Of a stretch of 64,000 nucleotides of DNA, positions 1 through 64,000 are shown in pieces. The DNA comes from a virus (taxonomy: Duplodnaviria > Heunggongvirae > Uroviricota > Caudoviricetes), in the IMG/VR virus record IMGVR_UViG_3300043451_000039, positions 1 through 64,000 of that record. One strand, written 5' to 3'. Below the pieces are notes generated by a model, which was not told the origin of the DNA, did not search any database, and saw only the letters and a program-made list of their open reading frames with translations. The position numbers and the translations under genes were made by a program. Every line of letters begins with the position of its first letter. Positions within the stretch are counted from its first letter, which is position 1.

Positions 1-792
1 CTGAGTTTTCTTAGAAATCTTTTCAATACGATTGTCGAAGATATCTTTGTCGATAACCTTCAACTCATCCATGGTCAAGTTCAATAGGTTCGCATCGATA
101 CGCTCAGCGATACGCTCTTCAGCCATTTCCATAGTAATGTAAAGAACATTCTTGCCTTGAACAAGAACTGATGCTCCCACATGACACATAAACAAAGACT
201 TACCAACACCAGTACCAGCCAATGCGATGTTTAGGGTTTTCTTCGAGAGTCCACCCTTTGTGATTTTATTGAACATGTCCAAGTCGAAAGGAATCTTCTC
301 TTCAACACGATGATAAAATTCATAGCGTGAATTAGCATCGTCAATATAGTCATGACCAACATGATTGTCAAATGATACGGCAAGAGCATCAGATAGAATA
401 GAAGGGATAGCATCTTTTGTATGAACCTTATCTGCTCCATCAATAATCTTGATTGACTGGAGGATAGCATTATAAACTGCTTTGTCTTTACAGAACTTCT
501 CAGTCTGTTCAAGCATCCACGATTCGTTTACTTCTTCATGAGTTAATGAATCAACGTAACCATTAATCTCCGCCAGTTCTTTATCATTAATGTCAGTTCG
601 GTTGCCAACCTCAATTGAAAGAATTTCTTTGGTCAAAGGTTTGTTATACTTTGTAAAGAAATCTAAAATGATTTTGGCAAGGATCGCTTCCTTTCTATCT
701 GAGAAATAATCCTTGCTGATAAAAGGAATTACCTTACGGCAATACTGCTCATCATATACAAGATTACTCAGAATCTTCGTTTCTATTCTCAT
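1..792 (-). CDS. 41: Replicative DNA helicase gp41 (DnaB family), partial: N-terminus at 792, C-terminus beyond the window edge
   Basis: Manual translation of the minus strand gives MRIETKILSNLVYDEQYCRKV...LDMFNKITKGGLSK...ALAGTGVGKS (Walker A)...NVLYITMEMAEERIAERIDANLL, co-linear with T4 gp41. It is not in the ORF track because its stop lies outside the window. Confidence 0.8.
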   Translation of the reverse strand, partial: MRIETKILSNLVYDEQYCRKVIPFISKDYFSDRKEAILAKIILDFFTKYNKPLTKEILSIEVGNRTDINDKELAEINGYVDSLTHEEVNESWMLEQTEKFCKDKAVYNAILQSIKIIDGADKVHTKDAIPSILSDALAVSFDNHVGHDYIDDANSRYEFYHRVEEKIPFDLDMFNKITKGGLSKKTLNIALAGTGVGKSLFMCHVGASVLVQGKNVLYITMEMAEERIAERIDANLLNLTMDELKVIDKDIFDNRIEKISKKTQ

Positions 793-1090
793 CAATTCCG
801 CCAGTGTAAGTAATATTGTTTTTCTGTAACTGGTCCATAATTATAAACTGAAGTAGATCCCCGATATATGTTTCAAATTCGGTTTGATCATACTCCATGT
901 GATTCTCATGAACTTCATACTGAAAGTTTAGTTTGCAAGTGTCACCTTGTTCATCAAAAGAAACTTTACCGTATGAGAATATTATACCTCGATACGGTCC
1001 AGAAGTCAACTTTAAAGCATCGTGACCAGTGTTGCGATTTTCAACCACCACGAATGGTGGTTTAGCCAAATGCTCACTCATCTTCTGCAA
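764..1090 (-). CDS. Hypothetical protein (108 aa) in the T4 gene-40 position between uvsX and gene 41
   Basis: ORF in track. Overlaps the uvsX stop by 17 nt and the gp41 start by about 29 nt. Synteny only, no recognisable motif. Confidence 0.4.
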   Translation of the reverse strand: MQKMSEHLAKPPFVVVENRNTGHDALKLTSGPYRGIIFSYGKVSFDEQGDTCKLNFQYEVHENHMEYDQTEFETYIGDLLQFIIMDQLQKNNITYTGGIDENRNEDSE

Positions 1091-2147
1091 ACTCTAAAGC
1101 ATCAAGAGCATCATCAAGTTCGTCGCGCATCATCGCTTCACCCTGACCAATTGAATACTTGTTCTTTACAAATTCATGGAATGTTTTGTTTAGTAAGATA
1201 GGCATCCAAAACTCTTTGGTGTCTGTATCTTTGAGGCGATACTTCTTATCTTCTACAACCCCATCTTCATCAACTTTGGAATACCAACCATTGGATGGTT
1301 TAACAACATGACCAGACTCCAAGGCAATATCCAATAGACCAGACCACTTAGAAAGACCACCATCAAAAGATACGCTGACAGGAATCTTAGACTTTTCTTT
1401 AACATATCGGCTCTTCTCTACGTTGATAATAAAGTTATAACCAACAATCTCAGTGCCCTCTTTCTCTTGCTGACGTCCAAGGATATAGACATTATCTGCT
1501 GAATACATTGCGCCAGTTCCACCGCCAACAATTGCTTTAGGATACAAACCAATTTCCATGTAGGTATGGTTAACAACAACCAAAGGAATATCCTTCAAGT
1601 TCAAGTGTGGGGTTACCATACGGAACAAGGACTTCATTTGTTTTGCTCGAGTCATGTCAGCTGCAGACTTACCTTCTAACGCATCCTCAACTTCTTTCTT
1701 AGAAGCAAGGTTACCGATTGAGTCAATAACAATAATCAAATGATCACCACGCTCAACATTTTGTAGCTGTTGCATGATGTCAAACTTCAATTGTTCTACA
1801 TCGGTAAGGGGAGTGTGGACAACACGTGTTGTGTCGATTCCGAAAGTATCAAAATAAGACTGAGGAGTACCGAACTCAGAATCATAAAATAGTAAAGCAG
1901 CATCTGGATATTTGTCCAAGTAAGATTTTGCCATCAATAAACTGAAGGCAGTTTTAAAATGTTTCGATGGACCAGCCCACATAGTTAGACCTGGAGTTAA
2001 TCCACCATCAAGGCGACCTGATAAGGCTACATTGATAATAGGAACAGAAGTAGGAATCATATCCTTCTTCTTAAAGAACTTTGATTCAGAAAGAATCGCA
2101 GAGTCTTTGATAGTTGAGTTCTTTTTGATTTTGTCTAGGATTCCCAT
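1074..2147 (-). CDS. uvsX: UvsX RecA-like recombinase
   Basis: 357 aa with a RecA/UvsX-like core in a T4-like context. Sits between gene 41/40 and gene 43 as in T4. Confidence 0.9.
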   Translation of the reverse strand: MGILDKIKKNSTIKDSAILSESKFFKKKDMIPTSVPIINVALSGRLDGGLTPGLTMWAGPSKHFKTAFSLLMAKSYLDKYPDAALLFYDSEFGTPQSYFDTFGIDTTRVVHTPLTDVEQLKFDIMQQLQNVERGDHLIIVIDSIGNLASKKEVEDALEGKSAADMTRAKQMKSLFRMVTPHLNLKDIPLVVVNHTYMEIGLYPKAIVGGGTGAMYSADNVYILGRQQEKEGTEIVGYNFIINVEKSRYVKEKSKIPVSVSFDGGLSKWSGLLDIALESGHVVKPSNGWYSKVDEDGVVEDKKYRLKDTDTKEFWMPILLNKTFHEFVKNKYSIGQGEAMMRDELDDALDALEFAEDE

Positions 2148-2148
2148 A

Positions 2149-2400
2149 TTATACCTTTAGAAAGTCTAACAATTGTTCTTCATTCATCATACCAACTTTG
2201 CGTTTAATCTCTGCGCCATTTTCATCAATTAGAATCATAGTTGGAACAGAACGAACGCCATATTCAATCGAAGTCATCATCTCATTATCAATATCAAGTT
2301 CTTCAATTGGAACATTAATTTTATCTTTTGCTCCCTTGATAATTGTAGTCAATGCTTTGCATGGTCCACACCACTCTGCGTAAAATTTAAGTACTTTCAT
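2149..2400 (-). CDS. Thioredoxin
   Basis: 83 aa with WCGPCK active-site motif (AEWCGPCKAL). Confidence 0.85.
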   Translation of the reverse strand: MKVLKFYAEWCGPCKALTTIIKGAKDKINVPIEELDIDNEMMTSIEYGVRSVPTMILIDENGAEIKRKVGMMNEEQLLDFLKV

Positions 2401-2409
2401 ATATTCTCC

Positions 2410-2958
2410 TTATGGGTTGTTCTTTGAATGCGGCACATCAAAGACAAATGTAACTCTAACACAGTCTCCGATATTTTTAGTGCCATGTGGTAATTTATTA
2501 TTAAACCAAAGCAAGGTTCCAGGTTCAACTGTAACTGATTCATCACCTACCGTATATATGTATCTTCCTTGAATGGATAGATGGTAGCGATCTCTTGTTT
2601 GATAATAAGTTCCAATGTCGATATGTTTTCCAACCTCGCCACCGACTGGCAATGAAAGGAAACCACAACGACTAAACTTCTTGAAGTTTCTTTTTAGGAA
2701 ACCAATAATCTCTGTGTGATGTTTTGCTGCTGGTGTTGGGATACAAATCTCAGTATCGCCAACATATTGGTCGAGTGATTCAACACCACCCATAACCAAC
2801 TGAAGGACACCTGCATCAACTTGAGGGAAACCATAATCTAATAATGTTTCAACTCCCTCAATCTTGGTTTGACCACCCCAATCTTCAGGATGGTCTTTTA
2901 ACTGTTTCAATATCTTACTGACATTGATTCCAGTTTTAATAATACGAATGTTAGCCAA
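2410..2958 (-). CDS. Cupin-fold protein, aspartyl/asparaginyl beta-hydroxylase-like (2OG-Fe oxygenase-like)
   Basis: 182 aa. The C-terminal region (PGTLLWFNNKLPHG..VRVTFVFDV) resembles the Asp/Asn beta-hydroxylase cupin family seen in marine T4-like phages. Assigned from motif memory only. Confidence 0.4.
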   Translation of the reverse strand: MANIRIIKTGINVSKILKQLKDHPEDWGGQTKIEGVETLLDYGFPQVDAGVLQLVMGGVESLDQYVGDTEICIPTPAAKHHTEIIGFLKRNFKKFSRCGFLSLPVGGEVGKHIDIGTYYQTRDRYHLSIQGRYIYTVGDESVTVEPGTLLWFNNKLPHGTKNIGDCVRVTFVFDVPHSKNNP

Positions 2959-5437
2959 AGAAATCCTCTAATGAACTTTGTTCTGATGTATTCCAACCAA
3001 GTGGCTCAATAACAATTTGCAAGGCATCTAAGAATACCTTCTCGAATTGTTTATCATAATCTATAAACTTATGCAAGTCAAATTCTTTTGGAAGTTCTGT
3101 TGTGAACGCAATCACATCCTCTTGGAAAGGATTAGGTTTACGAACATAGACAAACTTAATCTTATCACCATCACGGATAGGCTGATACTTCTTATCAAGA
3201 CCCATACGCTTTGTGTAATGATTAAACAATAACGCACCACGAACATGAATCGGAGTACCCTTTGCATAGATTGGTGAACCAGCATACTGCTTCATACCAT
3301 TTACACCACGTGGGAATGCGATATCTTGAACTGGAAGTTTGTCAAACTCTTTACGGAAATCCATAACATAATTATGTAGGACTTTCTGATCACCCTTAAG
3401 AATAACTTCAATAGAGTCACGTAACTTATCACGGATGACTGCTGGCGTAGATGACTTGACCATCTCAAGACCCATAACCTTAATCTTGGGTTTTGCGTAT
3501 TGAACACCTTCAGAGTTATGCACATTCAGAACATAACGCTTCTTGGCAGTCCAGATACCTTTATCAGCCAGAACCTCTCGCTTCATCTGCATCTTCTGAC
3601 TATATGCGTTCATGTAGTCAGCGAGTTCTTGATAACCTGAGTCAATGAAAGGTTGGAAGACATCTTCACAAACCTTATCCATAAACTTAATCTTCTGCTC
3701 GTCAGTTTTACCTTCGCAGGTTTTCTCAACGAGAGTCTCAAGTGTAAGATAGATTGAGTCAGTATCAATCGCAACTACATAATCTTTACCCTCAGTCTTA
3801 AGAGTTTTGTTCATGAATGCGTTTAACTTGTTAGCCATCCAACGAATAGACAGTTGACCAGAAGTAGTAATACCCTCAGCCATACGGATATCGAAGTAAC
3901 GGAAGTACTGGTTACCCATCGCACCATAAGCAGAGTTCAACGCAATCTTCATAGCCATCTGTAGGTTATTCAAACGAGAAATATCTTTCAATAGATGTTT
4001 CTTGGTTTTATCTTTTTCATATTCCTGTTGAACACCAAGCATCTGTTTCTTAAACTTAGAACGATTCTTGTACATCTCTTCCATCAACTCGGGCATAAAC
4101 CCTTTGAACTCTTTTGTGTAAGTCCAGCCATTGGCAGTCAGAGCAAGATCTCGTTGCTTGACATATGAAGTATCAATCTCTTGATTCAACAACTTGTCAA
4201 CAGTAACACTAATCTTTTCAGAAGTCAAAGTCTCAGGCGAGATATTATACTGCATGATCAAGTGAGGATACAATGAGTTCAAGTCAAAGGAAGCCATCCA
4301 TTTGTGCATACCAATCAGAGGGTCTTTAACATACGCACCTTCGAACTGAGCATCTTTACCTGAGTGGCTCTTTGCTGGAATAACAATACCCTTCTTACGC
4401 AGATGGTTATAGATGATTGTGTCCCACATACGAACCTGCGAATAAACATCTTCGAAATTAATCTTAGCATTATAAGCCATGGTCAAATGCAGTTCAATCA
4501 AACGCATTTTGTCTTCAAGTTTGTCAACCAACTCTACGTCATGAATGTTATACTCAACGAATTGTTGCCAGTGGTTGGTATAGAAATCTTTGAATGACTC
4601 ACCTGGATTCTCTTTCTTCTTATCGCCAAGTTCTTGTTCAGCGATATAATCCAAACGATAACTTTCCTGTTTAGAATATGTATATTTCTTATACAGTTCA
4701 AGATAATCTAGCTGAGCAATACCAACGATGTCGTAGTGAATCTCTTCATTACCTTTGATAAAGGTTTTACGCTCATTGACATAACCCCATGGGCTCATCT
4801 TATTAGATGTTCCATCGCCCATCTCACGCTCGATGCGTCGGATGAGATATGGCATATCGAAGAAGTCTGTATTCCAACCAGTGACTACGTCAGGATAACT
4901 CTTAGTCCAAAATTCTAGGAATTGAGATAGAAGTTCTTGTTCGTTTTTACAACCAACATAGATTACATCTTCACGACCATGAACGAATGACTTACTACCA
5001 AAGGTAATGATTCGTTTTGTGTGAAGATCTTTAACTGTGATGAGAAGAACCTCTTCATTGGCAGTTTTAATATCAGGGAAACCATTCTCAGTTGAAGTCT
5101 CAATGTCAACAGTGAATACTTTAATCTGATCCATATCCCAATTGATATCATGGGAATAGTTATCGCTGATGTACTGATAGGCGTAATTGGAATTCCCATA
5201 GACTGAGAAGCCAGTTACACCATCATATCGTTTGATGAAGTCACGAGTCTCCCTGATAGATCCAGGTTGGACTTCATCAACGAATGTTCCCTCCAGTGTC
5301 TTCCACTTGGAGGGTTTCTGAGAAGTTACATAGAGAGTGGGACTAAAATCTAGTTTGCGTTGATAGCGTTTACCATTCTCAACACCTCTGATGAATATCT
5401 TATCACCAATAGGATGTACTGAGGTATAAAATTCCAT
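2951..5437 (-). CDS. 43: DNA polymerase gp43 (family B)
   Basis: 828 aa with YGDTDS-type motif (VAIDTDSIYL) and an exonuclease domain. Position downstream of regA/62/44/45 as in T4. Confidence 0.9.
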   Translation of the reverse strand: MEFYTSVHPIGDKIFIRGVENGKRYQRKLDFSPTLYVTSQKPSKWKTLEGTFVDEVQPGSIRETRDFIKRYDGVTGFSVYGNSNYAYQYISDNYSHDINWDMDQIKVFTVDIETSTENGFPDIKTANEEVLLITVKDLHTKRIITFGSKSFVHGREDVIYVGCKNEQELLSQFLEFWTKSYPDVVTGWNTDFFDMPYLIRRIEREMGDGTSNKMSPWGYVNERKTFIKGNEEIHYDIVGIAQLDYLELYKKYTYSKQESYRLDYIAEQELGDKKKENPGESFKDFYTNHWQQFVEYNIHDVELVDKLEDKMRLIELHLTMAYNAKINFEDVYSQVRMWDTIIYNHLRKKGIVIPAKSHSGKDAQFEGAYVKDPLIGMHKWMASFDLNSLYPHLIMQYNISPETLTSEKISVTVDKLLNQEIDTSYVKQRDLALTANGWTYTKEFKGFMPELMEEMYKNRSKFKKQMLGVQQEYEKDKTKKHLLKDISRLNNLQMAMKIALNSAYGAMGNQYFRYFDIRMAEGITTSGQLSIRWMANKLNAFMNKTLKTEGKDYVVAIDTDSIYLTLETLVEKTCEGKTDEQKIKFMDKVCEDVFQPFIDSGYQELADYMNAYSQKMQMKREVLADKGIWTAKKRYVLNVHNSEGVQYAKPKIKVMGLEMVKSSTPAVIRDKLRDSIEVILKGDQKVLHNYVMDFRKEFDKLPVQDIAFPRGVNGMKQYAGSPIYAKGTPIHVRGALLFNHYTKRMGLDKKYQPIRDGDKIKFVYVRKPNPFQEDVIAFTTELPKEFDLHKFIDYDKQFEKVFLDALQIVIEPLGWNTSEQSSLEDFFG

Positions 5438-6006
5438 TAAGACTTTCCGTACATTAACATCATAGCATCAAGAGCACAATCATGAACAGGGTGGTGTTTA
5501 ATAACTTGTGCTCGGTCAAATTTAGGGTGATCAACTTCACAGTAGCCATTAGTGCCACCACTGAGCAAGTCAACGGCAGTTCTCACGTCCCTCCACATAT
5601 TATACCCAGTAATGGGTTGCATGTCAAGTTTTTTAGCGAGAGAATCAATTACCATTTGATCAAGGGAACCTCGTGCCCACATAGTCTGACCATTTGCGTT
5701 TACATACTTGTTCATATAGTTATGTAACTCTTTGATTGCATCTTCAGCAAACATATCAGTTGAGTTTGGCTCAAACGATACTTGTTTAAGGTAATCGTGT
5801 TGATTCGCCCACCACTCAAGAGTGGATATGTCTGCTGTTCGACCAAGACGCTTCGCTTGGTCTTTGGCATTTAATTTAACAAAGCAAGCATTATCAAGTA
5901 GATCTTGATAGGTTGGTTTATCAGCTGGGTCAAAATGAATTAATGCAGCTGACAAAATGACAGCAGTTGATTCAACACCCAAAGTCTCTACGTCAAAAAT
6001 AAACAT
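5437..6006 (-). CDS. DEDD-type 3'-5' exonuclease (DexA-like)
   Basis: 189 aa. N-terminal MFIFDVETLG is typical of the Exo I motif of DnaQ-like exonucleases. Start overlaps the gp43 stop. Confidence 0.5.
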   Translation of the reverse strand: MFIFDVETLGVESTAVILSAALIHFDPADKPTYQDLLDNACFVKLNAKDQAKRLGRTADISTLEWWANQHDYLKQVSFEPNSTDMFAEDAIKELHNYMNKYVNANGQTMWARGSLDQMVIDSLAKKLDMQPITGYNMWRDVRTAVDLLSGGTNGYCEVDHPKFDRAQVIKHHPVHDCALDAMMLMYGKS

Positions 6007-6395
6007 TAGTAATCTCTCTCTTCGCCTTCTTTGGTAAAGAAGGCATTAATCTTTTGTTGGTCAGTCCACTCTTGAGTGTAATCATTATCTTCATCGCAGA
6101 TATCCAATGCTTCCATTTGAGATACAACACGATGACTTAAAATTGTTTCACCAAGCCACTTCTGCGAAAACTCTTTTGGTCGTTGCATAGTCACATCATC
6201 AAGCGCATATTCAGGATGTTCTTTAGGACACTCAACCATATAGCGCATACGATACTGACCAATCGCCTCAACCATTACCCATACTTTATCAGTCATTTTT
6301 ATTTCTCCTTGCTTGATATTCTGCTTCATGTTCATCACAAAGGGTTCTAACCCATCCACCATGGCGTCCTTCACCGATATCGCCACATTCTTCAC
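6006..6395 (-). CDS. Hypothetical protein; the real start is probably the internal ATG at 6296 (MTDKVWV...), giving an ATGACTGA-type overlap with the upstream stop
   Basis: ORF in track. The longer form overlaps the upstream gene by 107 nt; the internal ATG sits 8 nt from the upstream stop. Confidence 0.4.
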   Translation of the reverse strand: MKNVAISVKDAMVDGLEPFVMNMKQNIKQGEIKMTDKVWVMVEAIGQYRMRYMVECPKEHPEYALDDVTMQRPKEFSQKWLGETILSHRVVSQMEALDICDEDNDYTQEWTDQQKINAFFTKEGEERDY

Positions 6396-6822
6396 AAGTA
6401 ACAGCAGTCATACCTTCTGCCATAGCAACTAGACCAGAGATATAATCATCACCACCATCATAGTAAAACCGCAATGTTCCAAACTTCTCTTTAACTTGAG
6501 CAATAATAACCTGTGGGACTTCTGGTGGGATGACAACACCATCCTTCATAATTTCTTCAGCATTCTCAATATCCCAATCACTTGGTTCTCGTTTACCTGA
6601 AAGGAACGCAAGTAGAGCATCATAACCTTGTTCACGAGCATTGAACTTCTCAATCTCTCTATTGCGCTGACTATTCCTCCAGTCGATATGCGTTTGAATA
6701 TTCTGGCATAGGATTCTTAGGATATTGAACCACCCTTTACCGCAGGCAATACCACCATAGTGCTCAGTGAACATCAATGGATATACAGCGGGAAAATAGT
6801 TTTGAAATTCTTCATCAGTCAT
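6289..6822 (-). CDS. Hypothetical protein (177 aa)
   Basis: ORF in track, in a compact minus-strand gene array. Confidence 0.5.
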   Translation of the reverse strand: MTDEEFQNYFPAVYPLMFTEHYGGIACGKGWFNILRILCQNIQTHIDWRNSQRNREIEKFNAREQGYDALLAFLSGKREPSDWDIENAEEIMKDGVVIPPEVPQVIIAQVKEKFGTLRFYYDGGDDYISGLVAMAEGMTAVTCEECGDIGEGRHGGWVRTLCDEHEAEYQARRNKND

Positions 6823-6823
6823 A

Positions 6824-7261
6824 TTAATACCAAGTCCTATGAGTTTCTGCTACATGTTCACGACCATCATACTCTTCAATTTCGTAGTTAACTCCATCTG
6901 GAATTTCTACAATTGCCAACTCAGCACAACGACCAGAATATAATTCACTGTTCTCTTCAACCAACTGAACTAGATGTGGATCATTTCTTTCAATATCACG
7001 ACACGAAATAGTCTGTTCTGAATATGCAGCGTTATATGCTCTACGATCTTCCATGCTCATCTCATAGAATGTTTTACCCTCTTTTAATTCTACTCGTTCG
7101 CCTTCTGGTAGCAACCAACAAGTAAACAAACCAAGAGATTTAAACTTAGTGTCTTCTTCGATAAAACATGGTAAGCCAGCCAATTCACAATAGCGAACAA
7201 TACCCTCTTTTGATAAAGAGAACCCACCAAAGCAACGATTAATCACAACCTTCATACCCAA
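6824..7261 (-). CDS. Hypothetical protein (145 aa)
   Basis: ORF in track; tight spacing to neighbours. Confidence 0.5.
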   Translation of the reverse strand: MGMKVVINRCFGGFSLSKEGIVRYCELAGLPCFIEEDTKFKSLGLFTCWLLPEGERVELKEGKTFYEMSMEDRRAYNAAYSEQTISCRDIERNDPHLVQLVEENSELYSGRCAELAIVEIPDGVNYEIEEYDGREHVAETHRTWY

Positions 7262-7476
7262 CTCCTAAAATCTTCTTTCTTAATACCTAACAACTTATGA
7301 ATCATTTTATCCTTGATCATATCTGGAATAGTTAGATATGGGAACTCAAGAATAAATGGACATCCATTATTTCCCCAAGCATGCGTCTTGAGAAAGTTTT
7401 TATACATGTTAATATGTTGCTTACTTTTTGGATCGAAAAACATCTTCGGTTTAATAATCGCAGCGAGTACGCTCAT
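7252..7476 (-). CDS. Hypothetical small protein (74 aa)
   Basis: ORF in track with 4-nt overlaps to both neighbours. Confidence 0.35.
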   Translation of the reverse strand: MSVLAAIIKPKMFFDPKSKQHINMYKNFLKTHAWGNNGCPFILEFPYLTIPDMIKDKMIHKLLGIKKEDFRSWV

Positions 7477-8786
7477 TTAATATCCTTACTGGCATCAGCC
7501 TCATCTTTGTCATCACGAATCTCAACAAACACTGGAAGGAATAGACTTTCCTCACCAAGTTTATTCTTTATACGACTATTATACTTGACTGCGACAATTT
7601 TGTCAAGTATTTCTTGACCATAAGTCTTGCGATGCGCATCAGTAAAGCCAGAGCCTACATTAACCTTAACTACACCATCTGATGATTCGCAAACAATAGC
7701 ACCGAGCATTCCTGCATACTTACCAGTACCTTCTTCAATCGCAACAATCTTAAGATCGCATTCGAGTTCGCCTTTGAATTTGATTTGGGTTTTGCTACGC
7801 TTGTTTTCCCAAACACCAGAACCATCTTTGAGGATAATACCTTCTAATCCTTGGGCGAGGTATCCTTCAAATAGTTTAGTTGTTTGTTCTAGATTCTCAA
7901 CGATATCGCTAGTAACAATCCAAATCTTTTTACCTTGTGGTGGTTGCTTATCAATAAGCATCTTTAAACTAGAGAAGCGAGTTGAGTATGGAGTTGCACA
8001 ATAACCTGTCTCAAATAATACATAAGGGATAACATCCCACACAGTGGCGTGAACCATGGCAGCTTCTTTGGCTGAGATAGTGCCCTTGTTTGCTTTGTTT
8101 AGAATACCATTTCCTGATTGACGATCCATGAATTGGTAATCCATATCATCCATCACCAGTAGTTCGCCATCGAAAACACAATCAATATCACCAGCAAGAG
8201 AAATAAATTCTTGCTCCAGATTGCCAAGTAGTAATATTTCTTTGCCATTTCTGCTCCTGAATTCACATTTACCATTTCTGACGATGGCGTTGAAGCGCAT
8301 CCCGTCCATCTTTAGTTGGGCGTATGCTGGATACTTTATTTTGTCCACCAACTTTTGGTCGAACTGACTGCACAGCATGCACGGATATTCGCTCACCAAG
8401 CCACTCCACACTGCGTTTGCGGTTGATACTTGAACCCCACATTTTAAATCCTTCTGAATAATTCGTTCAATAACCTTTGCGTCATCTGGTGATAGACCAG
8501 ATAGAATAGCACGGAGATGCGCAATAGCAGCATTGCCAGTTACTTCACGACTTGACAAGTAGTAAAGGTTATCGATCGCCATTTCTAGAGTTGTTTGGTG
8601 TTCTGAATCCTCGCCAGCAAATTCATACTCTGGGATCTTTCGTTGATAGAATTGAGTAAAAGGATCTAGCGCAAGACGGATAACTTCACGGAGGGTTTGA
8701 TTATCCTTGTTGGCTTCCAGTTGTTCAATCTTAAAGTTGCGGGATGCGTTAGCAGCAAGAGAGTTCAAAAATTCATTAATGTTCAT
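7473..8786 (-). CDS. 30: ATP-dependent DNA ligase (T4 gp30-like)
   Basis: 437 aa with the nucleotidyl-transferase motif I KxDGxR (AQLKMDGMRF) and a ligase-like size. Confidence 0.8.
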   Translation of the reverse strand: MNINEFLNSLAANASRNFKIEQLEANKDNQTLREVIRLALDPFTQFYQRKIPEYEFAGEDSEHQTTLEMAIDNLYYLSSREVTGNAAIAHLRAILSGLSPDDAKVIERIIQKDLKCGVQVSTANAVWSGLVSEYPCMLCSQFDQKLVDKIKYPAYAQLKMDGMRFNAIVRNGKCEFRSRNGKEILLLGNLEQEFISLAGDIDCVFDGELLVMDDMDYQFMDRQSGNGILNKANKGTISAKEAAMVHATVWDVIPYVLFETGYCATPYSTRFSSLKMLIDKQPPQGKKIWIVTSDIVENLEQTTKLFEGYLAQGLEGIILKDGSGVWENKRSKTQIKFKGELECDLKIVAIEEGTGKYAGMLGAIVCESSDGVVKVNVGSGFTDAHRKTYGQEILDKIVAVKYNSRIKNKLGEESLFLPVFVEIRDDKDEADASKDIK

Positions 8787-8968
8787 TTGTGTTTCAATTC
8801 TTTAAAAGTTCTGTAACGCATGTCCCAACGAATCGGTTGCTTGAATCGCTTAACCTCTTTGGTGGTTGTGTTATAGAAGGCATAGATTTTACTCTTACTG
8901 TCATTGGTATAATAGATATGGTTGGCTACCTTACCATCCCAAACAGTTGTCTCTTGGAAGACCCGCAT
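8783..8968 (-). CDS. Hypothetical small protein (61 aa)
   Basis: ORF in track, start/stop-coupled to neighbours. Confidence 0.3.
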   Translation of the reverse strand: MRVFQETTVWDGKVANHIYYTNDSKSKIYAFYNTTTKEVKRFKQPIRWDMRYRTFKELKHK

Positions 8969-9177
8969 TAGACGAATGACTTTCTAGGGAATCCAACAGC
9001 GAAACCAGAAGTGCCAGTGGAAGCGACACGAGTAGTCTTAGAACGCATCAACATCTTTGGTGCTTTACGAGCCTTAACAACTTCGATTGAGCCACCTTGT
9101 TTCAAAAACTTCTTCAATGCTTTTTCAGTTTCAGCACGCAACTCAGCTTTAGATTTATACATGATATATCCTTTCAA
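8968..9177 (-). CDS. Hypothetical small basic protein (69 aa)
   Basis: ORF in track. Confidence 0.35.
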   Translation of the reverse strand: MKGYIMYKSKAELRAETEKALKKFLKQGGSIEVVKARKAPKMLMRSKTTRVASTGTSGFAVGFPRKSFV

Positions 9178-9441
9178 TTAAATACGAGACAAGTTCATAA
9201 CACGACCTGGATAGTCATTGTAAGAGACTTTCACAGGCACATAAACAATTTTACCGATACGACCTTTGTCGCTTGGATCTTTCTCATCAATCCATGAATC
9301 TTTAGTCACGGTAATCTTGTATGCTTCATATCCAGGTTCAGTTGTAATGCGTTCAACGACACCTTCAACAAAACAATCCTCACGACCGATCATAGGTTTG
9401 AAGTCATAAGAACGAATAACATCACGAATCTTTACAATCAT
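9178..9441 (-). CDS. Hypothetical protein (87 aa), first gene downstream of early promoter P1
   Basis: ORF in track. Promoter TTTACT-17-TATAAT lies 30-58 nt upstream. Confidence 0.45.
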   Translation of the reverse strand: MIVKIRDVIRSYDFKPMIGREDCFVEGVVERITTEPGYEAYKITVTKDSWIDEKDPSDKGRIGKIVYVPVKVSYNDYPGRVMNLSRI

Positions 9442-9470
9442 TTTGGATCCTTTTCAACTTTCATACATAT

Positions 9471-9499
9471 ATTATACATCAAGATGCAATTAAAGTAAA
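9471..9499 (-). promoter_or_regulatory. Sigma70-type early promoter (minus strand): -35 TTTACT, 17-bp spacer, -10 TATAAT
   Basis: Reverse complement of 9471-9499 reads TTTACTttaattgcatcttgatgTATAAT. It belongs to the conserved promoter family described in the findings. Confidence 0.5.
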
Positions 9500-9672
9500 G
9501 CGAAATGTTGAAAACCCTACAGATTGTAGGGTTATTCGTAAGTTCTTGATTTTTAAACCTTTTTTATTAGGTTTTAAACCCCGAGAGAGGGCTGTAGGGA
9601 CGTTTGGAGGGCGAGGGTGGGTAAACCCTCAGGGATAGCCGTAAAACGTCTCTACGATCGTTTTGGCAGTTC

Positions 9673-9975
9673 TTAGGACGCCATTTTTAGCCCACTCAGG
9701 GCACTAGCGGAAACGACCTCGATACCCGAACCGAAGATACGGTTGTACTCATTAGCCATGTTCGTATTAGGGGTTGCCTCGGATGCGATAGCCGATGCGT
9801 ATAGAACAATGGTACTTTCGGCATATGGCATATACGGAGCAAGTCCAACACCAACACCTTTCTCAGTTTGTTGAATAACAATTGCGGCTGGATCTTCCAA
9901 TGTATATCCAAGGGCAGTCACTGCTGTTTTAGCAATAAGTTCTTCACCATTAATTAGTTTAAACACTTTAATCAT
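9673..9975 (-). CDS. Hypothetical protein (100 aa)
   Basis: ORF in track. The ORF at 9696-9911 nested on the same strand in another frame is rejected. Confidence 0.45.
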   Translation of the reverse strand: MIKVFKLINGEELIAKTAVTALGYTLEDPAAIVIQQTEKGVGVGLAPYMPYAESTIVLYASAIASEATPNTNMANEYNRIFGSGIEVVSASALSGLKMAS

Positions 9976-10217
9976 TTTAATCCTCTATCATATTTTCAAT
10001 AAAATTTGCTGCCTCATCTTGACTTTGGAAAACCTGCATAACAAATTTATCCATATCATATACGTGGTTCATCAAAACTAAAATCTGTTTGTTTTTATAA
10101 ACAGAAACCTTCAGTGTCCAATTCCCCCTACGAACTAGGAAGAATGAAATTAGATTTGGTGATAGTTTTGCTTTCATACAAGTATTTAGGGGAACACGAA
10201 GTTCCCCCATACTTGTA

Positions 10218-10346
10218 TTACATCTCTACATAATCTTCTTTACCAACACCACACTCTGGGCATTCAAAGGTATCTGGAAGTTCTTCCCATTTACCTTCAG
10301 TGACTTCATCGTGGACGTGGCCACAAACAACGCATACGTAATCCAT
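10218..10346 (-). CDS. Rubredoxin (42 aa; two CxxC pairs)
   Basis: Manual translation: MDYVCVVCGHVHDEVTEGKWEELPDTFECPECGVGKEDYVEM. Start overlaps the upstream stop as TAATG. Missing from the ORF track because it is under 60 aa. Confidence 0.7.
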   Translation of the reverse strand: MDYVCVVCGHVHDEVTEGKWEELPDTFECPECGVGKEDYVEM

Positions 10347-10795
10347 TATAAGTTCTCCAATGTTTGTTGATATGCTTGAGCATGACGCTTCTCTACTTTA
10401 GCGAGAGCAGCAAAACGCTTTTCTGCTTTAGCCAAAACTTGAGCAAATTGTTCAGCGTGTTCTTTAGATTCAGCAATCTGATCAGCAAATTCTGAACGAG
10501 CCAAAGGATTCTGTTCCAACTCTGCATCAGTTTTAAACTTTGGATACATTGTAGTAAACTCATAAGTCTCACCTTCAATTGCTTTCTGTAGGCATTCCTT
10601 AGTGGATGGCTTACCGATTAGCAACTCAAGATGACCCCACGCATGTTTGATCTCTTGATCAGCAGTATGTTCGAAATGTTTTGCAACATCTTCGAAACCT
10701 TCTTCACGAGCGATCATAGCGAAATATCGATATTTGATATGAGCCATTGATTCGCCAGCCAATGCACTCTCAAGATTTTGTAATGTTACAGACAT
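10346..10795 (-). CDS. Rubrerythrin-family (ferritin-like di-iron) protein
   Basis: 149 aa with two E...ExxH-type di-iron half-sites (ESMAHIKY...EIKHAWGH; a second pair lies C-terminal). Immediately followed by a separate rubredoxin gene. Confidence 0.7.
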   Translation of the reverse strand: MSVTLQNLESALAGESMAHIKYRYFAMIAREEGFEDVAKHFEHTADQEIKHAWGHLELLIGKPSTKECLQKAIEGETYEFTTMYPKFKTDAELEQNPLARSEFADQIAESKEHAEQFAQVLAKAEKRFAALAKVEKRHAQAYQQTLENL

Positions 10796-10884
10796 AATTT
10801 CTCACTTTGTTTTATTATGTGGGTTTGGTGGAACCTTTCCGTTCACCCAATCCCAATCGTCATCTGTCATTGGAATCCATTGGT

Positions 10885-11049
10885 TCATACCATGCTCCCT
10901 CTTCGAAGGTACGCATAATACTCACGCTCCAATTGCTCCACATGAAGCGGAGTTTGTGGGTTGTGGGCTAAAATGAATTCCTCTAGTGTTGTAGTTCTAT
11001 CACGCAATACATTACCAATTAAGGATTTAAGTGCGGATAGAAATTTCAT
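10885..11049 (-). CDS. Small ORF (54 aa) coupled by ATGA to the hsp20 stop; a 28-aa ORF follows it before the rubrerythrin gene
   Basis: Manual translation gives MKFLSALKSLIGNVLRDRTTTLEEFILAHNPQTPLHVEQLEREYYAYLRRGSMV, with start-stop overlap with hsp20. Weak support. Confidence 0.25.
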   Translation of the reverse strand: MKFLSALKSLIGNVLRDRTTTLEEFILAHNPQTPLHVEQLEREYYAYLRRGSMV

Positions 11050-11531
11050 AGGTCTTCTTCAGTTAGATACTGTTTACCTTTACCAGTCTTAACTGGAACT
11101 TTCTTTGCTTTCTTTTCTTCTGGCACCAATTGATCAAGAGCGATCTTTAGAACACCATTGAAAAGTTCAGCATCCTTAACTTCATACTGATCACCGATAG
11201 CCCACGCACGAGTGAACGCACGATTAGAGATACCTTTGAATAAGAAGTTTTCTTCTGGTTCTTTGGATTCAGCGTTACCCTTAACGATCAACTTACCACC
11301 ATCGATAGTGATGTCGATTTCGTTTTGAGCGAAGCCAGCTACAGCGATTTCGATCGTGTAAGTGTTTCCGTTCTTACGAACATTAAATGGAGGGTAGTTA
11401 GGGATATCTTTAGTCAAGTCGTCATGCAATTGCTGCATGCGTTTGAATTGGTCATCAAAGCCTACGAATACTTTATCGAAGTCCTTGAAAACATCTTGGC
11501 TAAAAAATGCTGGAATGAATGATTTTGTCAT
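11046..11531 (-). CDS. Small heat-shock protein (Hsp20/alpha-crystallin family)
   Basis: 161 aa with an alpha-crystallin-domain-like core (YTIEIAVAGFAQNEIDITIDGGKLIVKG...) and a basic C-terminal tail. Confidence 0.75.
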   Translation of the reverse strand: MTKSFIPAFFSQDVFKDFDKVFVGFDDQFKRMQQLHDDLTKDIPNYPPFNVRKNGNTYTIEIAVAGFAQNEIDITIDGGKLIVKGNAESKEPEENFLFKGISNRAFTRAWAIGDQYEVKDAELFNGVLKIALDQLVPEEKKAKKVPVKTGKGKQYLTEEDL

Positions 11532-11674
11532 AGTGATTTCTCCTATTAAGCGAGTGTAATAAAATTTGATACCCCGAAGGCGTATCAGTTGTTGCTGGTT
11601 ACTGACTCCAGCGACAGCTTAACGTACTGTCAGCTTTAAACGATTCGTAACTTAGCGGTCCTAAGGTGAATTCT

Positions 11675-11839
11675 TTAAGCAGCTGGTGCTGCAGGTTCAG
11701 CTGGTGCTTCAGCAGCAACTTGTGGGTCGCCTTGTTGTTTGATCTTCTGGATCAATGCAACAACTTCATCAAATGGGTGCTTACCCAATACACGAAGAAT
11801 AGCGTTTACTTCATTAATTTCAAGTTCAAGTTTAATCAT
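11675..11839 (-). CDS. Small ORF (54 aa) coupled by AATGA to the regA stop
   Basis: Manual translation: MIKLELEINEVNAILRVLGKHPFDEVVALIQKIKQQGDPQVAAEAPAEPAAPAA. Confidence 0.3.
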   Translation of the reverse strand: MIKLELEINEVNAILRVLGKHPFDEVVALIQKIKQQGDPQVAAEAPAEPAAPAA

Positions 11840-12255
11840 TTTGATTTTTTTCCTATGTTATATTTCGGTACTAATTCCCACTGGTCTTTCTCTTTAAAAG
11901 ATACGACCTTGATTTGCGACAGCGATGCTTTTTGATCAGCTTGCGTACTATTTAGTATCTTTAACAGATCCCAATCTTGTAGCAAACCAGCAATAGCATT
12001 TCTGCGCTCGATATCACCACCAGTGATATTCGATTCTTTACCGTCCAAAGCAAAGAGTTCTTTGAAGTGAACGATGAAATATCTACCCTGCTTATGTAAG
12101 ATATGGCAGGATTGATACAATTTGTTTTCTTTTCTGGAAGCGATCCCGATGCGGGTAAGAGTCTCACGAACCTTTAAGAAATTATCAGGTTCAGGTAACA
12201 CCACCTCAAGCATGGACTCTGGCGTCCAGTCGTAATAAATCATTTCAACAGTCAT
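11836..12255 (-). CDS. regA: RegA translational repressor; the true start may be the internal Met at 12213
   Basis: FLKVRETLTRIGIASRKENKLYQSCHILHKQGRYFIVHFKE matches T4 RegA (DFLKVKETLTRMGIANNKDKVLYQSCHILQKKGLYYIVHFKE). The 14-aa N-terminal extension is absent from T4 RegA. Confidence 0.85.
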   Translation of the reverse strand: MTVEMIYYDWTPESMLEVVLPEPDNFLKVRETLTRIGIASRKENKLYQSCHILHKQGRYFIVHFKELFALDGKESNITGGDIERRNAIAGLLQDWDLLKILNSTQADQKASLSQIKVVSFKEKDQWELVPKYNIGKKSK

Positions 12256-12635
12256 GATTTTCCACCTTTATATAGTTTTTCTTTTATCATAATCAAGTTC
12301 TCATCGGACAAAACTTTTAACGCTTCTGTCGCTTTCTCACTTGAATACCCATAATACTCTTTAACAAGTTCTAGAGATTCAGATTCAGAGTCTTTCTTAG
12401 ACCACTTACTAAACCTCTTCTTCCTTGAAATAATATTTAGGAAAAAGAAAAACTGCATATCCTTATCCAAACCTGGATGTTGGTTCATCTGGTTGGCATA
12501 GAATACGGTATCGGGGAAATACGATAACCCTCTATTTATTAGGAAAGGTTTATAATCCTTACCTGCTTGCGGATCACTCTCAAATAAATTTTCTTTGGTA
12601 CTGTTTATTGCATTTAAAAAATCAAAGGGGGACAT
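12252..12635 (-). CDS. 62: Clamp-loader small subunit gp62
   Basis: FFFLNIISRKKRFSKWSKK aligns with T4 gp62 NYLMAAVPRGKRYGKWAKL. Sits between gene 44 and regA as in T4. Confidence 0.65.
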   Translation of the reverse strand: MSPFDFLNAINSTKENLFESDPQAGKDYKPFLINRGLSYFPDTVFYANQMNQHPGLDKDMQFFFFLNIISRKKRFSKWSKKDSESESLELVKEYYGYSSEKATEALKVLSDENLIMIKEKLYKGGKS

Positions 12636-12804
12636 ATTCTTTTACAATCCATCGCGATGCGGCATCTTGTGCCTTTTCAATTGTGTGGAAAGTCTCGTAT
12701 TGAGTATTTCCAGTTTCATCATCATAAAAAGCAACGGAAAAATCTTTAGTGATTAAAGATTCAATAGACGCTGTTCGTGTTTCACTTTCATAAAAGTCTT
12801 GCAT
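12622..12804 (-). CDS. Hypothetical small protein (60 aa) inserted between gene 44 and gene 62
   Basis: ORF in track. T4 has no gene at this position. Confidence 0.3.
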   Translation of the reverse strand: MQDFYESETRTASIESLITKDFSVAFYDDETGNTQYETFHTIEKAQDAASRWIVKEYVPL

Positions 12805-12805
12805 A

Positions 12806-13150
12806 TTAAAAACCCATTTCCTTTAAATTCTCAGGCATTGCCATAAATCGTTTTCCAGGGAATCTGCTAGCAAGAACCTCTTCCAATTCTTCCTTAGTTG
12901 CTCCCTGTCCCATAAAGTCATCAGTATCATTATTAAAAACATAAAAGACTCCACTGTGTCTTTCAATCTTAATAGGGATCAACGACTTCTTATGTTCAGT
13001 CATCCTATTATCTATATCAGATTCAAGTTCTTTCAATAGAGAATCTGCTACTCGTTTAGCATGGCGCTCACGCAAGCCCCATCCATAGACAGTGCCAAAG
13101 GCAAACGCTACACAAACAATGACTGCTAGTAAGATAAAATTATCTTCCAT
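12806..13150 (-). CDS. Hypothetical membrane-anchored protein (114 aa, N-terminal TM helix) inserted between gene 44 and gene 62
   Basis: N-terminal hydrophobic segment ILLAVIVCVAFAFGTVYGW. T4 has no gene at this position. Confidence 0.4.
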   Translation of the reverse strand: MEDNFILLAVIVCVAFAFGTVYGWGLRERHAKRVADSLLKELESDIDNRMTEHKKSLIPIKIERHSGVFYVFNNDTDDFMGQGATKEELEEVLASRFPGKRFMAMPENLKEMGF

Positions 13151-13157
13151 GTTATCC

Positions 13158-14108
13158 TCACTTAAATTTGCAGTTGGCCATAATCTCGGTCAACGCAGCC
13201 ATAATATTTAGTTCATGATCAGCAACGAATGCTGCTTTGTATTGATAATCAGCAAGGACTAATACCAAAGAAGGAATACTCTCTGGAGCCATATTAGTAG
13301 TGGCTGTGTCATAAAGTTGGCGGAACAGAGCAACTGTATCTGAATCAGAATTTTTACCAACCCACTTACGAACATTGGTAAAGTCTTTTTCTTTCATAAG
13401 ATTGATTAGATCTTTGAAAGATTCCTGAGACATATTAACAAGGATGCCTGAATCAATCTTACCTGAAACAGAATATCGTTGAAGTTCATTTAGAACCCTA
13501 CGGTAATCTGGGAAATGTTTAGTGATTAATTCAGCAACAACTTTCTGATCAAACTCTACACCCTCTTGCTTGAGGATTGCGCTTGCTCGTTTGAAGAAGT
13601 TACCAAGAAGAACCTGCTTATCTTTAGCATCAATCTTAAAGTCAATACATGCGCAACGAGAATGAATCGCTTCTAGGATACGATTCTTAAAGTTACAAGT
13701 AAAGATAAAACGACAGTTAGAAGAAAACTCTTCAATGAAACTACGAAGGGCTGGTTGGGTTGAATTGGCTTGAAGATAATCAGCCTCATCAATAATAACG
13801 ATCTTTGGAGAATCAGTCAGGGATACTGTTGAGGCAAACCCCTTAATCTTAACTCGGAGGGTATCGATACCTGATTCCTCTGAGCCGTTGATCATAATAT
13901 ATTCAGCACCAATCTCATTACATAGTGCTTTGGCTACGGTAGTTTTACCTACACCTGCTGTTCCAGAAAGCAAGAAATGGGGCAACTCGCCTTGCCCGAT
14001 ATATTGTTTGAAGGTTTGCTTCAAAGATTCTGGAAGAACACAATCGTCAATCTTCTGTGGTCGATATTTCTCTACCCACAGAAACTGGTCATCACGTGAT
14101 TCAATCAT
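13158..14108 (-). CDS. 44: Clamp-loader large subunit gp44 (AAA+)
   Basis: 316 aa with Walker A GTAGVGKTT and Walker B IVIIDEAD. Position adjacent to gene 45. Confidence 0.9.
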   Translation of the reverse strand: MIESRDDQFLWVEKYRPQKIDDCVLPESLKQTFKQYIGQGELPHFLLSGTAGVGKTTVAKALCNEIGAEYIMINGSEESGIDTLRVKIKGFASTVSLTDSPKIVIIDEADYLQANSTQPALRSFIEEFSSNCRFIFTCNFKNRILEAIHSRCACIDFKIDAKDKQVLLGNFFKRASAILKQEGVEFDQKVVAELITKHFPDYRRVLNELQRYSVSGKIDSGILVNMSQESFKDLINLMKEKDFTNVRKWVGKNSDSDTVALFRQLYDTATTNMAPESIPSLVLVLADYQYKAAFVADHELNIMAALTEIMANCKFK

Positions 14109-14674
14109 AAAATAAACTCCATAATATTTGTCTTTGACATTTGATTATCAAAGATTTGACCAAGTGGTCTCAACTCATCATAATTTAAATCAATATGAGC
14201 ATGAGTCTTTTTATCTTCAACTCTTGCGTCAAATGATTTCTGTTTTTCTAGAATCAGATCTTTAACCTTTTGAACATTAACTGGGTCATGAACAAATACA
14301 ACATGAACAGGATATGTGCTGTCATCGCTATCAAACAAAGAAAAGATAAAGGCATCTGCTTTGAATGTCTTTTCTAAAGACTTTGACATATCAATCTGGT
14401 ATTTGCTACCTCTGATATTATAGTCAAGAGTCTTCTTTCTTTTCTTTGCTTTGGTTGACTTCTGCTCAATGTATGTTAAGTTTAGTTCTTCACAAGCACC
14501 ATCAGCCCCATATCTACCAGCCAACTTATAGATTGTTGGATAATGAGTTTTAAGGTAATGGAATGTTAAGACTTCACGCCAAGCATAATTATCAAAAGGA
14601 TTATAATTGTATTCTTTCTTGAAGGCATCAATTGCCTCCAAGATATGAATTAGATCCTTTACTTCTTTTGACAT
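14105..14674 (-). CDS. Hypothetical protein (189 aa) inserted between gene 45 and gene 44
   Basis: ORF in track with 4-nt overlaps to both neighbours. No GIY-YIG or HNH motif seen. A weak D...E.K pattern (GADGACEE...IEQK) might indicate a PD-(D/E)xK fold. Confidence 0.45.
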   Translation of the reverse strand: MSKEVKDLIHILEAIDAFKKEYNYNPFDNYAWREVLTFHYLKTHYPTIYKLAGRYGADGACEELNLTYIEQKSTKAKKRKKTLDYNIRGSKYQIDMSKSLEKTFKADAFIFSLFDSDDSTYPVHVVFVHDPVNVQKVKDLILEKQKSFDARVEDKKTHAHIDLNYDELRPLGQIFDNQMSKTNIMEFIL

Positions 14675-15330
14675 TAGAAGTCGAAAGAAGAATCTGCTTC
14701 AACTGCTACGTAATAAACCAAGTCACCATTGCCTTGGAAGCGAGAGATTTTCTTAGAAGAAACACTCACAGTATAGTCACCTGGAATCATCTTCAAGTTT
14801 TCAACCTTTAGATGAACAGTAAACTTCTTGTCAGTCTCACCAACTGGCTCTTGGAAAGTATTACCAGTAGCATTCTTTTTATCACCAACAACTGCGACAA
14901 CCTTAGAACCATCACCAACGATAGTCAAGTCAGAAGCACGAAGAACACCAGCAGTCTTACGAATCATATCAAGCATGCTTGCTGTAAGTTTGAATTCGAT
15001 TTCTGCTTCAGGGAATGTAATTGCTTTTTGTGGAGCAGTCAATACACTTGCTTCTGCGGCAAAGTATTTAATGCTACGATCGCCTTGTTTGATAGTAACA
15101 AATTTCTCGCTGAAGTCCAACTCTGGATCTTCGAAGATTGACATTGCGCCCAAGAACTCATTGAGGTCATAGATACCGAAGTCAGGGAAGGTTTCAGTAA
15201 CAGTTGCGTCAGCCATTACATTCTTTTGAGCAGAGATAGTGGCAAGTTTGTTACCAGACTTCAGCAAAAGATTGCTGTTAATCCCAGCAAAGTTTTTGAT
15301 TAGACCGATGGTTTCTTTACTTAGTTTCAT
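14674..15330 (-). CDS. 45: Sliding clamp gp45
   Basis: MKLSKETIGLIKNFAGINSNLLLKSG matches the T4 gp45 N-terminus MKLSKDTTALLKNFATINSGIMLKSG. Length and C-terminal ...VAVEADSSFDF also match. Confidence 0.9.
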   Translation of the reverse strand: MKLSKETIGLIKNFAGINSNLLLKSGNKLATISAQKNVMADATVTETFPDFGIYDLNEFLGAMSIFEDPELDFSEKFVTIKQGDRSIKYFAAEASVLTAPQKAITFPEAEIEFKLTASMLDMIRKTAGVLRASDLTIVGDGSKVVAVVGDKKNATGNTFQEPVGETDKKFTVHLKVENLKMIPGDYTVSVSSKKISRFQGNGDLVYYVAVEADSSFDF

Positions 15331-15372
15331 TTAGATTTCCTTTTTCAATTAACATAATAATATGTATAAAAC

Positions 15373-15401
15373 ATTATACCCCAAAACGGGACACAAAGCA
15401 A
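15373..15401 (-). promoter_or_regulatory. Sigma70-type early promoter upstream of gene 45: -35 TTGCTT, 17 bp, GGGG, -10 TATAAT
   Basis: Reverse complement reads TTGCTTtgtgtcccgttttggggTATAAT. Confidence 0.45.
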
Positions 15402-15409
15402 ATTTATTT

Positions 15410-15925
15410 TTACCAATCACTACTTGGTCCAGAGTCTGACGAACTAGAACTATAAGAATCGCTTGAAGAAGAACTCCAAGAACTAGAACTATCCATAGAA
15501 CTAGAGATAGACTTGCGACTATCTGGGTCATCAAACCCCCAAGAAGATTCTGATTTAGAAACAGAAACGCTTGGTTCGGATTTGTGTGAGATTGAATTGA
15601 TAACATTATCAATCAACATACCTGTTAACATACCATTCACAAAACCATCATCAGTACTTTGAGCTGGTGATGTTGAATAGGAAGGGGCATTTGTTACAGT
15701 AGTTTTCGCAGGTTTAGATGCAGTTGAAGTAGCAGGTTTTACTACTGGCGCTTTCATTTTTTGGTGCATCTCTTCACGCCATTTACGAGTGGCTTCAAGT
15801 TGAAGTTTTCTCTCAGCCATTTCTTCTTCGTCTTTCTTTTGTCGCCATGTAATTATTTTGGAAAGGGTGAACCAGAAGGCACCCACCAAAAGTAGAATTA
15901 CTACGATTGCGAGGATGTCTTCCAT
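15410..15925 (-). CDS. Membrane protein with N-terminal TM helix, coiled/charged middle and a Ser-rich C-terminal tail
   Basis: 171 aa: ILAIVVILLLVGAFWFTL TM segment, a KR/E-rich stretch, and C-terminal SSSMDSSSSWSSSSSDSYSSSSSDSGPSSDW. Immediately downstream of the SPFH gene. Confidence 0.5.
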   Translation of the reverse strand: MEDILAIVVILLLVGAFWFTLSKIITWRQKKDEEEMAERKLQLEATRKWREEMHQKMKAPVVKPATSTASKPAKTTVTNAPSYSTSPAQSTDDGFVNGMLTGMLIDNVINSISHKSEPSVSVSKSESSWGFDDPDSRKSISSSMDSSSSWSSSSSDSYSSSSSDSGPSSDW

Positions 15926-15926
15926 G

Positions 15927-16733
15927 TTACTTACCTTGGTTTACAGAAACAACTGGCTGAGCACCTTGGCCAATGATCAGAGTTTGTCCCTTGAAGTTTG
16001 AGATAGCCTTTGGCATTTCACGGAGATACTCAGCTTCAGATTCAGCTTTCATCAAAGGAATCATAGTAGGGTTGGCTTGCATAGATTCATTACGCTTCTT
16101 AGCAGTAGCAACCTTAATCTCTTCAGTCTTCAGTTCGTTCTTCGCTTTAACCAATTCGTTGGCAGAAGCAACGATAGAATCAGCAGGAACAATATTACGA
16201 ACCAAGACTTGAGTAATAGTGATAGTTCCATCCAGCTTCTCATCAGCCAAAGTTTTTGTCACAGTTTCTTTTACGAACTGCTCAATCGCTTGACGATTGT
16301 CGCCCATATCCAATGCTTCGTATTGACGAGCAGCTTTGTAAATAGCATTACGAGTAGCATTGAAGATGTAGTTATACATCAGGTAAGTATCGCCATTGTG
16401 ATTAGCGTGGAACGATTTGTTCTTTGTATTATACAACTCAGCAACTTGCGATTGGTTGATGTTGTAAATAAGGATAGCGTCAAAGTCTTTCATTGTGCTA
16501 TTATCTTTGGCTTGAGGGGTCAAGTCATCGATCTTCACCGCAACTTCTTTAACAGGGAAAGTCATAACCGAACCAACGAGGGTTTGGTTAAATGAACCTG
16601 GCAACAGTTCCTCATTCTTAACCTGTTTGTCAAAGCCGACTCGCAAGCCAACTTCACCAGTTTCAATTCGAGTACAGCCAGTAGCGAGAGCCAACAGACC
16701 AACGATCATACCAATTTTCAAAAACGATTTCAT
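15927..16733 (-). CDS. SPFH/band-7 (stomatin/prohibitin-like) lipoprotein
   Basis: 268 aa with a lipoprotein signal (LLALATGC lipobox) followed by a band-7-like core and a C-terminal coiled region. Confidence 0.7.
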   Translation of the reverse strand: MKSFLKIGMIVGLLALATGCTRIETGEVGLRVGFDKQVKNEELLPGSFNQTLVGSVMTFPVKEVAVKIDDLTPQAKDNSTMKDFDAILIYNINQSQVAELYNTKNKSFHANHNGDTYLMYNYIFNATRNAIYKAARQYEALDMGDNRQAIEQFVKETVTKTLADEKLDGTITITQVLVRNIVPADSIVASANELVKAKNELKTEEIKVATAKKRNESMQANPTMIPLMKAESEAEYLREMPKAISNFKGQTLIIGQGAQPVVSVNQGK

Positions 16734-16742
16734 AATATTTCC

Positions 16743-16919
16743 TTAGAATAAAACAACGATACCAATAACGATAGCAAAAGCAATGATTGCTGTCACCAAA
16801 CTATACAGACCAACCTTGATCATGTTCAGCTTCAGTGACATTGGTGAATGCCAGAAGAAACTGATTCCAACAAATACGATTGCCCATACAGCAAGGAATG
16901 CTAGAATTCCTCTAATCAT
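16743..16919 (-). CDS. Small two-TM membrane protein (58 aa) immediately upstream of the SPFH gene
   Basis: Manual translation: MIRGILAFLAVWAIVFVGISFFWHSPMSLKLNMIKVGLYSLVTAIIAFAIVIGIVVLF. AATGA overlap with the upstream stop, and an AAGGA RBS 6 nt upstream of the SPFH ATG. Confidence 0.4.
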   Translation of the reverse strand: MIRGILAFLAVWAIVFVGISFFWHSPMSLKLNMIKVGLYSLVTAIIAFAIVIGIVVLF

Positions 16920-17296
16920 TTCTTCTTACCTTTCCAAGCAACGAATTCTTTTACAAGTTCTTCATGCTTAGCAGCAGAGCAATACAAAGTCCATTCACGA
17001 ACAATGTCTTTATAGGTTACACGCTGTTCACCATTCTCACCTTCAGTGTGAACTGCTGGCTCAGATAACATATAACCAAGAATTGTTTTTGGAATACCAT
17101 TATCCCAAACACGCTCAATTGAAAACACTTTCATTGCGTCCCAGTCAACAGCAAATGAAGCAGTTTCCATTTCACCAACAAGACGCTTCTGATATGCGTC
17201 ATTGGCAAACTTCAGTCGTTCATTTTCTTTCTTCAAATCTTCCAATTCCACTTTTAGATTTGAATGAGTAATAGGATTAATACCGAACAAAAACAT
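16916..17296 (-). CDS. Hypothetical protein (126 aa)
   Basis: ORF in track; first gene of the SPFH operon block. Confidence 0.45.
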   Translation of the reverse strand: MFLFGINPITHSNLKVELEDLKKENERLKFANDAYQKRLVGEMETASFAVDWDAMKVFSIERVWDNGIPKTILGYMLSEPAVHTEGENGEQRVTYKDIVREWTLYCSAAKHEELVKEFVAWKGKKK

Positions 17297-17631
17297 TATA
17301 CATCCTTAGAATATTTTACATCATGTTCATACAAGAACATCAAACAACACATGGCGTGAGCCAAGTGATTCTTACCAGTCTCAGGGTCATTCTGCTCACC
17401 CTCTTTCCATGCCCAAAGATGACGCTGCATCGCATCAAAATATCTACGCTTCGAGTCAGGAACAAATTTCCAATTATCTGGTTCATATTTTTCAGCACCG
17501 AAAGTCAGAATCTCTGCTGTCGCTCTCAATGCTAGTGGCGGTAGCAAACCATACTGTGGCTTACCACCATCAAACTTTCGCCCACCTGTTGTGGCGATTT
17601 GTGACGCTTTAACTTCTTCTGGAGTTGCCAT
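17296..17631 (-). CDS. Putative dATP/dGTP pyrophosphohydrolase-like (phage NTP-PPase) domain protein
   Basis: 111 aa. The pattern KFDGGKPQYGLLPP...LTFGAEKYEPDNW...HLAHAMCCLMFL resembles the phage dATP/dGTP diphosphohydrolase N-terminal domain family. Motif recognition only. Confidence 0.35.
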   Translation of the reverse strand: MATPEEVKASQIATTGGRKFDGGKPQYGLLPPLALRATAEILTFGAEKYEPDNWKFVPDSKRRYFDAMQRHLWAWKEGEQNDPETGKNHLAHAMCCLMFLYEHDVKYSKDV

Positions 17632-17742
17632 TAATCCTCCGCCGATTCAGCTTTGTTTTTAAAACATAGGATTGCTCTGTAGATCAAACCAATCATAACT
17701 GCTAAAACAATTACCGCAATAAATTCAAACATATAATCTCCA

Positions 17743-17782
17743 TAACAAAAATGAATCTGGATACTTTCCAATATCCAGATTC
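17743..17782 (-). terminator. Rho-independent terminator (minus strand) downstream of the HTH gene
   Basis: 11-bp perfect inverted repeat GAATCTGGATA/TATCCAGATTC with an 8-nt loop, followed on the minus strand by ATTTTTGTT. Confidence 0.45.
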
Positions 17783-17792
17783 AAGTGCTCAA

Positions 17793-18053
17793 TTAGCCAC
17801 GTGCGAAAATGCCGTTGCCTGCTACTTTGTAAGCGAGGGCGAGCATACGCTTGCTTGGTTTACCGATGCGGTATTTAGTAGCAACTTTACCAGTGCTCAA
17901 TTTAGTTTCATTGCTGTAAATGCAATAGCCTTGTTCACGCAAAGAGCGAACTGCTTCATGTGGGTTCTTCAAACCGAAAGATGCTGAGATTTGTTTAGCA
18001 GTAAATGCCTTACCAGCCTGTAGGTGCTTCAAAAGAAGATTCTGTTTACTCAT
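17793..18053 (-). CDS. Small HTH DNA-binding protein (86 aa)
   Basis: Helix-turn-helix-like segment TAKQISASFGLKNPHEAVRSLREQGY. Confidence 0.45.
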   Translation of the reverse strand: MSKQNLLLKHLQAGKAFTAKQISASFGLKNPHEAVRSLREQGYCIYSNETKLSTGKVATKYRIGKPSKRMLALAYKVAGNGIFARG

Positions 18054-18086
18054 TTATTAGTAACTCCATAGTATAACCATCATATG

Positions 18087-18123
18087 AAAAAAACCAAAGA
18101 GGAGATGGCAGTAACCTCTTTGG
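18087..18123 (-). terminator. Rho-independent terminator (minus strand)
   Basis: 9-bp stem CCAAAGAGG/CCTCTTTGG with a 12-nt loop, followed on the minus strand by TTTTTTT. Confidence 0.5.
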
Positions 18124-18136
18124 TCGAAAGACGTGA

Positions 18137-18613
18137 TTAGACTTCGATGCCGTTCTCACGTAGAATCTGATTGAAGTCTTCCACATCTTGGTCAACTTCA
18201 ACAGAGTCATTGATAATCTTTTCAAGACGAGTAGTCTCGGAAAGATCGGTAGTCGCAGCAGATGCTTTCTTAGCAGTCACTTTGATTACCTTTTTATTCT
18301 TAACAATCTTCGCAGTGGAAGGTTTGTTGTTCAGGTCTTGAACATAGGTAGAAAGTTCTTTCTCAGTAGGAACAGGCAACTGATACAAACCACGCTCAAG
18401 TTTATTAGACTTGAATAACCAGTTAGGATAACCGATTTTCGGAGCACCCTTACTGCGTTTCGCAGCTAGATCCTGAGTAATGGAAACAACTTCTTTCAAA
18501 GAGATCTTACTATTTTTCTTAAGAGAGGGTTGCGCTTCAATCAAAGCCACAACACATTTCTTTTGAGCCATAGACAAGTCAGAAAATTTTAACATAATAA
18601 ATTCCTTTTTCAA
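18137..18613 (-). CDS. Hypothetical protein (158 aa), first gene after promoter P at 18626
   Basis: ORF in track; lysine-rich middle region. Confidence 0.45.
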   Translation of the reverse strand: MKKEFIMLKFSDLSMAQKKCVVALIEAQPSLKKNSKISLKEVVSITQDLAAKRSKGAPKIGYPNWLFKSNKLERGLYQLPVPTEKELSTYVQDLNNKPSTAKIVKNKKVIKVTAKKASAATTDLSETTRLEKIINDSVEVDQDVEDFNQILRENGIEV

Positions 18614-18625
18614 GTTTCAGATATA

Positions 18626-18654
18626 ATTATACAACAAATATTGCTGCAAGTCAA
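18626..18654 (-). promoter_or_regulatory. Sigma70-type early promoter: -35 TTGACT, 17 bp, -10 TATAAT
   Basis: Reverse complement reads TTGACTtgcagcaatatttgttgTATAAT. Confidence 0.5.
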
Positions 18655-18656
18655 GT

Positions 18657-19856
18657 TTAAAATGGAACTTCGTCAGAAGGTGTTGCAGCGACTTGCTCGG
18701 GAGCAGGTGCTACCTCTGGCGCAGGGTTAGCAACCATCTCATACAATTTCAAGAACGCATCTTTAGTTGCAGAGTCAAAACGATTGCAGCAAAGTTCCAC
18801 TGCTTTCTCACGCTTCTTGAAGATAGCGTAAGCACGAACAATGTGGATCATACGACGAGTCGTAATAGTTTCATCCACACCACCATCGGCGAAAGTGCGA
18901 CGAATTGAATCAGCCCACTTGACCAATGTTTCAGCGAACTCTTTATCGGGGCAACCGAAAGAGTCCATAAGATTTTCAATAATCTTACCTTCAACCTTTG
19001 CAGAAGGATAGTCCTGTTCAAAGGTTACGGCAAATCGTTCCAAGAATGCTTCGTTCAATACGTTGGTACCGATATAGCGACCATCGTCACTACCCTTACC
19101 CTTGGTGTTAGCAGTGGCAAAGATATTGAAACCTTCAGCGGGAACAATCATCTCATTCTTGAGTTTGAAGTAATAAGGTTTACCCTCGAGGATTGGTTGC
19201 AAGCAGAGCAAAGTGTTTGCTGAGCCAGCGTCAATCTCGTCAAGCAACAAAGTGCAACCAGTACGCATAGCGATAAGAACTGGACCCTCAACGATTTGGA
19301 CGTTGCCGTCTTCGAGGGTTTTGGTACCGATGAGTTGTTCTTCATCAGTCATCATGTTCAAGTTAACACGAATCAATGGACGTTTGTGTTTGGCACAAAT
19401 CTGTTCGACCATAGTTGATTTACCGTTACCAGTTGGACCACTGATATAGGCTGGGTAGAAAATCTTTGACTTGATAATATTTTCAAGATCAGAGTAGTTG
19501 CCGAAAGGCACGAAATTTGGATCCTTCTTTGGGATCAGCGACTGAACATCCGTATAATCCACTTGGAATGATTCCTCAACTTTAGGTTTCAATGCGGCAT
19601 TACCAACAGTGGCATTACCTCGACCATCGATCGCATACAAGCCACGACCGACTTTGGTTGTCATCAACCACTTGGGTGATGTTTTGGTGCCAAGAGCACG
19701 CATAGTTTCTAGCAACTGAGCATTTTGAACGACTCCCTCGGTTTTAACATCGGGGAACAACTCAAAGAGTTTACCTTCAAATTCAGCTTGAAACGCACTG
19801 TCAATTTTAGCCATCATTTTCTCCATAACAAAACTACTTTCAATCAATTTATACAA
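18657..19856 (-). CDS. cobS: CobS-like AAA+ ATPase (MoxR/cobaltochelatase small-subunit family); the real start is probably Met14/15 at about 19817
   Basis: Walker A GPTGNGKST, Walker B LLLDEID, sensor/arginine-finger region, size about 390 aa as in phage CobS homologues. A GGAG RBS sits 5 nt before Met14, and the predicted TSS of the promoter at 19859-19887 lies downstream of the first ATG. Confidence 0.7.
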   Translation of the reverse strand: MYKLIESSFVMEKMMAKIDSAFQAEFEGKLFELFPDVKTEGVVQNAQLLETMRALGTKTSPKWLMTTKVGRGLYAIDGRGNATVGNAALKPKVEESFQVDYTDVQSLIPKKDPNFVPFGNYSDLENIIKSKIFYPAYISGPTGNGKSTMVEQICAKHKRPLIRVNLNMMTDEEQLIGTKTLEDGNVQIVEGPVLIAMRTGCTLLLDEIDAGSANTLLCLQPILEGKPYYFKLKNEMIVPAEGFNIFATANTKGKGSDDGRYIGTNVLNEAFLERFAVTFEQDYPSAKVEGKIIENLMDSFGCPDKEFAETLVKWADSIRRTFADGGVDETITTRRMIHIVRAYAIFKKREKAVELCCNRFDSATKDAFLKLYEMVANPAPEVAPAPEQVAATPSDEVPF

Positions 19857-19858
19857 CT

Positions 19859-19887
19859 ATTATACGCCAACCTTGCATTAAAGTAAA
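19859..19887 (-). promoter_or_regulatory. Sigma70-type early promoter: -35 TTTACT, 17 bp, -10 TATAAT
   Basis: Reverse complement reads TTTACTttaatgcaaggttggcgTATAAT. Confidence 0.5.
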
Positions 19888-19947
19888 GCGATATTTTGTA
19901 ATCCCTTACAAAAAGTAGGGGAATAAATCCCCTTTAAAATCAACAAC

Positions 19948-22089
19948 TTACGCAACATACCCCACGAACCTATTGAGTAGGACTCGGGAAGTCTTCTTGG
20001 TATTGAGGAATTTAGTGAAATTCTTAGCAATAACCTTTGCATTCGCATCAGCGTTGACGCTCAATTCACCCTCTTGAATCTTGGTAGAATCTTGAGGGAT
20101 CAGGAACAAGTCATCGCGACCAGTGTTCTTGATGGAAGCAAAACCATTATCACGGAATTCTTTCCTCCAAGAATCAATTTGGTTTGAGTGATTACCAGCA
20201 AACTTAGGTAAGTTGGCATTGATAGCACTTTCCAAATCGCGACGAGCATTGCGGCAGATATAGAAACCAACAACCATGATATCATAACGATCTTTGATCA
20301 TACTCAAGATGGTGTTAGTTTGGATACCTGAATAGCGAGACAACTCATAAGTCTTTTGAGTCACTTCATCACGGATAAAGTGTTTCTGTTTGAACTTCTT
20401 ATATTGACGATTCTCATCGTACTCATAAGATTGCTCAGAAAGATCTCCCATGTTAGACTGCAGTGAACCACCCTCGCCATCGGTCAAAGTGATCAAAGTA
20501 GTTTTCTCGATATTGTTGTTCTTGATGTAGTCACCAAGATTCAAGTATACCCAAGCCAATGCTTCGTTCAGCGGAGTACCACCCATGCTATAACCATCGT
20601 TCCATTGGAAGCGACGATTGATAACACGACGAGCCATAGAATGGAACTCGGTAGTGGTCATCTTGCTAGAGAACAATTCCAACAAGTGGAAATTATTAAC
20701 ATTACTCAGGATACGCTTACCTTCGTGTTTGACTGCTTTTTGACGATAGAACTCACGCTGTTTATCCCAGTCATTCATACGATCGCGACGATCAGTATAC
20801 TGAGAAGTAAAAGCAAGAACACGGAAAGGAATCTGAATGCGTTGGCAGAACATAGTAAGGTTGATAACCTGCTTCAATGTATCTTCCATAACACCATCCA
20901 TAGAACCCGACCAATCAAGCAAGAATACCATGCCATGGTTTTTACCCTGAGGCAAAACAGTGACACGCTTGAACAAGTCATCCTGAAGTTTGTAAGACCA
21001 GATACGCTTCATATCAAGAGAACCAGACTTCGAGATTTGAGCACGCTTATACATCTGAGCCGACTTCTTCATCTCAAACTCTTTGACCAAGTAATTCACG
21101 GCACGCATAGTTTCATTCTTGAACTTCTCGTAGTCGTTGTTACATTGAACAATTGTCAGTTTGTCTTCTTCAGTCATGGCGTCAGAAACCCAGTAAGGTT
21201 TTGTCTCAGCCAAAACTCGCTTGAAGTCAATCACAGGTGACTCATAATATTCTTTGTCAAACTCATAGTAGAAATACTTGGTGTTCTCATCAGCAAGATC
21301 TTCAAGTTGTTTGGCAAAGTTACGCTCAGTCTTAGACTCAAGTTCTTCTGGACTCGCAGCAGATGGGTCTTGCTTAGGTTGAGATTTGGACTTCATAGGT
21401 TTGAGATCCTGATCATCCATGTCATCCATCTGCTCGAAACCATCCATATCTAGATCGTCATCGTCAAACTCGCCATCTGCGTCATCATCAGATTCATCTT
21501 CAGGTTCAGCAGACAATTGTTGTTGCTTCTTCTTTTCCAGCTGTTCTTTTGAATAGGCATAGATCTCATCAGCCAACTCAATAACTTCTTCGATCGTCTC
21601 AGTACGCTCAGCACGATTCACGAATGGTTTCTCGTCAGGTGTAAAGGTAACACCGCATGTGAAGCCAGCTTTGAAGTAAAGGTTGATTTTGTCGATCAAC
21701 AGCAAGTCGTCAAAATTCTGAACTTGTTTAACACCAAAGAAGTCACGATCGTTCAGTTGTTTGTAACCTTCGTTCATGCGCTTACGCAGACCTGGATACT
21801 TACGCTTCATCATCTTCTCAATGCGAACATCTTCGAGGACGTTGAGGTAGCCCATCATCTTAGGGTTATCTTGGATCGGTTTCAGATAATCATCGCCAGT
21901 GTAAAGGGCATGACCAACTTCGTGACCGACAAGCATATCCTCGATCTCAGGTGTCATATCTTTCCACAGAGGCAAAGTCAACACACGATTTTTAATATCA
22001 AACGATGCAGTGCGTGTTGGAGCACGAACGACTGAAAGGTTTTCAGTAGCCAGCAGTCGCGCCGACAAGTCACTTGTTTTATTGTCCAT
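19948..22089 (-). CDS. cobT: CobT-like protein with C-terminal von Willebrand factor A (vWA) domain and a central poly-acidic tract
   Basis: 713 aa with a vWA MIDAS-like motif (VFLLDWSGSMDG) and the acidic stretch EDESDDDADGEFDDDDLDMDGFEQMDDMDDQD, typical of aerobic cobaltochelatase CobT-like partners of CobS. Confidence 0.6.
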   Translation of the reverse strand: MDNKTSDLSARLLATENLSVVRAPTRTASFDIKNRVLTLPLWKDMTPEIEDMLVGHEVGHALYTGDDYLKPIQDNPKMMGYLNVLEDVRIEKMMKRKYPGLRKRMNEGYKQLNDRDFFGVKQVQNFDDLLLIDKINLYFKAGFTCGVTFTPDEKPFVNRAERTETIEEVIELADEIYAYSKEQLEKKKQQQLSAEPEDESDDDADGEFDDDDLDMDGFEQMDDMDDQDLKPMKSKSQPKQDPSAASPEELESKTERNFAKQLEDLADENTKYFYYEFDKEYYESPVIDFKRVLAETKPYWVSDAMTEEDKLTIVQCNNDYEKFKNETMRAVNYLVKEFEMKKSAQMYKRAQISKSGSLDMKRIWSYKLQDDLFKRVTVLPQGKNHGMVFLLDWSGSMDGVMEDTLKQVINLTMFCQRIQIPFRVLAFTSQYTDRRDRMNDWDKQREFYRQKAVKHEGKRILSNVNNFHLLELFSSKMTTTEFHSMARRVINRRFQWNDGYSMGGTPLNEALAWVYLNLGDYIKNNNIEKTTLITLTDGEGGSLQSNMGDLSEQSYEYDENRQYKKFKQKHFIRDEVTQKTYELSRYSGIQTNTILSMIKDRYDIMVVGFYICRNARRDLESAINANLPKFAGNHSNQIDSWRKEFRDNGFASIKNTGRDDLFLIPQDSTKIQEGELSVNADANAKVIAKNFTKFLNTKKTSRVLLNRFVGYVA

Positions 22090-22271
22090 TATTTTACCTC
22101 CGATTCAGCAAGGTCCATTTCAAAGTCAGTGAGAAGGGTCTCAATGAATTCACGATTCAACAAAGTAAGGTCATCGCCCCACTTCAACTCTTCTTCCATA
22201 CCGTAGGTATAACAGAGTTTGGCTAATTCATAGTCATTAAAGTCAGCCCACATGTCTCTCGTAATCTTCAT
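22089..22271 (-). CDS. Hypothetical small acidic protein (60 aa), translationally coupled (ATGA) to the CobT-like gene
   Basis: ORF in track; lies between promoter 22303-22331 and the cobT-like gene. Confidence 0.4.
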   Translation of the reverse strand: MKITRDMWADFNDYELAKLCYTYGMEEELKWGDDLTLLNREFIETLLTDFEMDLAESEVK

Positions 22272-22302
22272 AATATATCCTTTTCAACCAATTTATACAA
22301 CT

Positions 22303-22331
22303 ATTATACCCCAGACTAGAATGAAAGTAAA
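22303..22331 (-). promoter_or_regulatory. Sigma70-type early promoter: -35 TTTACT, 17 bp, GGGG, -10 TATAAT
   Basis: Reverse complement reads TTTACTttcattctagtctggggTATAAT. Confidence 0.5.
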
Positions 22332-22394
22332 GGGGATAAAAATCCCCTTTAAAATCAACAACTTACAATCCCCTACTATCCGTAGGGTTATTGT

Positions 22395-23546
22395 TTAGAA
22401 TGCGAGGTAGTTGTAGCCTTGTTCCTTCTTACGGGTCAGGATACAGAATACGTTGCCTTGTTGGTAAGTAAACTTACCATCGTTTGCGTCAACCTTAACG
22501 ATGTTGTTCGGGGTGAAAGTAATTTCATTGTAGAACTCATCATCTTCATCAGCTGAAGTAACAGCAACAAAGTCTTCATCATTGGCACCACCACCAAAGT
22601 TGTAGTCAGTCTTTGAGTACCAACCGAAAGTAATGGAACCATTAAGAGGGTTACCATTCCATTCAGTGCGGACATTGCGTTCTTTTACAGGCTCACCATT
22701 AACAATCAGCTGAGTCTCAAACTTACCACCATTGTTGAATTCAGGTTTAGCATTCAACATCTTCAGAGCATCTTGCGGAGTTTCATCGTAACGATTCATT
22801 TCCTCAACCAATGCCTTCAGCATATCAAAGTTAAATTGCTCAAACAACGCAGCAAGATCAACGATCTTGTCAATGTGAGATTTATTCAAAAGAACATCCT
22901 CGCAGTATTCACGGATGAAGTCTGGCGTCAACCCTTTAAAGTCAAGCATGTAGTAGATACGACCTGGACGGTTACGCATATGTTCGTTGACACGCCACTT
23001 GTCGTTACAAGTGATAACAAACAATTTACGAGAAGGGAAAACTCCATCAAGCAGAGTCAATGCTTTTTCTTGGTCATCGTTATCGTAAACCTTCTCAAAC
23101 TCATCAAAGAGAATGATACAAGGTTGCTCGATATCCTGCATGAACTTGTTGAAACCATCACCAGTCCAAGGTGCGTTGATAATGATAGTTGGGATACCCA
23201 TCTTTGCGCCCTCGATAGACAGGGTCTTAGCCAATAGGGTTTTACCTGAACCCTTTTCGCCATTCAGCATCACACCAGTGCTAATGGTGCGATCCATGAA
23301 CGTGCGAAGAATTCGATCGGCATGACGAGTCGTATCACCATACAACTTAGTGATCTGTGGGAAAGCATCAACCATTTCTAGAAAGAACTGGTCAGCCATC
23401 TGGTTGTACTTAACAGTGTAGTTGCCAACAGGCAAGGTTTTGCTTAGATCCATTGCTTCTTCAGAAGCCACACGGAAAGTATTACCAGCACGCAAAAAAT
23501 AAGACATCTCAAAACTCCATAATATTGAACACAAATTATACCCCAA
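22395..23546 (-). CDS. AAA+ ATPase of unknown function; the real start is probably Met14 at 23507
   Basis: Walker A GEKGSGKTLL and Walker B ILFDEFEK. GGAG lies 8 nt upstream of the 23507 ATG, and the promoter TSS (about 23528) is downstream of the first ATG at 23546. Confidence 0.55.
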   Translation of the reverse strand: MGYNLCSILWSFEMSYFLRAGNTFRVASEEAMDLSKTLPVGNYTVKYNQMADQFFLEMVDAFPQITKLYGDTTRHADRILRTFMDRTISTGVMLNGEKGSGKTLLAKTLSIEGAKMGIPTIIINAPWTGDGFNKFMQDIEQPCIILFDEFEKVYDNDDQEKALTLLDGVFPSRKLFVITCNDKWRVNEHMRNRPGRIYYMLDFKGLTPDFIREYCEDVLLNKSHIDKIVDLAALFEQFNFDMLKALVEEMNRYDETPQDALKMLNAKPEFNNGGKFETQLIVNGEPVKERNVRTEWNGNPLNGSITFGWYSKTDYNFGGGANDEDFVAVTSADEDDEFYNEITFTPNNIVKVDANDGKFTYQQGNVFCILTRKKEQGYNYLAF

Positions 23547-23563
23547 GACTTAATAAAAGTCAA
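23535..23563 (-). promoter_or_regulatory. Sigma70-type early promoter: -35 TTGACT, 17 bp, GGGG, -10 TATAAT
   Basis: Reverse complement reads TTGACTtttattaagtcttggggTATAAT. Confidence 0.5.
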
Positions 23564-23576
23564 GGGGTATTTTCAA

Positions 23577-24971
23577 TTACTTGTTGCTGTTCTTGCGAAC
23601 TTCTTCGAAAGTAATTTCGTTGATAAGTTTGCCATCACGGAAAACTTCTTGCAGAACCTCAGTCCAACCAAGACCTTTGTCAGTCCAGCCAGTGGGCTGA
23701 GTAACAGCAGAGCGATGCTCACCACCAGATTCCCAAAGGGTTACACGACCAGCCTTTGACTTCTTGCCAGAATCAGTAACAGGATCTTTCTGAACATCAA
23801 CCCAAACTCCGTTGATCTTAGCAGAAGAACACTTCATTGCGAACTTCTGAGTATCACGATCAACAATTTGAAGAAGAGCACCGCCCATACCGAAAGCAAT
23901 GTTATCAGCTGACCACCCATAGGCTTGGAAGCCACCGAGAATCATGCGGATAGTGTGTTCATTAACACCATCACCTTGGATCAAACGAACATTGTTCAGT
24001 ACTTTGAATCCTTTGGCGTTGGTTGTATAACCGAATTTCTCTCCAAGGATTTGGACGAGTTTGCGGCATACGGTGTCAGGATCACCAGAGTCGGGACGGA
24101 TAACCACAGTCGCACCAGAGACGATAACTTGCTCCTTGAGTTCTTCACCCCAGAGTTTGCTTGCTGCATTGAAGATGTCATACGAATCACTCACAACTGC
24201 CAAGATAGAACCTTCACGACCGAATTGCTTCAGCATATTCTCATATGCCTTCACTTCATTGTCTCGCCCCCAGCTTGTGATTGTGCTGTGCTCTGCGGCT
24301 GGGATTGAGAAGCCTGCGATACCAGCGTTATAATACTCACGAGCATAGAGCAAGCCAGTAATAGTATCAGTGCCCATGAAGTTAACCAAGTGGGACGCAC
24401 CCCCAACTCCAGCAGACTCAAGGCTAGATACACCACGAGCACCAAAATCGTGTAACTTAAAATCGATAGTAGAAGGGTCACCAGTTTTCTCCAAGTAGTC
24501 AAGAATAATTTTCTTGATAGATTTAGATTGTGTTGCTACAGTTGTAGGATACCATACAGCACGAAGCAAAGCAGTTTCCAAATAAGTTGTCAACCAGAAA
24601 CATTCTGGATCAGTGTTTTCAATTGTCGCCAGAACATTCTTAACAGGCACCACTGTGCCTTCAGGAACAGCACGAATAACAACTGGAAGGAATCCGTTAT
24701 GTTTGGTAAGGATATACTCCCAACCAGCACGGTTGAATGGTTCTCCGTGTGCAGTGAGAATTTCATCTGCGATATCGATATCGGCTTGGGTAATTGGTTC
24801 AAGTAAATACTCCTTGATGAACGCTTGAAGACCGAAGAATACTGTTTCATCATAGCGTCCGCCACGAGATTCAATATATGAATATACACCAGTTGTACCA
24901 GCTGGATATTGTTTGAACATGCTAACTTTGTAGCTGTCTGTGTTCAACAGAATGTTTTTTGCGAGTTTCAT
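23577..24971 (-). CDS. nadV: Nicotinamide phosphoribosyltransferase (NAMPT/NadV)
   Basis: 464 aa with NAMPT-family length and motifs (NTDSYK...GTDT...DSYD). Adjacent to a NadM-Nudix gene as in KVP40. Confidence 0.85.
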   Translation of the reverse strand: MKLAKNILLNTDSYKVSMFKQYPAGTTGVYSYIESRGGRYDETVFFGLQAFIKEYLLEPITQADIDIADEILTAHGEPFNRAGWEYILTKHNGFLPVVIRAVPEGTVVPVKNVLATIENTDPECFWLTTYLETALLRAVWYPTTVATQSKSIKKIILDYLEKTGDPSTIDFKLHDFGARGVSSLESAGVGGASHLVNFMGTDTITGLLYAREYYNAGIAGFSIPAAEHSTITSWGRDNEVKAYENMLKQFGREGSILAVVSDSYDIFNAASKLWGEELKEQVIVSGATVVIRPDSGDPDTVCRKLVQILGEKFGYTTNAKGFKVLNNVRLIQGDGVNEHTIRMILGGFQAYGWSADNIAFGMGGALLQIVDRDTQKFAMKCSSAKINGVWVDVQKDPVTDSGKKSKAGRVTLWESGGEHRSAVTQPTGWTDKGLGWTEVLQEVFRDGKLINEITFEEVRKNSNK

Positions 24972-24988
24972 GATTATCTCCTAATCGA

Positions 24989-25963
24989 TTAAAGTTTTGC
25001 GAAAGCAGGCATTGGCATAACACCTGTTACTTTTGAAATGATGTCCTTATGGTCATCATACATTTCAATGCTGTTAAGTGCTTCAGTAAGTGGCACCCAC
25101 TTGCACATAGCAGCATCGTCAGCACCATTAGCACGTGGCAATGAGTAGTCAGGGTTTGGGCTGATACGCATATACACTGCCATGGTGTTTCTTGGAATAC
25201 CAAATGAACGATTTGGATTATCGAACAATTCAGTCTTCACAATCGAGCCACGTAGAACCTTCTCAGGAACACGGACATTTGTTTCCTCGATTAACTCTCG
25301 GATTGCGCAGTCGAGAAATGTTTCTCGCTGATTTTTAAAACCTCCAGGAACTGCCCACGCATCTTTTCCTGGGCTGAACTTTCTTTGAATGAGAAGGACA
25401 TGCCCCTGACATTCAAGGACTGCATCTGCGCAGTTGAAGTTGAGGGTTTCTGGGAAGGGATAGTCTTTAAATAATTTCTTTTCATTTTGATAAAATTGAT
25501 AATCACCGAGCACAGTCTCAGGCATATCAGGATCTTTTAAATCAAACATGCGTTGACGAATTTGTGTGGCATTCATATTATATTGCGCTTCAATACTTCT
25601 AAACTCTAGTTCTGGGAACCACTTGAGGTAATCATTACCTTCTTTCATGTGTCCAAATAGAATCGGTGAACCCATATTGAAGTGTTCAATTGTGGCGCGA
25701 ACATCAGACATCCATTGAGTGTCTGAATATTTGTAATCGTTTAGTGGGATAATTTCGTAGTTGGTTATCCGAGCATTATGCAGCTTCAGGTGAAGCATTT
25801 GCTTACGTTCATCAAACGTCCAAGGGTTTTTAATACTACGACAGACGTTGGAAGAACCAACTAGGATGTACAGTTTTTGTACTTGGGATGCAGCCAAACC
25901 CAGTGCGTGGATATGACCTTGATGTGCGGGCTGGAATCGCCCAATAAAAATACCAGTTCTCAT
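24989..25963 (-). CDS. natV: Bifunctional NMN adenylyltransferase / Nudix ADP-ribose pyrophosphatase (NadM-Nudix, NatV)
   Basis: N-terminal nucleotidyltransferase motif GRFQPAHQGH (HxGH-type) and a C-terminal Nudix box (GGFKNQRETFLDCAIRELIEETNV). Confidence 0.85.
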   Translation of the reverse strand: MRTGIFIGRFQPAHQGHIHALGLAASQVQKLYILVGSSNVCRSIKNPWTFDERKQMLHLKLHNARITNYEIIPLNDYKYSDTQWMSDVRATIEHFNMGSPILFGHMKEGNDYLKWFPELEFRSIEAQYNMNATQIRQRMFDLKDPDMPETVLGDYQFYQNEKKLFKDYPFPETLNFNCADAVLECQGHVLLIQRKFSPGKDAWAVPGGFKNQRETFLDCAIRELIEETNVRVPEKVLRGSIVKTELFDNPNRSFGIPRNTMAVYMRISPNPDYSLPRANGADDAAMCKWVPLTEALNSIEMYDDHKDIISKVTGVMPMPAFAKL

Positions 25964-26014
25964 TCTTATCTCCTAAGAATTATAAGGATTGACTACCAAC
26001 CCTTTTATGTATTT

Positions 26015-26043
26015 AGTATACTACATCTTTCGTTTAAAGTCAA
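26015..26043 (-). promoter_or_regulatory. Sigma70-type early promoter upstream of natV: -35 TTGACT, 17 bp, -10 TATACT
   Basis: Reverse complement reads TTGACTttaaacgaaagatgtagTATACT. Confidence 0.45.
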
Positions 26044-26073
26044 GCGAAATTTTTGACCCTTCTTGCAACAGGG

Positions 26074-27786
26074 TTATACGAGGATAGAGAAGTCATTACG
26101 TTTCTCAAACTTAATAACTGAACGGAATTTATCGAACAGCTGATCACCCTTATGGCTGATAACAAAGATGTTCGTGTTCTCACCAACTTGATTCATCAGG
26201 TTCAAGAAGTAATCCGTACCTGCAGTATCAAGAGAAGAATCAAAGATCTCATCAAGGATTAGAAGGTTAGTGTTAACTGAGTTCTTCATCTTAGCAATTT
26301 GACGCCAAGTAAAAAGAATAGCCAAGTCAATACGCATCTTCTCCCCCTCAGAGAAACTTGCGTAAGTAAACTCGTCGCGATGACGAGACTTCACAATCTC
26401 ATTAAATGATTCATCAAGTTCAAAGTGGATGTAGGCATCCATAGCATTGAGGTATTTGTTAATCAACTTATTCATTGCTGGTAAATACTCACGAATAATC
26501 GCAGTCTTAATACCAGTGTCCTTCAACAATACAGAAGCAACTTCTTCAATGTTTCGGTGTTCTTGAAGTTGGTTCTTCTGACTAATTTTATCTAACGCAC
26601 TCTGAGCAAGTTCTTTTAGTTTAGACTTCTCTTCATCGATGTTAGTTGTGTCAGACTTAACCCTTTCGGTCTCAGCTTCAAGTTCTGTGTTTTGTTTGTT
26701 GAGTAAGGTGATCGTACTGTTTCTTGTAGATAACTCAATGTTCTTGTCGGTAATTTGTTCAACCACTTTGTTAATCTTAGATAACTTTTCATTGAGTCCA
26801 GTGAGTATGGTTTGGAGTTCATCAACCTTTGAGTTGTTGTCCAACATTTTCTGATTAAGGTCTTTGACAATACTCTCTTTGTATTCTTCTGCGATATCTT
26901 GGTTACAACTTGGACATACGTCATGTTCGTTAAAAAACTCTGAGTGGTGCTCGCAAGTTTCGATCTTCTGGAGCAACTTTGACTTGAGGGACTTTGCTTT
27001 TTCAATGTCTTCAGATATAGTTTCCTTGTCAGCGATGCTTGCTTTAAGAGTATTGATCTCCGAAAGGATAGATTGGATCTCGCCCTCTGCATGTAGAATC
27101 TCATCATTGTTAGCAGATATTTTTGATAGTATGTTGTTGATGCTTTCAGTCTTTGCTTCGGCAATAGTCTTGATGATCGCTTGTTGCGATTCAACTTTAT
27201 CCTTTGCGCTTTTAATTTCATTCTCAGTTTGTGTGATGGCATCCTTAGTCTCCTGCGCCTTTTCTTTCAATAATGAATTCATAGCAGAGAAGATACGGAT
27301 GTCAAGAATATCCTCAATAACATCTCTGCGTTGACTAGATGGTAACTGCATAAATGGAACGAAAGAAGCAGAACCCAAAATAACAACTTGAGTAAATGTC
27401 TTATAGTTCAAACGAAGGATCTGTTGTTCTAGAACCTTTTGATAATCACGTGATGCTGCGTCTTGATTAAGCATTTCACCATCACACCAAATTTCAAACA
27501 CATTGGGTTTAATACCACGAATGATTTTATATTCTTTACCAGCAACAGAAAACTCAATCTCAACTAAACAGTTTTTGCCGTTGATAGAGTTAATCAGTTG
27601 ACCCTTGTTAATATTTCGAAATGGTTTTCCAAACAATGAAAAGCACAATGCATCTAAGATTGTGCTTTTACCTTCACCATTCTTACCAATGATTAAAGTT
27701 GTTGGTGATTTATCAAGTAATACTTTGTTTGGAGAATTGCCTGTAGATAAAAAGTTCTTCCAGGACACGCTCTTGAATACAATCAT
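26074..27786 (-). CDS. 46: Recombination endonuclease subunit gp46 (Rad50/SbcC-like ATPase)
   Basis: 570 aa with an N-terminal Walker A (GKNGEGKST), a long coiled-coil with a CxxC zinc hook (CPSC), and a C-terminal signature/Walker B (LLILDEIF). Confidence 0.85.
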   Translation of the reverse strand: MIVFKSVSWKNFLSTGNSPNKVLLDKSPTTLIIGKNGEGKSTILDALCFSLFGKPFRNINKGQLINSINGKNCLVEIEFSVAGKEYKIIRGIKPNVFEIWCDGEMLNQDAASRDYQKVLEQQILRLNYKTFTQVVILGSASFVPFMQLPSSQRRDVIEDILDIRIFSAMNSLLKEKAQETKDAITQTENEIKSAKDKVESQQAIIKTIAEAKTESINNILSKISANNDEILHAEGEIQSILSEINTLKASIADKETISEDIEKAKSLKSKLLQKIETCEHHSEFFNEHDVCPSCNQDIAEEYKESIVKDLNQKMLDNNSKVDELQTILTGLNEKLSKINKVVEQITDKNIELSTRNSTITLLNKQNTELEAETERVKSDTTNIDEEKSKLKELAQSALDKISQKNQLQEHRNIEEVASVLLKDTGIKTAIIREYLPAMNKLINKYLNAMDAYIHFELDESFNEIVKSRHRDEFTYASFSEGEKMRIDLAILFTWRQIAKMKNSVNTNLLILDEIFDSSLDTAGTDYFLNLMNQVGENTNIFVISHKGDQLFDKFRSVIKFEKRNDFSILV

Positions 27787-28124
27787 TTATCTTTCCATTT
27801 CAAACCCATAAACAAAGCAACCATCTTTTGATGAAGCCAGTTAGGTTTCTTTTTGTTGTAAAAGTAGAACCCTGTTCCAAGTTCCCAGTAACCAACACTA
27901 TCATCTTCTGGTTTGAATGCGATAGTGTTTGAAACAGTTGACCAAGTAGTATATCCAGTTCCACCATTTGTTAGAAACTGTCCAGAACTACCCTCAATGC
28001 ATCGTTGACGATTGAGTTCTTTGGCATATAATCTACTAGGTTCATAATCCAATTCCAACGGAATCTGTTCCGTCAGTGGAAAGAAATACTCAATCTCAAG
28101 TTGCTGCATTAAAATGGTATCCAA
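27783..28124 (-). CDS. Hypothetical protein (113 aa) between genes 47 and 46
   Basis: ORF in track. Confidence 0.4.
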   Translation of the reverse strand: MDTILMQQLEIEYFFPLTEQIPLELDYEPSRLYAKELNRQRCIEGSSGQFLTNGGTGYTTWSTVSNTIAFKPEDDSVGYWELGTGFYFYNKKKPNWLHQKMVALFMGLKWKDK

Positions 28125-28609
28125 TTATTTGGGTGAACTATATTTTGAACAGGGGTAATATTAAATTTCACCATGACCAAGTCATAGTCAAGATCCCATT
28201 TAATACTGTGTTGTTCATCGGTCTCTGGGGAGATTAATAGTAATCCTGTTTCAGCCAAAATGTTTTCCGAAGAACCATCAACCTCAAAAGAAACATGAGT
28301 ATTATCATTTCCATTTAGAATGATATAACCAAAATAATTATTGATTAAATTTCGATTAGATTTATGATATACCTCAGACCCTTTAGAAAGAATTAGAGAG
28401 TTTGCTTTGATAAAATATCTATTGTTATTGGTGTTTGGCCAATTACAATAAAATCCACTTTGTATCATATCATACATATGCCAAGAAACATGATCGGCGA
28501 AACATAAAATATTTTCTTGCCTATTATGATCAACAACATAGTCAATCATAACTTGATCAACTAATTGATTGTCTCTTGTTACAATATGTTTTAAATATTT
28601 CTTAGCCAT
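28109..28609 (-). CDS. Hypothetical protein (166 aa) between genes 47 and 46
   Basis: ORF in track. Confidence 0.4.
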   Translation of the reverse strand: MAKKYLKHIVTRDNQLVDQVMIDYVVDHNRQENILCFADHVSWHMYDMIQSGFYCNWPNTNNNRYFIKANSLILSKGSEVYHKSNRNLINNYFGYIILNGNDNTHVSFEVDGSSENILAETGLLLISPETDEQHSIKWDLDYDLVMVKFNITPVQNIVHPNNWIPF

Positions 28610-29664
28610 TAAACGACCTCAATATTTACTGCCTCAGTATACAGACCACGCATATAAGACTTAATTTTCTCTTTATCAACATCAGTTTCAACTGAATCAA
28701 TGTAGTTAGCAAGAACAGAAACTGTGTCTTCTAAGTTAATCTCTTCATTGATTTCACCAGACTCAAATTCAGAAAGGTCTTCAACAATCTTAATTTCGTG
28801 GCAACCTTTATTATATAACTTCTGAATGAATTTGTCAAATTTATAATAGTCAGTCTTGTCAACTACGATAAGTTTAACATATTTGTCTTTTAATTCTAAC
28901 TGATCAAGGTCGATTGGTTCGACTTCTTTATCGGTGTATTCGAGTCTTTCGAACATTCGATAAGGATTTTCAATGAAGTCGAGTTGTCTTGTAGAGAAGT
29001 CGAACAAGTGGAATCCTCGGGGATCGTTATAATCCTGCCAAGTAAGTTCGTACGGATTTCCCAAATAGTAAATATTGCTGTCGTTACTACGATGATGATA
29101 ATGACCACTAAAGACCATATCAAATTTGCTGAAAGTTTCTGCAGAAAATCCTTCATGACTTTCCATTCCTCTGTACATTGAGAACCCAGCAATTTCCAAA
29201 TGCCCCATGCATAGTGTAGCTGTTGTGTTCGTTATCTCGTCAATACTTTGCGTATAGTTTTCTGGACAAATCCAAGGCAACATACAAACCTCAAAACCAT
29301 TCACGTTGATAGTCTTTGGGTCATCAATAACTTCAATGTTATTATATTCAGCCAACAATAAGTCAGGAGAGTTTACTTCATTAGTGTTCTTGAAATAAGT
29401 ATCATGATTCCCAGCCAACATGTAAACAGTAATGCCACGCTCTTCCAATTTATCGAAGAACATTTTTTTGGCTCTATCAAGGGCATAGAAGTTGACGTAT
29501 TTACGTCTATCAAAAGTGTCACCAAGAATAAGAACAGTATCAATGCCAGATACGTCAAGAGTAGGAAAGAAAGTATTGTCATAGAATTTTTGAAAGAAGT
29601 CTAAGAACGCAACACTATCATTCCTAGCACCGAAGTGCTGGTCTGTAATAATCGCTACCTTCAA
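28609..29664 (-). CDS. 47: Recombination endonuclease subunit gp47 (Mre11/SbcD-like phosphoesterase)
   Basis: 351 aa with calcineurin-like motifs (DQHFG...GDTFD...GNHD...GHYHH). Confidence 0.85.
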   Translation of the reverse strand: MKVAIITDQHFGARNDSVAFLDFFQKFYDNTFFPTLDVSGIDTVLILGDTFDRRKYVNFYALDRAKKMFFDKLEERGITVYMLAGNHDTYFKNTNEVNSPDLLLAEYNNIEVIDDPKTINVNGFEVCMLPWICPENYTQSIDEITNTTATLCMGHLEIAGFSMYRGMESHEGFSAETFSKFDMVFSGHYHHRSNDSNIYYLGNPYELTWQDYNDPRGFHLFDFSTRQLDFIENPYRMFERLEYTDKEVEPIDLDQLELKDKYVKLIVVDKTDYYKFDKFIQKLYNKGCHEIKIVEDLSEFESGEINEEINLEDTVSVLANYIDSVETDVDKEKIKSYMRGLYTEAVNIEVV

Positions 29665-30851
29665 ATGAAACCTACCTTTCGCTCAGTTGGTTTGTTAGAT
29701 TGTTTGTTAAAGATTTCAGCAATGCTATATTTCTTCTTACCTGATTCAACATCGCCAACGCCAAGACGTTTAGCCAAGATGACTGCTTCGTCATAATTCA
29801 GTTCATCAAATGTAACAATATCAAAACAACGACCTGGACGAACCAACGCTGAATCGATATCACGGATAGATGGAAGGTTGGTAGAGAAGATCATCTTCTT
29901 ACCTTTGGTAGTCACAAGACCATCACCCACATTAAGGAATCGGTGCATCATTGTGTTGCCATCGCTACGAGATTTCAAGAATGCGTCAGAGTCTTCAAGA
30001 ACCATGACACTATCATCACCCTCAATAAAGCGAGCAAAGAAACCATCCTTGTCGAGGATGCCTGAGTCATATGAAACAATTGCTGAAGAGTTTGTGTGGG
30101 CAAGCAAGCCACGAATGAATGTAGTTTTGCCAGTACCTGGAGGTCCAATCAACAACAAGATGTTAGCTGATGATTCCATATAACGATCGTAATATGATTC
30201 TAGAGATTCACCTTTTAAGAAAGGGTACATCTCAGCAACTGGAAGTCGGTCGCGATTCAATGGAACATTAACTGATTGACCATCAGAAGAATAGATCCAT
30301 TCAATATGTGATGTTACAATATCAAACTTTGCTTCAACCATAGCAATGATCGCATCAGCAAAATCAACATCACCATAAGCACGAACAGATGTAGTGTTGC
30401 TATTAACATCAAACTTGATATAGTTATTTGTATCACGCTCAATGATAATACCATTAGAAGAATTTCCTTGGACATGAAGGTCATTCTTGAAGTGCTCTTC
30501 AGCCCACTCAGCCCAATGCTCTCTATTACAAAGAACATTAGTCTCACGGTGAATTGTGCGCTGTCCAGCATCAACACGACGCTTCAAAATCTCTGCGACG
30601 ATTAGATCATCAAAGTCAGAGGCGCCAAGGAAAATTTTATTTTGTTCAGTTTCGTTCATAATTTTATTCAAAGGTAAAGCATTATCCCAACTATCCCAGC
30701 AATATCGTTTTAGCGTTCTTGTATTACTACGACGTCTACCTCTCCTACCTCTAGATCGGATCGGAGGGTAAGTCTTTACTTGCGATAATCCCAGATTCGA
30801 TATCCACTGTTGGATCGATGTTGTCGAGGTTCCCATTATCATTCTCATCAT
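29661..30851 (-). CDS. AAA+ ATPase of unknown function in the alpha-gt position; an alternative start at 30659 would remove the overlap with gene 55
   Basis: Walker A GPPGTGKTT, Walker B VMVLEDSDAF, and an arginine finger near the C-terminus. The long form has an Arg-rich N-terminus (RSRGRRGRRRSNTRT) and overlaps the gp55 C-terminus by 100 nt. Confidence 0.55.
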   Translation of the reverse strand: MMRMIMGTSTTSIQQWISNLGLSQVKTYPPIRSRGRRGRRRSNTRTLKRYCWDSWDNALPLNKIMNETEQNKIFLGASDFDDLIVAEILKRRVDAGQRTIHRETNVLCNREHWAEWAEEHFKNDLHVQGNSSNGIIIERDTNNYIKFDVNSNTTSVRAYGDVDFADAIIAMVEAKFDIVTSHIEWIYSSDGQSVNVPLNRDRLPVAEMYPFLKGESLESYYDRYMESSANILLLIGPPGTGKTTFIRGLLAHTNSSAIVSYDSGILDKDGFFARFIEGDDSVMVLEDSDAFLKSRSDGNTMMHRFLNVGDGLVTTKGKKMIFSTNLPSIRDIDSALVRPGRCFDIVTFDELNYDEAVILAKRLGVGDVESGKKKYSIAEIFNKQSNKPTERKVGFI

Positions 30852-31374
30852 TAATAAATGCGTTCAATGTATTTTCCATTTTTTTCTTGGCAGCTTTTTC
30901 TTTCTTGCGACCAATGAAATCATCGAATGTATTATTTTGTTGCATAAACTCAAGATAAGCATTATGGAATTCACCAGTCTCATCCTGCTCTTGTAACTCA
31001 AACATTTCAAACGGCATGTTCTGAATCAACATACCTTTAATATAACTTTGTTTCTTTTCTTTAGCAATCCTACGAAGAAATGCGTAGTAAATAATTTGTG
31101 TAAAGTAAGCGAAAGGGTTCTTAGATTTAGAAGGATCAAAATTGTCGATGTACTGAATACAGTTTTCAATGCCATCCAAAATCATGTCCTCACGATAAGA
31201 GTAATTAATAAAGTTGGGTTTGTATGATAGATGCGTTGCGATCTTTAAAATACACTCACCAATATAATTACTCACGATAGGTTTAGGTAAACCATTTTCT
31301 TTTGCGTGTTTTACTTTTTCTCGGTACTCTGTTATTGCTACTAGAAAATCTGCGTTGTTTACGTAATGAGCCAT
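30751..31374 (-). CDS. 55: Late-transcription sigma factor gp55
   Basis: NPFAYFTQIIYYAFLRRIAKEKK aligns with T4 gp55 [23 protein letters not shown]. Size and position also match. Confidence 0.85.
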   Translation of the reverse strand: MAHYVNNADFLVAITEYREKVKHAKENGLPKPIVSNYIGECILKIATHLSYKPNFINYSYREDMILDGIENCIQYIDNFDPSKSKNPFAYFTQIIYYAFLRRIAKEKKQSYIKGMLIQNMPFEMFELQEQDETGEFHNAYLEFMQQNNTFDDFIGRKKEKAAKKKMENTLNAFINDENDNGNLDNIDPTVDIESGIIASKDLPSDPI

Positions 31375-31409
31375 GACATTGGATTCTTCCTATAATTTAA
31401 CATACTATG

Positions 31410-31438
31410 ATTATACGCTACACAATTGAAAAAAGCAA
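31410..31438 (-). promoter_or_regulatory. Sigma70-type early promoter upstream of gene 55: -35 TTGCTT, 17 bp, -10 TATAAT
   Basis: Reverse complement of 31410-31438 has TATAAT at 31410-31415 and TTGCTT at 31433-31438. Confidence 0.45.
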
Positions 31439-31528
31439 ACTTATTTTTAACTTGCATTTTGCAGTTATTTTAAATTTGCTTTTTTATTTGACCACATGTA
31501 TAATAACCATGTCGGGTTTGTTGATGAG

Positions 31529-31996
31529 TTAATGTCTAGTATCGTTTCCTTCTACGAACGATGTAACTAACTCTTCTGCTCTCTCCTCTGCTTCTTCCGA
31601 CAAAGAGGTTAGCATCTCGATTCTACGCATTGCCTCTTCCTGAGTAATGCCTTCAGCCTGTCCCCAATACTTCTCTTCTGCCTCACCCTTTGGTTTAAAC
31701 GAGGTAAACTCTTCATGCTCTTGAACGATGCGTTGATAGTGGGGGATCATAATTTCTTTTAGACGCTTCACAAAAAGAATATTTTTCTTTTCAATCAAGA
31801 ATGTTTTCTCGTCTGTAAATTGACAGAATGGGTGAGCCGTTACATGCTCTCTACCTTCACTAAGGACTGGGATTGATTTAATAACCATCGGTGAAAGAAG
31901 CTGGACATACTCACTGTCTTCTTCCTCAAGAACTGCCATGACTTGTTCACCGCTGTTAAATTTTATAACAACATACATATCATTGTCGTCTAGCAT
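31529..31996 (-). CDS. Hypothetical protein with acidic C-terminus (155 aa)
   Basis: ORF in track, start-coupled to the uvsW stop. Confidence 0.45.
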   Translation of the reverse strand: MLDDNDMYVVIKFNSGEQVMAVLEEEDSEYVQLLSPMVIKSIPVLSEGREHVTAHPFCQFTDEKTFLIEKKNILFVKRLKEIMIPHYQRIVQEHEEFTSFKPKGEAEEKYWGQAEGITQEEAMRRIEMLTSLSEEAEERAEELVTSFVEGNDTRH

Positions 31997-33489
31997 AAAT
32001 CTACCTCGACTATTTTGATTTTAAATTCTTCTTCAGCATATGTTTTGTAACGCTCTGCTGCATGATTAAGCGTATGATTTTTCCAAGACTTCCAATGCAA
32101 GTCGTCAGCCAAATCAAATAAATTACATTTTGTTTTGCCATCTTTTAATCTCAACCCACGACCAATAGATTGTAGGTTGCGGATTTTACTTTTAGAGGGT
32201 GACGCAAATATTACATTCTCAAGAGAAGGGATGTTAATACCAGTGGAGAAAGTTCCAAAGGACGCAATAATAATAGCGTCAGTCTCATCCTCAGTTATAT
32301 GACGGATCGCTTCACGATCAGCTGTTTCGGTTCCGCCATAAACAAAAAATACTTTTCTATCTTCGTGTACTTTGTTCTTGATAAGTTCGTAAAGAATCTT
32401 GCCATGCTTTTCAACGTATTGAAAAAGAACTAGCGTATTACCTTTAGAATTTACTGCCAAGTTTCGGATAAATTTATTTCTTGGTTCACAAGAAACTAGC
32501 CAATCCATTTCTTCTTGGTACGTTTTATTTTTACGATCCTTACGAATTTCTTCATTGTACTTCAGTATCACGCACATAATATTTAGGTCAGCAAGTTTCC
32601 CACTATCCATTAATTTCTTAGTAGTAGTGACTCTGTGGACTTGACCAAATACACCCTCAAGAACTAATTTATGAACCTTCTTATTATCTAGTGTTCCAGT
32701 AGTTCCGATACGGTAGCGGATCTTATCCATCTTTTCCATAACGCTGGTAAGAGATTTCGCTTTAAAGTTATGCGCCTCATCTCCGAACATAACATTGAAT
32801 TGAGCAAACCAACTACGAGGTTGTAGGTATACTGATTGCCAAGTTGTAATTAAAACATCCTTGGTAAATTCCTTTGTGAAACCACTGTATAATTTTTGGC
32901 AGTGTTCAGAAACACCCCAGTTGTTTACTGTTGAGTAATCCTCAAAGTCAGTATATAACTGTTCAACTAAAGATGTTGTTGGAACGATGATGATACATTT
33001 ACGTCCTGCGTTTAGATGCCAACGCATAATAGAGTAAATGATAAAAGATTTGCCAGAGGCAGTAGGTGATAGAAGTAAGGTTCTTTCCTTATCAATAGCA
33101 GTGGCCATTGCTTCTATTTGATAGTCACGGATTTCAATTTTGTCTGGCGTTTCTAATGCCTTAACAAACTTCTCTATGATATCAGTTGTGATGTTATTTG
33201 TGTGAGCAACTTGATTTACATATTCAATACCGTAACCATTACTTACGGCAAACTGCTCAACATAAGGGACTAATCCAAGGTAAAGGGTTTTTCTTATTGA
33301 ATCGTATAGACGAACTTTTCCATCCCAGAGTCTTGCTCGGAACTGCGGAGTAAACCGAGCACCTGGGTATTCATATGTGAAGAAGTCGGCGAGTTCTTGT
33401 TCAATAGAAGCATCACCAAATATTCTTACATAAACTTCGTCTAACTTTTCAATCTTTATCATTACATCCCAGCTAGGAATTTCTTCCAC
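31990..33489 (-). CDS. uvsW: UvsW SF2 DNA/RNA helicase
   Basis: 499 aa with Walker A LLLSPTASGKS, DEAH-like FGDEAH, and helicase C-terminal motifs. Size matches T4 UvsW. Confidence 0.85.
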   Translation of the reverse strand: MEEIPSWDVMIKIEKLDEVYVRIFGDASIEQELADFFTYEYPGARFTPQFRARLWDGKVRLYDSIRKTLYLGLVPYVEQFAVSNGYGIEYVNQVAHTNNITTDIIEKFVKALETPDKIEIRDYQIEAMATAIDKERTLLLSPTASGKSFIIYSIMRWHLNAGRKCIIIVPTTSLVEQLYTDFEDYSTVNNWGVSEHCQKLYSGFTKEFTKDVLITTWQSVYLQPRSWFAQFNVMFGDEAHNFKAKSLTSVMEKMDKIRYRIGTTGTLDNKKVHKLVLEGVFGQVHRVTTTKKLMDSGKLADLNIMCVILKYNEEIRKDRKNKTYQEEMDWLVSCEPRNKFIRNLAVNSKGNTLVLFQYVEKHGKILYELIKNKVHEDRKVFFVYGGTETADREAIRHITEDETDAIIIASFGTFSTGINIPSLENVIFASPSKSKIRNLQSIGRGLRLKDGKTKCNLFDLADDLHWKSWKNHTLNHAAERYKTYAEEEFKIKIVEVDLC

Positions 33490-33899
33490 TCAACTGCAGT
33501 TTTAATTTGCCAGTCTCTTGCTTTAATTTGACCAAGGACTGACTCAAGGAAATATATCATTGTTTCTAGGTAATCAATTTTTACCTTCAATGTATTTAGT
33601 TCAGTATCACCAGATAGAAATTCATCCATCTCATTCTTTAAAGGTTTAACACCTTGCCATTGTTCCCAACCCAAAGCAATTAATTCATCACGTGATAGTT
33701 CTCCACGATATAAACGGAATTTGTTTTTACGGAGAATGTTGTGGTCAGAACTCAACTTAGTGTGTTTGAGTTTGACATTGACAAGTAACTTTAAATACTT
33801 GGCGTGGAGTTTGGGGGTTGCTGTGGTAGTTTCACCGAGATAGTTATCATCTATCTCGCAATCAGTTTCCCACATTTCTTGAAGTTGTTCGATGTTCAT
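33462..33899 (-). CDS. uvsY: UvsY recombination mediator
   Basis: 145 aa. The N-terminus MNIEQLQEMWETD resembles T4 UvsY MRLEDLQEELKKD, and the C-terminal region GQIKARDWQIKTAVEWKKF resembles T4 ...GALDAIKSRGFAIKHIQDMRAF. Confidence 0.75.
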   Translation of the reverse strand: MNIEQLQEMWETDCEIDDNYLGETTTATPKLHAKYLKLLVNVKLKHTKLSSDHNILRKNKFRLYRGELSRDELIALGWEQWQGVKPLKNEMDEFLSGDTELNTLKVKIDYLETMIYFLESVLGQIKARDWQIKTAVEWKKFLAGM

Positions 33900-33920
33900 A
33901 ATATCCTCACTTGTTACATC

Positions 33921-33949
33921 ATTATACTACAAATCTGCAATAAAAGCAA
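33921..33949 (-). promoter_or_regulatory. Sigma70-type early promoter upstream of uvsY: -35 TTGCTT, 17 bp, -10 TATAAT
   Basis: Reverse complement has TATAAT at 33921-33926 and TTGCTT at 33944-33949. Confidence 0.45.
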
Positions 33950-33956
33950 ATTTAAA

Positions 33957-34475
33957 TTATGTAAACTTGAAATGTCCAAATCTAAAGGTTGCAGAACCTA
34001 CTACGTAGTTAACACCTTCATTAGTGGATGCAAATGTAATTGAATCTAGTGTTGTTGGGAACGCATCATAGAAAGTGATAGTTCTTACAACATTATTGTT
34101 TGAGTCAAGAATCTCTAGGGTCGCATCAGAATAGTTTTTCGCAAGTTCATCGTATTGTGTAGTGTCGCCAGCTAAGAAGGTAACATACTGATCATATGAC
34201 TCAGGGAAACCAAGAGCAACAATCCAGTTATACAATACATTATAGTTTAACATTTCTTCATCAACTAAGAATTGAATCTGAAGAGAGTCATATGTCAACG
34301 CATCACCTGGAACTGGGTTAGTAGCGAAAGGTGTTGAGAATGTTGGCTCACCAAGAGTAATCCCTGGGAGGTTTGCTTGTTGACAATAAAATGCGATGTC
34401 TGCTGCTTTCGAAATGGTAAAGTTAAAACCATTCGGAGAGAGTGGACTCAAATTCGAAGAAGATGGAATTGGCAT
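33957..34475 (-). CDS. gp19-like tail-tube-fold paralogue (172 aa; gp19/gp48/gp54 family)
   Basis: The pattern NGFNFTISKAADIAFYCQQANLPGITLGEP...GDALTYDSLQIQFLVDE parallels gp19 NLFQVEI...FQCKATALPAG...GDRTF. The authentic gp19 is at 40639-41226. Confidence 0.5.
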   Translation of the reverse strand: MPIPSSSNLSPLSPNGFNFTISKAADIAFYCQQANLPGITLGEPTFSTPFATNPVPGDALTYDSLQIQFLVDEEMLNYNVLYNWIVALGFPESYDQYVTFLAGDTTQYDELAKNYSDATLEILDSNNNVVRTITFYDAFPTTLDSITFASTNEGVNYVVGSATFRFGHFKFT

Positions 34476-34624
34476 TATGGGTGTTGTAGTGGTACTAGGT
34501 TGTTAATGTCTTCACCTACTGGTGGAGTCAATGGAACCAAGTTGTTAATGTCTTCACCTACTGGTGGAGTCAATGGAACTAGATCTTCTGGTTTTACTAC
34601 TGGAATATCTGGTGGGTTTGGCAT
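34475..34624 (-). CDS. 49-aa proline-rich tandem-repeat micro-protein (MPNPPDIPVVKPEDLVPLTPPVGEDINNLVPLTPPVGEDINNLVPLQHP)
   Basis: Manual translation. Strong RBS AAAGGAGATTATAATG, and its stop overlaps the downstream ATG as TAATG. Contains two 14-aa repeats encoded by a 42-bp tandem DNA repeat. The plus-strand ORF 34377-34658 in the track is its antisense shadow. Confidence 0.45.
   Translation of the reverse strand: MPNPPDIPVVKPEDLVPLTPPVGEDINNLVPLTPPVGEDINNLVPLQHP
34499..34582. repeat. 42-bp direct tandem repeat, 2 near-identical copies (plus a partial third copy)
   Basis: 34499-34540 and 34541-34582 differ only in the last 3 nt (gttgttaatgtcttcacctactggtggagtcaatggaac...). Confidence 0.8.
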
Positions 34625-34657
34625 TATAATCTCCTTTATTTGTATATTTAGTAAATG

Positions 34658-34681
34658 AAAAAAGGGGAACCGAAGTTCCCC
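34658..34681 (-). terminator. Rho-independent terminator after gene 23 (minus strand)
   Basis: Stem GGGGAAC/GTTCCCC with a cgaa loop, followed on the minus strand by TTTTTT. Confidence 0.55.
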
Positions 34682-34715
34682 TTTGAAATACCTATCTTAC
34701 GTAGGTTTCTAACTA

Positions 34716-35999
34716 TTACATCAAGTTAGCAACTTTAACACGACGGTAGTAGTAGTTTTCGTTAGCAGTCAAGCCACCTGAACCATCCAATGAAACGAAT
34801 GGGTTAGCAACCATGCCATAACGAGTCTTGAAGCCAATCTTTGGTTGGAAGCTGTTTGGATCAACAGCACGAACCATTTGTAGAGGCACGTATGGGCAGT
34901 AGAACAAGCCAGCGTCAAAAGCAGAAGCGCCTTTGTAGCCAACAACGAAGAACTGAGTAGCAGATACGTTAGAAGTATATGGGTCAACATACACTTTGTA
35001 CTTGCCGTTTAGAACACCAGCGAAAGTAGTGCTTGTATCATCAACAGTTAGGTTGTTCTTACCAGACAAGCCAGAAGAATAATCCAACACGCCAGCCATT
35101 GCTAGAGCAGAAGCAACGTCAGCTGAAGTGATGATAAAGTTACCACGACCACGACGAGTTTGTTGACCGATAGCGTTTGCTTCACGTTCGATTTGGAACA
35201 TCAAGCCTTTGAACTTCTCAACAGACCAACGACCATTAGAGTCAGTGTCTAGGTCGAAAGTACCAGCAGTAGTAGTACCAACTTGAGCACCTGCCTTAGC
35301 AGTAGTGTAAACAGTACGAACAACTTCACGGTTGATTTCAGCAAGGATCTCAGTAGAGAGAATGTTGCTCAATTCGCCTTCAGCGTCAAGACCATGAACA
35401 GCCTTCAAGTCTTGAGCCAATTCAACAGAGTATTCTGCCTTCAAAGCACGAGTCTTTGCAGTAACAGAAGTCTTCTCGATGCTGAATGCCATTTGACCGA
35501 AAGAACCATCACCTTGACCACCTTGGCCAAGACGTTCAGCTGCAGAAGTAGCCAAACCAGAACCAGTAGTTTCAGAACCACCGAAGTCAAAAGTACCAGA
35601 GTGAGTACCAGTACCAGCGAAGTCTGTGTCAGCTTCGTTGAACAATGCTTCAGTACCACCTTGAGTAGAGTAGCGTGACTTCATTGCGAAGATCAAGCCA
35701 GTAGGTTGAGTCATTGGTTGAACGCCAGCGATATCGTAAGCGATCAATTGTGGCATAGCACGACGAACCAAGCTGATCAACACTGGATCAAACTTAGCAA
35801 CACCGCCTGTGTCTGGGTATGAACCAACGCTGTTAGTAGGAGCAGCTTCGAACAATGCTTCAGCTTGCTTGCCCATTTCGCGTTCTTGGTTCTCTAGAAG
35901 AACAGCAGTAACTTCCTTACGGTAGTTATCTTGAATTGGAGCAGAACCCTCGTGATTGAGGATTGGTGCCCATTTTTCCATTAATTGTTTGCGATCCAT
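34716..35999 (-). CDS. 23: Major capsid protein gp23
   Basis: VRRAMPQLIAYDIAGVQPMTQPTGLIFAMKSRY aligns with T4 gp23 VRRAIPNLIAFDICGVQPMNSPTGQVFALRAVY. C-terminal GFKTRYGMVANPF matches GFKTRYGIGINPF. Confidence 0.9.
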   Translation of the reverse strand: MDRKQLMEKWAPILNHEGSAPIQDNYRKEVTAVLLENQEREMGKQAEALFEAAPTNSVGSYPDTGGVAKFDPVLISLVRRAMPQLIAYDIAGVQPMTQPTGLIFAMKSRYSTQGGTEALFNEADTDFAGTGTHSGTFDFGGSETTGSGLATSAAERLGQGGQGDGSFGQMAFSIEKTSVTAKTRALKAEYSVELAQDLKAVHGLDAEGELSNILSTEILAEINREVVRTVYTTAKAGAQVGTTTAGTFDLDTDSNGRWSVEKFKGLMFQIEREANAIGQQTRRGRGNFIITSADVASALAMAGVLDYSSGLSGKNNLTVDDTSTTFAGVLNGKYKVYVDPYTSNVSATQFFVVGYKGASAFDAGLFYCPYVPLQMVRAVDPNSFQPKIGFKTRYGMVANPFVSLDGSGGLTANENYYYRRVKVANLM

Positions 36000-36023
36000 T
36001 TGGATTTTTCCTTTTTTAAATTT

Positions 36024-37046
36024 TTATTTGTTGAGAACTGATAGATATGCTGACATTTTTGGGTCAACATTCTTAGTCACAGCTTCAGTAATAACTTCAA
36101 CTGGAGTGTCAGTAACAACAGATTGTACACCTGATGTAGTAGTCTTAGTGAAATAAGATTCACGGATAGTCTTAATCTTAGTCTCGAAAGATTCAGAACC
36201 TTCGAAAGCAACTTCTTCAACTAGGCTAGTGAACTTTTCAGATTCAGTAGCAGTCAAACCTTCGCTAACAGTCTTAATGATTTCGTTACGCTTTGCTTCG
36301 TTAACAGTTTTTGTCAACTCAACATTAGCAGCAACTTGCTCATTAATCTTAGATTCTAGTTCAGCAATTGTTTCTTCCATTTCGCCAAGTAGGTCATACT
36401 TTTCTTCTGGAATATCAATATAGTGTTCTTCGAATAGACCTTTCAATCCACCGACGAAACCTTCAAGAATATCAGACTTAATACCACGCTCAAGGGCAAT
36501 TTCATTCTGTTCCATCCACTGCTCAGCAATATAGCCGAGATATCCATCAACTTGTTCAACAATACCCTCAATTTGTTCAGCAACAGTAGTAGCTACTTTT
36601 GCTTCAAACTCTTCTTCTAAACGAGCAACTTCAGCAGTTACACGTGACATAACAGCTGCTTCAAAAATAGTAGCTGCTTTTGTTTTGAATTCTTCAGATA
36701 GATCATCAGTGCCAAACATAGCATCTAGATCTTCTTTCATGCCTTTAACAGCATTACCCTTACGAACTGGAGACTGGTCACCATTGTGTGGGTTCATAGA
36801 ACCGCTTGGTGCTTGCTCAGCTTCTTTTTCTTTGTCCACATTATTGCGGGCATTGTCTGGGTTTGGTGTTTCGCCACCATTTGGAACTGCGTTACCTTGG
36901 CGAATAACAGCTTGGTCACCAGCAGCTGCTCCGTCTTTACCAGAGTCTTGGCCACCTTCTTTACCAGCAAATTTTGCTTCATTAACTTCTGCTTGCTTTG
37001 CTTTAGACTCTGCTAAAATTTCAGCGATTTTTTGTTCGATTGACAT
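36024..37046 (-). CDS. 22: Prohead core scaffold protein gp22
   Basis: 340 aa, highly acidic, coiled-coil-rich. Sits between gp21 and gp23 as in T4. Confidence 0.75.
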   Translation of the reverse strand: MSIEQKIAEILAESKAKQAEVNEAKFAGKEGGQDSGKDGAAAGDQAVIRQGNAVPNGGETPNPDNARNNVDKEKEAEQAPSGSMNPHNGDQSPVRKGNAVKGMKEDLDAMFGTDDLSEEFKTKAATIFEAAVMSRVTAEVARLEEEFEAKVATTVAEQIEGIVEQVDGYLGYIAEQWMEQNEIALERGIKSDILEGFVGGLKGLFEEHYIDIPEEKYDLLGEMEETIAELESKINEQVAANVELTKTVNEAKRNEIIKTVSEGLTATESEKFTSLVEEVAFEGSESFETKIKTIRESYFTKTTTSGVQSVVTDTPVEVITEAVTKNVDPKMSAYLSVLNK

Positions 37047-37077
37047 CGTTTTCTCCTAACTGGATAGTTCTATGATT

Positions 37078-37085
37078 TATTTATA
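37078..37085 (-). promoter_or_regulatory. T4-type late promoter TATAAATA (gp55-dependent) upstream of gene 22
   Basis: Plus strand tatttata at 37078-37085 is TATAAATA on the minus strand, about 32 nt upstream of the gp22 ATG. Confidence 0.45.
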
Positions 37086-37087
37086 TT

Positions 37088-37741
37088 TTATCTGATTTTA
37101 CTCAGAAAGTGTTGGAAAGCCTGAATCTTTGCTTCCTCTAGATTTCTAGAAGAAGTTTTCTTAATGAAAGATTTTACCTCTTCAATATTTTGTTCCACAA
37201 ACTTTCCATCAACAAATATCCATTCCTTACCTTCCATAATGCCACGTACGTAAGCATCAGGAGCCGAAGGATCAGCAACGATATCAGCTGCGGTTGACAG
37301 CATGAAATCGTCTTGAACAACATTGATACCCTCATTATTCATTTTGAGAGATCCCATTGCTCTTGAAGAAACACCAAGGTTAGCGCCACCATCTAAAAGA
37401 CCACGAGCGATTTGTCCCATTGGGGTTTCTAAAATTTTTGCTTTACCAATATAGTTAGTGCCTTCTTTACGAAGATCAACGATCAAGTGGGACACTCGAT
37501 CAAGGTTAATTCCTGGACCATCTGGATGTCCAAGTTCACCATAAGCACGATTATTGGCAACAGCCTCTTTCATGTAGCGTGAAACTTCACGGTCCATAAT
37601 ACCTTCTTTGTACATGCGACCATTACGATTAACTAATTCTGATTGAAGGAAAACACCTTCGATAAAGTATTGTTTACCTTTACCTAGTTTTTCTTCAACA
37701 ATAAGTCTTGTCTCTTCGACTGTTTCTCTAATAAGTTTCAT
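37088..37741 (-). CDS. 21: Prohead core protease gp21
   Basis: 217 aa. FIEGVFLQSELVNRNGRMYKEGIM...GELGHP aligns with T4 gp21 HIEGVFMQANKKNRNGRIYPEAIM...GELGHP. Confidence 0.85.
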   Translation of the reverse strand: MKLIRETVEETRLIVEEKLGKGKQYFIEGVFLQSELVNRNGRMYKEGIMDREVSRYMKEAVANNRAYGELGHPDGPGINLDRVSHLIVDLRKEGTNYIGKAKILETPMGQIARGLLDGGANLGVSSRAMGSLKMNNEGINVVQDDFMLSTAADIVADPSAPDAYVRGIMEGKEWIFVDGKFVEQNIEEVKSFIKKTSSRNLEEAKIQAFQHFLSKIR

Positions 37742-37743
37742 AG

Positions 37744-38205
37744 TTATACCTTATCTGGTGAGCCACTGGCAGTAGTAGAAGCGCCAACACGAGTAGGATC
37801 GTCATAAGCACCGTAAGTAGCATCTTCAACTTTAGTATCCCAACCTTGGATTTTACGTAAAGTAATATAACCTGTTACTGGCTTAGCAGCATCGTTAACA
37901 ACAACGATGTCAGCAGTGTTGTTAGTGCTATCGCTAATACCATATTGTGTTAGATCTAACACTGGAGCATTTTCTGGGGCGCAAGAAATAATATTCTTAC
38001 CGCTTCGTGTAATACGAGTACCAGCACCGTCAGCGCCAGTAGCGATAAAACGAACGATATTAACTTTTGGCGTATCACTGTTTCTTGCTTGAGTAGAAGC
38101 AGCTAAGTCAGCGATAGTGATTGTGCCAGATTCAGCAGCGACTGTGTCGAAGTGAATGATAGTTTCTTGGTTTGTATTACGAACTGTTGTAAATAGGACA
38201 GCCAT
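37744..38205 (-). CDS. Hypothetical beta-rich protein (153 aa) inserted between the gp68-like gene and gp21
   Basis: ORF in track. T4 has no gene at this position; possibly a prohead internal or decoration protein. Confidence 0.4.
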   Translation of the reverse strand: MAVLFTTVRNTNQETIIHFDTVAAESGTITIADLAASTQARNSDTPKVNIVRFIATGADGAGTRITRSGKNIISCAPENAPVLDLTQYGISDSTNNTADIVVVNDAAKPVTGYITLRKIQGWDTKVEDATYGAYDDPTRVGASTTASGSPDKV

Positions 38206-38207
38206 TT

Positions 38208-38891
38208 TTATTCCTCTATTTGTTCAAGCACATGAAAGAAGTTCTCTTTTGAATCTCTCATATACTCGATAATCTCTGTTTGATTACCTAATAACTTATT
38301 TAGGCGATCTTGCGTTTCTTCGTTAATCGCTACAATGCTTTCATCAGCAAGCACATAATGCAGCTTACCTTCAACGATACGATCTAATTTATTTAAAGAG
38401 CGAATTTTTTGAACGACTGGATCTACGCTAAAAATGTTTGAAGAAGCAAGTTCTAAGTATGACTCTATTAATGTATCAGTAACTTTAATATTGTGATGTT
38501 CTTTGATAATGCTAGCAACTGTATTTTCCGAAATTTCTTGATATGTATCTTTTGCTACTTTTTCTGCTAGCTGATGTGTATCGTAATCTTCTTTAATATG
38601 TTTTCTTGCTTCTTCAATAGTTTTAAACTTAGTTGTTAAACCATTAATTAAAACTTCTCCTGAGTCAGCCTGTTCGATTAACTGACCATACGATCTAACA
38701 CTTTCAACAATGTTAGATTTTCTAAGAGAAGATTTAAATTCGTAATAACGCATATTAACAAGCTGCTTTAGATTTTTTCTTTTTATCTTTGCTAGAAACA
38801 TCACCAGCGCCAGCGCCACCACCATCAGGTTGCTCAGGATCCCATGCTTCTTCAACAACTGCTTCTGGTGTCTTAAACATGTTCTGAGCAA
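38208..38891 (-). CDS. Prohead core protein gp68-like; the real start is probably Met47 at 38753, avoiding overlap with the gp67-like gene
   Basis: Position between gp67-like and gp21 as in T4. The long form overlaps the upstream gene by 137 nt. Confidence 0.45.
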   Translation of the reverse strand: MLRTCLRHQKQLLKKHGILSNLMVVALALVMFLAKIKRKNLKQLVNMRYYEFKSSLRKSNIVESVRSYGQLIEQADSGEVLINGLTTKFKTIEEARKHIKEDYDTHQLAEKVAKDTYQEISENTVASIIKEHHNIKVTDTLIESYLELASSNIFSVDPVVQKIRSLNKLDRIVEGKLHYVLADESIVAINEETQDRLNKLLGNQTEIIEYMRDSKENFFHVLEQIEE

Positions 38892-39012
38892 CTGTAGTAC
38901 GCATATCTTCTAAGCGAGTAGAAATTTTATCTGCCATAACATCATTGAAAGAACTTTCAATTGCCATAGCATCTTTGCTCATAATAGCCTGTACTAAATC
39001 TAGTGTTGACAT
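38755..39012 (-). CDS. Prohead core protein gp67-like
   Basis: 85 aa with a helical N-terminus and a Gly/acidic/Lys-rich tail (GGGAGAGDVSSKDKKKKSKAAC). Lies downstream of the portal gene as in T4. Confidence 0.45.
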   Translation of the reverse strand: MSTLDLVQAIMSKDAMAIESSFNDVMADKISTRLEDMRTTVAQNMFKTPEAVVEEAWDPEQPDGGGAGAGDVSSKDKKKKSKAAC

Positions 39013-39021
39013 AATATCTCC

Positions 39022-40614
39022 TTATTGGTTATTCGGTTGTGGCGCATCAGCGATAGGGGCTTCAAGTGCTTGTGGCGCATTTGCTTGAAGGAAGTTCTGT
39101 TGCGCAGCTTGAGTAGCTGCAGCCATTTCGCCAGTTCGTTCGGCATTAGACATATGGTATTCTTCTTCACCATCCATCTGTTCTTGCATCTCTTCAATTT
39201 CATCTTCAGATAATTGTAGCACATTTCTACGCACCCAATCCATAGAATAGAAACGACCGAGATAAGGTTCAATTTGTTGTAACAATGCGATACGGTTACC
39301 AAGAACTTCAGCATTCATTAACTCAGCGTAATGATTATCCTGAACAAAGTTGTAACGGATATCTTGTTTAATCTCGTCCCATTCTTCAGGGCGCATAATA
39401 TTAGCAGCGACTAATTGTACACGCAATGCTTCTGTGAATATAGTAGCAAACTTGTTACGTAAACGAATAATAAATTTATGGAACTTAACTTCATCGCGAC
39501 TAATTTCTTGAGCACGACCTATGCTAAATCCTTGTTGTTCTTGAAGGCGACCAATAGGCACATTCAATGAACGATATAACTTCTGCTGGAAATATTCAAT
39601 ATCTTGGATCTCGCCTAAGTTTTGACCACCTGGAAGAGTAGTAATCTCAGTACCCTTACCACCTTCACGACGTGGCATCCAGAAGTCTTCCATCATTGAT
39701 AGATGGCGACGATCATCGCGAACTTCTCCAGTTGTTGCATCATAAACAATCTTATTACGGAACTTGTTCATAATGTCATTGACATATTGTTCCGCTTTGA
39801 TTTTAGGTAAGTTACCTACATCAACATAAAATATTCTGCGCTCAGGAGCACGACTAATACGATAGATGACTAAACTGTCTTCAATCATCTTTAGCTGGTT
39901 AGTTGGTTTGATTGCTTTATGTAGATATGACATCATCATACCAGTGTTAGCATCCATATAACCAGAAGGAACATAAACTACTGAATCAAGCGATAACTTA
40001 ACACCTTGAGTAGTCTGCTCAGTAATTCCTTTGTCATTGTAGAGGTAATATTCTTGAACCTCTTTAACAACTTCAACTCCCTGAGGAGTTCTTGACTTAA
40101 TTACGTTTTTGATTTTACGAATTTTACGTGGATCAATATAACGCAATTCTTGAATACCTGCTTTTAGATTTTTCTCATCTAAAAGGATATGATAGTACAA
40201 ACGACCATCAACATACCATGAGCGGAAGATATCATGTCCACGCTCACTGAATTTTAACAACTTTAGAATCTTGTTGAACTCAACACGAATCTTTTCTTTA
40301 ATTGTATCAGATAACTCAGTGTCATCTAAATTAATAGTAACTGTTTGGTCTTCTTCATCATAAACGATTGCTTCGCCAACGATATCTTCAATAGCACCAT
40401 CACAGTCACTATACGTAGCAACTTCACGGTAACGACGGATTAAATCATTTTCATTCTTGATGATACCATCAAGATCCATGACCATGCCGTAGTACCCACC
40501 AGCATTTACGCCAGTGTTTACTACGGTAGATCCGTCAGAAGGGCTTGGGCTGACAATACTGTCTAATGGCTTGTCGTCCTTCTTACGTAATATCTCGAAT
40601 CCAAATAATTGCAT
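39022..40614 (-). CDS. 20: Portal vertex protein gp20
   Basis: 530 aa. The region ...RRYREVATYSDCDGAIEDIVGEAIV parallels T4 gp20 ...[25 protein letters not shown]. Confidence 0.85.
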   Translation of the reverse strand: MQLFGFEILRKKDDKPLDSIVSPSPSDGSTVVNTGVNAGGYYGMVMDLDGIIKNENDLIRRYREVATYSDCDGAIEDIVGEAIVYDEEDQTVTINLDDTELSDTIKEKIRVEFNKILKLLKFSERGHDIFRSWYVDGRLYYHILLDEKNLKAGIQELRYIDPRKIRKIKNVIKSRTPQGVEVVKEVQEYYLYNDKGITEQTTQGVKLSLDSVVYVPSGYMDANTGMMMSYLHKAIKPTNQLKMIEDSLVIYRISRAPERRIFYVDVGNLPKIKAEQYVNDIMNKFRNKIVYDATTGEVRDDRRHLSMMEDFWMPRREGGKGTEITTLPGGQNLGEIQDIEYFQQKLYRSLNVPIGRLQEQQGFSIGRAQEISRDEVKFHKFIIRLRNKFATIFTEALRVQLVAANIMRPEEWDEIKQDIRYNFVQDNHYAELMNAEVLGNRIALLQQIEPYLGRFYSMDWVRRNVLQLSEDEIEEMQEQMDGEEEYHMSNAERTGEMAAATQAAQQNFLQANAPQALEAPIADAPQPNNQ

Positions 40615-40638
40615 TATATAAGACCTTCAGTTTATTAA

Positions 40639-41226
40639 TTAAAGTGGGAACGAACCAACTGGAGTGTCAATAGAAACATTAACACCGAAGCCAGCAGCTG
40701 CACCAGTAGCAGAAGTGAAGAAGTTGTATTGGAACTCCACGTCAAACTGTTCAATAGCGTTTTGTTGCTCGTAATCTAAACCAATAGCAGAGATGCTAGT
40801 TGGGTAAGCATCAATGAAATTGTAAGTCTTAATAATTGCGCCAGCACGATCTAGTTGATGAACAGCTAGGTCTACTTGGTAGTCAGAAGGGTTAACACGA
40901 CCATCAGTAGTGTTATAGTTCTGGATACCAGATTGCCATTGCTCTAGTGCGTTACGGATACCGAAAGTAGTATCGTTGTAAATTGTCACAGTCCATGGTT
41001 GGAATGTACGCTCACCAGCAAAGTTAACAGGGCGACCACGATATAGAACACCAATGTTCTCGATAGTGGAAGCAGGTAACTGAGCAGCTTTACACAAGAA
41101 CTGTGCACGCTGACCAGCTACTTGACCCAATGTAACAAAACTTGGGAATGTAAGTTCAACACGGAATTGGTTTGGGCGAGCACCGCCACCCAACATCTGC
41201 GCTTTAAAATCAGCAATATTTGCCAT
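40639..41226 (-). CDS. 19: Tail tube protein gp19
   Basis: NQFRVELTF...AQFLCKAAQLPAS...GERTFQPWTVTIYND aligns with T4 gp19 NLFQVEISY...FQCKATALPAG...GDRTFDDWTVTVMND. Confidence 0.85.
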   Translation of the reverse strand: MANIADFKAQMLGGGARPNQFRVELTFPSFVTLGQVAGQRAQFLCKAAQLPASTIENIGVLYRGRPVNFAGERTFQPWTVTIYNDTTFGIRNALEQWQSGIQNYNTTDGRVNPSDYQVDLAVHQLDRAGAIIKTYNFIDAYPTSISAIGLDYEQQNAIEQFDVEFQYNFFTSATGAAAGFGVNVSIDTPVGSFPL

Positions 41227-41262
41227 TTAATTCTCCTTTGTTCTCTTTTATTTATTATCTAA

Positions 41263-43431
41263 TTATGCACCCAACTCAGTAAAGCTGATAGCAGAACGAG
41301 CAGCAACAAAGTTTAGAGTAATAAAGTTGATAGAACGATTTGGTTTGACGTAGATGTCAGCAACGAATTGGTTGCTATCGATAACTTCGCCAGTGTTGTT
41401 TGAGCCATCGCAAACAACTTTGAAGTCAGTAATACCACGACGACCTTGGACGTTACGTAGGAATGGTTCTACTAGGTTGCGGAACTGAGCCTGAGTGAAT
41501 GAATCATTGAATTCGAACAACTGGAACTTAGCAGCAGTAGCGATAGCCTTTTCCATAACGATGAACAAGCGACGTACGTTGATACGATCAAACGCACTTG
41601 GTTTTGCCAATAGAGTCTTGTCACCGTAAAGAACAGTACCTTCGCCTGGGAAAGTAACAACTGGGTTAACACCAGCAGCGTAAAGAGTATCACGCTCAGC
41701 TTTACCTGGATTAACAGCCAATTTAACCACGTTCTTAATTTGACCACGATTCAAACCACCTGGAGAGAACCAAGGATCGTTAGTGTTATCAGTACGAGCG
41801 CATAGACCAGCAACGTCGCCGTTCAATGGGATGAAACGATATTTGTCGTTGTAGCGATCGTATTGGTATTTGTAACCAGAGTCAAGAACTGCGTAAGAAG
41901 TGCTTGGCAATTCGTTACGGAAAGCAACGATTTGGTCAGTAGCAGCAGAACCAGAACCAACGATTGGCTCATTAGTGTTTACATTAACTGGAGAGATGAA
42001 TGCAACGCAATCTAAGCGAGATTCAACGATACCGATAACAGCATCAGCAACAGTAGAAGAAGCAGCGCCAACTGGTAGCAAGCTGATATCATACTGAGCA
42101 TCATCGCCAAATAAAGTCCAAGCAGTAATTACTTCACCATCAGTAGCAGTTAGTGCATCAACACCACCAGCCAATGAACGATCGATAACATCACCTAGCG
42201 AGTTAAATGTTCTTCCAGCAGCTTCGTTACCCCAGTTGCCGCCATCAGTAGGATGATCCATCCAGTAGATGTATTTAGAACCAGAGTTAATTACATTCTT
42301 GTAATAGTTGTTTGTGCCATTTGATTGACGAGCGTCAGATGCTTTAGAAGCATAAGCAAACTTTTCTAGAACAGTGCCTGGAGCACCAGTCCATAAACCA
42401 TCTTCGTCTACAACAACAATGTGTAATTCATCATTAGAAGCGCCAACGCTATCAGCGTATGTAGAAGTATCAGGGGCGCCATTGAAGTTAGCTGCATAAG
42501 CCCAATCAGCAAATGTATCAGCATCAGCCATAGAAACTTTTAGAGAGTTACCTAATGCGCCTGGATAACGAGCAGCGAATTCACCATACACACCAGCGCC
42601 ATTAGCATAAGATGCGATATATGAATCAGTGTTATTAATCTTTACGCCACCAGTAGTAATAGTAGAAGTAAAGTTTGCGCCAGTACCAGAACCACCATCA
42701 AAGCTGATAGATGGAGCGCCAGTGTAACCAGTACCATGGTTAGTAATAGTAATACTTGCGATTTGAGAAGCAGCAATAGTTACTGAACCAACAGTAGCGC
42801 CAGTACCACCACCAACTGCGTTAATAGTAGCAGTAGGAGCAGAAGTGTAACCAGAACCACCAGAAACAATAACGATACCAGTAACTTCACCACCAGAAAC
42901 AGTAACAGTACCAGTAGCACGTGTACCACCAGAAACTTGTGGTAAAGAGAAAGTTACAGTTGGAGAACTATAACCAGAACCACCAGCAGAAACAGTAGCA
43001 GCAGTAACTGCACCACCTGCTAGGACAGCAGTACCAGTAGCACGAATACCACCAGCAATTTGTGGAGCAGAGAAAGTTACTGTAGGAACAGAAGTGTAAC
43101 CAGAACCGCCTGATACTCTAGTAACAGAAGTAACAGTGCCAGTTTCAGTAGCAACAGCATTACGTGCGGCATCAACGTCAGCACGAGCAACTAATAGAGC
43201 ATTAGTATATGATAGGAAGTTTGCTGCAGTAAAGAAAGACTGGGCATTGCCATCAACTGGCTTACCGAAGATCGAAACTAATTCGTTCTCAGAAGTAACC
43301 TGAACAGGAGCCAAAACTGGACCCCATTGGAATGTACCTGCAAAAGCACCACGGCTAGTTGAAACCGCTGGAACGATCGCTGAAAAATCTTTTTCTACGA
43401 CTGCAACGCCTGGAGATAATTGGAAAGGCAT
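41263..43431 (-). CDS. 18: Tail sheath protein gp18 (with inserted GxGYxxxP repeat domain)
   Basis: 722 aa. Position between gp19 and gp17. Contains four copies of a motif of about 22 aa (SGGSGYTSVPTVTF...). Confidence 0.8.
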   Translation of the reverse strand: MPFQLSPGVAVVEKDFSAIVPAVSTSRGAFAGTFQWGPVLAPVQVTSENELVSIFGKPVDGNAQSFFTAANFLSYTNALLVARADVDAARNAVATETGTVTSVTRVSGGSGYTSVPTVTFSAPQIAGGIRATGTAVLAGGAVTAATVSAGGSGYSSPTVTFSLPQVSGGTRATGTVTVSGGEVTGIVIVSGGSGYTSAPTATINAVGGGTGATVGSVTIAASQIASITITNHGTGYTGAPSISFDGGSGTGANFTSTITTGGVKINNTDSYIASYANGAGVYGEFAARYPGALGNSLKVSMADADTFADWAYAANFNGAPDTSTYADSVGASNDELHIVVVDEDGLWTGAPGTVLEKFAYASKASDARQSNGTNNYYKNVINSGSKYIYWMDHPTDGGNWGNEAAGRTFNSLGDVIDRSLAGGVDALTATDGEVITAWTLFGDDAQYDISLLPVGAASSTVADAVIGIVESRLDCVAFISPVNVNTNEPIVGSGSAATDQIVAFRNELPSTSYAVLDSGYKYQYDRYNDKYRFIPLNGDVAGLCARTDNTNDPWFSPGGLNRGQIKNVVKLAVNPGKAERDTLYAAGVNPVVTFPGEGTVLYGDKTLLAKPSAFDRINVRRLFIVMEKAIATAAKFQLFEFNDSFTQAQFRNLVEPFLRNVQGRRGITDFKVVCDGSNNTGEVIDSNQFVADIYVKPNRSINFITLNFVAARSAISFTELGA

Positions 43432-43508
43432 TGTAATTCTCCTTGTTAATAAGTTTTACTTTAGACAGAAAATCATGTCTACATTTTATTTAGTTTTTAT
43501 GAGTTTTC

Positions 43509-45086
43509 TCAAAAATTCAATGGATCTTTATCGCCATTACCATCATCATAAAACCCAAACGGAGTCAATTCATCTTCAATCGCTTGAATCTGTTTTTCAT
43601 ACATAATTGTTCTCAGGTTTATGTTATTTAGGTCTTTAAAATACGGCTGGGTAGTTAACCATCCGAATAGCACTAAAGGCATTACCAAGTCATCATGATA
43701 ACCTTCATCAGCCTCATAAGACCCTTTCTTCTCGATAAATGTAGAGATTTCTGAGATCGTATCAGCATCAGTAATAATAAGTTTGTCTTCTTCGACTAAA
43801 GACTTAAAGTTATGACACCCAAGTCGTTTAATCTTCTTATCAGTGTTTACACCCAGCATGGTTTTACCCCCACCAAATCCACCACCAACATATTGCCCAT
43901 TAGTATGACGATTAACCATTAGGATATTTTCATACTCTAATTCATTGTACAGGATATGAGCGACCTGTTCACTTACGTTGATTTCTAGTAACACGTATGC
44001 TTCATTATATTCTTTACCAATCTTGTAGATAATGTTTGGATACAAGAGAGGACTAATATCATTTTTTCTATATTTTGCGACGATTCTATATGGCGCTGTT
44101 GTGATATCGATAACTTGGAATGCGGAATAATCCCCACCAACACCCTTCGCTACGTCAGCAACTAAACAATAAGTATGACCAGCTGATGGACGTTGGTAAA
44201 CATCAAGACCATCTTTCTCATAGATCTTAGGATCTATCGGCATCTTAGCGATAACATCAGCAGAGATAAGGGTTAAACTAGAACCCAAGAACTTACAAGC
44301 AACCTCTTGGTTATATTTAAGTTCACCAAGCATTGCTTTCTGTTCAGCAGCCCAAGCATCATCACGACCTGGGATTTCCCAATACGGAATAAACAATGGT
44401 GTAAAACCATTGCGTCCATTCTCAGCATCATTCCAGAATTTCCAGAAGTGATTATATCCAAGTGGAGTTGAACTCAAAAGAATCTTAGTTGTTTCACCAG
44501 CTGAAATAGTTGGATATACTGAAGTAAAGAATTCCTCAGCCACATTGTTAGGAATAATCGCAGCTTCGTCAACATATAATAAGTTAACAGACTTACCACG
44601 AATACCAGACTTACCAGTAGCAGCAGTAAAAACCTTTGAACCATTTTCTAGTTCAATGTCACCCTTGTTCCAAGTGGTAACACCTTGTTGCATCCACTGA
44701 GGTAATGCTTCATACATTGTTTGGTAGCGATCTAAAACCTCTCGGGCAGCAGTTGCTTTGTTGGCCAAAATCGCGACGTTCTTATTTGGTTGGAATAAAG
44801 TATACCATAAGATATATGCAGCAGAGGTAGTAGTCTTACCTTGCTGACGACCTTCCATCAGAATAACCCTACGATTATTATGAATCACATTTATTTTATT
44901 TACCTGACATGGGTATAAGTCAAACTTGATCAAACCATGATCAAGAGAAACGATATAGCAATAGTTCTTAATAAAATAGATGGGATCCTGAGCACATTTT
45001 ATGTACTCTTGAATGTTCTCTGGAGTAAAATCAACTTGTACCCCTGCAGCTTTTAAGTTCGAATTCGAATTATAAAAATCAGCCAA
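43509..45086 (-). CDS. 17: Terminase large subunit gp17
   Basis: IYFIKNYCYIVSLDHGLIKFDLYPCQ...MEGRQQGKTT...WNKGDIELENGS aligns with T4 gp17 [27 protein letters not shown]...SRQLGKTT...WNKGSIELDNGS. C-terminal nuclease motif HDDLVM also present. Confidence 0.9.
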   Translation of the reverse strand: MADFYNSNSNLKAAGVQVDFTPENIQEYIKCAQDPIYFIKNYCYIVSLDHGLIKFDLYPCQVNKINVIHNNRRVILMEGRQQGKTTTSAAYILWYTLFQPNKNVAILANKATAAREVLDRYQTMYEALPQWMQQGVTTWNKGDIELENGSKVFTAATGKSGIRGKSVNLLYVDEAAIIPNNVAEEFFTSVYPTISAGETTKILLSSTPLGYNHFWKFWNDAENGRNGFTPLFIPYWEIPGRDDAWAAEQKAMLGELKYNQEVACKFLGSSLTLISADVIAKMPIDPKIYEKDGLDVYQRPSAGHTYCLVADVAKGVGGDYSAFQVIDITTAPYRIVAKYRKNDISPLLYPNIIYKIGKEYNEAYVLLEINVSEQVAHILYNELEYENILMVNRHTNGQYVGGGFGGGKTMLGVNTDKKIKRLGCHNFKSLVEEDKLIITDADTISEISTFIEKKGSYEADEGYHDDLVMPLVLFGWLTTQPYFKDLNNINLRTIMYEKQIQAIEDELTPFGFYDDGNGDKDPLNF

Positions 45087-45830
45087 TTACAGTCCTTCAC
45101 CTGTCCACTGCTCAGATGATACGGTTGCTGTTGTAGTATCACCCTCTGCAGTATAAACCCTATTAGTTCCTGTTGATTCATTCTGGCCAATGTTAGCGTT
45201 GACCTGAGTAATAATATTCTGATCACCAACTGGACCATATAGATTCAGTTTCAACTGGAAATTTAATGTATGAGTAACAAATCTGCGTTCTTGAAAAGAA
45301 CCATCGTATTCATCTTGAACATTTACACTATTTAAAATAATAGGAACATCCATTGTGATTCCAAGTTCAGGAATCATATTTACCTGTAAAGTGTATTCAG
45401 GTGTAAATGTTGGTAGGATTTGTTCAATAATCTGTAGACCATCTTCTTGTGTCTTTGTTAGCACATAAAGTGAAAGGTCTAAATTATATGGAACTGGTGT
45501 ATATACAGCATTAACATTAGAAGAAGTTCCTGCCTTAATCTGCTGCATACGATTTAGTTTACGAGAAGCATCATACATATATGATGTAATCTCAAAGGAC
45601 ATTCTAGGTAAAGTTGTATATGTGTGATTCTCTAGCGTTGGATCTTGCTCAATACGAACTAACCATTTTTCTTTTGGCGCATACGACAATGGAACCTGTA
45701 AACGCTGAATGGTTGTCCCATTAACAGAGTCGCCTTGTTTGCGATCGATATAGATGTCGCTGAATAGACGACCAAAGGCTACAATTGCCTTTCTTATTGA
45801 GCCATGATAATATACATTTCCGTTAAGCAT
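45087..45830 (-). CDS. 15: Tail sheath stabiliser / tail completion protein gp15
   Basis: YYHGSIRKAIVAFGRLFSDIYIDRK...VPLSYAPKEKW...IIEQILPTFTPEYT aligns with T4 gp15 FYNSSFRRYATLMGDLFSNIQIKRQ...VPITYASKEHF...IVEQILPYFQPHFN. Confidence 0.75.
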   Translation of the reverse strand: MLNGNVYYHGSIRKAIVAFGRLFSDIYIDRKQGDSVNGTTIQRLQVPLSYAPKEKWLVRIEQDPTLENHTYTTLPRMSFEITSYMYDASRKLNRMQQIKAGTSSNVNAVYTPVPYNLDLSLYVLTKTQEDGLQIIEQILPTFTPEYTLQVNMIPELGITMDVPIILNSVNVQDEYDGSFQERRFVTHTLNFQLKLNLYGPVGDQNIITQVNANIGQNESTGTNRVYTAEGDTTTATVSSEQWTGEGL

Positions 45831-46749
45831 TGTTTATTTCTCCAAACGGATTATGTTCATCAAAGTTAAGAATACCAGCAGACTCAGTTTTAAAAGTAGT
45901 ATTTTCAGAGAATGCCGTTTGTTTATGTAAATCTACTTCGATAGCAGCTTCAATATTTGCAGCATCACCAGTAGGTGGAGAAGCCACATTAACCGCAGGA
46001 ACAGTATTATATCCAGTTCCTGGATTTGTTATCTCAACAGAAACCACTTTATCTGAGTTCTCGCCAGTACCTAAAGTTGCAGTGGCTGCAGCACCATAAC
46101 CGCCACCACCAATAAATGTAATCGCTGGTGCAGTAACATATCCATTACCTGGACTTACAATAGTTAGAGACTTCAATTGACCAGCCTCACTTCTAGTAGC
46201 ATTAGTGCTGAATGTTTTAAGTGTTTCAAATACATCAACAGAAGGAATACCAGTATCGATACGCTCTGAAGAATATTGGAAGAGTTCAACTTGAAGTTTG
46301 TAAACATATAGTTTACCAAGTTGATAGAATGGGTCTTGGTGTTGAACGAATTTAATTTCGAACAAACCTTTTGATAATGGGAAATAAATTAAATCGCCTT
46401 CATTTGGGCGAGTAGGAATAGTTGTTGCGCCATAGCGACCGATAAACTGTTCCCAGCGACGTCTTGCGCAAACAAGAGTAGCTGACTGTTCAATCATAAG
46501 ACCGAACTTCTGAATAAATGCGCCTTGACCACCGAATGAATCCACATTCTCAAAATACATTTCAATAGGGAACGCTGTTTTAAATTCAGAAAGGCGATCT
46601 TCACCGAGCACATCATCTTTAGAAACCAATGTTCTTGGGATGTACATAACTTCGTTGCCATACATGCGCAACGATTCTATGATTAAATCTTCAACAAGGT
46701 ACTGTTCGTTACGAGTGCCATGTGTAAAATAGACATTGGTAGTAGTCAT
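45823..46749 (-). CDS. 14: Neck protein gp14-like, with C-terminal GxGYxxxP repeats
   Basis: 308 aa, position between gp15 and gp13. C-terminal repeats SPGNGYVTAPAITF / NPGTGYNTVPAVNV. Confidence 0.5.
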   Translation of the reverse strand: MTTTNVYFTHGTRNEQYLVEDLIIESLRMYGNEVMYIPRTLVSKDDVLGEDRLSEFKTAFPIEMYFENVDSFGGQGAFIQKFGLMIEQSATLVCARRRWEQFIGRYGATTIPTRPNEGDLIYFPLSKGLFEIKFVQHQDPFYQLGKLYVYKLQVELFQYSSERIDTGIPSVDVFETLKTFSTNATRSEAGQLKSLTIVSPGNGYVTAPAITFIGGGGYGAAATATLGTGENSDKVVSVEITNPGTGYNTVPAVNVASPPTGDAANIEAAIEVDLHKQTAFSENTTFKTESAGILNFDEHNPFGEINNA

Positions 46750-46750
46750 T

Positions 46751-47719
46751 TTATCCTAAGAAAAATTCTAACGGAGCAGACTTGTTCTGCAATTCGTCTT
46801 CCAGAATAGTAATCTCTTCTTTTGCTTCGAGATATAGTTTATCGCCATCCAATGTAACACCACCTGGAAGCTGAATACCAGAGAACTTCTTAATGTTAGT
46901 TGCCCATTGGCGTTTGAACAAAGCAGTAACATAACGCTTAAACCAGTTCTCGTTCCAAACCTTTGAGAACTCAGAAGGGTCTAAAGCACGATATGCTTGA
47001 ACAATAATATAATCACCGAACTGAACATCAGAAGCCCAGTTAATGTCTAGGTATAAACGATTTTGTAAACGATTAAAACGATATAGTGTATGACCATTCA
47101 ACTCAAAATCTAGTAGAGCCAAATGAGACATAACTGTTTTGTAGTAAATGATACTTGTAGAAGTTAAGTCATACAAGTCATTTAAGCGTAATTGATATTG
47201 TAAGTCGAAAATGTTCTTTGAGGAACTGGCTTGGCCAATACTTAGAACTTTCTGAACACCATATACTGAGTCAGGGATATCTACATAACGCTTGTCATAC
47301 TCACCAAGAGTTACTGGGTTAGTGCCTAGTACAGCAGTAGTATTAGTATGAGTATCAATAATAGTTTCACCAGCAACAAAGTCACCAACTACATTTTTAA
47401 CCAACAGTGTATTACCAGAAGAAGCCAACAAAGATTCTCTAGTGACAGTTGCAGTTGCGCCAGAAGTTTGGCCAGTAATATGCGCCTCTAAACCAAAATC
47501 TTCAGCGTTATTAGTAGTCAATCTAATTTGAGAAGCACGGATTTGAACTTTTAAGTAGATCTGTTCGATGCCTTCGTAGTGATATAAGCGCCAGTAATCT
47601 AGAGCCTGATCAATACGATCTTCTAATTGATCATCGTCTACGTTGATCTCAAGAACTGGAGCACCCAGTTCTCTGAGACAATATTGTTTTAGACTTTCTC
47701 TAGATGTTGGGATAGCCAT
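46751..47719 (-). CDS. 13: Neck protein gp13
   Basis: LKQYCLRELGAPVLEINVDDDQLEDRIDQALDYW and C-terminal IQLPGGVTLDGDKL align with T4 gp13 [34 protein letters not shown] and MMLPGGVTIDGQRL. Confidence 0.75.
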   Translation of the reverse strand: MAIPTSRESLKQYCLRELGAPVLEINVDDDQLEDRIDQALDYWRLYHYEGIEQIYLKVQIRASQIRLTTNNAEDFGLEAHITGQTSGATATVTRESLLASSGNTLLVKNVVGDFVAGETIIDTHTNTTAVLGTNPVTLGEYDKRYVDIPDSVYGVQKVLSIGQASSSKNIFDLQYQLRLNDLYDLTSTSIIYYKTVMSHLALLDFELNGHTLYRFNRLQNRLYLDINWASDVQFGDYIIVQAYRALDPSEFSKVWNENWFKRYVTALFKRQWATNIKKFSGIQLPGGVTLDGDKLYLEAKEEITILEDELQNKSAPLEFFLG

Positions 47720-47722
47720 TTA

Positions 47723-49042
47723 TTATCCTAATCTTGATTTTAGTTCTTCGATTTGTTCTTGTTGTTGCTGTACAGTTTTAACTAGAACTGATACCATCTT
47801 AGCGTAGTCAAGTTTCTTTTTACCTTCAGCGTCTGTAGTAACAAACTCAGGCATATGTGTCTCAACATTCTGCGCAAGTAAACCAATCTCATGACGACCA
47901 TCCATGTCATAGGCTACTGAGCGAAGTTGCATAACTTCAGCTAAACCATATGGAGAATCAACGATGTTATCTTTTAATCTTTCGTCAGAAACTGAATAGA
48001 AGTTTGGAGAAGTAATATCACCAACCGCATCCATTGAGCCAACTTTTAGAGAATCATATGTTGCGCCAGTAAAGTCTAATGTTGAGTTAGAAGGTTCAGT
48101 TGAAACACCAGAGAATAATTTCCACACACCATCAGAAGCGTCGCGAACTAAACCAGTATGTTGATATGTACCATTATTAAAGTGACCGACAACACCAATA
48201 TCATTTACGTTGCCAGAGTTTCCTGCTGCAATATAGATAATTGTATCATCAATTTCATATGTTGTAGAATTTAATGTAGTAGTTGTGCCGTTAACAGTAA
48301 AGTTACCAGCAATAACTACGTTACCACCGACGTTAATATTACCATCAACGCCAACACCACCGCCAACTACCAACGCTCCAGTAGATATTGAAGTGGATTC
48401 TGTAGTACCAGTAATAGCAATAGATTCAACACCATCTAGTGTATCTGAAGAACTGCCAAGGGAAATAACTGTAGTACCAATAGTTACGTCAGCAGTTGCC
48501 CATGATGGAGCATAACCAGCACCCTCAGAGCGCAAGAACGTACCAGAAGCGCCAGCAGTAATGAATGTCGACAAGTCAGTGTCTGATTGGATAATCAACT
48601 GACCAGCAGAACCACCAGCAATGTTAGTGGCAGTAGTAGCAGTAATAGCAGAACCAGCAGTAACGCTTGACGCATTAACCCAAACTGGAGAGTTACTACC
48701 ACCAGAAACTAAAACCTGACCAGAAGTACCAGCTGCGGAAAGAGCCATAGCTGAACCAGTAGAATAAGGAACTGCACCAGCAACAGGTGTTAATGCTGCG
48801 CCAGTACCACCATATGCTACAGGAACAGGTGTACCATTCCAAACAGAACCAGTAGAGAAGGTTTTATTTAATAGGGTCTGCGCTACAGTAGTATTAACTA
48901 ATGTGGCACCACCACCTGCTGTTAAACCGTCATGCAGTCGAATTGTTTTAACGTCGGTGTCAACGGACAACTCACCATTCGCTCCAGTGAACGCATTGTT
49001 CTGTGTTGTTGTTCCACGTCTAAGTTGTACTTGTGTTGCCAT
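47723..49042 (-). CDS. Fibre protein in the wac (fibritin/whisker) position, with a C-terminal intramolecular-chaperone (peptidase S74-like) domain
   Basis: N-terminal tail-fibre motif MATQVQLRRGTTTQNNAFTGANGELSVDTD..HDG, Gly/Thr/Ser-rich shaft, and C-terminal SDERLKDNI...GLLAQNVE signature of auto-cleaving chaperone domains. Confidence 0.55.
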   Translation of the reverse strand: MATQVQLRRGTTTQNNAFTGANGELSVDTDVKTIRLHDGLTAGGGATLVNTTVAQTLLNKTFSTGSVWNGTPVPVAYGGTGAALTPVAGAVPYSTGSAMALSAAGTSGQVLVSGGSNSPVWVNASSVTAGSAITATTATNIAGGSAGQLIIQSDTDLSTFITAGASGTFLRSEGAGYAPSWATADVTIGTTVISLGSSSDTLDGVESIAITGTTESTSISTGALVVGGGVGVDGNINVGGNVVIAGNFTVNGTTTTLNSTTYEIDDTIIYIAAGNSGNVNDIGVVGHFNNGTYQHTGLVRDASDGVWKLFSGVSTEPSNSTLDFTGATYDSLKVGSMDAVGDITSPNFYSVSDERLKDNIVDSPYGLAEVMQLRSVAYDMDGRHEIGLLAQNVETHMPEFVTTDAEGKKKLDYAKMVSVLVKTVQQQQEQIEELKSRLG

Positions 49043-49065
49043 AGTTTTCCTCTATTTTTGTATAT

Positions 49066-51927
49066 TTAGGCTTGCGCTTCAGACCAGAATAAGTTTACGT
49101 TCACGCTTGCATTTGTAGCTGATAAGTTTTTAACAACAACTGCCAAGACGTCTGGTCCGTCTGGGTAATTTGAATAACCACCAATCGCTGAGTTTGTCAA
49201 TTCTTTCAATTGAGATAAGTCAATCTCAGAGAAACCAGCTGGCTGACCAAGTGTCGAGAAGTTCTGTTCACCTGGAGTAGCAGCAGTAGTACTACTTGTA
49301 GAAATTTGAGCGAAAGAAGGTTGTGAACCTAATGCTGATGTGTTAACTGATTGCCAAGTTAATGTTGACGCATCAATATTACCTGGATTCAAAATACCAT
49401 AAACCTGAACTGATTGATCAGATTGAACTTGAAGTTTTTGTAGTAGCAACTGTGAACGATTAATTAAGTCACGATCCCCGAACGCACCAGCGATTGAGTT
49501 TGATACTGATGGAGCCAAACGTAAGAAGAACACAGTCTTTGTTGAGTTTGCATTAACTGTTTGCCCAACAGCAGCGTAGTTAAAGTAGTAACCACGATCT
49601 GAGTCGAAGTTACCATCAATAATATATGAAGAACCCCAGTGGTTAACAATCGGAGCACAAGTACAGCTGATTAAAGTAACAGCAGTATAACCATTACCAA
49701 CAGCATGACTTGCTGCAGCTGAGCCAGTGAATGTCTTAGTAGAACCACCAACGAACATTTGGAATGATGCGCCACGTGTACAACCAGTTAATGTGTTCTC
49801 TGATTTACCAGTGTAAGTGATACACTCAGTGCCAATTAGAATAGTACCACCAGTAGCTGGGAAACGAGATGCGTCATAAAGGATAATCTCAGTTGCGCTT
49901 GAATTGATTGCTTGGTATAAACGATCTCGAGCAGATTCGTTAATCGCTTGATAACGAACAGCAGAGTTACCAGTACGCATATACGCTTCATCGTTTACGT
50001 TGTTCTGTTTCATACGATGAACAAGAATCATGTTGCCATCAGAACCACGACACATAAAGTCGATAAAACCAGCACCATACCAAGAGAATGAAATACCAAG
50101 CATCTGCATCTTGTTTAGATTAATGTTGTAACCAGAGATACCAGTACCATCAATCTTATCGATGTTGAACTGCGATTGTGGGATACGACGATCGATAACT
50201 TGAGCAATCTTAATACCTGATGCGTTATTCACACCACGATATTCAGGGTTGATAGAAAGAGTATTATCATCAGTAATAGAACCTACACGATATGTCATAC
50301 CGCGAATAACGATAGAGTCGCCTTGCTTCAACTGCTGAGTGAAACGGCAACCATTACCAGTAACAGTTTGCGAACCAGAAGTAACCGATACGAAACCTGA
50401 CAACTGGTAAGTAGCTGAACGCTTAACTACAGCAAGTTCTTGTCCATCAAATTCCCAGAACAATCCGTTCTGATCGTCGAATGGACCGCAACGAGTAGTT
50501 GCGCCTGTCCAGTTCTTAACAGTAATACGTGGAAGGTTAGTAATAATAGCAGCAGTTGCGCCCAATTCTTCGTTGGCAGCAACAGTGAATGTTGATTCGT
50601 TAGTGATACCAGTTACACCATAAGTGCCATTGTATCCTGCAGTAACAACACCAGCAATTTGAACAATAGCGCCAACTTGTAGACCGTGATCAATCTCAGA
50701 AGAAACTGTAATAACAGAACCAACAGATGTTCCAGAAGCAGAGATTTGGTCTAAGTTAATAACTGGGTTGAATAGAACACCAGAAGTCCAAAGAATACCT
50801 TTACCTGATTGGTAACGCATGTATTTCTTAGTCTGACGAGAAACAGAGGCTCCATGAGATGGTAGGAATGTACCGATGTTAACACCACCATCAAATGGTC
50901 TATGTTGAACATAAGCATCAGAACGAGTATAAGTGTTTGCTACAATACCAGAGTTCTGAACTGCACCACCAACACGAGCAGTAAAAGTAAATGTAGTTGC
51001 AGATGGAGTAGTTTCAACGAAGAAGTTACCATTCATTAAAGTATGGTTTGTTCCACTTGAAGAAACAATATTAACAATAGGTGCGCCTGGAACCAAACCA
51101 TGATTACCAGAACAAGTTACTGTAATCTTAGATGGAGAGTTTGCGTCAGAAGTATAACCAGAAATATCAATAGCAGAACCAGCATAGAAACCACCACGAC
51201 GTGCATATGTTGATTGGTTATAAACAGAAGTGCCGTTAACACCAACAATACCTTTAGCGAAGTATGTAAAGGATGTGCTATTAGGAACAGTTGCCACAAC
51301 GAACGCACCCTCAGCACGGGCAGCTGCTGCAGTGCCTGCGCAACCGAAGATAATAACTGGTTGAGCAACACTGATGCCATGAGGTTGTGAACAAGTAACT
51401 GTCATAACTGATGGGTTACCGCCATCAGAAGTAATGTTTGTAATAAAAATATCAAGACCTGGCTTTTCGTAGATACCTGGAATACCACGGATATCTGAAT
51501 AGTTCTGCCACTTAGTGGGCTGTAGACCATATTCAAAGTCAGCGTCAATTAATGATTGTGGTGGAGCAATACGCATGCGCTCAATAGCATCAACACCGAA
51601 TGCATATGGGCGAACGATGTTACCAATTTGTTTTGGTGCGTCAGTATAAATCGCAATCTTGTCAGTAGACAACATTGTTGAAGTATCACACGCTAATGTA
51701 AGAGTAGAAACACCAGCTTGTTCTGAATAGAAAGTTGTAGTGTCATCTGGATCAAAAGTAATAGATCCGTTCTTTGTTGGGTCGCCAATAGCGTAAATGT
51801 TTACTTGCTGAGTTTTGTTAGCGACAATCAACAGCTGAGTTAAGTCGCATTTGCCAGGAAACTTTAGCGTACCTACGCCTGGAGCATCTGGTGTAAAAAT
51901 ATATTTTTCAATTAACTGACGTGCCAT
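49066..51927 (-). CDS. Large virion structural protein (953 aa), probably baseplate or tail fibre
   Basis: ORF in track, in the late structural block between fibres. No confident family assignment. Confidence 0.45.
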   Translation of the reverse strand: MARQLIEKYIFTPDAPGVGTLKFPGKCDLTQLLIVANKTQQVNIYAIGDPTKNGSITFDPDDTTTFYSEQAGVSTLTLACDTSTMLSTDKIAIYTDAPKQIGNIVRPYAFGVDAIERMRIAPPQSLIDADFEYGLQPTKWQNYSDIRGIPGIYEKPGLDIFITNITSDGGNPSVMTVTCSQPHGISVAQPVIIFGCAGTAAAARAEGAFVVATVPNSTSFTYFAKGIVGVNGTSVYNQSTYARRGGFYAGSAIDISGYTSDANSPSKITVTCSGNHGLVPGAPIVNIVSSSGTNHTLMNGNFFVETTPSATTFTFTARVGGAVQNSGIVANTYTRSDAYVQHRPFDGGVNIGTFLPSHGASVSRQTKKYMRYQSGKGILWTSGVLFNPVINLDQISASGTSVGSVITVSSEIDHGLQVGAIVQIAGVVTAGYNGTYGVTGITNESTFTVAANEELGATAAIITNLPRITVKNWTGATTRCGPFDDQNGLFWEFDGQELAVVKRSATYQLSGFVSVTSGSQTVTGNGCRFTQQLKQGDSIVIRGMTYRVGSITDDNTLSINPEYRGVNNASGIKIAQVIDRRIPQSQFNIDKIDGTGISGYNINLNKMQMLGISFSWYGAGFIDFMCRGSDGNMILVHRMKQNNVNDEAYMRTGNSAVRYQAINESARDRLYQAINSSATEIILYDASRFPATGGTILIGTECITYTGKSENTLTGCTRGASFQMFVGGSTKTFTGSAAASHAVGNGYTAVTLISCTCAPIVNHWGSSYIIDGNFDSDRGYYFNYAAVGQTVNANSTKTVFFLRLAPSVSNSIAGAFGDRDLINRSQLLLQKLQVQSDQSVQVYGILNPGNIDASTLTWQSVNTSALGSQPSFAQISTSSTTAATPGEQNFSTLGQPAGFSEIDLSQLKELTNSAIGGYSNYPDGPDVLAVVVKNLSATNASVNVNLFWSEAQA

Positions 51928-51936
51928 GTTTTATCC

Positions 51937-53094
51937 TTAAAAACCGAAAATAATAGAGTAACCAAGATAGTCTGACTTAACAGATTGGTCAAGGTTAGAT
52001 AACGAAACAACACCATCCAAACGCAATGGTCCAAGGTCATAAACAACGGGAACTGCACCACCAACTGCGCCTAGATCTTCTTCAGCAATAATATTAGTAT
52101 CATAAACGAAACCAAGATCTGAAGTAGCCTGTGGAGCAAAAATAGCACTGTTACCTGATGTACCAGTATAGGCAATAGAGATAGAACCACTATTATTGGT
52201 GATCTGAATATAGTCACCTGCCTGAAGTCTATTTAGAGTAAATCCATTTGAGGAATTACCGATTAGCAATTGACCGACTTCTGGAGCAGTAGTTTGACCA
52301 GTACCACCTTGAGAAATTGCTAATTGCGATCCTAATGTTAAAGAATCTAATCTTGTTGTGCCAGCATACAAAGTGCCAGCAATACCAACACCACCAGCAA
52401 CTTTAAGGGCACCAGTAGTTTTGCTACTACTTGTTGTAGTATCAGAAAGTGTAACTACACCAGTAACACCAAGTGTGCTAGAGAATGAACCAGATGTTGC
52501 TGTTAATGCACCCATTCTTAATGGCGCATATGTGCCACTGAATATATTAGTATTCTCAGTAGCTGCTGTTAATAGAACATATTGGGTTGCAGAGTTATCA
52601 TAACCCATGAATCCAATTTTTTCGCCACTAGAATAATACTTGAAAGAAATACCACGATCGTAACCATCGTTAGATCCAAGAGTACCACCTTCAGCAGCCC
52701 CACCAAGTTGAATTGTTGGGTCAACAATTCGTGTGATGGTTGAATCAATTACGTTCGATTCACCAAGAACTGTAAGATTACCGTAAATAGTAACAGCGCC
52801 AGTTAATGAACTTGTTCCAGTAACTGAAAGATTTGCGCCAAGACTAACATCACCAGTAGTTGTTATTGTTCCAAAGTCAACATCAGTTGCAGATAAGTGA
52901 TCAACACCTTCTAAATCAGAACCAGTAATAAAGTTGGTAAAGTCAGCACGTGCTAATTCAAATCCACCAGCAGTTGATCCATCGTGAAGATGGATAGAAT
53001 GGTTTGTTGAGTTTAATGTTACCTCACCACTTGCACCAGTAAAGGTTTCGTGTTGAGTAGCAGTACCTCTTCTTAATTGTAATTGAATAGCCAT
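51937..53094 (-). CDS. Tail-fibre-like protein (385 aa)
   Basis: N-terminus MAIQLQLRRGTATQHETFTGASGEVTLNSTN..HDGST is paralogous to the N-terminus of 47723-49042. Gly/Thr-rich shaft. Confidence 0.5.
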   Translation of the reverse strand: MAIQLQLRRGTATQHETFTGASGEVTLNSTNHSIHLHDGSTAGGFELARADFTNFITGSDLEGVDHLSATDVDFGTITTTGDVSLGANLSVTGTSSLTGAVTIYGNLTVLGESNVIDSTITRIVDPTIQLGGAAEGGTLGSNDGYDRGISFKYYSSGEKIGFMGYDNSATQYVLLTAATENTNIFSGTYAPLRMGALTATSGSFSSTLGVTGVVTLSDTTTSSSKTTGALKVAGGVGIAGTLYAGTTRLDSLTLGSQLAISQGGTGQTTAPEVGQLLIGNSSNGFTLNRLQAGDYIQITNNSGSISIAYTGTSGNSAIFAPQATSDLGFVYDTNIIAEEDLGAVGGAVPVVYDLGPLRLDGVVSLSNLDQSVKSDYLGYSIIFGF

Positions 53095-53104
53095 GTACGC
53101 TCTC

Positions 53105-54133
53105 TTATACTATTGAACCGTGATCTTGCACGGTATAAACTATTTCTGTAATGTATCCCATATCATATGGGACTACACCAGACGCTGTTGAGCCAGAAGC
53201 ACCGATAACATCAATAACACCATCAACATCAACTGAAAGACCATTACCAATTTTAACACCACCCAATGATGATGTTGTAGCAGGTGGTAAAGTATATGAA
53301 CCACCCCCACCGCCAGATGCAGTGGAAGAAATTGTAATAGTGTCAGTCGCTACATTGGTAGTGATTGTAATATTATCACCAGCCACAAGAGTCAGCGTAT
53401 CAGTGGCAGAATCAGCCACAACATCACCCTGACCACTTACAGCGATTGTCTTAAATATCGCATTAGGAATTGTTGGGGTACCAGTAAGGTCACCATAAGC
53501 GCCACTAAAAGCAGTAACAATTCCATCAACGTCTATATTTAGCCCAGTGCCGATTTTGATTCCACCAAGGGTAGTATCGGTTGCCACTGGTAAAGTATAT
53601 GAACCCCCACCACCACCTTCAACTGTTGTCCATTGGACACCAGATCCAGTAGATGTTAGAACCTGTCCAGATGTTCCTGTACCGCCACCAGCAGTAATAC
53701 TACCAGTAAGCGAGATATTAGAAAGGGTTGGGGAGTTTAAAGTTTTGTTTGTAAGAGTTTGTGAACTGTTTAAGTCCACCATTGTCTTACGACCAGCACC
53801 TGTACCAATAGTAAGCAAGTCGCTTGAACTATTCCATACAACTTGTCCTTCTTCAGTTTGATCTGGAGAAAGTGATGTTGGTAATTTGAATGACCCTGTT
53901 GTTAGATGCACGCTACCATTATTGATGGTAGGAGCAGTAAGGGTTTTGTTTGTTAGGGTTTGCGTACCATCGACAGTGGCAGCAGTGACAACGGATTCAG
54001 TTCCAAGAACGCTTTTCTTATAGAATAGGTGACCATCATACGTGTTGAGTGCCAACTCACCAAGTTCTAAATCACTTGTGGATGGATTTTTACCCTCAAC
54101 GGATGATCGTTTGATTTTGACTATATTAGCCAT
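53105..54133 (-). CDS. Tail-fibre-like protein (342 aa) with an internal duplication of about 45 aa
   Basis: N-terminus MANIVKIKRSSVEGKNPSTSDLELGELALN. Two copies of GGGGGSYTLP..T..LGG.KIG.GL..DVDG. Confidence 0.5.
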   Translation of the reverse strand: MANIVKIKRSSVEGKNPSTSDLELGELALNTYDGHLFYKKSVLGTESVVTAATVDGTQTLTNKTLTAPTINNGSVHLTTGSFKLPTSLSPDQTEEGQVVWNSSSDLLTIGTGAGRKTMVDLNSSQTLTNKTLNSPTLSNISLTGSITAGGGTGTSGQVLTSTGSGVQWTTVEGGGGGSYTLPVATDTTLGGIKIGTGLNIDVDGIVTAFSGAYGDLTGTPTIPNAIFKTIAVSGQGDVVADSATDTLTLVAGDNITITTNVATDTITISSTASGGGGGSYTLPPATTSSLGGVKIGNGLSVDVDGVIDVIGASGSTASGVVPYDMGYITEIVYTVQDHGSIV

Positions 54134-54214
54134 TGCAACCTATTCTATGTAGAAAACAAATACTCAGTATATACTGAGGACGATGGAATTTCTTCCATCA
54201 TCTATTTAGCATTA

Positions 54215-54910
54215 TTAATAGATCAGTTTTACTTGACCACTAGTAATTGCATTGATATTAGTGCCAGCGTCTTGAGTTGTTCCTAACGCTGCAGTTGGGA
54301 CTGTGAATGAACCACCAGGATAAACTTGGTTTCCAACTGTCCAGCGGAAGGAATTCATAAAACCACCGAAAGCAGTATCAACACCACCAGCTGGAGTTTC
54401 ATTACCTACAACAAGAGTTCCGCCAGTAAGGTCTGGCATAGTCCCACCATAAACACCTAGTGCCTGTCCATCTAGATACATATATGTATATGCGCCATTT
54501 GAAGCAAACGCAAAATGGTGCCAATATAAAGTAGTTGGTTTTCCAGCAGTCGCAGCAACACCACCATTCATCCAGTAATACATTGTATTACCTTCTAAGC
54601 TGATAGCAATAGAAGTTGTTGGATATTGGCCAATAGAGAATACTCGTGGGAATGAGTTATTATCATTTTGATAGAAGAAGCCTTCAACGCACCATGGATC
54701 GCCGTTTGTGACTGCTAAACCATTATCAGCAACAGTTGCGATTTGTCCACTAGTGTTTCCGTTGAATACCCAACTTGGACCTGAGCCACCAAATGGATCA
54801 GTTGTTGCTGTAGTTGGCGCAATTAAACTGCTACCACCTCCACCACCTCCGCCACCACCTGGATGTTGGAAGCCTGAGATTGTTGTTCCTGGACCGAATC
54901 TAATTGTCAT
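54215..54910 (-). CDS. Concanavalin-A/LamG-like lectin-fold protein with poly-Gly tract
   Basis: 231 aa: GGGGGGGGGG run, then a LamG-like core (FPRVFSIGQ...ISLEGNTMYYWMNGG...WHHFAFASNGAYTYMYLDGQ). Confidence 0.45.
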   Translation of the reverse strand: MTIRFGPGTTISGFQHPGGGGGGGGGSSLIAPTTATTDPFGGSGPSWVFNGNTSGQIATVADNGLAVTNGDPWCVEGFFYQNDNNSFPRVFSIGQYPTTSIAISLEGNTMYYWMNGGVAATAGKPTTLYWHHFAFASNGAYTYMYLDGQALGVYGGTMPDLTGGTLVVGNETPAGGVDTAFGGFMNSFRWTVGNQVYPGGSFTVPTAALGTTQDAGTNINAITSGQVKLIY

Positions 54911-54922
54911 TGTTTTCTCTCT

Positions 54923-55711
54923 TTATGATGCCCATGGTGATGCAGCATTAACATTACTGAAATTTGTGAATGCCAGAACAGCATCATCATAATTACCAGC
55001 AAATGTTACAGTAACAGTATCATTAGTGATATCGCCACCTCCACCGCCATCGTTATATGCATACCAGATATCGCATGTTTGATATAGATTAGTGCTACCA
55101 TTATTGTCTAATGTAACAGTAGTGGATTTAGAAGATTTCTTAGTCCATGTTAAACCAGAAGAAGAAGTAACTGATGTAACATGACCACCTGGATTATCAT
55201 GCCCTTCAGAACCAATACATAACACACCAAACTCGTTAGTATTTAATGTATAACCACTTTGTGTTAGTGTATTATTATAATCATCGTATACTGAGTAAGT
55301 TCCAACTTGGCTAGGGGATTGGTCAGTTCCGTTTATAACTTCAACAACTGCGACGAAATTTCCAGGTAAAAAATCTTCGCTGGTTGCGATTTCACCTGTT
55401 ACTACTGATCCAAATTGTTTGGTAGAAATCCATACAAATTCCCACCAATTTCCCATACTATTTTGTACATTAATTGCGTTAGCCCATCCATCACTGGCAC
55501 GCATATATCCAGTATTAGTATTAGGAGAATATTTATCAGAAGTCACAAAAGAAATGGCAGTTCCATTTGCAGGCGCATTAAATGATACCTGAGCAAGACC
55601 TAGACCACCATCTGCTGTTCCAGTGCCAGTCATATAGTAAGATGGCGCTGTTCCGTACTGAGGAATCCCAGTCGCTGCGCCTATCTGAAAACCACTAATC
55701 TTAATTGACAT
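54923..55711 (-). CDS. Hypothetical structural protein (262 aa), beta-rich with a Gly run
   Basis: ORF in track, inside the fibre gene block. Confidence 0.4.
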   Translation of the reverse strand: MSIKISGFQIGAATGIPQYGTAPSYYMTGTGTADGGLGLAQVSFNAPANGTAISFVTSDKYSPNTNTGYMRASDGWANAINVQNSMGNWWEFVWISTKQFGSVVTGEIATSEDFLPGNFVAVVEVINGTDQSPSQVGTYSVYDDYNNTLTQSGYTLNTNEFGVLCIGSEGHDNPGGHVTSVTSSSGLTWTKKSSKSTTVTLDNNGSTNLYQTCDIWYAYNDGGGGGDITNDTVTVTFAGNYDDAVLAFTNFSNVNAASPWAS

Positions 55712-55721
55712 TATTTAATCC

Positions 55722-58700
55722 TTAATATGTGCCACCATCAATGTCGCCCCAAGTTGGAACGCCAGTGTCACTCATTTGAAGAATCTTACCAGAATCTCCA
55801 CCATTCAATTTACTTAGGGTATTTGTAGCAGAAGCATAAATCAAATCACCCTTTGCGTAGCTGGTAAATCCAGTACCACCGTAAGCAGAACCGATAGCAG
55901 TTGCATTCCAAGTGCCAGAAGTAACAGTACCAAGAGTAGTGATAGATGTTTGACCAACATAAGTTGAAGCAATATCGATAGAATCTGTAGATACAGAAAT
56001 ACGATCAGCGCTTCCACCGATAGAAAGAACACCACTGCTATATGTTAAACCGTCACCAGCAAGTGAAGATTTTAATTGTAGTTCGTCGTCAACAATCTCA
56101 ATACCACCAGAAGCTGCAACATTAACAGCGAATGTTACGCCAGTTAATGATAAACCATCACCAGCAGTATAAGCGCCAGAACCAGCGAACTGAACATAAG
56201 TTTGATAGTTACCAGTTTCACCAAAGTTTGTTAGGTATGTATTGGTCTGTGTCCAACCAGTAGCACCGTAAACAGTACCTTCCATAACATAAACAGCCAT
56301 ACCAACAAGTTCTTGGTATGTATCAGTATCTGCGGAACGAGTAAGGGTATAAGTACCACCTCCCTGTTCATAAACATAGATACCATTTTCAGCTGGATCA
56401 GTCTGGTTGATAAGAAGAATTCTATAACCATTGTTAGACGCAGTTAATGTTGCGTGACTATCAATACTTAAAGTAGAACCAGATCCAGTTAATGGAATAT
56501 TAGTATTTGATAATAAGTGAACTGAATCTTTCCAAGTTAAACCAGTAACCTTACTATCAACATAAGATCTGTTGGCAGCATCAGTTCCATTAATTGGAGT
56601 AGCAACATTGGTAATTCTAGAAGAAGAAGCGTTAATAGTACCAGCGCCATTTGGTGTCAACTCAATATCACCATCAGTGTTTGTGGCAGTAATTGAGTTA
56701 GCATCAATTTTTAAGTTGGTAGCATTATATGTAACTTCTTTAGTATCAGAATTGTAAATTACATACTGAGTACCATCATTTACGTTGCGAATTGGATCAA
56801 TGTATAGACCTTGTTCGCTTGGGTTGATACCAGTTCCGTTACCGTTGGCAGTTGCTTGGATAACGATAGAGTTAGCGTGTTGGCTATATTCACCAGCATG
56901 CGCACCGATGGCGATAGCATTAGTGCCTTGACTAGATGTGTCAAACACACCCATACCAGCATGGTGACCGATGGCAACAGCCCAACCACCTTGATTATAA
57001 CGACCAGCCAAACGACCGATAGCAATTGCTTTCTGTCCTTGGTATTGTGAACCAGCCCAACGACCTAATGCGATAGCACTAAATCCTTGGTCTGTATCAG
57101 CAGCATCTTCACCAATAGCGATAGAAGTTAATGATTGACCAGTATGACCAGCGTTGTTACCAATAGCAACTGCATTTTGTTGTTGATTAACTTGACCAGC
57201 ATTAACACCGATTGCAACTGCATTGTAACCTTGTGAAGTTTGACCAGCTAAGTAACCAACTGCAATTGCTGATGAAGATTGAGATGTTTCACCAGCTTGC
57301 GCACCGATTGCTACTGCGTAGCTACCTTGATTTAAATAACCTGCGCCACCAACTGAAGAGTTTGGTGAAGAACCGATAGCGATAGCATCGCTACCTTGAC
57401 CAGAATTACCAGCACGATTACCCATGGCAATCGCATTGTTTCCTTGGTTAGTTGTACCAGCACGAGCACCAATTGCGATAGTATCCCAAGATTGACCATC
57501 TTGAGTATCTGGTTGGTAACCGATAGAAATTCTTTGTGAATAACCAGATGGGTCAACACCATTACCCAAAAGGATAGAGTTGCTAGAACCATCAGAAAGA
57601 ATAGCACCATGTGGTAATACTAATGTACCACTATTGGTATTGGTAAACTGCCAACGAGCATTGTCGTTGGCATAAAGGCTGATCTGGTTATTAAAATTAT
57701 TGATGTACCATTCGCCATCAAAGCCCATCTCGGCAATTTTAGTACCAGAGATATTGTTGCTATCATAGAATTGAATACCTGAATCTGGTAAACTAAAGTA
57801 TCCATCACCTTTGAATACTGCGTTTTTCTCAGTGCCATTAGAAGCAGCAAGGATAACATCACCAGTAGTATCATTGGTTTCGATAGTTCCTGGAATTACT
57901 AAGTGACCATCAGAGTTTCTGAAAGTTACTGAACCAGAATCATTCTGTTGAACGATGTCACCGTTGTTAGTGCGTAGGAATAAATTACCATTACGTTTTG
58001 CCCAGACAGCAATATCATCTGGACTGTCGTACCATGAACCACTAGCGCCACCGATGTCGATTAATGAATCGCCATTGTCGTAGTTGCCAAGAGTAATACC
58101 TTGATTACCAGTGTTCCAGATATTAAGACGATTTGAATTATCCCAATCACTGATTCTTAATGATGAATTGTTGTTATCAGTATCAGGAGTGATAAAGAAT
58201 GTATTATCATTGTATCGTCCAATTTGGATATAATTACCAAATTGCAACGGCATGTCTGCGTTCAATACCAATGAACCAGCATTTGGAAGGATACTTGCGG
58301 CTAGTGTATTGTTAGACCAGAACTGGACATAACCATCACCTTCGCTAAACATACCAGTATCATTATCATCAATGAAACCGTAACCAGTAGAACCGTAGTT
58401 AGGGTTGCCTTCTAACGCTAGGTAACCATCTGAAGACAAACCACCAGCAGTTGATAAGTTACCTTGAACATACAAAGCACCTTCAATAGAAACACCACCA
58501 GCAACTTGTAATGCACCAGTATTAGAACCAGTTGCTTCAGTTGTGGTTTTAATCTTGATACCGCTACCATCAACAGTAACTACATTAACTTCATCGGAAT
58601 AGAAATCAATGTTGCCGTTGTTGGCTGCAGTTACATATGTTAGTTGGTCAACTGAACGAACACCACCTAGTGATGACCAGTTTGTTCCATCGTAACCTTC

Positions 58701-59171
58701 GAAAGATGTATTAGTTGTATTGAAACGAATAGCGCCAGAAACTTGTGGTGCTTGTTGCGCAGTAGTTCCCTTTGGAATTACTAGTGCGTTTGTTCCAGAG
58801 ATAGTAACATATCCGTCACCATTAGGAGCAAGAACGATGTTACCATCAGTGTTTGTTGAACTGATTGTGTTACCATTTAGTTGTAAGTTATCAACTAATA
58901 GGTTATCAATTTTACTATCGGCATCAACAACGATAGCGGAGTTTGCAGTTAATGTACCAGCAACATGGTCTAATCTGTCTGTGAAAAACTTACCACCGAT
59001 AACTACGTGATTCGCAGCATTACCATTGCTCTCTGTGCCCATACCAATGTATAGACGATCACCACCATTCGAGCCGTTATCTGTTAAGTTTGAATATGCT
59101 AATTCACCAGCGCCCAGCGTACCTGGATTTCCTGAAACTGACGAACGCTTAATTCTAATAATTGAAGCCAT
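55722..59171 (-). CDS. Long tail-fibre protein (1149 aa) with YadA-head-like (Hep_Hag-like) xAIAIGxxAG repeats
   Basis: N-terminus MASIIRIKRSSVSGNPGTLGAGELAY. About 14 consecutive repeats of the type NAIAMGNRAGNSGQG / SDAIAIG... / YAVAIGAQAGETSQ / NAVAIGVNAGQVNQ. Confidence 0.6.
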   Translation of the reverse strand: MASIIRIKRSSVSGNPGTLGAGELAYSNLTDNGSNGGDRLYIGMGTESNGNAANHVVIGGKFFTDRLDHVAGTLTANSAIVVDADSKIDNLLVDNLQLNGNTISSTNTDGNIVLAPNGDGYVTISGTNALVIPKGTTAQQAPQVSGAIRFNTTNTSFEGYDGTNWSSLGGVRSVDQLTYVTAANNGNIDFYSDEVNVVTVDGSGIKIKTTTEATGSNTGALQVAGGVSIEGALYVQGNLSTAGGLSSDGYLALEGNPNYGSTGYGFIDDNDTGMFSEGDGYVQFWSNNTLAASILPNAGSLVLNADMPLQFGNYIQIGRYNDNTFFITPDTDNNNSSLRISDWDNSNRLNIWNTGNQGITLGNYDNGDSLIDIGGASGSWYDSPDDIAVWAKRNGNLFLRTNNGDIVQQNDSGSVTFRNSDGHLVIPGTIETNDTTGDVILAASNGTEKNAVFKGDGYFSLPDSGIQFYDSNNISGTKIAEMGFDGEWYINNFNNQISLYANDNARWQFTNTNSGTLVLPHGAILSDGSSNSILLGNGVDPSGYSQRISIGYQPDTQDGQSWDTIAIGARAGTTNQGNNAIAMGNRAGNSGQGSDAIAIGSSPNSSVGGAGYLNQGSYAVAIGAQAGETSQSSSAIAVGYLAGQTSQGYNAVAIGVNAGQVNQQQNAVAIGNNAGHTGQSLTSIAIGEDAADTDQGFSAIALGRWAGSQYQGQKAIAIGRLAGRYNQGGWAVAIGHHAGMGVFDTSSQGTNAIAIGAHAGEYSQHANSIVIQATANGNGTGINPSEQGLYIDPIRNVNDGTQYVIYNSDTKEVTYNATNLKIDANSITATNTDGDIELTPNGAGTINASSSRITNVATPINGTDAANRSYVDSKVTGLTWKDSVHLLSNTNIPLTGSGSTLSIDSHATLTASNNGYRILLINQTDPAENGIYVYEQGGGTYTLTRSADTDTYQELVGMAVYVMEGTVYGATGWTQTNTYLTNFGETGNYQTYVQFAGSGAYTAGDGLSLTGVTFAVNVAASGGIEIVDDELQLKSSLAGDGLTYSSGVLSIGGSADRISVSTDSIDIASTYVGQTSITTLGTVTSGTWNATAIGSAYGGTGFTSYAKGDLIYASATNTLSKLNGGDSGKILQMSDTGVPTWGDIDGGTY
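56800..57540. repeat. Degenerate tandem repeat DNA (about 33-45 bp units) encoding the xAIAIGxxAGxxxQ repeats of the long fibre (approximate bounds)
   Basis: Recurrent ...accgatagcgatagc.../...accaatagcaactgc... units on the plus strand. Confidence 0.5.
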
Positions 59172-59183
59172 CTTTTATCTCCG

Positions 59184-59429
59184 TTAAAATTCTCCGCCTT
59201 CCATAATCTGTAAATCCAGAGTTCTGGTAGCCGTCCATTTATTTGTTATTGTTTTATAAACTAAAACCGAGCCATTCGTCTTTGCTGATGTATCTACATC
59301 ACCAACATTACCAATAGATTCAACTGAAGAAGGATTCGATAAATTAGAAGAAGCAAGAGTAATAATACCCTCTGATACAGCAACCTGTAACGCTTCGTCT
59401 GGTTGTACAATAGCGATTGTATCTGACAT
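59184..59429 (-). CDS. Hypothetical protein (81 aa) immediately upstream of the long fibre gene
   Basis: ORF in track. Confidence 0.35.
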   Translation of the reverse strand: MSDTIAIVQPDEALQVAVSEGIITLASSNLSNPSSVESIGNVGDVDTSAKTNGSVLVYKTITNKWTATRTLDLQIMEGGEF

Positions 59430-59432
59430 ATT

Positions 59433-59768
59433 TTAAATCTGAGTTATTTGTGGGGTTACTGTTACTATTCCCTCAACCACTCTAGTTTTGTTCCCAGATT
59501 GGGAGGTAATCTCCACGTCATAAAGCCATCGTCCAGCTGGGATGGCTTCAGATTGAACAGGGGTTAGTTGGAGTCTGACTTTCCCAGCTGCAGCATCGTA
59601 GATGCTCGCTGTGAAACTATATGCTTGGCTGGAACTATACGATTTTCTCATCTGAGATTTTACCGTATATCCAGTCAGATCTAAGGGTTGGCCAGTAGTA
59701 GCAGCAACTGTAATGATGTTACTGTACGTTGTTCCTGCGTCAACAAAGAGGTTACTGATAGTCGCCAT
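59433..59768 (-). CDS. Hypothetical beta-rich protein (111 aa), late-promoter-driven
   Basis: ORF in track. TATAAATA sits about 34 nt upstream. Confidence 0.4.
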   Translation of the reverse strand: MATISNLFVDAGTTYSNIITVAATTGQPLDLTGYTVKSQMRKSYSSSQAYSFTASIYDAAAGKVRLQLTPVQSEAIPAGRWLYDVEITSQSGNKTRVVEGIVTVTPQITQI

Positions 59769-59801
59769 TGTCCATTCCTAAACACTATTCTTATACCTCT
59801 T

Positions 59802-59809
59802 TATTTATA
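59802..59809 (-). promoter_or_regulatory. T4-type late promoter TATAAATA
   Basis: Plus strand tatttata at 59802-59809, upstream of the 59768 ATG. Confidence 0.4.
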
Positions 59810-59826
59810 ATATGCGGAAGTTGGTG

Positions 59827-60900
59827 TTACAAGAATACATTATCGCCGTTCTCTAATAAGAACAGCCAATTTGGTTCTGCTAGCGAGAAGTTTGAGATCT
59901 TCTTAGACTTATTATCTGCGTAATGCTTCTCTCCGAACATATCTGACAAAATTTCCCTCATTTGCCATCTATGAGTATTTGGGTTTCCTCGAATTTTTGT
60001 GAATGGCTCTTTTGTATTAATTGCCCAACTTTGAAAATCTTCTGAATTAAAGAACCCATGTATTTTATCTGCTGTTGGTTTGTTCAATAAAACCTTATGT
60101 TCATAAAGAGCAGTATACCAGTCTAAATTAAAAATACATAACCATCTTAAATCAGCAACTGTTTCTATCTTCTTCGGGGATGATTTAATTATTGGGTCCA
60201 AGAATTCTAGAATCTCTGGATTAACATTTGTGTAAGATTCATAAATTGTTTCTGGCGTCCCAAGAGTGTGATGAAACATAGCAGTCCCACCAGTTGCAAA
60301 CATATCATCGGTTGGACCGAACAGTTGATTACCACACATACCACTCACATAGATTCCTGGCTCTTGGTATTTTAAATCATTACGCTTAGAAACATCTATG
60401 TGATATTTAAATTCATTCTTTAATCTTCTATCAAACATATCACCAGACTCAATAATAGAATTGTAAGTTCCATAGATCCTAACTTGGTCTGGATCATTAG
60501 CGAAATGTCTTAATATGAAAAGAATGTATGTGCTGTCTATACCTCCAGACCACATTACATTAATCGGCTGACCCAAATCAAGTAACTCTTTAGCCCTTCT
60601 CTTAGAAACCTCAAAGAATGAATCGTTTACTACATGAGATGGGATTGGGTGTAGGTCTTTTGAAATATTCAAAAAGTGCGGTAGAGAATTGGTTCTATCG
60701 TAAACAGCGTTGAATCTGTTTAGACCAATTTTATCATAAGTGTCAAAAATTTTCTTATCAAAATCTTTAGCCAGAAAAGGAGAATTTTCTATGGCATCTA
60801 AATTATGTTCTATAAGATTTGAAACATGGTGAACATTATAATATACAATCATGGGATCCTCAAATGAAAATAGGGAGCAACGCTCCCTATTACTTATCAC
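59827..60900 (-). CDS. PP-loop ATP-pyrophosphatase superfamily protein (asparagine-synthetase-like / adenine-nucleotide alpha-hydrolase fold)
   Basis: 357 aa with SGGxDS PP-loop (NVMWSGGIDSTYILF) at residues about 117-125, preceded by a domain of about 110 aa. Last gene of a four-gene overlapping operon. Confidence 0.6.
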   Translation of the reverse strand: MISNRERCSLFSFEDPMIVYYNVHHVSNLIEHNLDAIENSPFLAKDFDKKIFDTYDKIGLNRFNAVYDRTNSLPHFLNISKDLHPIPSHVVNDSFFEVSKRRAKELLDLGQPINVMWSGGIDSTYILFILRHFANDPDQVRIYGTYNSIIESGDMFDRRLKNEFKYHIDVSKRNDLKYQEPGIYVSGMCGNQLFGPTDDMFATGGTAMFHHTLGTPETIYESYTNVNPEILEFLDPIIKSSPKKIETVADLRWLCIFNLDWYTALYEHKVLLNKPTADKIHGFFNSEDFQSWAINTKEPFTKIRGNPNTHRWQMREILSDMFGEKHYADNKSKKISNFSLAEPNWLFLLENGDNVFL

Positions 60901-60908
60901 TTTTGTTT

Positions 60909-61856
60909 TTAGTGTAGTTGAATCTTCTCAACTAGACCTGGAGTGAAGTAGTCAGCAAACTTAGCGTAAACTGGAGCAGTAACTTCTTTGAAGCGTGCTT
61001 CTTGTTCAGCAGTCATCTTAACAACTTCAACACCCTCAGCCTCGCATTGAGCCAAGATGTTTGGAATATCAGCAACAGACTCGCGACGCTCTTGACGAGC
61101 AGCGTTGAATGCAGCAGTAGACAAGATTTCTTGAGTCTCAGCATCGAATTGCTTGAAGAAGTCTTGGTTAACGATGATAGATGTCAAGAACAAGCTGTGG
61201 GCTGTATCGTTAACAACTTTGAAACTCTTGTGTTGGTCTAGTGGGAACACACGAACGTAAGTAGATTCACCAGCTTCGATCAAACCTGCATCAGCTGCAG
61301 CATTCATTTCTTCCAAAGCGATGTGTTCTTTTGGTTCTGCGCCGAGCAACTTGAAAGTCTCAACAGCAACTGGAGAACGAGAAGTGCGAACTGTGCGCCC
61401 TTGCCATGCTTCTACAGTGTCAGCCTTAAAGTTAGCTGGAACAACACGGTATCCACCAGAGTAAGTAAAAGACATAGCATGAGTATTAGAATTCTTAGCA
61501 ACACCAGCCAATAACTCAGTACCGATAGAACCTTCTAGAACTGCGTCAGCGTGAGCATGGTCACGGAACAAGAATGGAAGATCTAACGCATGTAGGTCTT
61601 TGTTATAGTCAGCCAACCAAGTAGTATAGATATGGCTCATTTCGATAGCGCCAGTATCAACCAACTTCATTAAAGCATCTTTGGTGATCTTTTGACCGCC
61701 ATTGTATTTGTTGGTATAGTCAGTTAAAGAAAGAACCTCGATGTCAAACGCACCATTAGTTTTCTCATTAACTTCTTTAGCGAATCTCTCCGCTACTTTC
61801 AAAAACAAACCGATAGGTTCGTGGGCAATAACCCATTTTACATGTTTAGTAGTCAT
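60909..61856 (-). CDS. TRAP-transporter solute-binding-protein (DctP family) homologue lacking a signal peptide
   Basis: 315 aa. KWVIAHEP..., FAKEVNEKTNGAFDIEV, LDLPFLFRDHAHADAVLEGSIGTELL and the C-terminal VYAKFADYFTPGLVEKIQ are DctP-family hallmarks. The N-terminus MTTKHVKWVIAHE has no hydrophobic leader. Confidence 0.7.
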   Translation of the reverse strand: MTTKHVKWVIAHEPIGLFLKVAERFAKEVNEKTNGAFDIEVLSLTDYTNKYNGGQKITKDALMKLVDTGAIEMSHIYTTWLADYNKDLHALDLPFLFRDHAHADAVLEGSIGTELLAGVAKNSNTHAMSFTYSGGYRVVPANFKADTVEAWQGRTVRTSRSPVAVETFKLLGAEPKEHIALEEMNAAADAGLIEAGESTYVRVFPLDQHKSFKVVNDTAHSLFLTSIIVNQDFFKQFDAETQEILSTAAFNAARQERRESVADIPNILAQCEAEGVEVVKMTAEQEARFKEVTAPVYAKFADYFTPGLVEKIQLH

Positions 61857-62140
61857 TTCTTAATTTCCTCTGTAGGTATAAAAACCCAGTGTTCTGTTTG
61901 ATTGTCTACATTTATCAATCTTTTCATAACAGGCTCGCTATTATTTATAAGATTTCTAATCACATCCGCACTAGGAAGTTCTTCTTTATTTAGGATCAAA
62001 CTTACTGGGACTACGGTCTCTCTATGACCATAAGTTTGATTATTTGAATCATAGTAGAAGTAATCCTTTATCCTAAAAGTCCCGTCTGGGAATCTAGGAT
62101 ACTCAGATATTTCTACCAGATATTCATTTATAAAACTCAT
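61853..62140 (-). CDS. Hypothetical protein (95 aa) coupled between the rSAM and SBP-like genes
   Basis: ORF in track with 4-nt overlaps at both ends. Confidence 0.45.
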   Translation of the reverse strand: MSFINEYLVEISEYPRFPDGTFRIKDYFYYDSNNQTYGHRETVVPVSLILNKEELPSADVIRNLINNSEPVMKRLINVDNQTEHWVFIPTEEIKK

Positions 62141-63528
62141 ACCGCTACGATTGGTATAAATTTTTTGTTCTTACGGGCAGTTGCTGGCTTACCATTAATC
62201 CACCAGTATATATCTTTTCGATCTTCTCTTAATGGTCCATCAATATATCCTGGAATATACCCATTTGTAATAGTCTCAATTGCTAAAGTAAAGGCAACGA
62301 TATTATCACTGAACGCATTATTACAAGAAGTTTCCCAAAGATCACCAGTCAAGAACATACATGCGCCTTTGCAAAGATGAACGACTGGGCAGTTAGGGCA
62401 CTCTTCTCTATCTCTCCAATGTGTCGATGTTTTAAGGTCTACTGAACTTAAATCAGAAACATGTCCTACGTGGTGGGAAATACCAGAAGGGTTTGTAGAA
62501 ACTGCGCTTACGTTTTGGCAGGTAAGAACATTCCCGTTTAAATCTACTGCGATATTTTGACTGCTATCCATACCGCATTTTTGACCAAGACTTTCTGATA
62601 GATTACCTTGTTCTATGGTAGCAATAAAATCAAAAACCTTCTTATTCACATTATCAAATCTAGTGACCTTACCTTCGCGGAGTTCATTTAAAGAATGATT
62701 TCTATAACGAACTTCTTCATCTTCATTGCCGAGAGAGTTAGCGACACCACCCTCATCATAAGCGTCAACAAATCCACCTTCACCAATAGAAAGGTATTGT
62801 AGGTATTCTTCACCAAGGTTATCAATAACAAACTTCTCAAAGAACATTTGTATAGCAATTCTGCTATAATTCTTTGAGTTAATCATAGCATTGAAACTTA
62901 CTCTTTGTTTAGGAGCAAATCTTCTGAAGATCTCAATAATTGCTTCTTTTGATTTTGGATCATCTAGTGGATCAGGACCACGAACAGGTTGCCCTGGACC
63001 ATCATGCGAAATACCAACTAGGAAATTATACTTGTCTAGCCAGTCAATCTTTTCAGCATCAAATAAACTACCATTTGTGATAATTGTAAATGCTGCTTTT
63101 GGGTATTTTTTGTTTATTGCTTCTGCTAGTGGTTTAAGGGTTTTCCAGTAAACCAATGGCTCACCACCCCAAAACTCGAATGTAGAACCGCCACCTAAAC
63201 CATCATCCCCACCTTCATACCAAGATGCCATATTATTTACAAATGGCTCAACATCATTTGGGTTGGTTGAGTCGGCATGAGGAACAAACCTCTGAGAACA
63301 ATATTCACATTCAAAATTGCAAGAAAGCCCAAGCTGAATCTTTATCTTCTTAAGATCCTTCTTGGACTTTTCTATTCTTCTTAAACTACCAGTTGGTTGT
63401 TGTACTAAAGCATCTTTGATAACTGGCTCACCATTATCCCAGATTAATGTACTATTAGAACTATCATATGTTATTTTACGCTCATCCCTTTTTTCAGGGT
63501 GCATCACACTTATCTCAAATTTCGCCAT
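62137..63528 (-). CDS. Radical SAM enzyme with C-terminal SPASM domain
   Basis: 463 aa. The CxxxCxxC motif is CNFECEYC (residue about 70), with GGEPL and GISHDG motifs. C-terminal auxiliary-cluster cysteines CGMDSSQNIAVDLNGNVLTC and CPNCPVVHLCKGAC (Cx2Cx5Cx3C). Confidence 0.8.
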   Translation of the reverse strand: MAKFEISVMHPEKRDERKITYDSSNSTLIWDNGEPVIKDALVQQPTGSLRRIEKSKKDLKKIKIQLGLSCNFECEYCSQRFVPHADSTNPNDVEPFVNNMASWYEGGDDGLGGGSTFEFWGGEPLVYWKTLKPLAEAINKKYPKAAFTIITNGSLFDAEKIDWLDKYNFLVGISHDGPGQPVRGPDPLDDPKSKEAIIEIFRRFAPKQRVSFNAMINSKNYSRIAIQMFFEKFVIDNLGEEYLQYLSIGEGGFVDAYDEGGVANSLGNEDEEVRYRNHSLNELREGKVTRFDNVNKKVFDFIATIEQGNLSESLGQKCGMDSSQNIAVDLNGNVLTCQNVSAVSTNPSGISHHVGHVSDLSSVDLKTSTHWRDREECPNCPVVHLCKGACMFLTGDLWETSCNNAFSDNIVAFTLAIETITNGYIPGYIDGPLREDRKDIYWWINGKPATARKNKKFIPIVAV

Positions 63529-63553
63529 TCATCATCCTAAAATAATAAAAAAA

Positions 63554-64000
63554 TTATGCTAAAGTAACATTAAATGTAGCAAGTTTAGTAAATCTCTTAA
63601 CACCAGCGTGGCAAGTGATAGTATCACCAGAGGCAAATGTGCTTGTTAAAATCTTGAAAGAACCAGAACCATTAGTTAATTTAACCTTTGTTCTATCTAG
63701 GATACCTGCTTCTGCTTCTAATTCAATAGAATCTAGGTCAGTGTGGCTACTTGTTACATTAACAGTAATTACATCACCAGCAGCAGGAGTACCTGTAGTA
63801 GTCATTGTTAATTCTGTAAAAATATCAGCTCTAGATTGTGGGCTAACTGCAGCATCAATATCAACAACAGTTCCATTTAATTTAACAATGAATGTATTAA
63901 ATGTGTCAAGGTTTACAATAGCAAGAGCAGAATCAAAATCAGAGTTCTGATTCTTAAAGAATAAATCTACTGGTAGATGTTTATCTTGATTAGGAAGAAC
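63554..64000 (-). CDS. Hypothetical beta-rich protein, 5'-truncated by the window edge (the ORF stays open upstream of the listed Met)
   Basis: Manual translation of 63806-64000 on the minus strand shows no stop (..VLPNQDKHLPVDLFFKNQNSDFDSALAIVNLDTFNTFIVKLNGTVVDIDAAVSPQSRADIFTELTMTTTG..). Confidence 0.45.
   Translation of the reverse strand, partial: VLPNQDKHLPVDLFFKNQNSDFDSALAIVNLDTFNTFIVKLNGTVVDIDAAVSPQSRADIFTELTMTTTGTPAAGDVITVNVTSSHTDLDSIELEAEAGILDRTKVKLTNGSGSFKILTSTFASGDTITCHAGVKRFTKLATFNVTLA

Follow-up and report, generated by a model that had tools for sequence, protein, structure and literature searches.

A compact rubrerythrin and mini-rubredoxin gene pair in an uncultured T4-like aquatic phage

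The stretch of viral DNA analysed here in its full length of 64,000 nucleotides (the window) encodes, on the minus strand, a 149-aa protein of the rubrerythrin family (rbr, positions 10346–10795) and, directly downstream of it, a 42-aa rubredoxin (rd, 10218–10346), which raises the question of where a phage may have obtained such a redox pair, whether the pair could operate by itself and what it would contribute during infection. A preliminary description of this locus had proposed a split version of the peroxide-detoxifying rubrerythrin system associated with anaerobes, carried by a virulent vibriophage and followed by a hairpin related to a terminator elsewhere in the window. Rubrerythrin already figures among the viral auxiliary genes reported by metagenome surveys (e.g. 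PMC13644194), and public gene calls already name both genes, the 42-aa ORF being listed as a rubredoxin by JGI and Logan; rd is not new as a database annotation. As regards rubrerythrin in phages, cyanophages, pelagiphages or AMGs, the literature library searched contains passing mentions and no description of a cassette of rbr and a mini-rubredoxin. The novelty lies not in the enzyme system, which is known, but in the fact that a large group of T4-like phages has taken up part of it in compacted form.

Source genome and neighbourhood of the gene pair

Megablast comparison of positions 9600–11600 with 50,697 phage records yielded no near DNA match, while the 20-kb structural region produced nucleotide matches solely to cyanophage capsid genes (74–75%). 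The major capsid protein (34716–35999) reached a top identity of 64–65%, to Synechococcus and Prochlorococcus myophages, Methylophilales phage Melnitz and Pelagibacter phage HTVC008M. Since the best capsid matches are to aquatic phages and the rbr-rd pair neighbours T4 replication genes, we assign the window to an uncultured T4-like aquatic myovirus, the nearest phages being cyano-, pelagi- and methylophages. The identity as a KVP40-like vibriophage suggested in the preliminary description was rejected, as both the DNA and the capsid comparisons point to these other groups. The suggestion may have arisen from the NAMPT and NMNAT-Nudix genes located at 23577–25963 of the window, genes of a type that KVP40 presumably also possesses. 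The window also codes for a thioredoxin.

The pair is positioned in the early/middle replication-gene block. An Hsp20 small heat-shock protein gene (11046–11531, minus strand; 61.7 bits against PF00011) is located directly upstream of rbr; sliding clamp, clamp loader and RegA genes are likewise found upstream of the pair, and DNA ligase and DNA polymerase genes downstream. The gene order gp62-like, RegA, Hsp20, rbr and rd is common to about half of the related loci, with Hsp20 being present in 39 of 80 of them as assessed by tblastn synteny. The window does not contain tRNAs, and no Rfam match was obtained within positions 9400–11100.

The two encoded proteins and their coupling

Pfam, PDB, AF2 and Foldseek analyses were combined to characterise the rbr product, which is predicted to be a one-domain rubrerythrin (‘erythrin’) forming a di-iron four-helix bundle. 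It scored 67 bits against PF02915 (Rubrerythrin; cut-off 22.8) and 27.2 bits against PF00210 (Ferritin), and its matches among PDB sequences were B. pseudomallei rubrerythrin and sulerythrin (E 2e-21 to 1e-17). The former score and the ExxH pairs E48xxH51 and E135xxH138 bear out the original assignment to a ferritin-like di-iron family. A fused C-terminal rubredoxin-like domain is absent, the protein ending at residue 149 with no Cys motif, and its score of 72.8 bits against the classical-rubrerythrin equivalog NF045767 of NCBIfam lies below the cut-off of 200. The AF2 model, built on a diverse alignment, reached a pLDDT of 92.1 (a model from a shallow alignment of 79–94% identical sequences, with a pLDDT of 57.6, was discarded) and comprises helices at residues 3–31, 35–60 and 65–93 plus a single unbroken helix of 52 residues (97–148). 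A Foldseek comparison aligned this model closely with the domain-swapped protomers of P. furiosus, C. difficile and B. pseudomallei rubrerythrin and of sulerythrin (TM 0.74–0.81, rmsd 1.0–1.8 Å, 126–137 columns), while the non-swapped D. vulgaris form is a poor fit (rmsd about 14 Å) and bacterioferritins reach a TM of about 0.4, also with an rmsd of about 14 Å.

Concerning the metal ligands, no substitution occurs at residues E15, E48, H51, E76 and E79 in 120 close homologues, 79 bacterial and 6 cyanobacterial sequences, and in the same sequences E109, H113, E135 and H138 are equally invariant. The candidate iron ligands comprise the first five of these residues together with either E109/H113 or E135/H138. 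The arrangement expected of the family, with Glu on helix A, ExxH on helix B, ExxE on helix C and ExxH on helix D, is present in rbr, and whichever helix-D motif is taken no ligand is missing on alignment. E135xxH138 is a canonical ExxH motif, which both MAFFT and BLASTP pair with helix D of short rubrerythrins across a gap of about 25 residues. E109-S-x-E-H113 has the canonical spacing from helix C (its His corresponding to E76+37) with the Glu placed one residue early, i.e. ExxxH, and in the predicted structure it is this motif which lies inside the bundle, E135xxH138 protruding from it. In a Pfam deletion test, rbr scored 69.2 bits once the first motif was removed and 62.6 bits when the second was removed instead, and the C-terminal 67 residues alone returned one marginal, Dps-like match among PDB sequences.

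What sets the fourth helix apart is that it contains two Glu/His motifs which are invariant in the clade. The segment Q106..E109-S110..H113-A114..F117 is invariant in the phage, proteobacterial and cyanobacterial groups, and the double helix-D motif is, as judged from these alignments, a trait of the whole clade and not phage-specific. In the model, the clade-specific 52-residue helix may reflect a rubrerythrin architecture that has not been described, for example one with a second metal site or with an arm onto which free rubredoxin docks.

Like sulerythrin (1J30), ferriperoxin and B. pseudomallei rubrerythrin (4DI0), the phage protein is devoid of a fused rubredoxin domain, and its model matches the domain-swapped conformation of such one-domain ‘aerobic-type’ erythrins (TM 0.74–0.78, rmsd 1.3–2.3 Å). 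The latter, however, are about 36–37% identical to phage rbr, lack the 26-residue helix-D extension and have no adjacent rubredoxin gene; aerobic-type rubrerythrins have been found to co-occur with DUF3501 and an Fe-S oxidoreductase (Cardenas et al., PMC5114695). The ‘putative rubrerythrin’ of Pelagibacter phage Mosig (MT647606), likewise a T4-like aquatic phage, is a canonical erythrin (141 aa, 38% identical) without helix-D extension or adjacent rubredoxin gene; it is encoded beside the gp32 ssDNA-binding gene, which rbr also adjoins in some of the related loci (L039, L013). The classical anaerobe rubrerythrins of D. vulgaris (1RYT), P. furiosus (1NNQ) and C. difficile (9FJ2) have the same di-iron bundle, and the phage system would share with them the feeding of a di-iron peroxidase site by rubredoxin-type iron.

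Cardenas et al. 2016 (PMC5114695) describe two branches of the group 5 or ‘cyanobacterial-type’ rubrerythrins, the proteobacterial members being one-domain proteins and the cyanobacterial ones carrying a fused, long-spaced rubredoxin domain. From this description we infer that phage rbr belongs to the one-domain proteobacterial branch of group 5. The cyanobacterial fused proteins (237 aa; P0169 cluster, Floridaenema, Phormidium) are 42–46% identical to phage rbr and share the extra helix-D segment Q..ES.EHA..F, and in both cases the partner is of the true rubredoxin type as opposed to the short rubrerythrin-type domain; in cyanobacteria, however, the rubredoxin is of full length and C-terminally fused, whereas that of the phage is separate and shortened. 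Anabaena RbrA is presumably of this rubredoxin-fused cyanobacterial type. The supposed link with anaerobe-type rubrerythrins did not hold, since rbr falls in a clade shared by aerobic freshwater Betaproteobacteria and cyanobacteria (cf. PMC5114695).

The rd product, with its CxxCG...CPxCG arrangement, scored 37.2 bits against PF00301 (Rubredoxin; cut-off 23) and 30.9 bits, below the cut-off of 90, against the NCBIfam rubredoxin equivalog, its PDB matches being rubredoxins that include the naturally short 6RXN and 6NW0 (45–46 aa). Its Cys pairs, C5xxC8 and C29xxC32, are separated by 20 residues, a distance which is reduced to 17 in a second phage subtype. Phage rubredoxins are 42–48 aa in length and do not attain the canonical size of about 52–54 aa with roughly 27–32 residues between the Cys pairs; relative to their bacterial relatives, 9–12 residues are deleted in the loop between the Cys knuckles and the CG(F/Y)xY sequence is replaced by CGHxH. 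The short D. desulfuricans rubredoxin (6RXN) has likewise lost residues from this surface loop while keeping the four Cys residues and CPxCG, yet phage rd, with its 20 or 17 intervening residues and its CGHxH, is shorter still. Judging by these changes, the loss of loop residues and the CGHxH replacement could alter partner specificity.

Among the 80 best viral loci (78–90% identity), an rd ORF follows rbr in all 79 for which downstream DNA is available, abutting or overlapping it in 74 and lying 142 or 412 nt downstream in five, and the four Cys residues are invariant across these 79 loci. In one locus (L061) the knuckle reads CPECDCG. The rbr stop and rd start codons overlap by one base (TAATG, shared base 10346), exactly as had been described; counting the window, 36 loci share this 1-nt overlap and 34 have one of 4 nt. 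A GGAG Shine-Dalgarno sequence for rd can be read within the last rbr codons (10355–10358, minus strand), 8 nt before the ATG, and GGAG or GGAGG is present 6–9 nt before the rd ATG in nearly all related loci. Median pairwise dN/dS values, for which synonymous sites are saturated, were 0.10 for rbr and 0.19 for rd. On these sequence data rd is considered to be a real gene that is translated by coupling and is under purifying selection, and the 42-aa rubredoxin ORF with two CxxC pairs can be retained as originally described and as conserved.

Relatives of the 149-aa protein are encoded by 594 IMG/VR viral contigs and represent at least 120 protein clusters of ≥79% identity. In a neighbour-joining tree calculated without support values, the 64 distinct phage rbr sequences constitute one clade, sister to the proteobacterial clade. 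This distribution bears on the possibility that the pair is a recently captured passenger without function in the phage, for which nothing beyond a clearly bacterial origin speaks and which is effectively refuted by the conservation data, i.e. the 594 viral contigs with relatives and the single phage clade, the saturated dS with dN/dS of 0.1–0.2, the conserved coupling signals and the compaction of the gene pair.

The hairpin downstream of rd

Directly after the rd stop codon lies an extended hairpin of 41 nt (10177–10217, minus strand), recognised by fold statistics and compensatory changes. An inner stem, GGGGAAC/GUUCCCC, closes a UUCGU loop, and an outer stem is formed by UACAAGUA/UACUUGUA, the predicted fold having an energy of about −24 to −26 kcal/mol (z = −5.45), and none of 200 shuffled sequences being as stable. 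The sequence GGGGAAC(N2–8)GTTCCCC is present twice in the 64 kb (10189–10207 and 34664–34681), with 0.00 copies expected. The second copy forms part of the gene 23 terminator (34661–34684, minus strand), which is located about 35 nt past the stop codon of the major capsid gene and in which AAAGGGGAAC-UUCG-GUUCCCCUUU is followed by UUUCAUUU; a hairpin with a C(UUCG)G loop and a subsequent T-run constitute a classic terminator. No U-tract follows the rd hairpin, AUGAAAGC being found instead, and the hairpin is absent from the terminator-scan calls. Lacking a U-tract and reaching up to the start codon of the next gene, it is not a canonical terminator, so that of the original proposal the shared stem stands, in just these two copies, while the terminator role does not. 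A terminator shared as a repeat element was also rejected, given that there are two copies only, that a U-tract is missing after rd and that the stem exhibits compensatory variation. The hairpin is kept in 10 related loci with the same downstream gene, among which two inner-stem pairs are changed on both sides and the outer stems co-vary.

The downstream gene is a 66-aa ORF (MKAKLSPNL...; 9977–10177, minus strand), conserved in related loci and without a match in Pfam or NCBIfam. The 3′ arm of the hairpin ends on the A of its ATG; this start, at 10177, was preferred to the listed start at 10210 because conservation begins with MKAKLSP and because a 1-nt deletion in one related locus (L084) breaks the upstream frame. 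The 3′ side of the hairpin holds, in the segment that separates its two stems, the sequence CCTAAATA (10183–10190, minus strand), a T4-type late-promoter-like motif, which is invariant in 11 of 11 aligned loci and situated 5 nt before the downstream ATG. In the virion-gene region of the window, the NNTAAATA motif likewise precedes several ORFs, at a distance of 20–33 nt.

Phage T4 possesses stable intercistronic C(UUCG)G hairpins, and at the T4 genes e, soc and I-TevI a hairpin conceals the start site in the early transcripts that read through, and transcription from a late promoter begins within this hairpin. Like the T4 hairpins, that of rd is intergenic and combines a highly stable G+C stem with a loop of the UUCG type, and by analogy with e, soc and I-TevI the presence of TAAATA between its stems and of a start codon at its edge may indicate a comparable arrangement. 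Unlike the T4 design, however, no Shine-Dalgarno sequence precedes the ATG of the 66-aa ORF; since, in addition, the motif is only 5–10 nt from that ATG, a late transcript would be almost leaderless (0–5 nt). With low confidence, the hairpin is taken to be most likely an mRNA 3′-end or stability element which, where transcripts read through, would also occlude the start of the following ORF, and, on an equally insecure footing, a late promoter may lie inside it.

Bacterial origin, proposed function and significance

In a scan of cellular homologues employing one genome per GTDB species, the closest relatives of rbr (60–69% identical over the full length) were those of freshwater and soil Betaproteobacteria and a few Moraxellaceae, the genera and families represented including Aquabacterium, Polynucleobacter, Undibacterium, Rhodoferax, Limnobacter and Noviherbaspirillum (Burkholderiales among them), Rhodocyclaceae and Gallionella. 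A standard 54-aa rubredoxin is encoded at most about 270 nt downstream of rbr in about 68 of 76 evaluable bacterial loci, and in 71 of 79 bacterial loci a homologue of NADH:rubredoxin reductase then follows on the same strand. The Polynucleobacter parvulilacunae locus (L110), for example, consists of a divergent LysR-type regulator, rbr, rd, the reductase, whose gene specifies Pyr_redox_2 and Rbx_binding domains, and, on the opposite strand, an Fe/Mn superoxide dismutase. The phage pair resembles this betaproteobacterial operon in the long fourth helix with both E109..H113 and E135xxH138 and in the position of the rubredoxin, which is encoded separately right after rbr in the same orientation. 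It differs in that the bacterial operon has a 54-aa rubredoxin, a spacer of 20–270 nt and then a reductase, whereas in the phages the rubredoxin is 42–48 aa, the genes overlap by 1 or 4 nt and no reductase is present.

Since the bacterial rbr-rd-reductase loci are already split, the separate rubredoxin gene is an inherited bacterial layout; a split arising as a phage innovation was rejected on the same grounds, and from the notion of a split rubrerythrin system the separate rubredoxin is retained while its origin is moved to the bacterial operon. The phages have retained the first two genes of this operon, shortened the rd loop, removed the spacer, as a consequence of which the phage genes overlap, and dropped the reductase. 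The reductase gene is absent from the 64-kb window and from all 84 phage loci as viewed over ±3 kb around the gene. In 2.9 million IMG/VR contigs, scanned under profile guidance with two peptide patterns, no cognate reductase was found, the 18 flavoproteins obtained being distant (22–30% identical) and located on other contigs. The phage cassette does not, in other words, constitute a three-component NADH peroxidase with its reductase encoded alongside.

We consider it probable, on the grounds of homology and gene layout, that rbr-rd is a phage copy of the first two genes of the bacterial NADH peroxidase operon and acts as an H2O2 reductase that depends on the reductase of the host. The idea of a peroxide-detoxifying system would then stand in so far as a peroxide-reducing role is the best reading, but the phage pair is not self-sufficient because the reductase is missing; without this enzyme the phage probably relies on that of the host for peroxide protection of infected cells. 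A host rubredoxin reductase, assuming that it is compatible, would take electrons from NADH and reduce the Fe(Cys)4 centre of the phage mini-rubredoxin, which in its reduced state would pass electrons to the di-iron site of the phage rubrerythrin dimer, where H2O2 would be turned into water. Both phage proteins would be made from one mRNA through translational coupling, by means of the stop/start overlap and the internal GGAG. If expressed together with the replication genes and Hsp20, the pair would allow peroxide defence to continue when the regulated operon of the host no longer responds, the likely benefit being peroxide protection in the latent period, during which the peroxide-inducible host operon would no longer be inducible.

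Ferriperoxin, a one-domain rubrerythrin-like protein without rubredoxin domain, is a proven peroxidase that receives its electrons from an external reductase, FNR, with NADPH (PMC3317640). This precedent, the absence of a reductase travelling with the cassette and the loop deletion and CGHxH of rd, which are consistent with a change of partner, would agree with a rubrerythrin peroxidase served by another host donor (ferredoxin:NADP reductase, or another flavoprotein via the mini-rubredoxin), such that rubredoxin reductase would not be needed. We regard this as unlikely, given that rd is retained, coupled and selected in 79 of 79 loci and that the bacterial relatives have a dedicated reductase with a rubredoxin-binding domain in the same operon.

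A role in the handling of iron or oxygen, whether as ferroxidase, as iron buffer or as an electron sink which reduces O2 and re-oxidises NADH during infection, is suggested by the ferritin-like superfamily fold with its 27.2 bits against PF00210, by the weaker fold matches to bacterioferritins and by the other redox and NAD genes of the window (thioredoxin, NAMPT and NMNAT). All of the best structure and sequence matches are, however, to rubrerythrins or sulerythrin, the bacterioferritins reaching a TM of about 0.4, and the Polynucleobacter L110 operon, the one bacterial locus scanned in this respect, stands beside a superoxide dismutase and a LysR-type regulator, so that such a role seems quite unlikely. 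That the pair interferes with the redox defence of the host, the mini-rubredoxin titrating the host reductase or the pair serving as a decoy, would fit a cassette without reductase and a rubredoxin altered relative to the host type, but is highly improbable as the metal ligands of both proteins are strictly conserved and conservation of the whole catalytic subunit would not be expected of a decoy.

Returning to the host-reductase-dependent H2O2 reductase, it is conceivable, though offered here tentatively, that the coupled rubrerythrin/mini-rubredoxin module, by plugging into a host reductase, may be among the most widespread oxidative-stress auxiliary genes of freshwater T4-like phages and may keep peroxide defence running in infected Betaproteobacteria. 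Should the pair prove active, the phage would retain just the needed protein parts of a host antioxidant chain and leave the reductase to the host, following for peroxide defence the same logic as the photosynthesis genes of cyanophages. The predicted 42-aa rubredoxin would represent a naturally minimised electron carrier, the properties of which are directly testable. The need for a compatible rubredoxin reductase in the host would furthermore make the cassette a clue to host range, and since the cassette is common, with relatives on 594 IMG/VR contigs in at least 120 clusters, it could matter for phage production in peroxide-rich surface waters.

Glu/His motifs of the rubrerythrin fourth helix

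In the predicted structure of the 149-aa rubrerythrin-family protein (rbr; 10346-10795, minus strand), residues 97-148, which constitute the fourth helix (helix D), are modelled as a single, unbroken helix of 52 residues. This helix carries two Glu/His motifs, E109-S-x-E-H113 and E135-x-x-H138, both of which are invariant across the phage proteins and the 79 proteobacterial and six cyanobacterial homologues. These paired motifs look like the product of a tandem duplication of helix D.

Regulatory-like elements and small ORFs

The hairpin that directly follows the stop codon of the 42-aa rubredoxin gene (rd) harbours on its 3' side, between the inner and outer stems, the late-promoter-like motif CCTAAATA (10183-10190, minus strand). 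Just 5 nt further on, a conserved 66-aa ORF (9977-10177, minus strand) starts with an ATG that is not preceded by a Shine-Dalgarno sequence; the arrangement could point to a late transcript with almost no leader, or to gating of this ORF at the level of translation. Between the Hsp20 gene and rbr lies a 28-aa ORF (MNQWIPMTDDDWDWVNGKVPPNPHNKTK; 10802-10888, minus strand), which is probably a real mini-gene, since tblastn analysis matched it in 15 related loci. A 64-aa protein (8968-9162, minus strand), conserved in seven related loci, weakly matches the RNA-polymerase-binding domain of SutA, its score of 24.7 bits falling short of the 29.3-bit cut-off. Just past the gene 23 terminator, two copies of the short direct repeat CTTCACCTACTGGTGGAG are located 42 nt apart (34510-34569, plus strand) within a 49-aa ORF (34475-34624, minus strand), where they give rise to the repeated peptide LVPLTPPVGEDI.

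Metabolic and redox genes in the window

All genes described in this section are located on the minus strand. Nicotinamide phosphoribosyltransferase (NAMPT; 23577-24971) and the adjoining NMN adenylyltransferase-Nudix fusion (24989-25963) form an NAD salvage pair. A CobS/CbbQ-like AAA protein (18657-19826) is followed by a 713-aa protein (19948-22089) for which no match was obtained in Pfam and which may represent its CobT-like partner. The virion-gene block is bordered by a gene for a DctP-family TRAP-transporter solute-binding protein (60909-61856; PF03480, 149 bits), unusual cargo for a phage, and next to this gene lies that for a 463-aa radical SAM protein (62137-63528). A 111-aa protein matching the dATP/dGTP diphosphohydrolase N-terminal domain (17296-17631; PF18909, 121 bits) was also identified. 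A second redox protein of this cassette-bearing genome is a thioredoxin of 83 aa (2149-2400), which contains the motif WCGPC.

The rbr-rd cassette in related loci

Contig L085 (CAZKLA010000025.1; 20 kb), labelled as part of an Aquiluna MAG, contains a phage-type rbr and a 42-aa rd (79% identity), and also encodes a protein matching the phage family phrog_850, while no NADH:rubredoxin reductase gene was found on its 20 kb. As L085 groups with the phage clade, it probably derives from a phage and was binned with a bacterial MAG. In six loci (L004, L025, L028, L043, L049 and L052) the sequence just downstream of the rd stop codon, e.g. GGACTCATAATCC, resembles, and may be, a tRNA gene. In the T4-like contigs L039 and L013 (rbr at 3001-3453), among others, the cassette is situated directly 3' of a gp32-like ssDNA-binding gene rather than of Hsp20; in Pelagibacter phage Mosig, the rubrerythrin gene, which stands alone there, has the same placement. 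Since the cassette follows Hsp20 in some contigs and the gp32-like gene in others, it occupies at least two positions among T4-like genomes.

Follow-up and report, generated by a model that had tools for sequence, protein, structure and literature searches.

An SPFH lipoprotein gene and its conserved 58-codon neighbour in an uncultured T4-like phage

SPFH proteins are universal organisers of membranes whose cage architecture has been solved only lately and whose clients are mostly unknown. What would a phage do with such a protein, and which of the genes beside it belong to the same system? The question is raised by the window analysed here, 64,000 nucleotides of the viral record IMGVR_UViG_3300043451_000039, in which four close-set ORFs of 126, 58, 268 and 171 aa occupy positions 15410-17296 of the minus strand (Table 1). 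A preliminary description had presented the four, in that order, as a single membrane module built around an SPFH lipoprotein. The order and positions of the genes are borne out, all four lie on the minus strand, and in the sequence orf126 ends and orf58 begins within a shared ATGA; the gap from orf58 to the SPFH gene is 9 nt. This is no chance set of ORFs, because 71 of the 72 gene-sized ORFs in the window share the strand of the block, the SPFH gene has >4,400 database relatives, all with PF01145, and orf58 is under purifying selection (median dN/dS 0.38; <1 in 99.6% of 508 pairs).

The source is an uncultured T4-like phage. The affiliation with KVP40 and Vibrio that had been supposed for it did not survive comparison: no Vibrio phage appears among 193 tblastn matches, megablast against GenBank phages found no DNA-level match, and among cultured phages the nearest relative is Synechococcus phage BUCT-ZZ01 (SPFH 40%, gp45 51%). 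Flanked by backbone genes, the SPFH gene and orf58 lie a short way upstream of gp45. Their surroundings belong to the non-structural, replication-side region of the genome.

Table 1. Positions of genes and candidate transcription signals in and around the block (window coordinates)
Feature	Position	Strand	Basis or remark
Weak hairpin, orf171/gp45 interval	15374..15396	-	-9.1 kcal/mol, z=-1.3
orf171, bitopic membrane protein, optional accessory	15410..15925	-	begins 1 nt past SPFH stop
SPFH/Band-7 lipoprotein, 268 aa	15927..16733	-	Pfam, PHROG, Foldseek, lipobox
orf58, 58-aa two-TM hairpin	16743..16919	-	conserved SPFH partner
orf126, N-terminal coiled-coil-like region	16916..17296	-	upstream neighbour, described as co-transcribed
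Strong terminator-like hairpin with T-run	17752..17783	-	14-bp stem, -20.9 kcal/mol, z=-5.4
Terminator-like hairpin	about 18125-18085		-16.3 kcal/mol
Candidate sigma-70-like promoter, TTGACT-17-TATAAT	18626..18654	-	11/12 consensus match only

A single strong sigma-70-like promoter occurs nearby, a candidate ~0.9 kb upstream of the block and ~1.7 kb upstream of orf58. It could be an early promoter, and two terminator-like hairpins separate it from the block. Transcription of the block from the early-promoter side, as had been proposed, is speculative. The stronger of these, whose stability was matched by none of 200 shuffles, stands directly upstream of a co-oriented series consisting of a 33-aa TM ORF, a 111-aa gene, orf126, orf58, the SPFH gene and orf171. 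The weak hairpin that follows orf171 is probably inefficient as a terminator. No T4-type late promoter motif (TATAAATA) occurs within the block, and Rfam and tRNA scans gave no matches.

The 268-aa protein had been proposed as a Band_7 protein, and the profile search agrees: PF01145 matches with E=4.4e-17 and 63.1 bits, where the gathering score is 23.6, over profile positions 2-174 of 176. PHROG 200 (‘lipoprotein’) matches residues 1-235 with E=2.8e-28. The protein consists of a signal peptide with lipobox, an alpha/beta SPFH core (residues ~61-183), two long predicted helices (~186-245) and, at the C-terminal end, a hydrophobic strand (QTLIIGQG), the SPFH domain beginning 2 residues past the lipobox Cys. 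Foldseek searches against the PDB returned prohibitin, HflK/C, stomatin, erlin and flotillin at probability 1.0, with E down to 5e-8, and every one of the 46 matches at E<=1e-3 is an SPFH protein or vault. Isolated stomatin SPFH domains compare with the AF2 model at TM(target) 0.70-0.80 and rmsd 3-4 A, and alignments to full-length cage-forming SPFH subunits span 190-236 columns. The two AF2 models have mean pLDDT of 61 and 66, with 75-94 in the core; the slight rise from 61 to 66 came from a deeper alignment and left residues 19-60 still poor. The C-terminal tail is also poorly modelled, and the helices predicted at 186-220 and 224-245 have pLDDT of only ~55-69. Only the fold search connected the protein to known structures; neither the protein itself nor a profile, run against PDB sequences, gave an SPFH match. 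NCBIfam gave no match at E<=0.1, and in PADLOC the protein matches only Csx1, weakly and off-target (E=8e-4); orf126, orf58 and orf171 have no PADLOC match.

The N-terminus, MKSFLKIGMIVGLLALATGC, bears the lipobox ...LALATGC that had been read from the translation, complete with a basic n-region, a hydrophobic h-region and a match to the PROSITE PS51257-type pattern [LIVMFWSTAG]2-[LIVMFYSTAGCQ]-[AGS]-C. The pattern fits 46 of 48 distinct viral N-termini, all 48 of which have the Cys, and 72 of 77 cellular ones; the Cys itself (C20, codon 16674-16676) is invariant in two alignments. In the cyanophage homologs S-CREM1 and B23 an uncleaved-looking hydrophobic anchor takes the place of the lipobox, and exported-side membrane attachment is therefore the conserved feature. 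After the Cys, positions +2 and +3 are Thr-Arg in the window protein and Gly-Gly or Gly-Val in the homologs of enterobacterial Ackermannviridae, none having Asp at +2. Under the Lol sorting rule of E. coli, lipoproteins without Asp at +2 go to the outer membrane. Such sorting would take the phage lipoprotein there and separate it from FtsH and from a partner in the inner membrane.

An outer-membrane destination invites the idea of an envelope barrier, and superinfection exclusion had been put forward earlier, with lysis timing and envelope remodelling, as a speculative role. By analogy with T5 Llp and Cor, a lattice of the lipoprotein in the outer membrane's inner leaflet (or on the inner membrane) might mask or immobilise receptors or DNA-entry components, and thereby block secondary infection or lysis from without. 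The absence of +2 Asp fits outer-membrane sorting in enterobacterial hosts; the phages that carry this predicted exported lipoprotein are strictly lytic and large, the gene lies away from the structural genes on the replication side, and neighbouring genes in Ackermannviridae are annotated ‘superinfection exclusion’. These labels, however, are unverified, and the protein so annotated is TM-less. The SPFH protein has no homology to known exclusion proteins, its sole PHROG match being the generic phrog_200, and close stand-alone cellular genes in non-prophage contexts are hard to square with a role against phage entry. An outer-membrane site would also leave the conserved inner-membrane partner unexplained, and an exclusion function is judged unlikely. 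A place in or on the virion is extremely improbable, although mass spectrometry found SPFH proteins in purified particles of Vi01-like (3 peptides) and Erwinia jumbo phages. The peptide counts are very low, a signal-peptide-bearing lipoprotein would more likely enter such preparations as a contaminant with membrane fragments, and the gene is not part of the structural module.

The strongest regularity at the locus concerns orf58. It immediately precedes the SPFH gene in 78 of 80 related loci, and in the other two, which are cut by the contig end, its C-terminal part is visible; the expectation that the small TM ORF would be conserved is thus upheld in all related loci with enough sequence. With orf58 as the query of a reverse search, SPFH follows downstream in 70 of 74 loci, and the adjacency is kept across about 150 loci. 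Of the 78 loci that carry the partner, 63 have 8-12 nt between the two genes and the remaining 15 have either 19 nt or 94-98 nt. All 61 distinct sequences of the family are 58 aa long, with no indels. Where the SPFH gene has been deleted, in L268 and L269, the partner is truncated too; one phage locus, L249, has an intact partner and no SPFH gene. Natural fusions of the two proteins were considered as evidence of interaction and rejected: the 337-aa entry that resembled one arose from duplication within SPFH, and over-extended starts account for the rest of the long entries.

The protein itself, from its MIR... start through a basic loop to its C-terminal ...IVVLF, has hydrophobic segments at residues 1-25 and 33-58 and a 14-residue loop. 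It has no Pfam, PHROG, NCBIfam or PADLOC family. The suggestion that it might be NfeD-like fails on sequence, none of 36 family members matching PF01957 or PF25145 even at E<=1, and on architecture. The defining part of an NfeD protein is a soluble C-terminal OB-fold domain, by which it binds the coiled coil of its SPFH protein, and orf58 is not NfeD because two TM helices and a loop fill its 58 residues, leaving no room for an OB-fold. What it has in common with the NfeD type is that a membrane protein gene lies adjacent to, and co-oriented with, an SPFH gene.

A protein of this size with two TM segments resembles class-II holins, and the cassette might then control the timing of lysis: the SPFH assembly and the hairpin, perhaps itself holin- or antiholin-like, would sequester or organise holin/antiholin or spanin and so delay or synchronise lysis. 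SPFH proteins do corral membrane proteins, an Rz-like spanin gene lies ~2.4 kb upstream in SJ3, and single family members gave chance-level matches to Phage_holin_3_1 (E=0.074) and Holin_SPP1 (E=0.28). Those matches are non-significant, however, and orf58 ends inside a TM helix, without the charged C-terminal tail typical of holins. Here and in most loci the genes lie among replication genes with no adjoining endolysin, and the cellular homologs are not lysis genes. Lysis control is accordingly a very unlikely function.

These cellular homologs show that the SPFH gene and its partner can be parted. Stand-alone SPFH lipoproteins with 46-61% full-length identity to the window protein are encoded on chromosomes of Bdellovibrio/Bacteriovorax and of freshwater Burkholderiales (Polaromonas, Rhodoferax, Aquabacterium, Massilia, Duganella, Roseateles), and the mature N-terminus, C-TRIETGEVG, is identical. 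Unlike the phage gene they are chromosomal, with host-like GC. Their neighbours are ordinary and variable, on which ground a prophage origin was rejected. They have no partner except in Roseateles/Mitsuaria and Parvibium; that Bdellovibrio and most Burkholderiales homologs do without one implies that the SPFH protein can function alone. The phage gene could accordingly be a host-derived passenger that supplements or replaces a housekeeping SPFH lipoprotein of the host, with orf58 hitch-hiking beside it and no physical interaction between the products. The close, mostly partner-free cellular homologs favour this, as do the weak co-divergence of the two proteins (Mantel r=0.26) and the locus that has a partner and no SPFH gene. 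Yet the adjacency is near-absolute in both search directions, the length is fixed, the spacing is narrow in most loci, the pair is lost jointly in two loci, and an analogous small ORF recurs in distant families of phages. All this speaks for a functional link between the two genes and against hitch-hiking. We regard the passenger explanation as decidedly unlikely.

That recurrence is seen in 6 of 7 distant phage lineages, in which a small two-TM ORF with a basic loop precedes SPFH. Similar small upstream ORFs occur in Ackermannviridae, Straboviridae, Schitoviridae and one Burkholderia jumbo phage, and in SJ3 and phiEa2809 they are unannotated. The SPFH lipoproteins of these phages resemble that of the window in length (about 260-275 aa), in the lipobox Cys before the SPFH domain and in the predicted helical region and C-terminal strand. 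They differ in being only 23-30% identical to it and in occupying a different genomic position, and their small upstream ORFs vary from 53 to 90 aa, against the fixed 58 aa here. Homology of the small ORFs to the 58-aa family is not demonstrable by hhalign (probability 0.3%, 1% and 31%).

The outer two genes of the block fare differently. Neither is a constant companion of the SPFH gene, and the claim that all four form one module is not sustained. The order 111-aa gene, orf126, gp45 is found in five related loci that lack both orf58 and SPFH; orf126, which has no family match in Pfam, PHROG or NCBIfam, is ruled out as part of an SPFH module on this account and is an unrelated backbone gene. 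The orf171 family follows SPFH in 13 of 80 loci and is present in 11 further or overlapping loci, mostly adjoining SPFH; a 35% relative occurs without SPFH in two loci. The product has an acidic N-tail (MED), one N-terminal TM segment, a basic/charged helix, a conserved DDGF..GML..IN segment and SSWGFDDxDSRKS, followed by a Ser/Asp-rich tail ending SDSGPSSDW. The TM segment and Ser-rich tail ascribed to it are both present, with 54% Ser in the last 50 residues, and the charge distribution suggests an N-out/C-in topology. An apparent similarity to SARAF (31.6 bits against a cutoff of 30.8), extending over the TM segment and Ser-rich tail, was judged compositional. The functional unit is best explained as a two-gene cassette of orf58 and the SPFH lipoprotein gene, with orf171 as an optional third gene.

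Two known systems offer a measure for this cassette. HflK/C is an SPFH cage round FtsH that faces the periplasm. The phage protein shares with E. coli HflK/HflC the SPFH fold with a predicted helical extension (Foldseek probability 1.0) and, by prediction, the periplasmic side of its SPFH domain. It differs in its anchor, a predicted lipid on the lipobox Cys instead of an N-terminal TM helix, in being encoded by one gene rather than a heteromeric pair, in a sorting signal that may point to the outer membrane, and in sequence, with 10-17% identity; neither NCBIfam (E<=0.1) nor PDB sequence searches place it with HflK/HflC. The second comparison is with the SPFH-NfeD operons (QmcA-YbbJ, FloA-NfeD, PH1511-PH1510), in which, too, a small membrane-protein gene precedes SPFH and is translationally close to it, and in which the NfeD-type partner is thought to aid SPFH oligomerisation. 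The phage partner lacks both the OB-fold and a ClpP-type domain, having two TM helices and a loop only, and the phage SPFH domain is predicted to be exported, whereas that of the SPFH-NfeD operons is cytoplasmic.

We infer, tentatively but as a quite possible structural core, a periplasm-facing SPFH assembly with orf58 as a subunit. After export the SPFH protein would carry a lipid on Cys20 and be attached to a periplasm-facing membrane surface, the side that HflK/C also occupy. Its helical region probably mediates oligomerisation, as in all solved SPFH structures, into a ring or cage that would fence off a patch of membrane. The orf58 hairpin, made in step with it across the short gap, would be the integral-membrane subunit of the assembly, a role filled in HflK/C by their own N-terminal TM helices and in cytoplasm-facing SPFH systems by the membrane part of NfeD. 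The basic loop of orf58 is probably cytoplasmic (net charge +2.4, against +0.95 for the N-tail), which would put both ends at the periplasmic leaflet by the lipid anchor.

What such a cage might hold is suggested by some of its neighbours. YccA-family or protease genes adjoin the cassette in some relatives, a context shared with HflK/HflC: the gene directly after SPFH encodes a Bax1-I/YccA-family protein in 4 loci (10-nt gap, Pfam E=2.6e-55) and ClpP in 9 (E=6.9e-79), together 13 of 80. YccA is a known substrate of, and interferer with, FtsH/HflKC (Kihara et al. 1998, as cited in PMC12048511). These adjacencies, found in a minority of loci, may be coincidental. Speculatively, the cage would capture or shield inner-membrane proteins during infection, its likeliest theme being the quality control of membrane proteins by an HflK/C-like effect on FtsH-type proteolysis and its payoff the stability of the envelope and of phage membrane proteins until lysis. 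This proteostasis reading, with FtsH as client, is a doubtful one.

The SPFH gene is already known in phages, where it has been annotated since 2006 without a proposed mechanism. The literature searched contained no functional study of any phage SPFH protein and no description of a small obligate partner. A wider proposition, which we put forward with little confidence, is that T4-like phages, Ackermannviridae, Schitoviridae and jumbo phages share a two-component system in which a lipid-anchored, periplasm-facing SPFH cage and an obligatory two-helix miniprotein of ~55-90 aa, replacing NfeD, would take over the organisation of the host envelope, for example by caging FtsH-type quality control or walling off entry sites; the relatives in Bdellovibrio and Burkholderiales would work without the miniprotein.

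The strict pairing of an SPFH gene with a tiny, often unannotated membrane protein offers a minimal testable system of two genes and about 330 codons, for which culturable models with a like gene layout exist in Kuttervirus (the Vi01, CBA120, Det7 group), whose hosts are Salmonella and E. coli, and in T4-like phages of Acinetobacter. Should the SPFH gene prove merely a routine accessory gene, annotations are still corrected with respect to missing small ORFs, as is the earlier model of the gene block. Beyond this, the cassette could show how an SPFH scaffold that faces the periplasm is assembled without NfeD, and what advantage a lytic phage draws from reorganising the envelope of its host.

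The 58-aa two-TM ORF (orf58) is a genuine gene, and it is the actual partner of the 268-aa SPFH lipoprotein. It lies directly upstream of the SPFH gene in 78 of 80 IMG/VR loci whose SPFH protein is 63-81% identical to that of the window; in the other two, cut by a contig end, its C-terminal part is visible. All 61 distinct orf58 sequences are 58 aa long with zero indels (consensus MIR.wL.F...GI..fR..tGKEKW.LTK...YS...S.LA......IV(V/I)LF), and the median dN/dS is 0.38 (<1 in 99.6% of 508 pairs). A selected, fixed-length small TM gene is thus paired with SPFH; the preliminary description had raised such a small membrane partner as a possibility. The partner changes far more quickly than SPFH (44% versus 78% mean pairwise identity), and their co-divergence is weak but significant (Mantel r = 0.26; 0 of 2000 permutations). 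A reverse search with the partner sequence as query returned 74 loci, 70 with SPFH immediately downstream. The other four comprise a truncated contig, two loci of one lineage (L268 and L269, where SPFH is deleted, the partner is cut to 37 codons at 1501-1614 and ClpP adjoins) and one locus with an intact partner but no SPFH (L249, 1501-1677), in which a 'GGYYLFW' membrane protein follows directly. We regard L268, L269 and L249 as decay states of the orf58-SPFH cassette. Phage-type SPFH contigs also occur inside bacterial MAG bins (L090, L091 and L155; labels Spirochaetota, Leptospiraceae and Saccharibacteria) and are likely mis-binned phage contigs. The L090 and L091 genes share 83% identity with the SPFH gene of the window; the L155 gene shares 46% and has a 58-aa partner immediately in front.

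The window is a segment of a T4-like myovirus genome; of its 72 gene-sized ORFs, 71 lie on the minus strand. It codes for gp43, UvsX, gp44/62/45 and gp46/47, as well as for capsid and tail proteins and the terminase. The four ORFs first described, and the ATGA overlap of orf126 and orf58, are present in the sequence; gaps of 9 nt (orf58 to SPFH) and 1 nt (SPFH to orf171) follow, and the 111-aa gene and 33-aa TM ORF upstream are packed as tightly. The 111-aa protein, 65-99% conserved in relatives, is the PF18909 dATP/dGTP diphosphohydrolase N-terminal domain alone (E=2.6e-35); the single-TM 33-aa ORF (MFEFIAVIVLAVMIGLIYRAILCFKNKAESAED) overlaps its gene start in TAATG. Auxiliary genes elsewhere encode NAMPT (PF04095, E=5e-60), an NMN adenylyltransferase-Nudix fusion, rubrerythrin, Hsp20, a CobS/MoxR-like AAA_5 ATPase and a DctP-type (TRAP transporter) periplasmic solute-binding protein (E=2.5e-43).

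Genes and transcription signals of the window
Feature	Position	Strand	Remark
Sigma-70-like promoter	18654-18626	-	sole strong one near block
Terminator-like hairpin	about 18125-18085	-	-16.3 kcal/mol; between promoter and block
Terminator-like hairpin	17783-17752	-	-20.9 kcal/mol, z=-5.4; between promoter and block
33-aa TM ORF	about 17631-17732	-	ATG near 17732; upstream of 111-aa gene
111-aa PF18909 protein	17296-17631	-	upstream of orf126
orf126	16916-17296	-
orf58	16743-16919	-
268-aa ORF (SPFH lipoprotein)	15927-16733	-
orf171	15410-15925	-
gp45	14674-15330	-	next gene after orf171
Auxiliary genes	23577-25963, 10346-11531, 60909-61856, 18657-19856	-

The hairpin 3' of orf171 is weak (z=-1.3), and no TATAAATA motif occurs within the block of co-oriented genes from the 33-aa TM ORF through orf171. 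Drive from the early-promoter side had been suggested; by analogy with T4 gene order, early expression is plausible at this genomic position.

Of the four-gene operon originally proposed, the orf58-SPFH pairing stands; orf126 falls outside it and orf171 is optional. Five related loci have the order 111-aa gene, orf126, gp45, with orf58 and SPFH absent, which makes orf126 a backbone gene; other relatives have the 111-aa gene, orf58, SPFH and gp45, with neither orf126 nor orf171. The slot downstream of SPFH is variable, holding an orf171-type protein in 13 of 80 loci (gap 1-2 nt in most), gp45 directly in 11, a two-TM 'GG(H/Y)YxFW' protein with an acidic tail in 10, ClpP (E=6.9e-79) in nine (L015, L020-L024, L048, L049, L051) and a Bax1-I/YccA-family membrane protein (231-232 aa, E=2.6e-55, 10-nt gap) in four (L039, L040, L047, L052). 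The insertable unit is therefore orf58 plus SPFH, and orf171 is one of several optional downstream genes. Members of its family start with a TM segment and a charged helix, share the conserved motifs DDGF..GML and SSWGFDDxDSRKS, and finish in a tail rich in Ser and Asp (last residues SDSGPSSDW) with an invariant C-terminal SSDW and a repeated SSS[WY] pattern; two loci carry a 35% relative where SPFH is absent. Its charges suggest an N-out/C-in topology, which would place the Ser-rich tail in the cytoplasm. A borderline Pfam match to eukaryotic SARAF (31.6 bits, cutoff 30.8), spanning the TM segment and Ser-rich tail, is probably compositional. The 'GG(H/Y)YxFW' family (L016-L018, L054, L057, L061, L062, L064, L081, L082, L249), often following SPFH with a gap of <=1 nt, combines its N-terminal motif and two TM segments with a conserved 'FYRLGLTDNNRVAFSMGYSEITMN' segment and an acidic 'DDPDGGEPVPVPE' tail, and has no Pfam match.

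The 268-aa protein is a Band-7 protein, as first described (Pfam Band_7, E=4.4e-17, 63.1 bits, cutoff 23.6), and matches PHROG 200 ('lipoprotein', E=2.8e-28). Sequence search with it detects no solved structure; AF2 models (pLDDT 61 and 66; core 75-94) retrieve prohibitin, HflK/C, stomatin, erlin, flotillin and vault subunits with a probability of 1.0 and E-values as low as 5e-8, in alignments that run on through the helical region. The N-terminus, MKSFLKIGMIVGLLALATGC-TRIETGEVG, reads as a signal peptide and lipobox; a PROSITE-type pattern fits 46 of 48 distinct viral N-termini and the Cys is invariant in family alignments, in keeping with the predicted lipoprotein. The domain starts two residues past this Cys and so would sit directly on the exported-side membrane surface. 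In two homologs from cyanophages (S-CREM1, B23) the Cys is missing and the anchor is hydrophobic, so the conserved property is membrane attachment on the exported side. One 337-aa homolog (P0001, JGI metagenome) has a ~70-residue internal tandem duplication (AKNKSFHA...EKLDGTI), which may be real or may stem from assembly.

NfeD proteins join a membrane region to a soluble OB-fold, through which they bind the coiled coil of SPFH; a ClpP-type domain is added in long forms. None of 36 partner sequences matches NfeD models and 58 aa is too short for an OB-fold, which rules out the NfeD-like identity once suggested for orf58. In contrast to NfeD operons, the phage operon of SPFH plus membrane partner would be periplasm-facing, lipid-anchored and non-NfeD. 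Small two-TM ORFs with a basic loop also stand just upstream of SPFH in eight distant phages, Acinetobacter Ab15 being an exception to the layout. Profile comparison demonstrates no homology to the 58-aa family (probabilities 0.3-31%), and the resemblance is one of position and architecture only. The SJ3 and phiEa2809 ORFs, which overlap or abut the start of an annotated SPFH lipoprotein gene, are probably missed genes.

Small two-TM ORFs upstream of SPFH in distant phages
Phage	Group	Small ORF	Remark
Synechococcus BUCT-ZZ01	Kyanoviridae	58 aa
Synechococcus S-CREM1	Kyanoviridae	53 aa
Synechococcus B23	Kyanoviridae	54 aa
Salmonella SJ3 (NC_024122; L003:2771-2989)	Ackermannviridae (Kuttervirus)	72 aa	unannotated, overlaps SPFH start
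Erwinia phiEa2809 (KP037007; L088:1307-1501)	Ackermannviridae	64 aa	unannotated
Acinetobacter PhT2	Straboviridae	90 aa
Acinetobacter XC38	Schitoviridae	87 aa
Burkholderia BCSR5	unclassified, 227 kb	65 aa	tRNA gene between small ORF and SPFH

The SPFH domain, the signals for export and lipid attachment and the strict pairing of the two genes are established, and a helical extension is predicted. By analogy with all solved SPFH assemblies, which form a ring or cage (PMC12048511), the protein would form a lipid-anchored oligomer of this kind on the periplasmic side, and the 58-aa hairpin would supply the integral-membrane subunit. With ~3.9 Lys/Arg, the partner loop has a net charge of +2.4 (N-tail +0.95), which favours placing the loop in the cytoplasm and the two termini at the periplasmic leaflet. 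The YccA-family and ClpP genes after SPFH in relatives may point to proteostasis; with the HflK/C-FtsH precedent, they lead us to prefer membrane-protein quality control as the client theme, a speculative guess that is itself doubtful. The main counter-argument to an inner-membrane site is that no Asp follows the Cys at +2 (Thr-Arg in the window, Gly in enterobacterial phages). Under the E. coli Lol rule, a lipoprotein without Asp at +2 is sorted to the outer membrane, which would leave an inner-membrane partner puzzling and would favour an envelope role or superinfection exclusion, the latter a doubtful candidate in its own right. A part in lysis timing is improbable, and a virion component very improbable indeed.

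Listings of SPFH ORFs in T4-like phages date back to 2006 (PMC1524935), and their function was still called unclear as late as 2026 (PMC7760394, PMC13239085). Viral Band-7 proteins are numerous. The domain call is therefore not new. The obligate two-TM partner, unannotated in reference genomes, the minimal cassette and close partner-less cellular homologs seem to be undescribed in the searchable literature. These homologs, which came from scanning a single genome for each species, are 46-61% identical to the phage protein, share the mature N-terminus C-TRIETGEVG and sit in complete chromosomes of several Bdellovibrio strains, Bacteriovorax and many freshwater Burkholderiales (L090-L169, e.g. 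L094 Bdellovibrio sp. HCB290, L117 Polaromonas aquatica, L158 Pseudoduganella), labelled only 'SPFH domain-containing protein' or with an automatic HflC COG label. Their GC is host-like (0.43-0.70); prophage origin was rejected, the neighbours being ordinary and variable. It is unlikely that the phage SPFH gene is a passenger taken from a host and that the small ORF hitch-hikes with it. The small partner is absent from most cellular loci (present in Roseateles/Mitsuaria and Parvibium), and is thus typical of the phage versions and not needed by the protein family as such; the cellular homologs may hint at the host range of this phage group or at the gene's origin.

Follow-up and report, generated by a model that had tools for sequence, protein, structure and literature searches.

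The locus analysed here lies in a 64,000-nucleotide stretch of phage DNA (the window) from the IMG/VR virus record IMGVR_UViG_3300043451_000039. On the minus strand, read in the direction of transcription, it carries a gene for a radical-SAM enzyme with a SPASM domain (463 aa; 62137..63528), a gene for a conserved small protein of the family that we call sm104 (95 aa; 61853..62140), a DctP-like gene (DctPL, 315 aa; 60909..61856), a GC-rich hairpin followed by a T-run (60869..60891), and a gene for a PP-loop (SGGIDS) ATP-pyrophosphatase-type enzyme of the family that we call c3 (341 aa; 59827..60852). Within the host recognition cluster (cf. PMC7029224), the DctP-like gene has VrlC on one side and the tail-fibre genes on the other. 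Radical-SAM cassettes have been noted, and left unexplained, in such clusters of pelagimyophage-like phages (PMC7029224). The source phage is an uncultured marine T4-like myovirus, and its major capsid protein is approximately 64-65% identical to those of cyanomyophages, the OM43 phage Melnitz and pelagiphage HTVC008M. This grouping with marine T4-like phages contradicts the vibriophage origin assumed in a first-pass annotation of the sequence. Such an origin also finds no backing among the cultured phages of INPHARED, where searches with the cassette (megablast) and with the protein (tblastn) returned no relative above 25% identity.

Family, fold and ligand cleft of the DctP-like protein

The DctP-like protein, whose N-terminus reads MTTKHVKWVIAHE, matches the Pfam DctP family PF03480 with an E-value of 2.5e-43 and 148.9 bits (cut-off 23.4), position 13 of the profile pairing with residue 20 of the protein. 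It also passes the NCBIfam model TRAP_S1 (NF037995; 114.6 bits versus a cut-off of 50), but falls short of the stricter model TIGR00787 (112.2 versus 175). AF2 modelling gave a structure of very high confidence (pLDDT 97.4) with a helix at residues 239-262, and Foldseek comparison of this model with the PDB found over 40 solved TRAP binding proteins at TM values of 0.86-0.88, the best folds being ligand-bound TRAP binding proteins with an rmsd of 2.0-2.9 Å. According to AF2 and Foldseek, the two-domain type-II binding-protein fold with its long domain-spanning helix is present, and the model resembles an ordinary closed binding protein to which no attachment domain has been added. As judged from this model, the protein is a genuine, intact member of the DctP family, which bears out the annotation of a TRAP solute-binding-protein homologue at this position. 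The gene is under strong purifying selection (dN/dS 0.03-0.17). By its own N-terminal motif, the protein is assigned on sequence grounds to a distinct DctP subfamily, WxxAHEP.

Pocket positions were assigned through sequence alignment to SiaP only; the SiaP reference sequence used agrees with the published one in length and in its R127/R147/N187 numbering. In this alignment, R157 corresponds to SiaP R147, the arginine of beta-6 by which the carboxylate of the ligand is clamped, and R137 corresponds to SiaP R127; R157 also matches the equivalent arginine of 4ovr. The carboxylate-binding arginine, whose possible loss had been raised in the first-pass annotation, is thus retained. In contrast, where SiaP has N187 (the ‘ENP’ asparagine), the DctP-like protein has a serine (Ser or Thr at this position), followed by a new, near-invariant R202. 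Sialic acid, 2-oxo-acids and C4-dicarboxylates, put forward in the first-pass annotation, stay hypothetical ligands. Within the phage clade (121 sequences), 183 of the 315 positions show at least 99% conservation. H12, E13, H75, Y77, T131, S133, G134, G135, R137, R157, T199, R202 and H220 are invariant in all 121 sequences and E197 is kept in 120, and these residues fall at the canonical ligand-contact segments. In the wider subfamily, the arginine at the R157 position is kept in 48 of 104 sequences (46%), versus 96.8% for the canonical arginine of TRAP binding proteins (PMC5812351), indicating that carboxylate binding through R157 is not a subfamily-wide property. The polar residues H12, E13, H100, R202, H220, T225, E256 and R257 lie outside the canonical TRAP motif set; each is either kept throughout the subfamily or identical in every phage-clade sequence.

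Several enzymes, including THI5, MqnD and cyclohexadienyl dehydratase, are built on the binding-protein fold, and the DctP-like protein might similarly carry out a single reaction in the pathway that the surrounding genes encode. The conserved non-canonical polar residues would suit such a role, as would the dispensability of the canonical arginine in about half of the subfamily and a gene context that is that of a cytoplasmic enzyme operon. A recognisable catalytic motif is nevertheless absent, the nearest structures are all plain binding proteins, and two of the polar residues, H12 and H220, align to residues that are common in ordinary DctP proteins and in the Pfam consensus. An enzymatic function of the DctP-like protein itself therefore seems doubtful to us.

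Absence of a leader and of transporter partners

An extracytoplasmic location counts as part of the definition of a TRAP binding protein. The ATG of the DctP-like gene shares an ATGA overlap with the stop codon of the preceding 95-aa ORF, and an in-frame stop lies just two codons 5' of it (translation ‘...GN*EMTTKH’), so that no longer N-terminus can be encoded and no upstream in-frame start that could supply a leader exists, a possibility that had been flagged for checking. Strand beta-1 of the AF2 model starts at residue 4, and all of the 120 closest homologue clusters (82-98% identity) start 4-6 residues ahead of the same KWVIAHEP motif. A few homologue gene calls are 3-12 residues longer, these extensions being non-hydrophobic, and a Kyte-Doolittle check found no hydrophobic N-terminal stretch in the DctP-like protein. 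Judged from the missing N-terminal extension and from Kyte-Doolittle hydrophobicity, a leader would be impossible for this gene, and the protein is expected to be cytoplasmic. The first-pass annotation had reached the same view. Its premise that DctP proteins always have a leader turned out to be false for the WxxAHEP subfamily, in which approximately one-third to one-half of the representatives are without one. In other phages, relatives of the DctP-like gene have neighbours that encode TctC-type binding proteins, and these proteins have typical signal peptides, which indicates that leaderlessness is specific to the DctP-like protein rather than an artefact of phage gene calling.

Potential membrane partners were searched for in the window and at related loci. 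No multi-TM ORF (at least 100 aa with at least two transmembrane segments) is present on the minus strand of the window, and neither DctQ nor DctM was found among the conserved neighbour clusters of 70 bacterial and 81 viral loci. As determined by clustering, TM counts and Pfam, the TM-rich neighbours at subfamily loci were only MFS, TctA, ABC permeases and MBOAT; five 12-TM-type neighbours tested with Pfam comprised two MFS proteins, one TctA and two proteins without assignment. Within the window and the related loci, the DctP-like gene has neither the leader nor the adjacent DctQ and DctM that define a TRAP transporter; a host-encoded DctQM is conceivable.

These results weigh on the reading of the gene as a nutrient-uptake auxiliary gene, in which an extra periplasmic binding protein would boost a host TRAP transporter, as PstS does for phosphate. 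PstS genes are carried by marine T4-like phages, namely cyanophages and pelagimyophages, where they can lie in variable genome regions (PMC12379486), and PstS and the DctP-like protein are both encoded by binding-protein genes of such phages. The DctP family membership, the intact pocket with its canonical arginine, and the TctC-type binding proteins with signal peptides encoded in related phage islands also speak for uptake. However, phage PstS is presumably exported to supply the host transporter, whereas the DctP-like protein is leaderless and has an enzymatic neighbourhood. Moreover, a signal peptide is impossible here and in all 120 close homologue clusters, DctQ/DctM were not found near any subfamily member examined, and the closest bacterial relatives lie outside transporter operons. 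The nutrient-uptake reading is thus largely refuted, and we regard it as very improbable.

The features of known binding proteins help to place the DctP-like protein. With the TRAP binding proteins SiaP, DctP, TeaA and IseP, it shares the family, the fold and both clamp arginines, but it differs from them in having no signal peptide or lipobox, no DctQ/DctM nearby, and the WxxAHEP motif. The orphan TTT/Bug (TctC) binding proteins, which are without an adjacent membrane partner and often lie beside carboxylate-acting enzymes (PMC5812351), resemble it in lacking such a partner, and TctC-like genes share phage islands with DctP-like genes. The Bug/TctC orphans are still exported, however, whereas the DctP-like protein cannot have a signal peptide.

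Distribution of the WxxAHEP subfamily

The WxxAHEP subfamily is frequent in phages (428 IMG/VR contigs) and is also found in MAGs of Bdellovibrionota, Elusimicrobia and Polyangia. At least 120 protein clusters are 82-98% identical to the DctP-like protein, in addition to its leaderless bacterial relatives. In the bacterial MAGs, the leaderless forms have as neighbours either cytoplasmic enzymes (c3/c11 or c17) or an MFS protein together with a c9 protein, and the leader-bearing forms lie beside envelope systems (MBOAT, a carrier protein, an AMP-binding enzyme, c6 and NMT1/ABC). The c6 protein has a single transmembrane segment. Some homologues are part of enzyme operons in bacteria (type AMP-binding-SDR-BKACE-c11-c3), and further subfamily members belong to metabolic islands of phages or to operons of bacteria, without fibre genes or a SPASM enzyme.

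A PP-loop gene as the most constant neighbour

The c3 ORF next to the DctP-like gene extends back to a GTG at 60900, the ATG at 60852 being the likely start; a 100% identical 341-aa gene call is present in metagenomes (P0300). No Pfam match was obtained for the c3 family, and its description comes from profile comparison and AF2 modelling. The SGGIDS motif is invariant in the c3 alignments (S118, G119, G120, D122 and S123 in a 357-aa numbering). When compared with the PDB, the c3 profile matched only the PP-loop motif region, in GMP synthase, LarE, TilS, QueC and AsnB. The best Foldseek matches of the AF2 model (pLDDT 84.7) were AsnB, carbapenam synthetase, beta-lactam synthetase and TsnB9; these matches are weak (E 1e-4 to 1e-3, TMq 0.3-0.42, large rmsd) and cover mostly the PP-loop nucleotide-binding half. 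The model thus suggests, as a weak fold assignment, a PP-loop enzyme resembling the synthetase domain of asparagine synthetase. The c3 protein has the SGGxDS PP-loop in common with these four synthetases; compared with AsnB-like synthetases, to which its similarity is weak (E ~1e-4), it is without an N-terminal glutaminase domain or a Pfam match.

The c3 gene is the most constant phage neighbour of the DctP-like gene, being present at 68 of 81 viral loci; none was observed at the remaining 13, some of which are cut by contig ends. The order rSAM-sm104-DctPL-c3 was found at about 48 viral loci and the order c11-c3-DctPL at 12 or more (at least 12). The latter order also occurs in MAG contigs of Pseudobdellovibrio, Bdellovibrio, Burkholderiales, Xanthobacteraceae and an unclassified bacterium (L014, L016, L018 and L025; in L060 the genes share a locus without being adjacent). 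Other subfamily members adjoin further PP-loop families, namely c17, with an SGGADS motif, and the AsnB-like c14. Within one phage lineage, gene neighbourhood could partly reflect shared ancestry rather than function; this concern is reduced, although not removed, by the rearranged gene orders and the bacterial operons. Given this recurrence in phage loci and in several bacterial operons, we favour the suggestion, already made in the first-pass annotation, that the protein was recruited for the adjacent radical-SAM/PP-loop chemistry.

The radical-SAM enzyme and the small protein

The radical-SAM enzyme has a CxxxCxxC motif at C70/C74/C77 and a Pfam Radical_SAM match, and the NCBIfam SPASM domain TIGR04085 spans its residues 318-392. 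It matches phrog_1802 with an E-value of 5e-66 and, among PDB sequences, the anaerobic sulfatase maturase anSME (4k36/4k37) over its full length as well as CteB (5wgg); no specific equivalog model was reached. Together with a protein of about 100 aa, such an enzyme is often present at phage DctP-like loci. The sm104 gene, delimited by its ORF coordinates and by locus comparison, overlaps the radical-SAM stop codon with its start and the DctP-like start codon with its stop (ATGA in both cases). Of the 81 phage loci, 47 contain it. It keeps its place immediately 5' of the DctP-like gene also where the radical-SAM gene has been relocated, as seen in three phage loci, in which sm104-DctPL-c3 remain together. 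The sm104 protein is conserved end to end and contains no cysteines. Searches with it in Pfam (each member scanned), by PDB profile and by hhalign, with PqqD, c11 and c3 included, gave no match; on this basis, a PqqD-like element, a RiPP precursor and a relative of c11 or c3 seem unlikely.

The overlap of the radical-SAM, small-protein and DctP-like genes at their stop and start codons is compatible with a DctP-like protein that is a substrate or scaffold of the radical-SAM/SPASM maturase, or else part of the virion or of the host-recognition apparatus, encoded together with the tail fibres. The resemblance of the enzyme to the protein/peptide maturases anSME and CteB points the same way, as does the position of the gene between VrlC and the tail-fibre genes (PMC7029224). 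We give this explanation little credence, because the subfamily also occurs in phage metabolic islands and bacterial operons that have no fibre genes or SPASM enzyme, because the radical-SAM gene has moved in three loci with sm104-DctPL-c3 left intact, and because the predicted structure has no extra attachment domain.

A conserved hairpin between the DctP-like and c3 genes

The hairpin, which was found by a terminator scan and has a 10-bp stem, sits in the 56-nt gap between the DctP-like stop codon and the start of the PP-loop gene, and all type-I related loci have it in this position. Its stem variants are compensatory (GGGAGC/GCTCCC, GGGGATG/CATCCCC and GAAGCCAC/GTGGCTTC). Its sequence resembles that of an intrinsic terminator or of a stem-loop that stabilises mRNA, and its conservation between the two genes suggests that the DctP-like protein and c3 may differ in amount or timing. 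A T4-type late promoter (TATAAATA) behind the conserved A-rich stretch that precedes the hairpin was also considered, and was rejected because the window contains three matches versus 4.1 expected. When the four cassette proteins were compared with the PADLOC defence models, the radical-SAM enzyme gave a generic viperin-core match and nothing else was found, and a defence or anti-defence reading was set aside accordingly.

If the hairpin stabilises the mRNA, it could raise expression of the DctP-like gene relative to c3, as might be expected of a free-standing cytoplasmic ligand sponge or sensor that sequesters a host metabolite or signal, e.g. redirecting metabolism or blunting defence, independently of its neighbours. 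A high-affinity binding fold, a cytoplasmic location, strong purifying selection and the 13 of 81 viral loci in which no c3 gene was seen are all in keeping with this explanation. Independence from the neighbours, however, is hard to square with a PP-loop linkage that recurs across phages and bacteria in different gene orders, or with homologues that lie within bacterial enzyme operons (AMP-binding-SDR-BKACE-c11-c3), and the cassette shows no PADLOC defence match apart from the generic viperin-core one. We consider a free-standing sponge or sensor rather unlikely.

Discussion

The reading that we favour, although we hold it with slightly less than even confidence, is that the DctP-like protein acts as a cytoplasmic, carboxylate-binding partner of the asparagine-synthetase-like PP-loop enzyme and has no transport function. 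It would bind a small carboxylate-containing molecule inside the infected cell and would serve as the ligand-binding partner of the adjacent enzyme. Points that weigh against this reading are the conserved hairpin between the two genes, the 13 viral loci at which c3 was not observed, the weak fold assignment of c3, and the loss of the canonical arginine in about half of the wider subfamily. A PP-loop enzyme of this type would use ATP to activate a carboxylate and then join that carboxylate to an amine. A carboxylate-binding partner would fit c3, since AsnB, carbapenam synthetase, beta-lactam synthetase and TsnB9 adenylate a carboxylate and then form an amide. In this phage lineage, the module would consist of the DctP-like protein, the PP-loop enzyme, the protein of about 100 aa and the radical-SAM/SPASM enzyme. 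Given the tail-fibre genes around this module in the host recognition cluster, the target of its product may be a fibre protein or the host envelope. A more specific proposal is that the DctP-like protein and the AsnB-like PP-loop enzyme form a two-component ligase, in which a particular small acid would be bound by the DctP-like protein and handed over for coupling at the expense of ATP. With this ligase and the radical-SAM/SPASM enzyme, abundant marine T4-like phages would chemically modify their tail fibres or the host envelope and thereby tune host recognition. This proposal is conceivable, but we think it unlikely to hold in full.

To our knowledge, no AsnB-like amide or lactam synthetase works with a binding-protein partner. 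Our literature searches on phage TRAP/DctP proteins, on leaderless TRAP proteins and on clusters of a binding protein with an asparagine synthetase found no description. The only traces in the literature and databases were unreviewed BFVD names, and the ‘substrate transport’ genes and radical-SAM cassettes mentioned in PMC7029224.

Annotation pipelines call the DctP-like gene a transporter subunit, and studies of viral auxiliary genes would count it as nutrient uptake. The gene belongs instead to a large, strongly conserved clade in which export has been lost, no transporter lies nearby, and the tie is to adenylating enzymes. Since the DctP-like protein is small and has a very high-confidence model, ligand screening would be straightforward. 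If confirmed, the role proposed here would correct a systematic mis-annotation, give the binding-protein fold a new non-transport role, and provide an experimental entry into the radical-SAM cassettes that pelagimyophage-like phages carry in their host recognition clusters (PMC7029224).

A leaderless DctP-family protein with a conserved cleft

The DctP-like gene occupies 60909-61856 on the minus strand and encodes a protein of 315 aa with the N-terminus MTTKHVKWVIAHE. This protein matched the Pfam family DctP (PF03480) with an E-value of 2.5e-43, far over the threshold, and likewise NCBIfam TRAP_S1; position 13 of the PF03480 profile pairs with residue 20. In the window DNA, the frame is closed by a stop codon two codons ahead of the ATG, which shares bases (ATGA overlap) with the stop of the preceding 95-aa ORF, whose own start overlaps the stop of the radical-SAM gene. 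A longer N-terminus, including a leader from any upstream in-frame start, which we looked for, is therefore not encodable. The AlphaFold2 model, computed from an alignment of 104 subfamily sequences (mean pLDDT 97.4), has its first beta-strand from residue 4, and in the 120 closest metagenome protein clusters (82-98% identity) every start is 4-6 residues ahead of the KWVIAHEP motif; with the window copy included, 104 of the 121 sequences are exactly 315 aa long. The upstream stop, the position of strand 1 and the homologue starts bear out the leaderless DctP-family ORF proposed in the first-pass annotation, and the absent N-terminal extension together with a hydrophobicity check confirmed, at the sequence level, that the protein has no leader.

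Compared with more than 40 solved TRAP binding proteins, the model gave TM scores of 0.86-0.88 and rmsd values of 2.0-2.9 A, the ligand-bound proteins being a better fit than apo SiaP. In the alignment to SiaP and 4ovr, R157 aligns to SiaP R147, described as the carboxylate selectivity filter of the TRAP binding-protein family (PMC5812351), and R137 aligns to SiaP R127; the SiaP reference sequence used agrees with the published one in length and residue numbering. Across the phage clade (121 sequences), R137, R157, R160, R202, H12, E13, H75, H100, H220, E256 and R257 do not vary, E197 is present in 120 sequences, and 183 of the 315 positions are at least 99% conserved. The gene is under purifying selection, with a pairwise dN/dS of 0.03-0.17 against related phage copies (39 compared; range from the 36 pairs with estimable dS). 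Because the arginines and pocket residues are invariant and dN/dS is in this range, the idea that the carboxylate-binding arginine and pocket had been lost fails; this is a functional gene rather than a remnant. The same residues and fold could be those of an enzyme built on a binding-protein scaffold, which we consider unlikely.

The cleft of the WxxAHEP subfamily

When 1.84 billion cluster representatives were scanned in full with HMMER, 151 relatives came out at E <1e-30, with the common N-terminal motif (K/R)W(V/L)(I/L)AHEP. About half of the best 150 begin right at this motif and are 310-320 aa long, while the remainder have a clear signal peptide and 330-360 aa. In the alignment of 104 subfamily sequences (A1), W8, H12, P14, F25, P94, F97, T131, S133, G134, G135, R202, H220, T225, E256 and R257 are near-invariant, and R137 is retained in 78%. 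The canonical TRAP arginine (R157 position) is present in only 46% of these sequences, the figure for TRAP binding proteins generally being 96.8% (PMC5812351). The asparagine of the 'ENP' motif (SiaP N187) is replaced by Ser or Thr, followed by the new R202, which is about 90% conserved in A1. Given the partial retention of R157, the replaced 'ENP' and the new R202, the cleft has been remodelled at the subfamily level; as far as the alignment goes, this suggests that the anion-binding site may have moved within the cleft across the subfamily. The phage clade retains the old and new arginines alike.

Recurrent linkage to PP-loop enzymes

Scanning IMG/VR gave 428 viral contigs with DctP-like genes. 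Among 185,579 species genomes, a pattern scan picked out 70 bacterial loci, 100% of them from MAGs; these are predominantly Bdellovibrionota (Bdellovibrio, Pseudobdellovibrio, Bacteriovorax), alongside some Elusimicrobia and Polyangia and a few Proteobacteria. In two loci binned as Candidatus Saccharibacteria (L012) and Candidatus Nomurabacteria (L013) MAGs, the DctP-like genes share 74-75% identity with the window protein, and L013 also has the PP-loop gene c3; both contigs are probably of phage origin, wrongly binned into CPR genomes.

The neighbourhood analysis took in 80 of the 428 viral contigs, and ORFs called in all loci were clustered by BLASTP. The commonest phage neighbour was c3 (68/81 loci), and it occurs in either of two gene orders. 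Type I, which covers about 48 loci and to which the window belongs, has the order radical-SAM, 95-aa protein family (sm104), DctP-like, c3; in L094, L141 and L143 the radical-SAM gene is displaced to downstream of c3 and the other three remain as a group. Type II, seen in at least 12 loci, consists of c11 (~255 aa, no Pfam match), a longer c3 (~416 aa) and the DctP-like gene, and also occurs in the bacterial MAG contigs L014, L016, L018 and L025. In L016, an AMP-binding ligase, a short-chain dehydrogenase and a beta-keto-acid cleavage enzyme precede the Type II set; L014 and L060 have the same genes in looser order, and the entire set lies on one 206-kb phage contig (L001). Two more PP-loop families, c17 (SGGADS motif) and the AsnB-like c14, adjoin other subfamily members.

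In the window, c3 runs from an ATG at 60852 to 59827 (minus strand, 341 aa), and the mechanical ORF extends to a GTG at 60900 (357 aa). The 341-aa product is 100% identical to the database protein P0300; since P0300 begins at that ATG, the GTG, which falls inside the hairpin region, is an unlikely start. Searches of c3 against Pfam and NCBIfam gave no match. Its invariant SGGIDS is the PP-loop of ATP pyrophosphatases, and the family profile matches GMP synthase, LarE, TilS, QueC and AsnB in the motif region only. The AlphaFold2 model (pLDDT 84.7) is nearest to E. coli AsnB, carbapenam synthetase, beta-lactam synthetase and TsnB9, all weak matches (E ~1e-4, TMq 0.32-0.42). From this model we read c3 as a putative asparagine-synthetase-type synthetase domain without the glutaminase domain; enzymes of this type adenylate a carboxylate and make an amide. 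A SPASM domain is present in the radical-SAM enzyme, which can be aligned over its whole length to anaerobic sulfatase maturase. Conservation extends across the entire 95-aa protein, which contains no cysteines and matched nothing known.

A GC-rich hairpin with a T-run (60869-60891, minus strand) directly follows the DctP-like stop and precedes the GAGGA Shine-Dalgarno and ATG of c3. It is kept in every related Type I phage locus, at the same place in L083-L152, with compensatory stem variants (GGGAGC/GCTCCC, GGGGATG/CATCCCC, GAAGCCAC/GTGGCTTC) and a conserved A-rich 'ATAAATA'-like stretch ahead of it. It is probably a terminator or mRNA-stabilising element, which would give DctP-like and c3 different expression levels.

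Other neighbours were also seen. An MFS transporter, c9 (~200 aa) and a leaderless DctP-like gene form an operon in six Bdellovibrionota (including Bacteriovoracaceae) and Gammaproteobacteria MAG loci (L017, L019, L020, L021, L028, L053). By eye, c9 is cupin- or 2OG-oxygenase-like, with no Pfam match, and its family also occurs in phage loci L009-L011. In L013, L022, L026 and L079, DctP-like genes adjoin c32 (~470 aa), which is sulfatase- or alkaline-phosphatase-like by eye, a notable resemblance given that anaerobic sulfatase maturase is the best alignment partner of the phage radical-SAM enzyme.

Leader status and transport

No DctQ/DctM cluster was present among the clustered neighbours of any locus analysed, and the loci examined hold no transporter partner; five transmembrane-rich neighbours scanned with Pfam comprised two MFS proteins, one TctA and two without assignment. 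By sequence, fold and arginine the window protein belongs to the DctP family, but TRAP transporter components are defined by export and DctQM linkage, and it has neither. We therefore regard a classical uptake gene as highly improbable.

Leader-bearing members occur on Bdellovibrionota MAG contigs (L007, L022, L024, L026, L027, L038, L041-L044, L058, L062), beside an MBOAT protein, an AMP-binding enzyme, a 72-80-aa carrier-like protein, the single-TM c6 (~350 aa, no Pfam match) and ABC transporter genes with an NMT1-type binding protein. We read this set as resembling a Dlt-type system for acylation or alanylation of the envelope in predatory bacteria; leader status thus tracks the compartment of the neighbouring genes. 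In related marine phages, TctC/Bug-type (tripartite tricarboxylate) binding proteins with typical signal peptides are encoded near the leaderless DctP-like gene (L001:5099-6894 and 9610-10536; L009:8959-9861 and 12161-13057), and one copy (L009:4462-5358) has no obvious leader. The signal peptides indicate that these phages encode exported binding proteins where export is needed, and the TctC/Bug-type genes are more likely to be true auxiliary genes for uptake.

Genomic setting in an uncultured marine T4-like phage

The window (GC 39%, all genes on the minus strand) belongs to a T4-like myovirus, with gp43 polymerase, gp44/45 clamp loader and clamp, gp46-like nuclease, UvsX, terminase, sheath, portal and gp23-type capsid protein. 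The capsid protein shares ~64-65% identity with Synechococcus/Prochlorococcus myophages, the OM43 phage Melnitz and pelagiphage HTVC008M, and none of 50,697 deposited phage records closely matched the cassette DNA or the DctP-like protein. The vibriophage origin assumed earlier was rejected on these two grounds; the phage is of an uncultured marine lineage. That idea may have come from an NAD+ salvage pair on the minus strand, a nicotinamide phosphoribosyltransferase (NAMPT/NadV-like, 23577-24971) and a cytidylyltransferase-like/NUDIX fusion (NatV-like, 24989-25963), a pair also known from vibriophage KVP40.

Elsewhere in the window, a CbbQ/NorQ (MoxR-type) AAA ATPase (18657-19856, minus) stands beside a 713-aa protein (19948-22089, minus; no Pfam match; phrog_459, labelled 'peptidase'), with an SPFH/Band-7 protein nearby (15927-16733). 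The exact T4-type late-promoter motif TATAAATA occurs at 59802-59809 and 37078-37085 (minus), ~35 nt upstream of the tail-fibre-assembly-like gene and a head gene, respectively, plus 61942-61949, within the 95-aa ORF; it is not enriched in the window (3 found, 4.1 expected by chance).

The window was extended by the near-identical metagenomic contigs L082, L003 and L005, with PHROG supplying part of the labels. The gene order is VrlC (DUF4815, ~2100 aa), a small ORF, fibre-like proteins, radical-SAM, a 95-110-aa ORF, DctP-like, a 341-367-aa protein, a 111-aa tail-fibre-assembly-like protein, fibres and gp13/gp14. The DctP-like gene hence sits within the 'host recognition cluster', defined from vrlC to the neck genes in pelagimyophages and cyanomyophages, where radical-SAM-related cassettes have been noted and left unexplained (PMC7029224; PMC12379486). 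This location suggests that the end product may modify a fibre protein or the host surface. In the same setting, beside a maturase-like enzyme and fibre genes, the protein might serve the maturase as substrate or scaffold, or be part of the virion; we consider this very unlikely.

A possible cytoplasmic, non-transport role

Our best-supported reading, to which we give somewhat under even odds, is that the DctP-like protein may be a cytoplasmic, non-transport ligand-binding subunit working with the PP-loop enzyme. It would capture a small carboxylate-bearing molecule in the cytoplasm and, coupled to the adenylating enzyme, hand over the substrate or hold the product; in the window lineage, the small protein and the SPASM enzyme would join this pair. 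Of the roles proposed in the first-pass annotation, recruitment to the radical-SAM/PP-loop chemistry agrees with the recurrent c3 linkage, the coupling itself being our inference, and a stand-alone sponge or sensor, for which a leaderless protein with an intact cleft would also serve, seems improbable.

The nearest concept is that of orphan Bug/TctC proteins, which are exported, unlike the leaderless DctP-like protein; the nearest phage precedent, PstS, is thought to serve uptake. Neither leaderless DctP-family proteins nor a pairing of such proteins with PP-loop enzymes turned up in the searchable literature. The sole traces were automatic names, which read 'TRAP transporter solute receptor DctP/TeaA [uncultured Caudovirales phage]' for two BFVD fragments and 'TRAP-type C4-dicarboxylate transport system substrate-binding protein' at JGI. 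The leaderless DctP-like protein would surprise a TRAP specialist, and its recognition would put right a mis-annotation made systematically for this abundant gene of marine phages.
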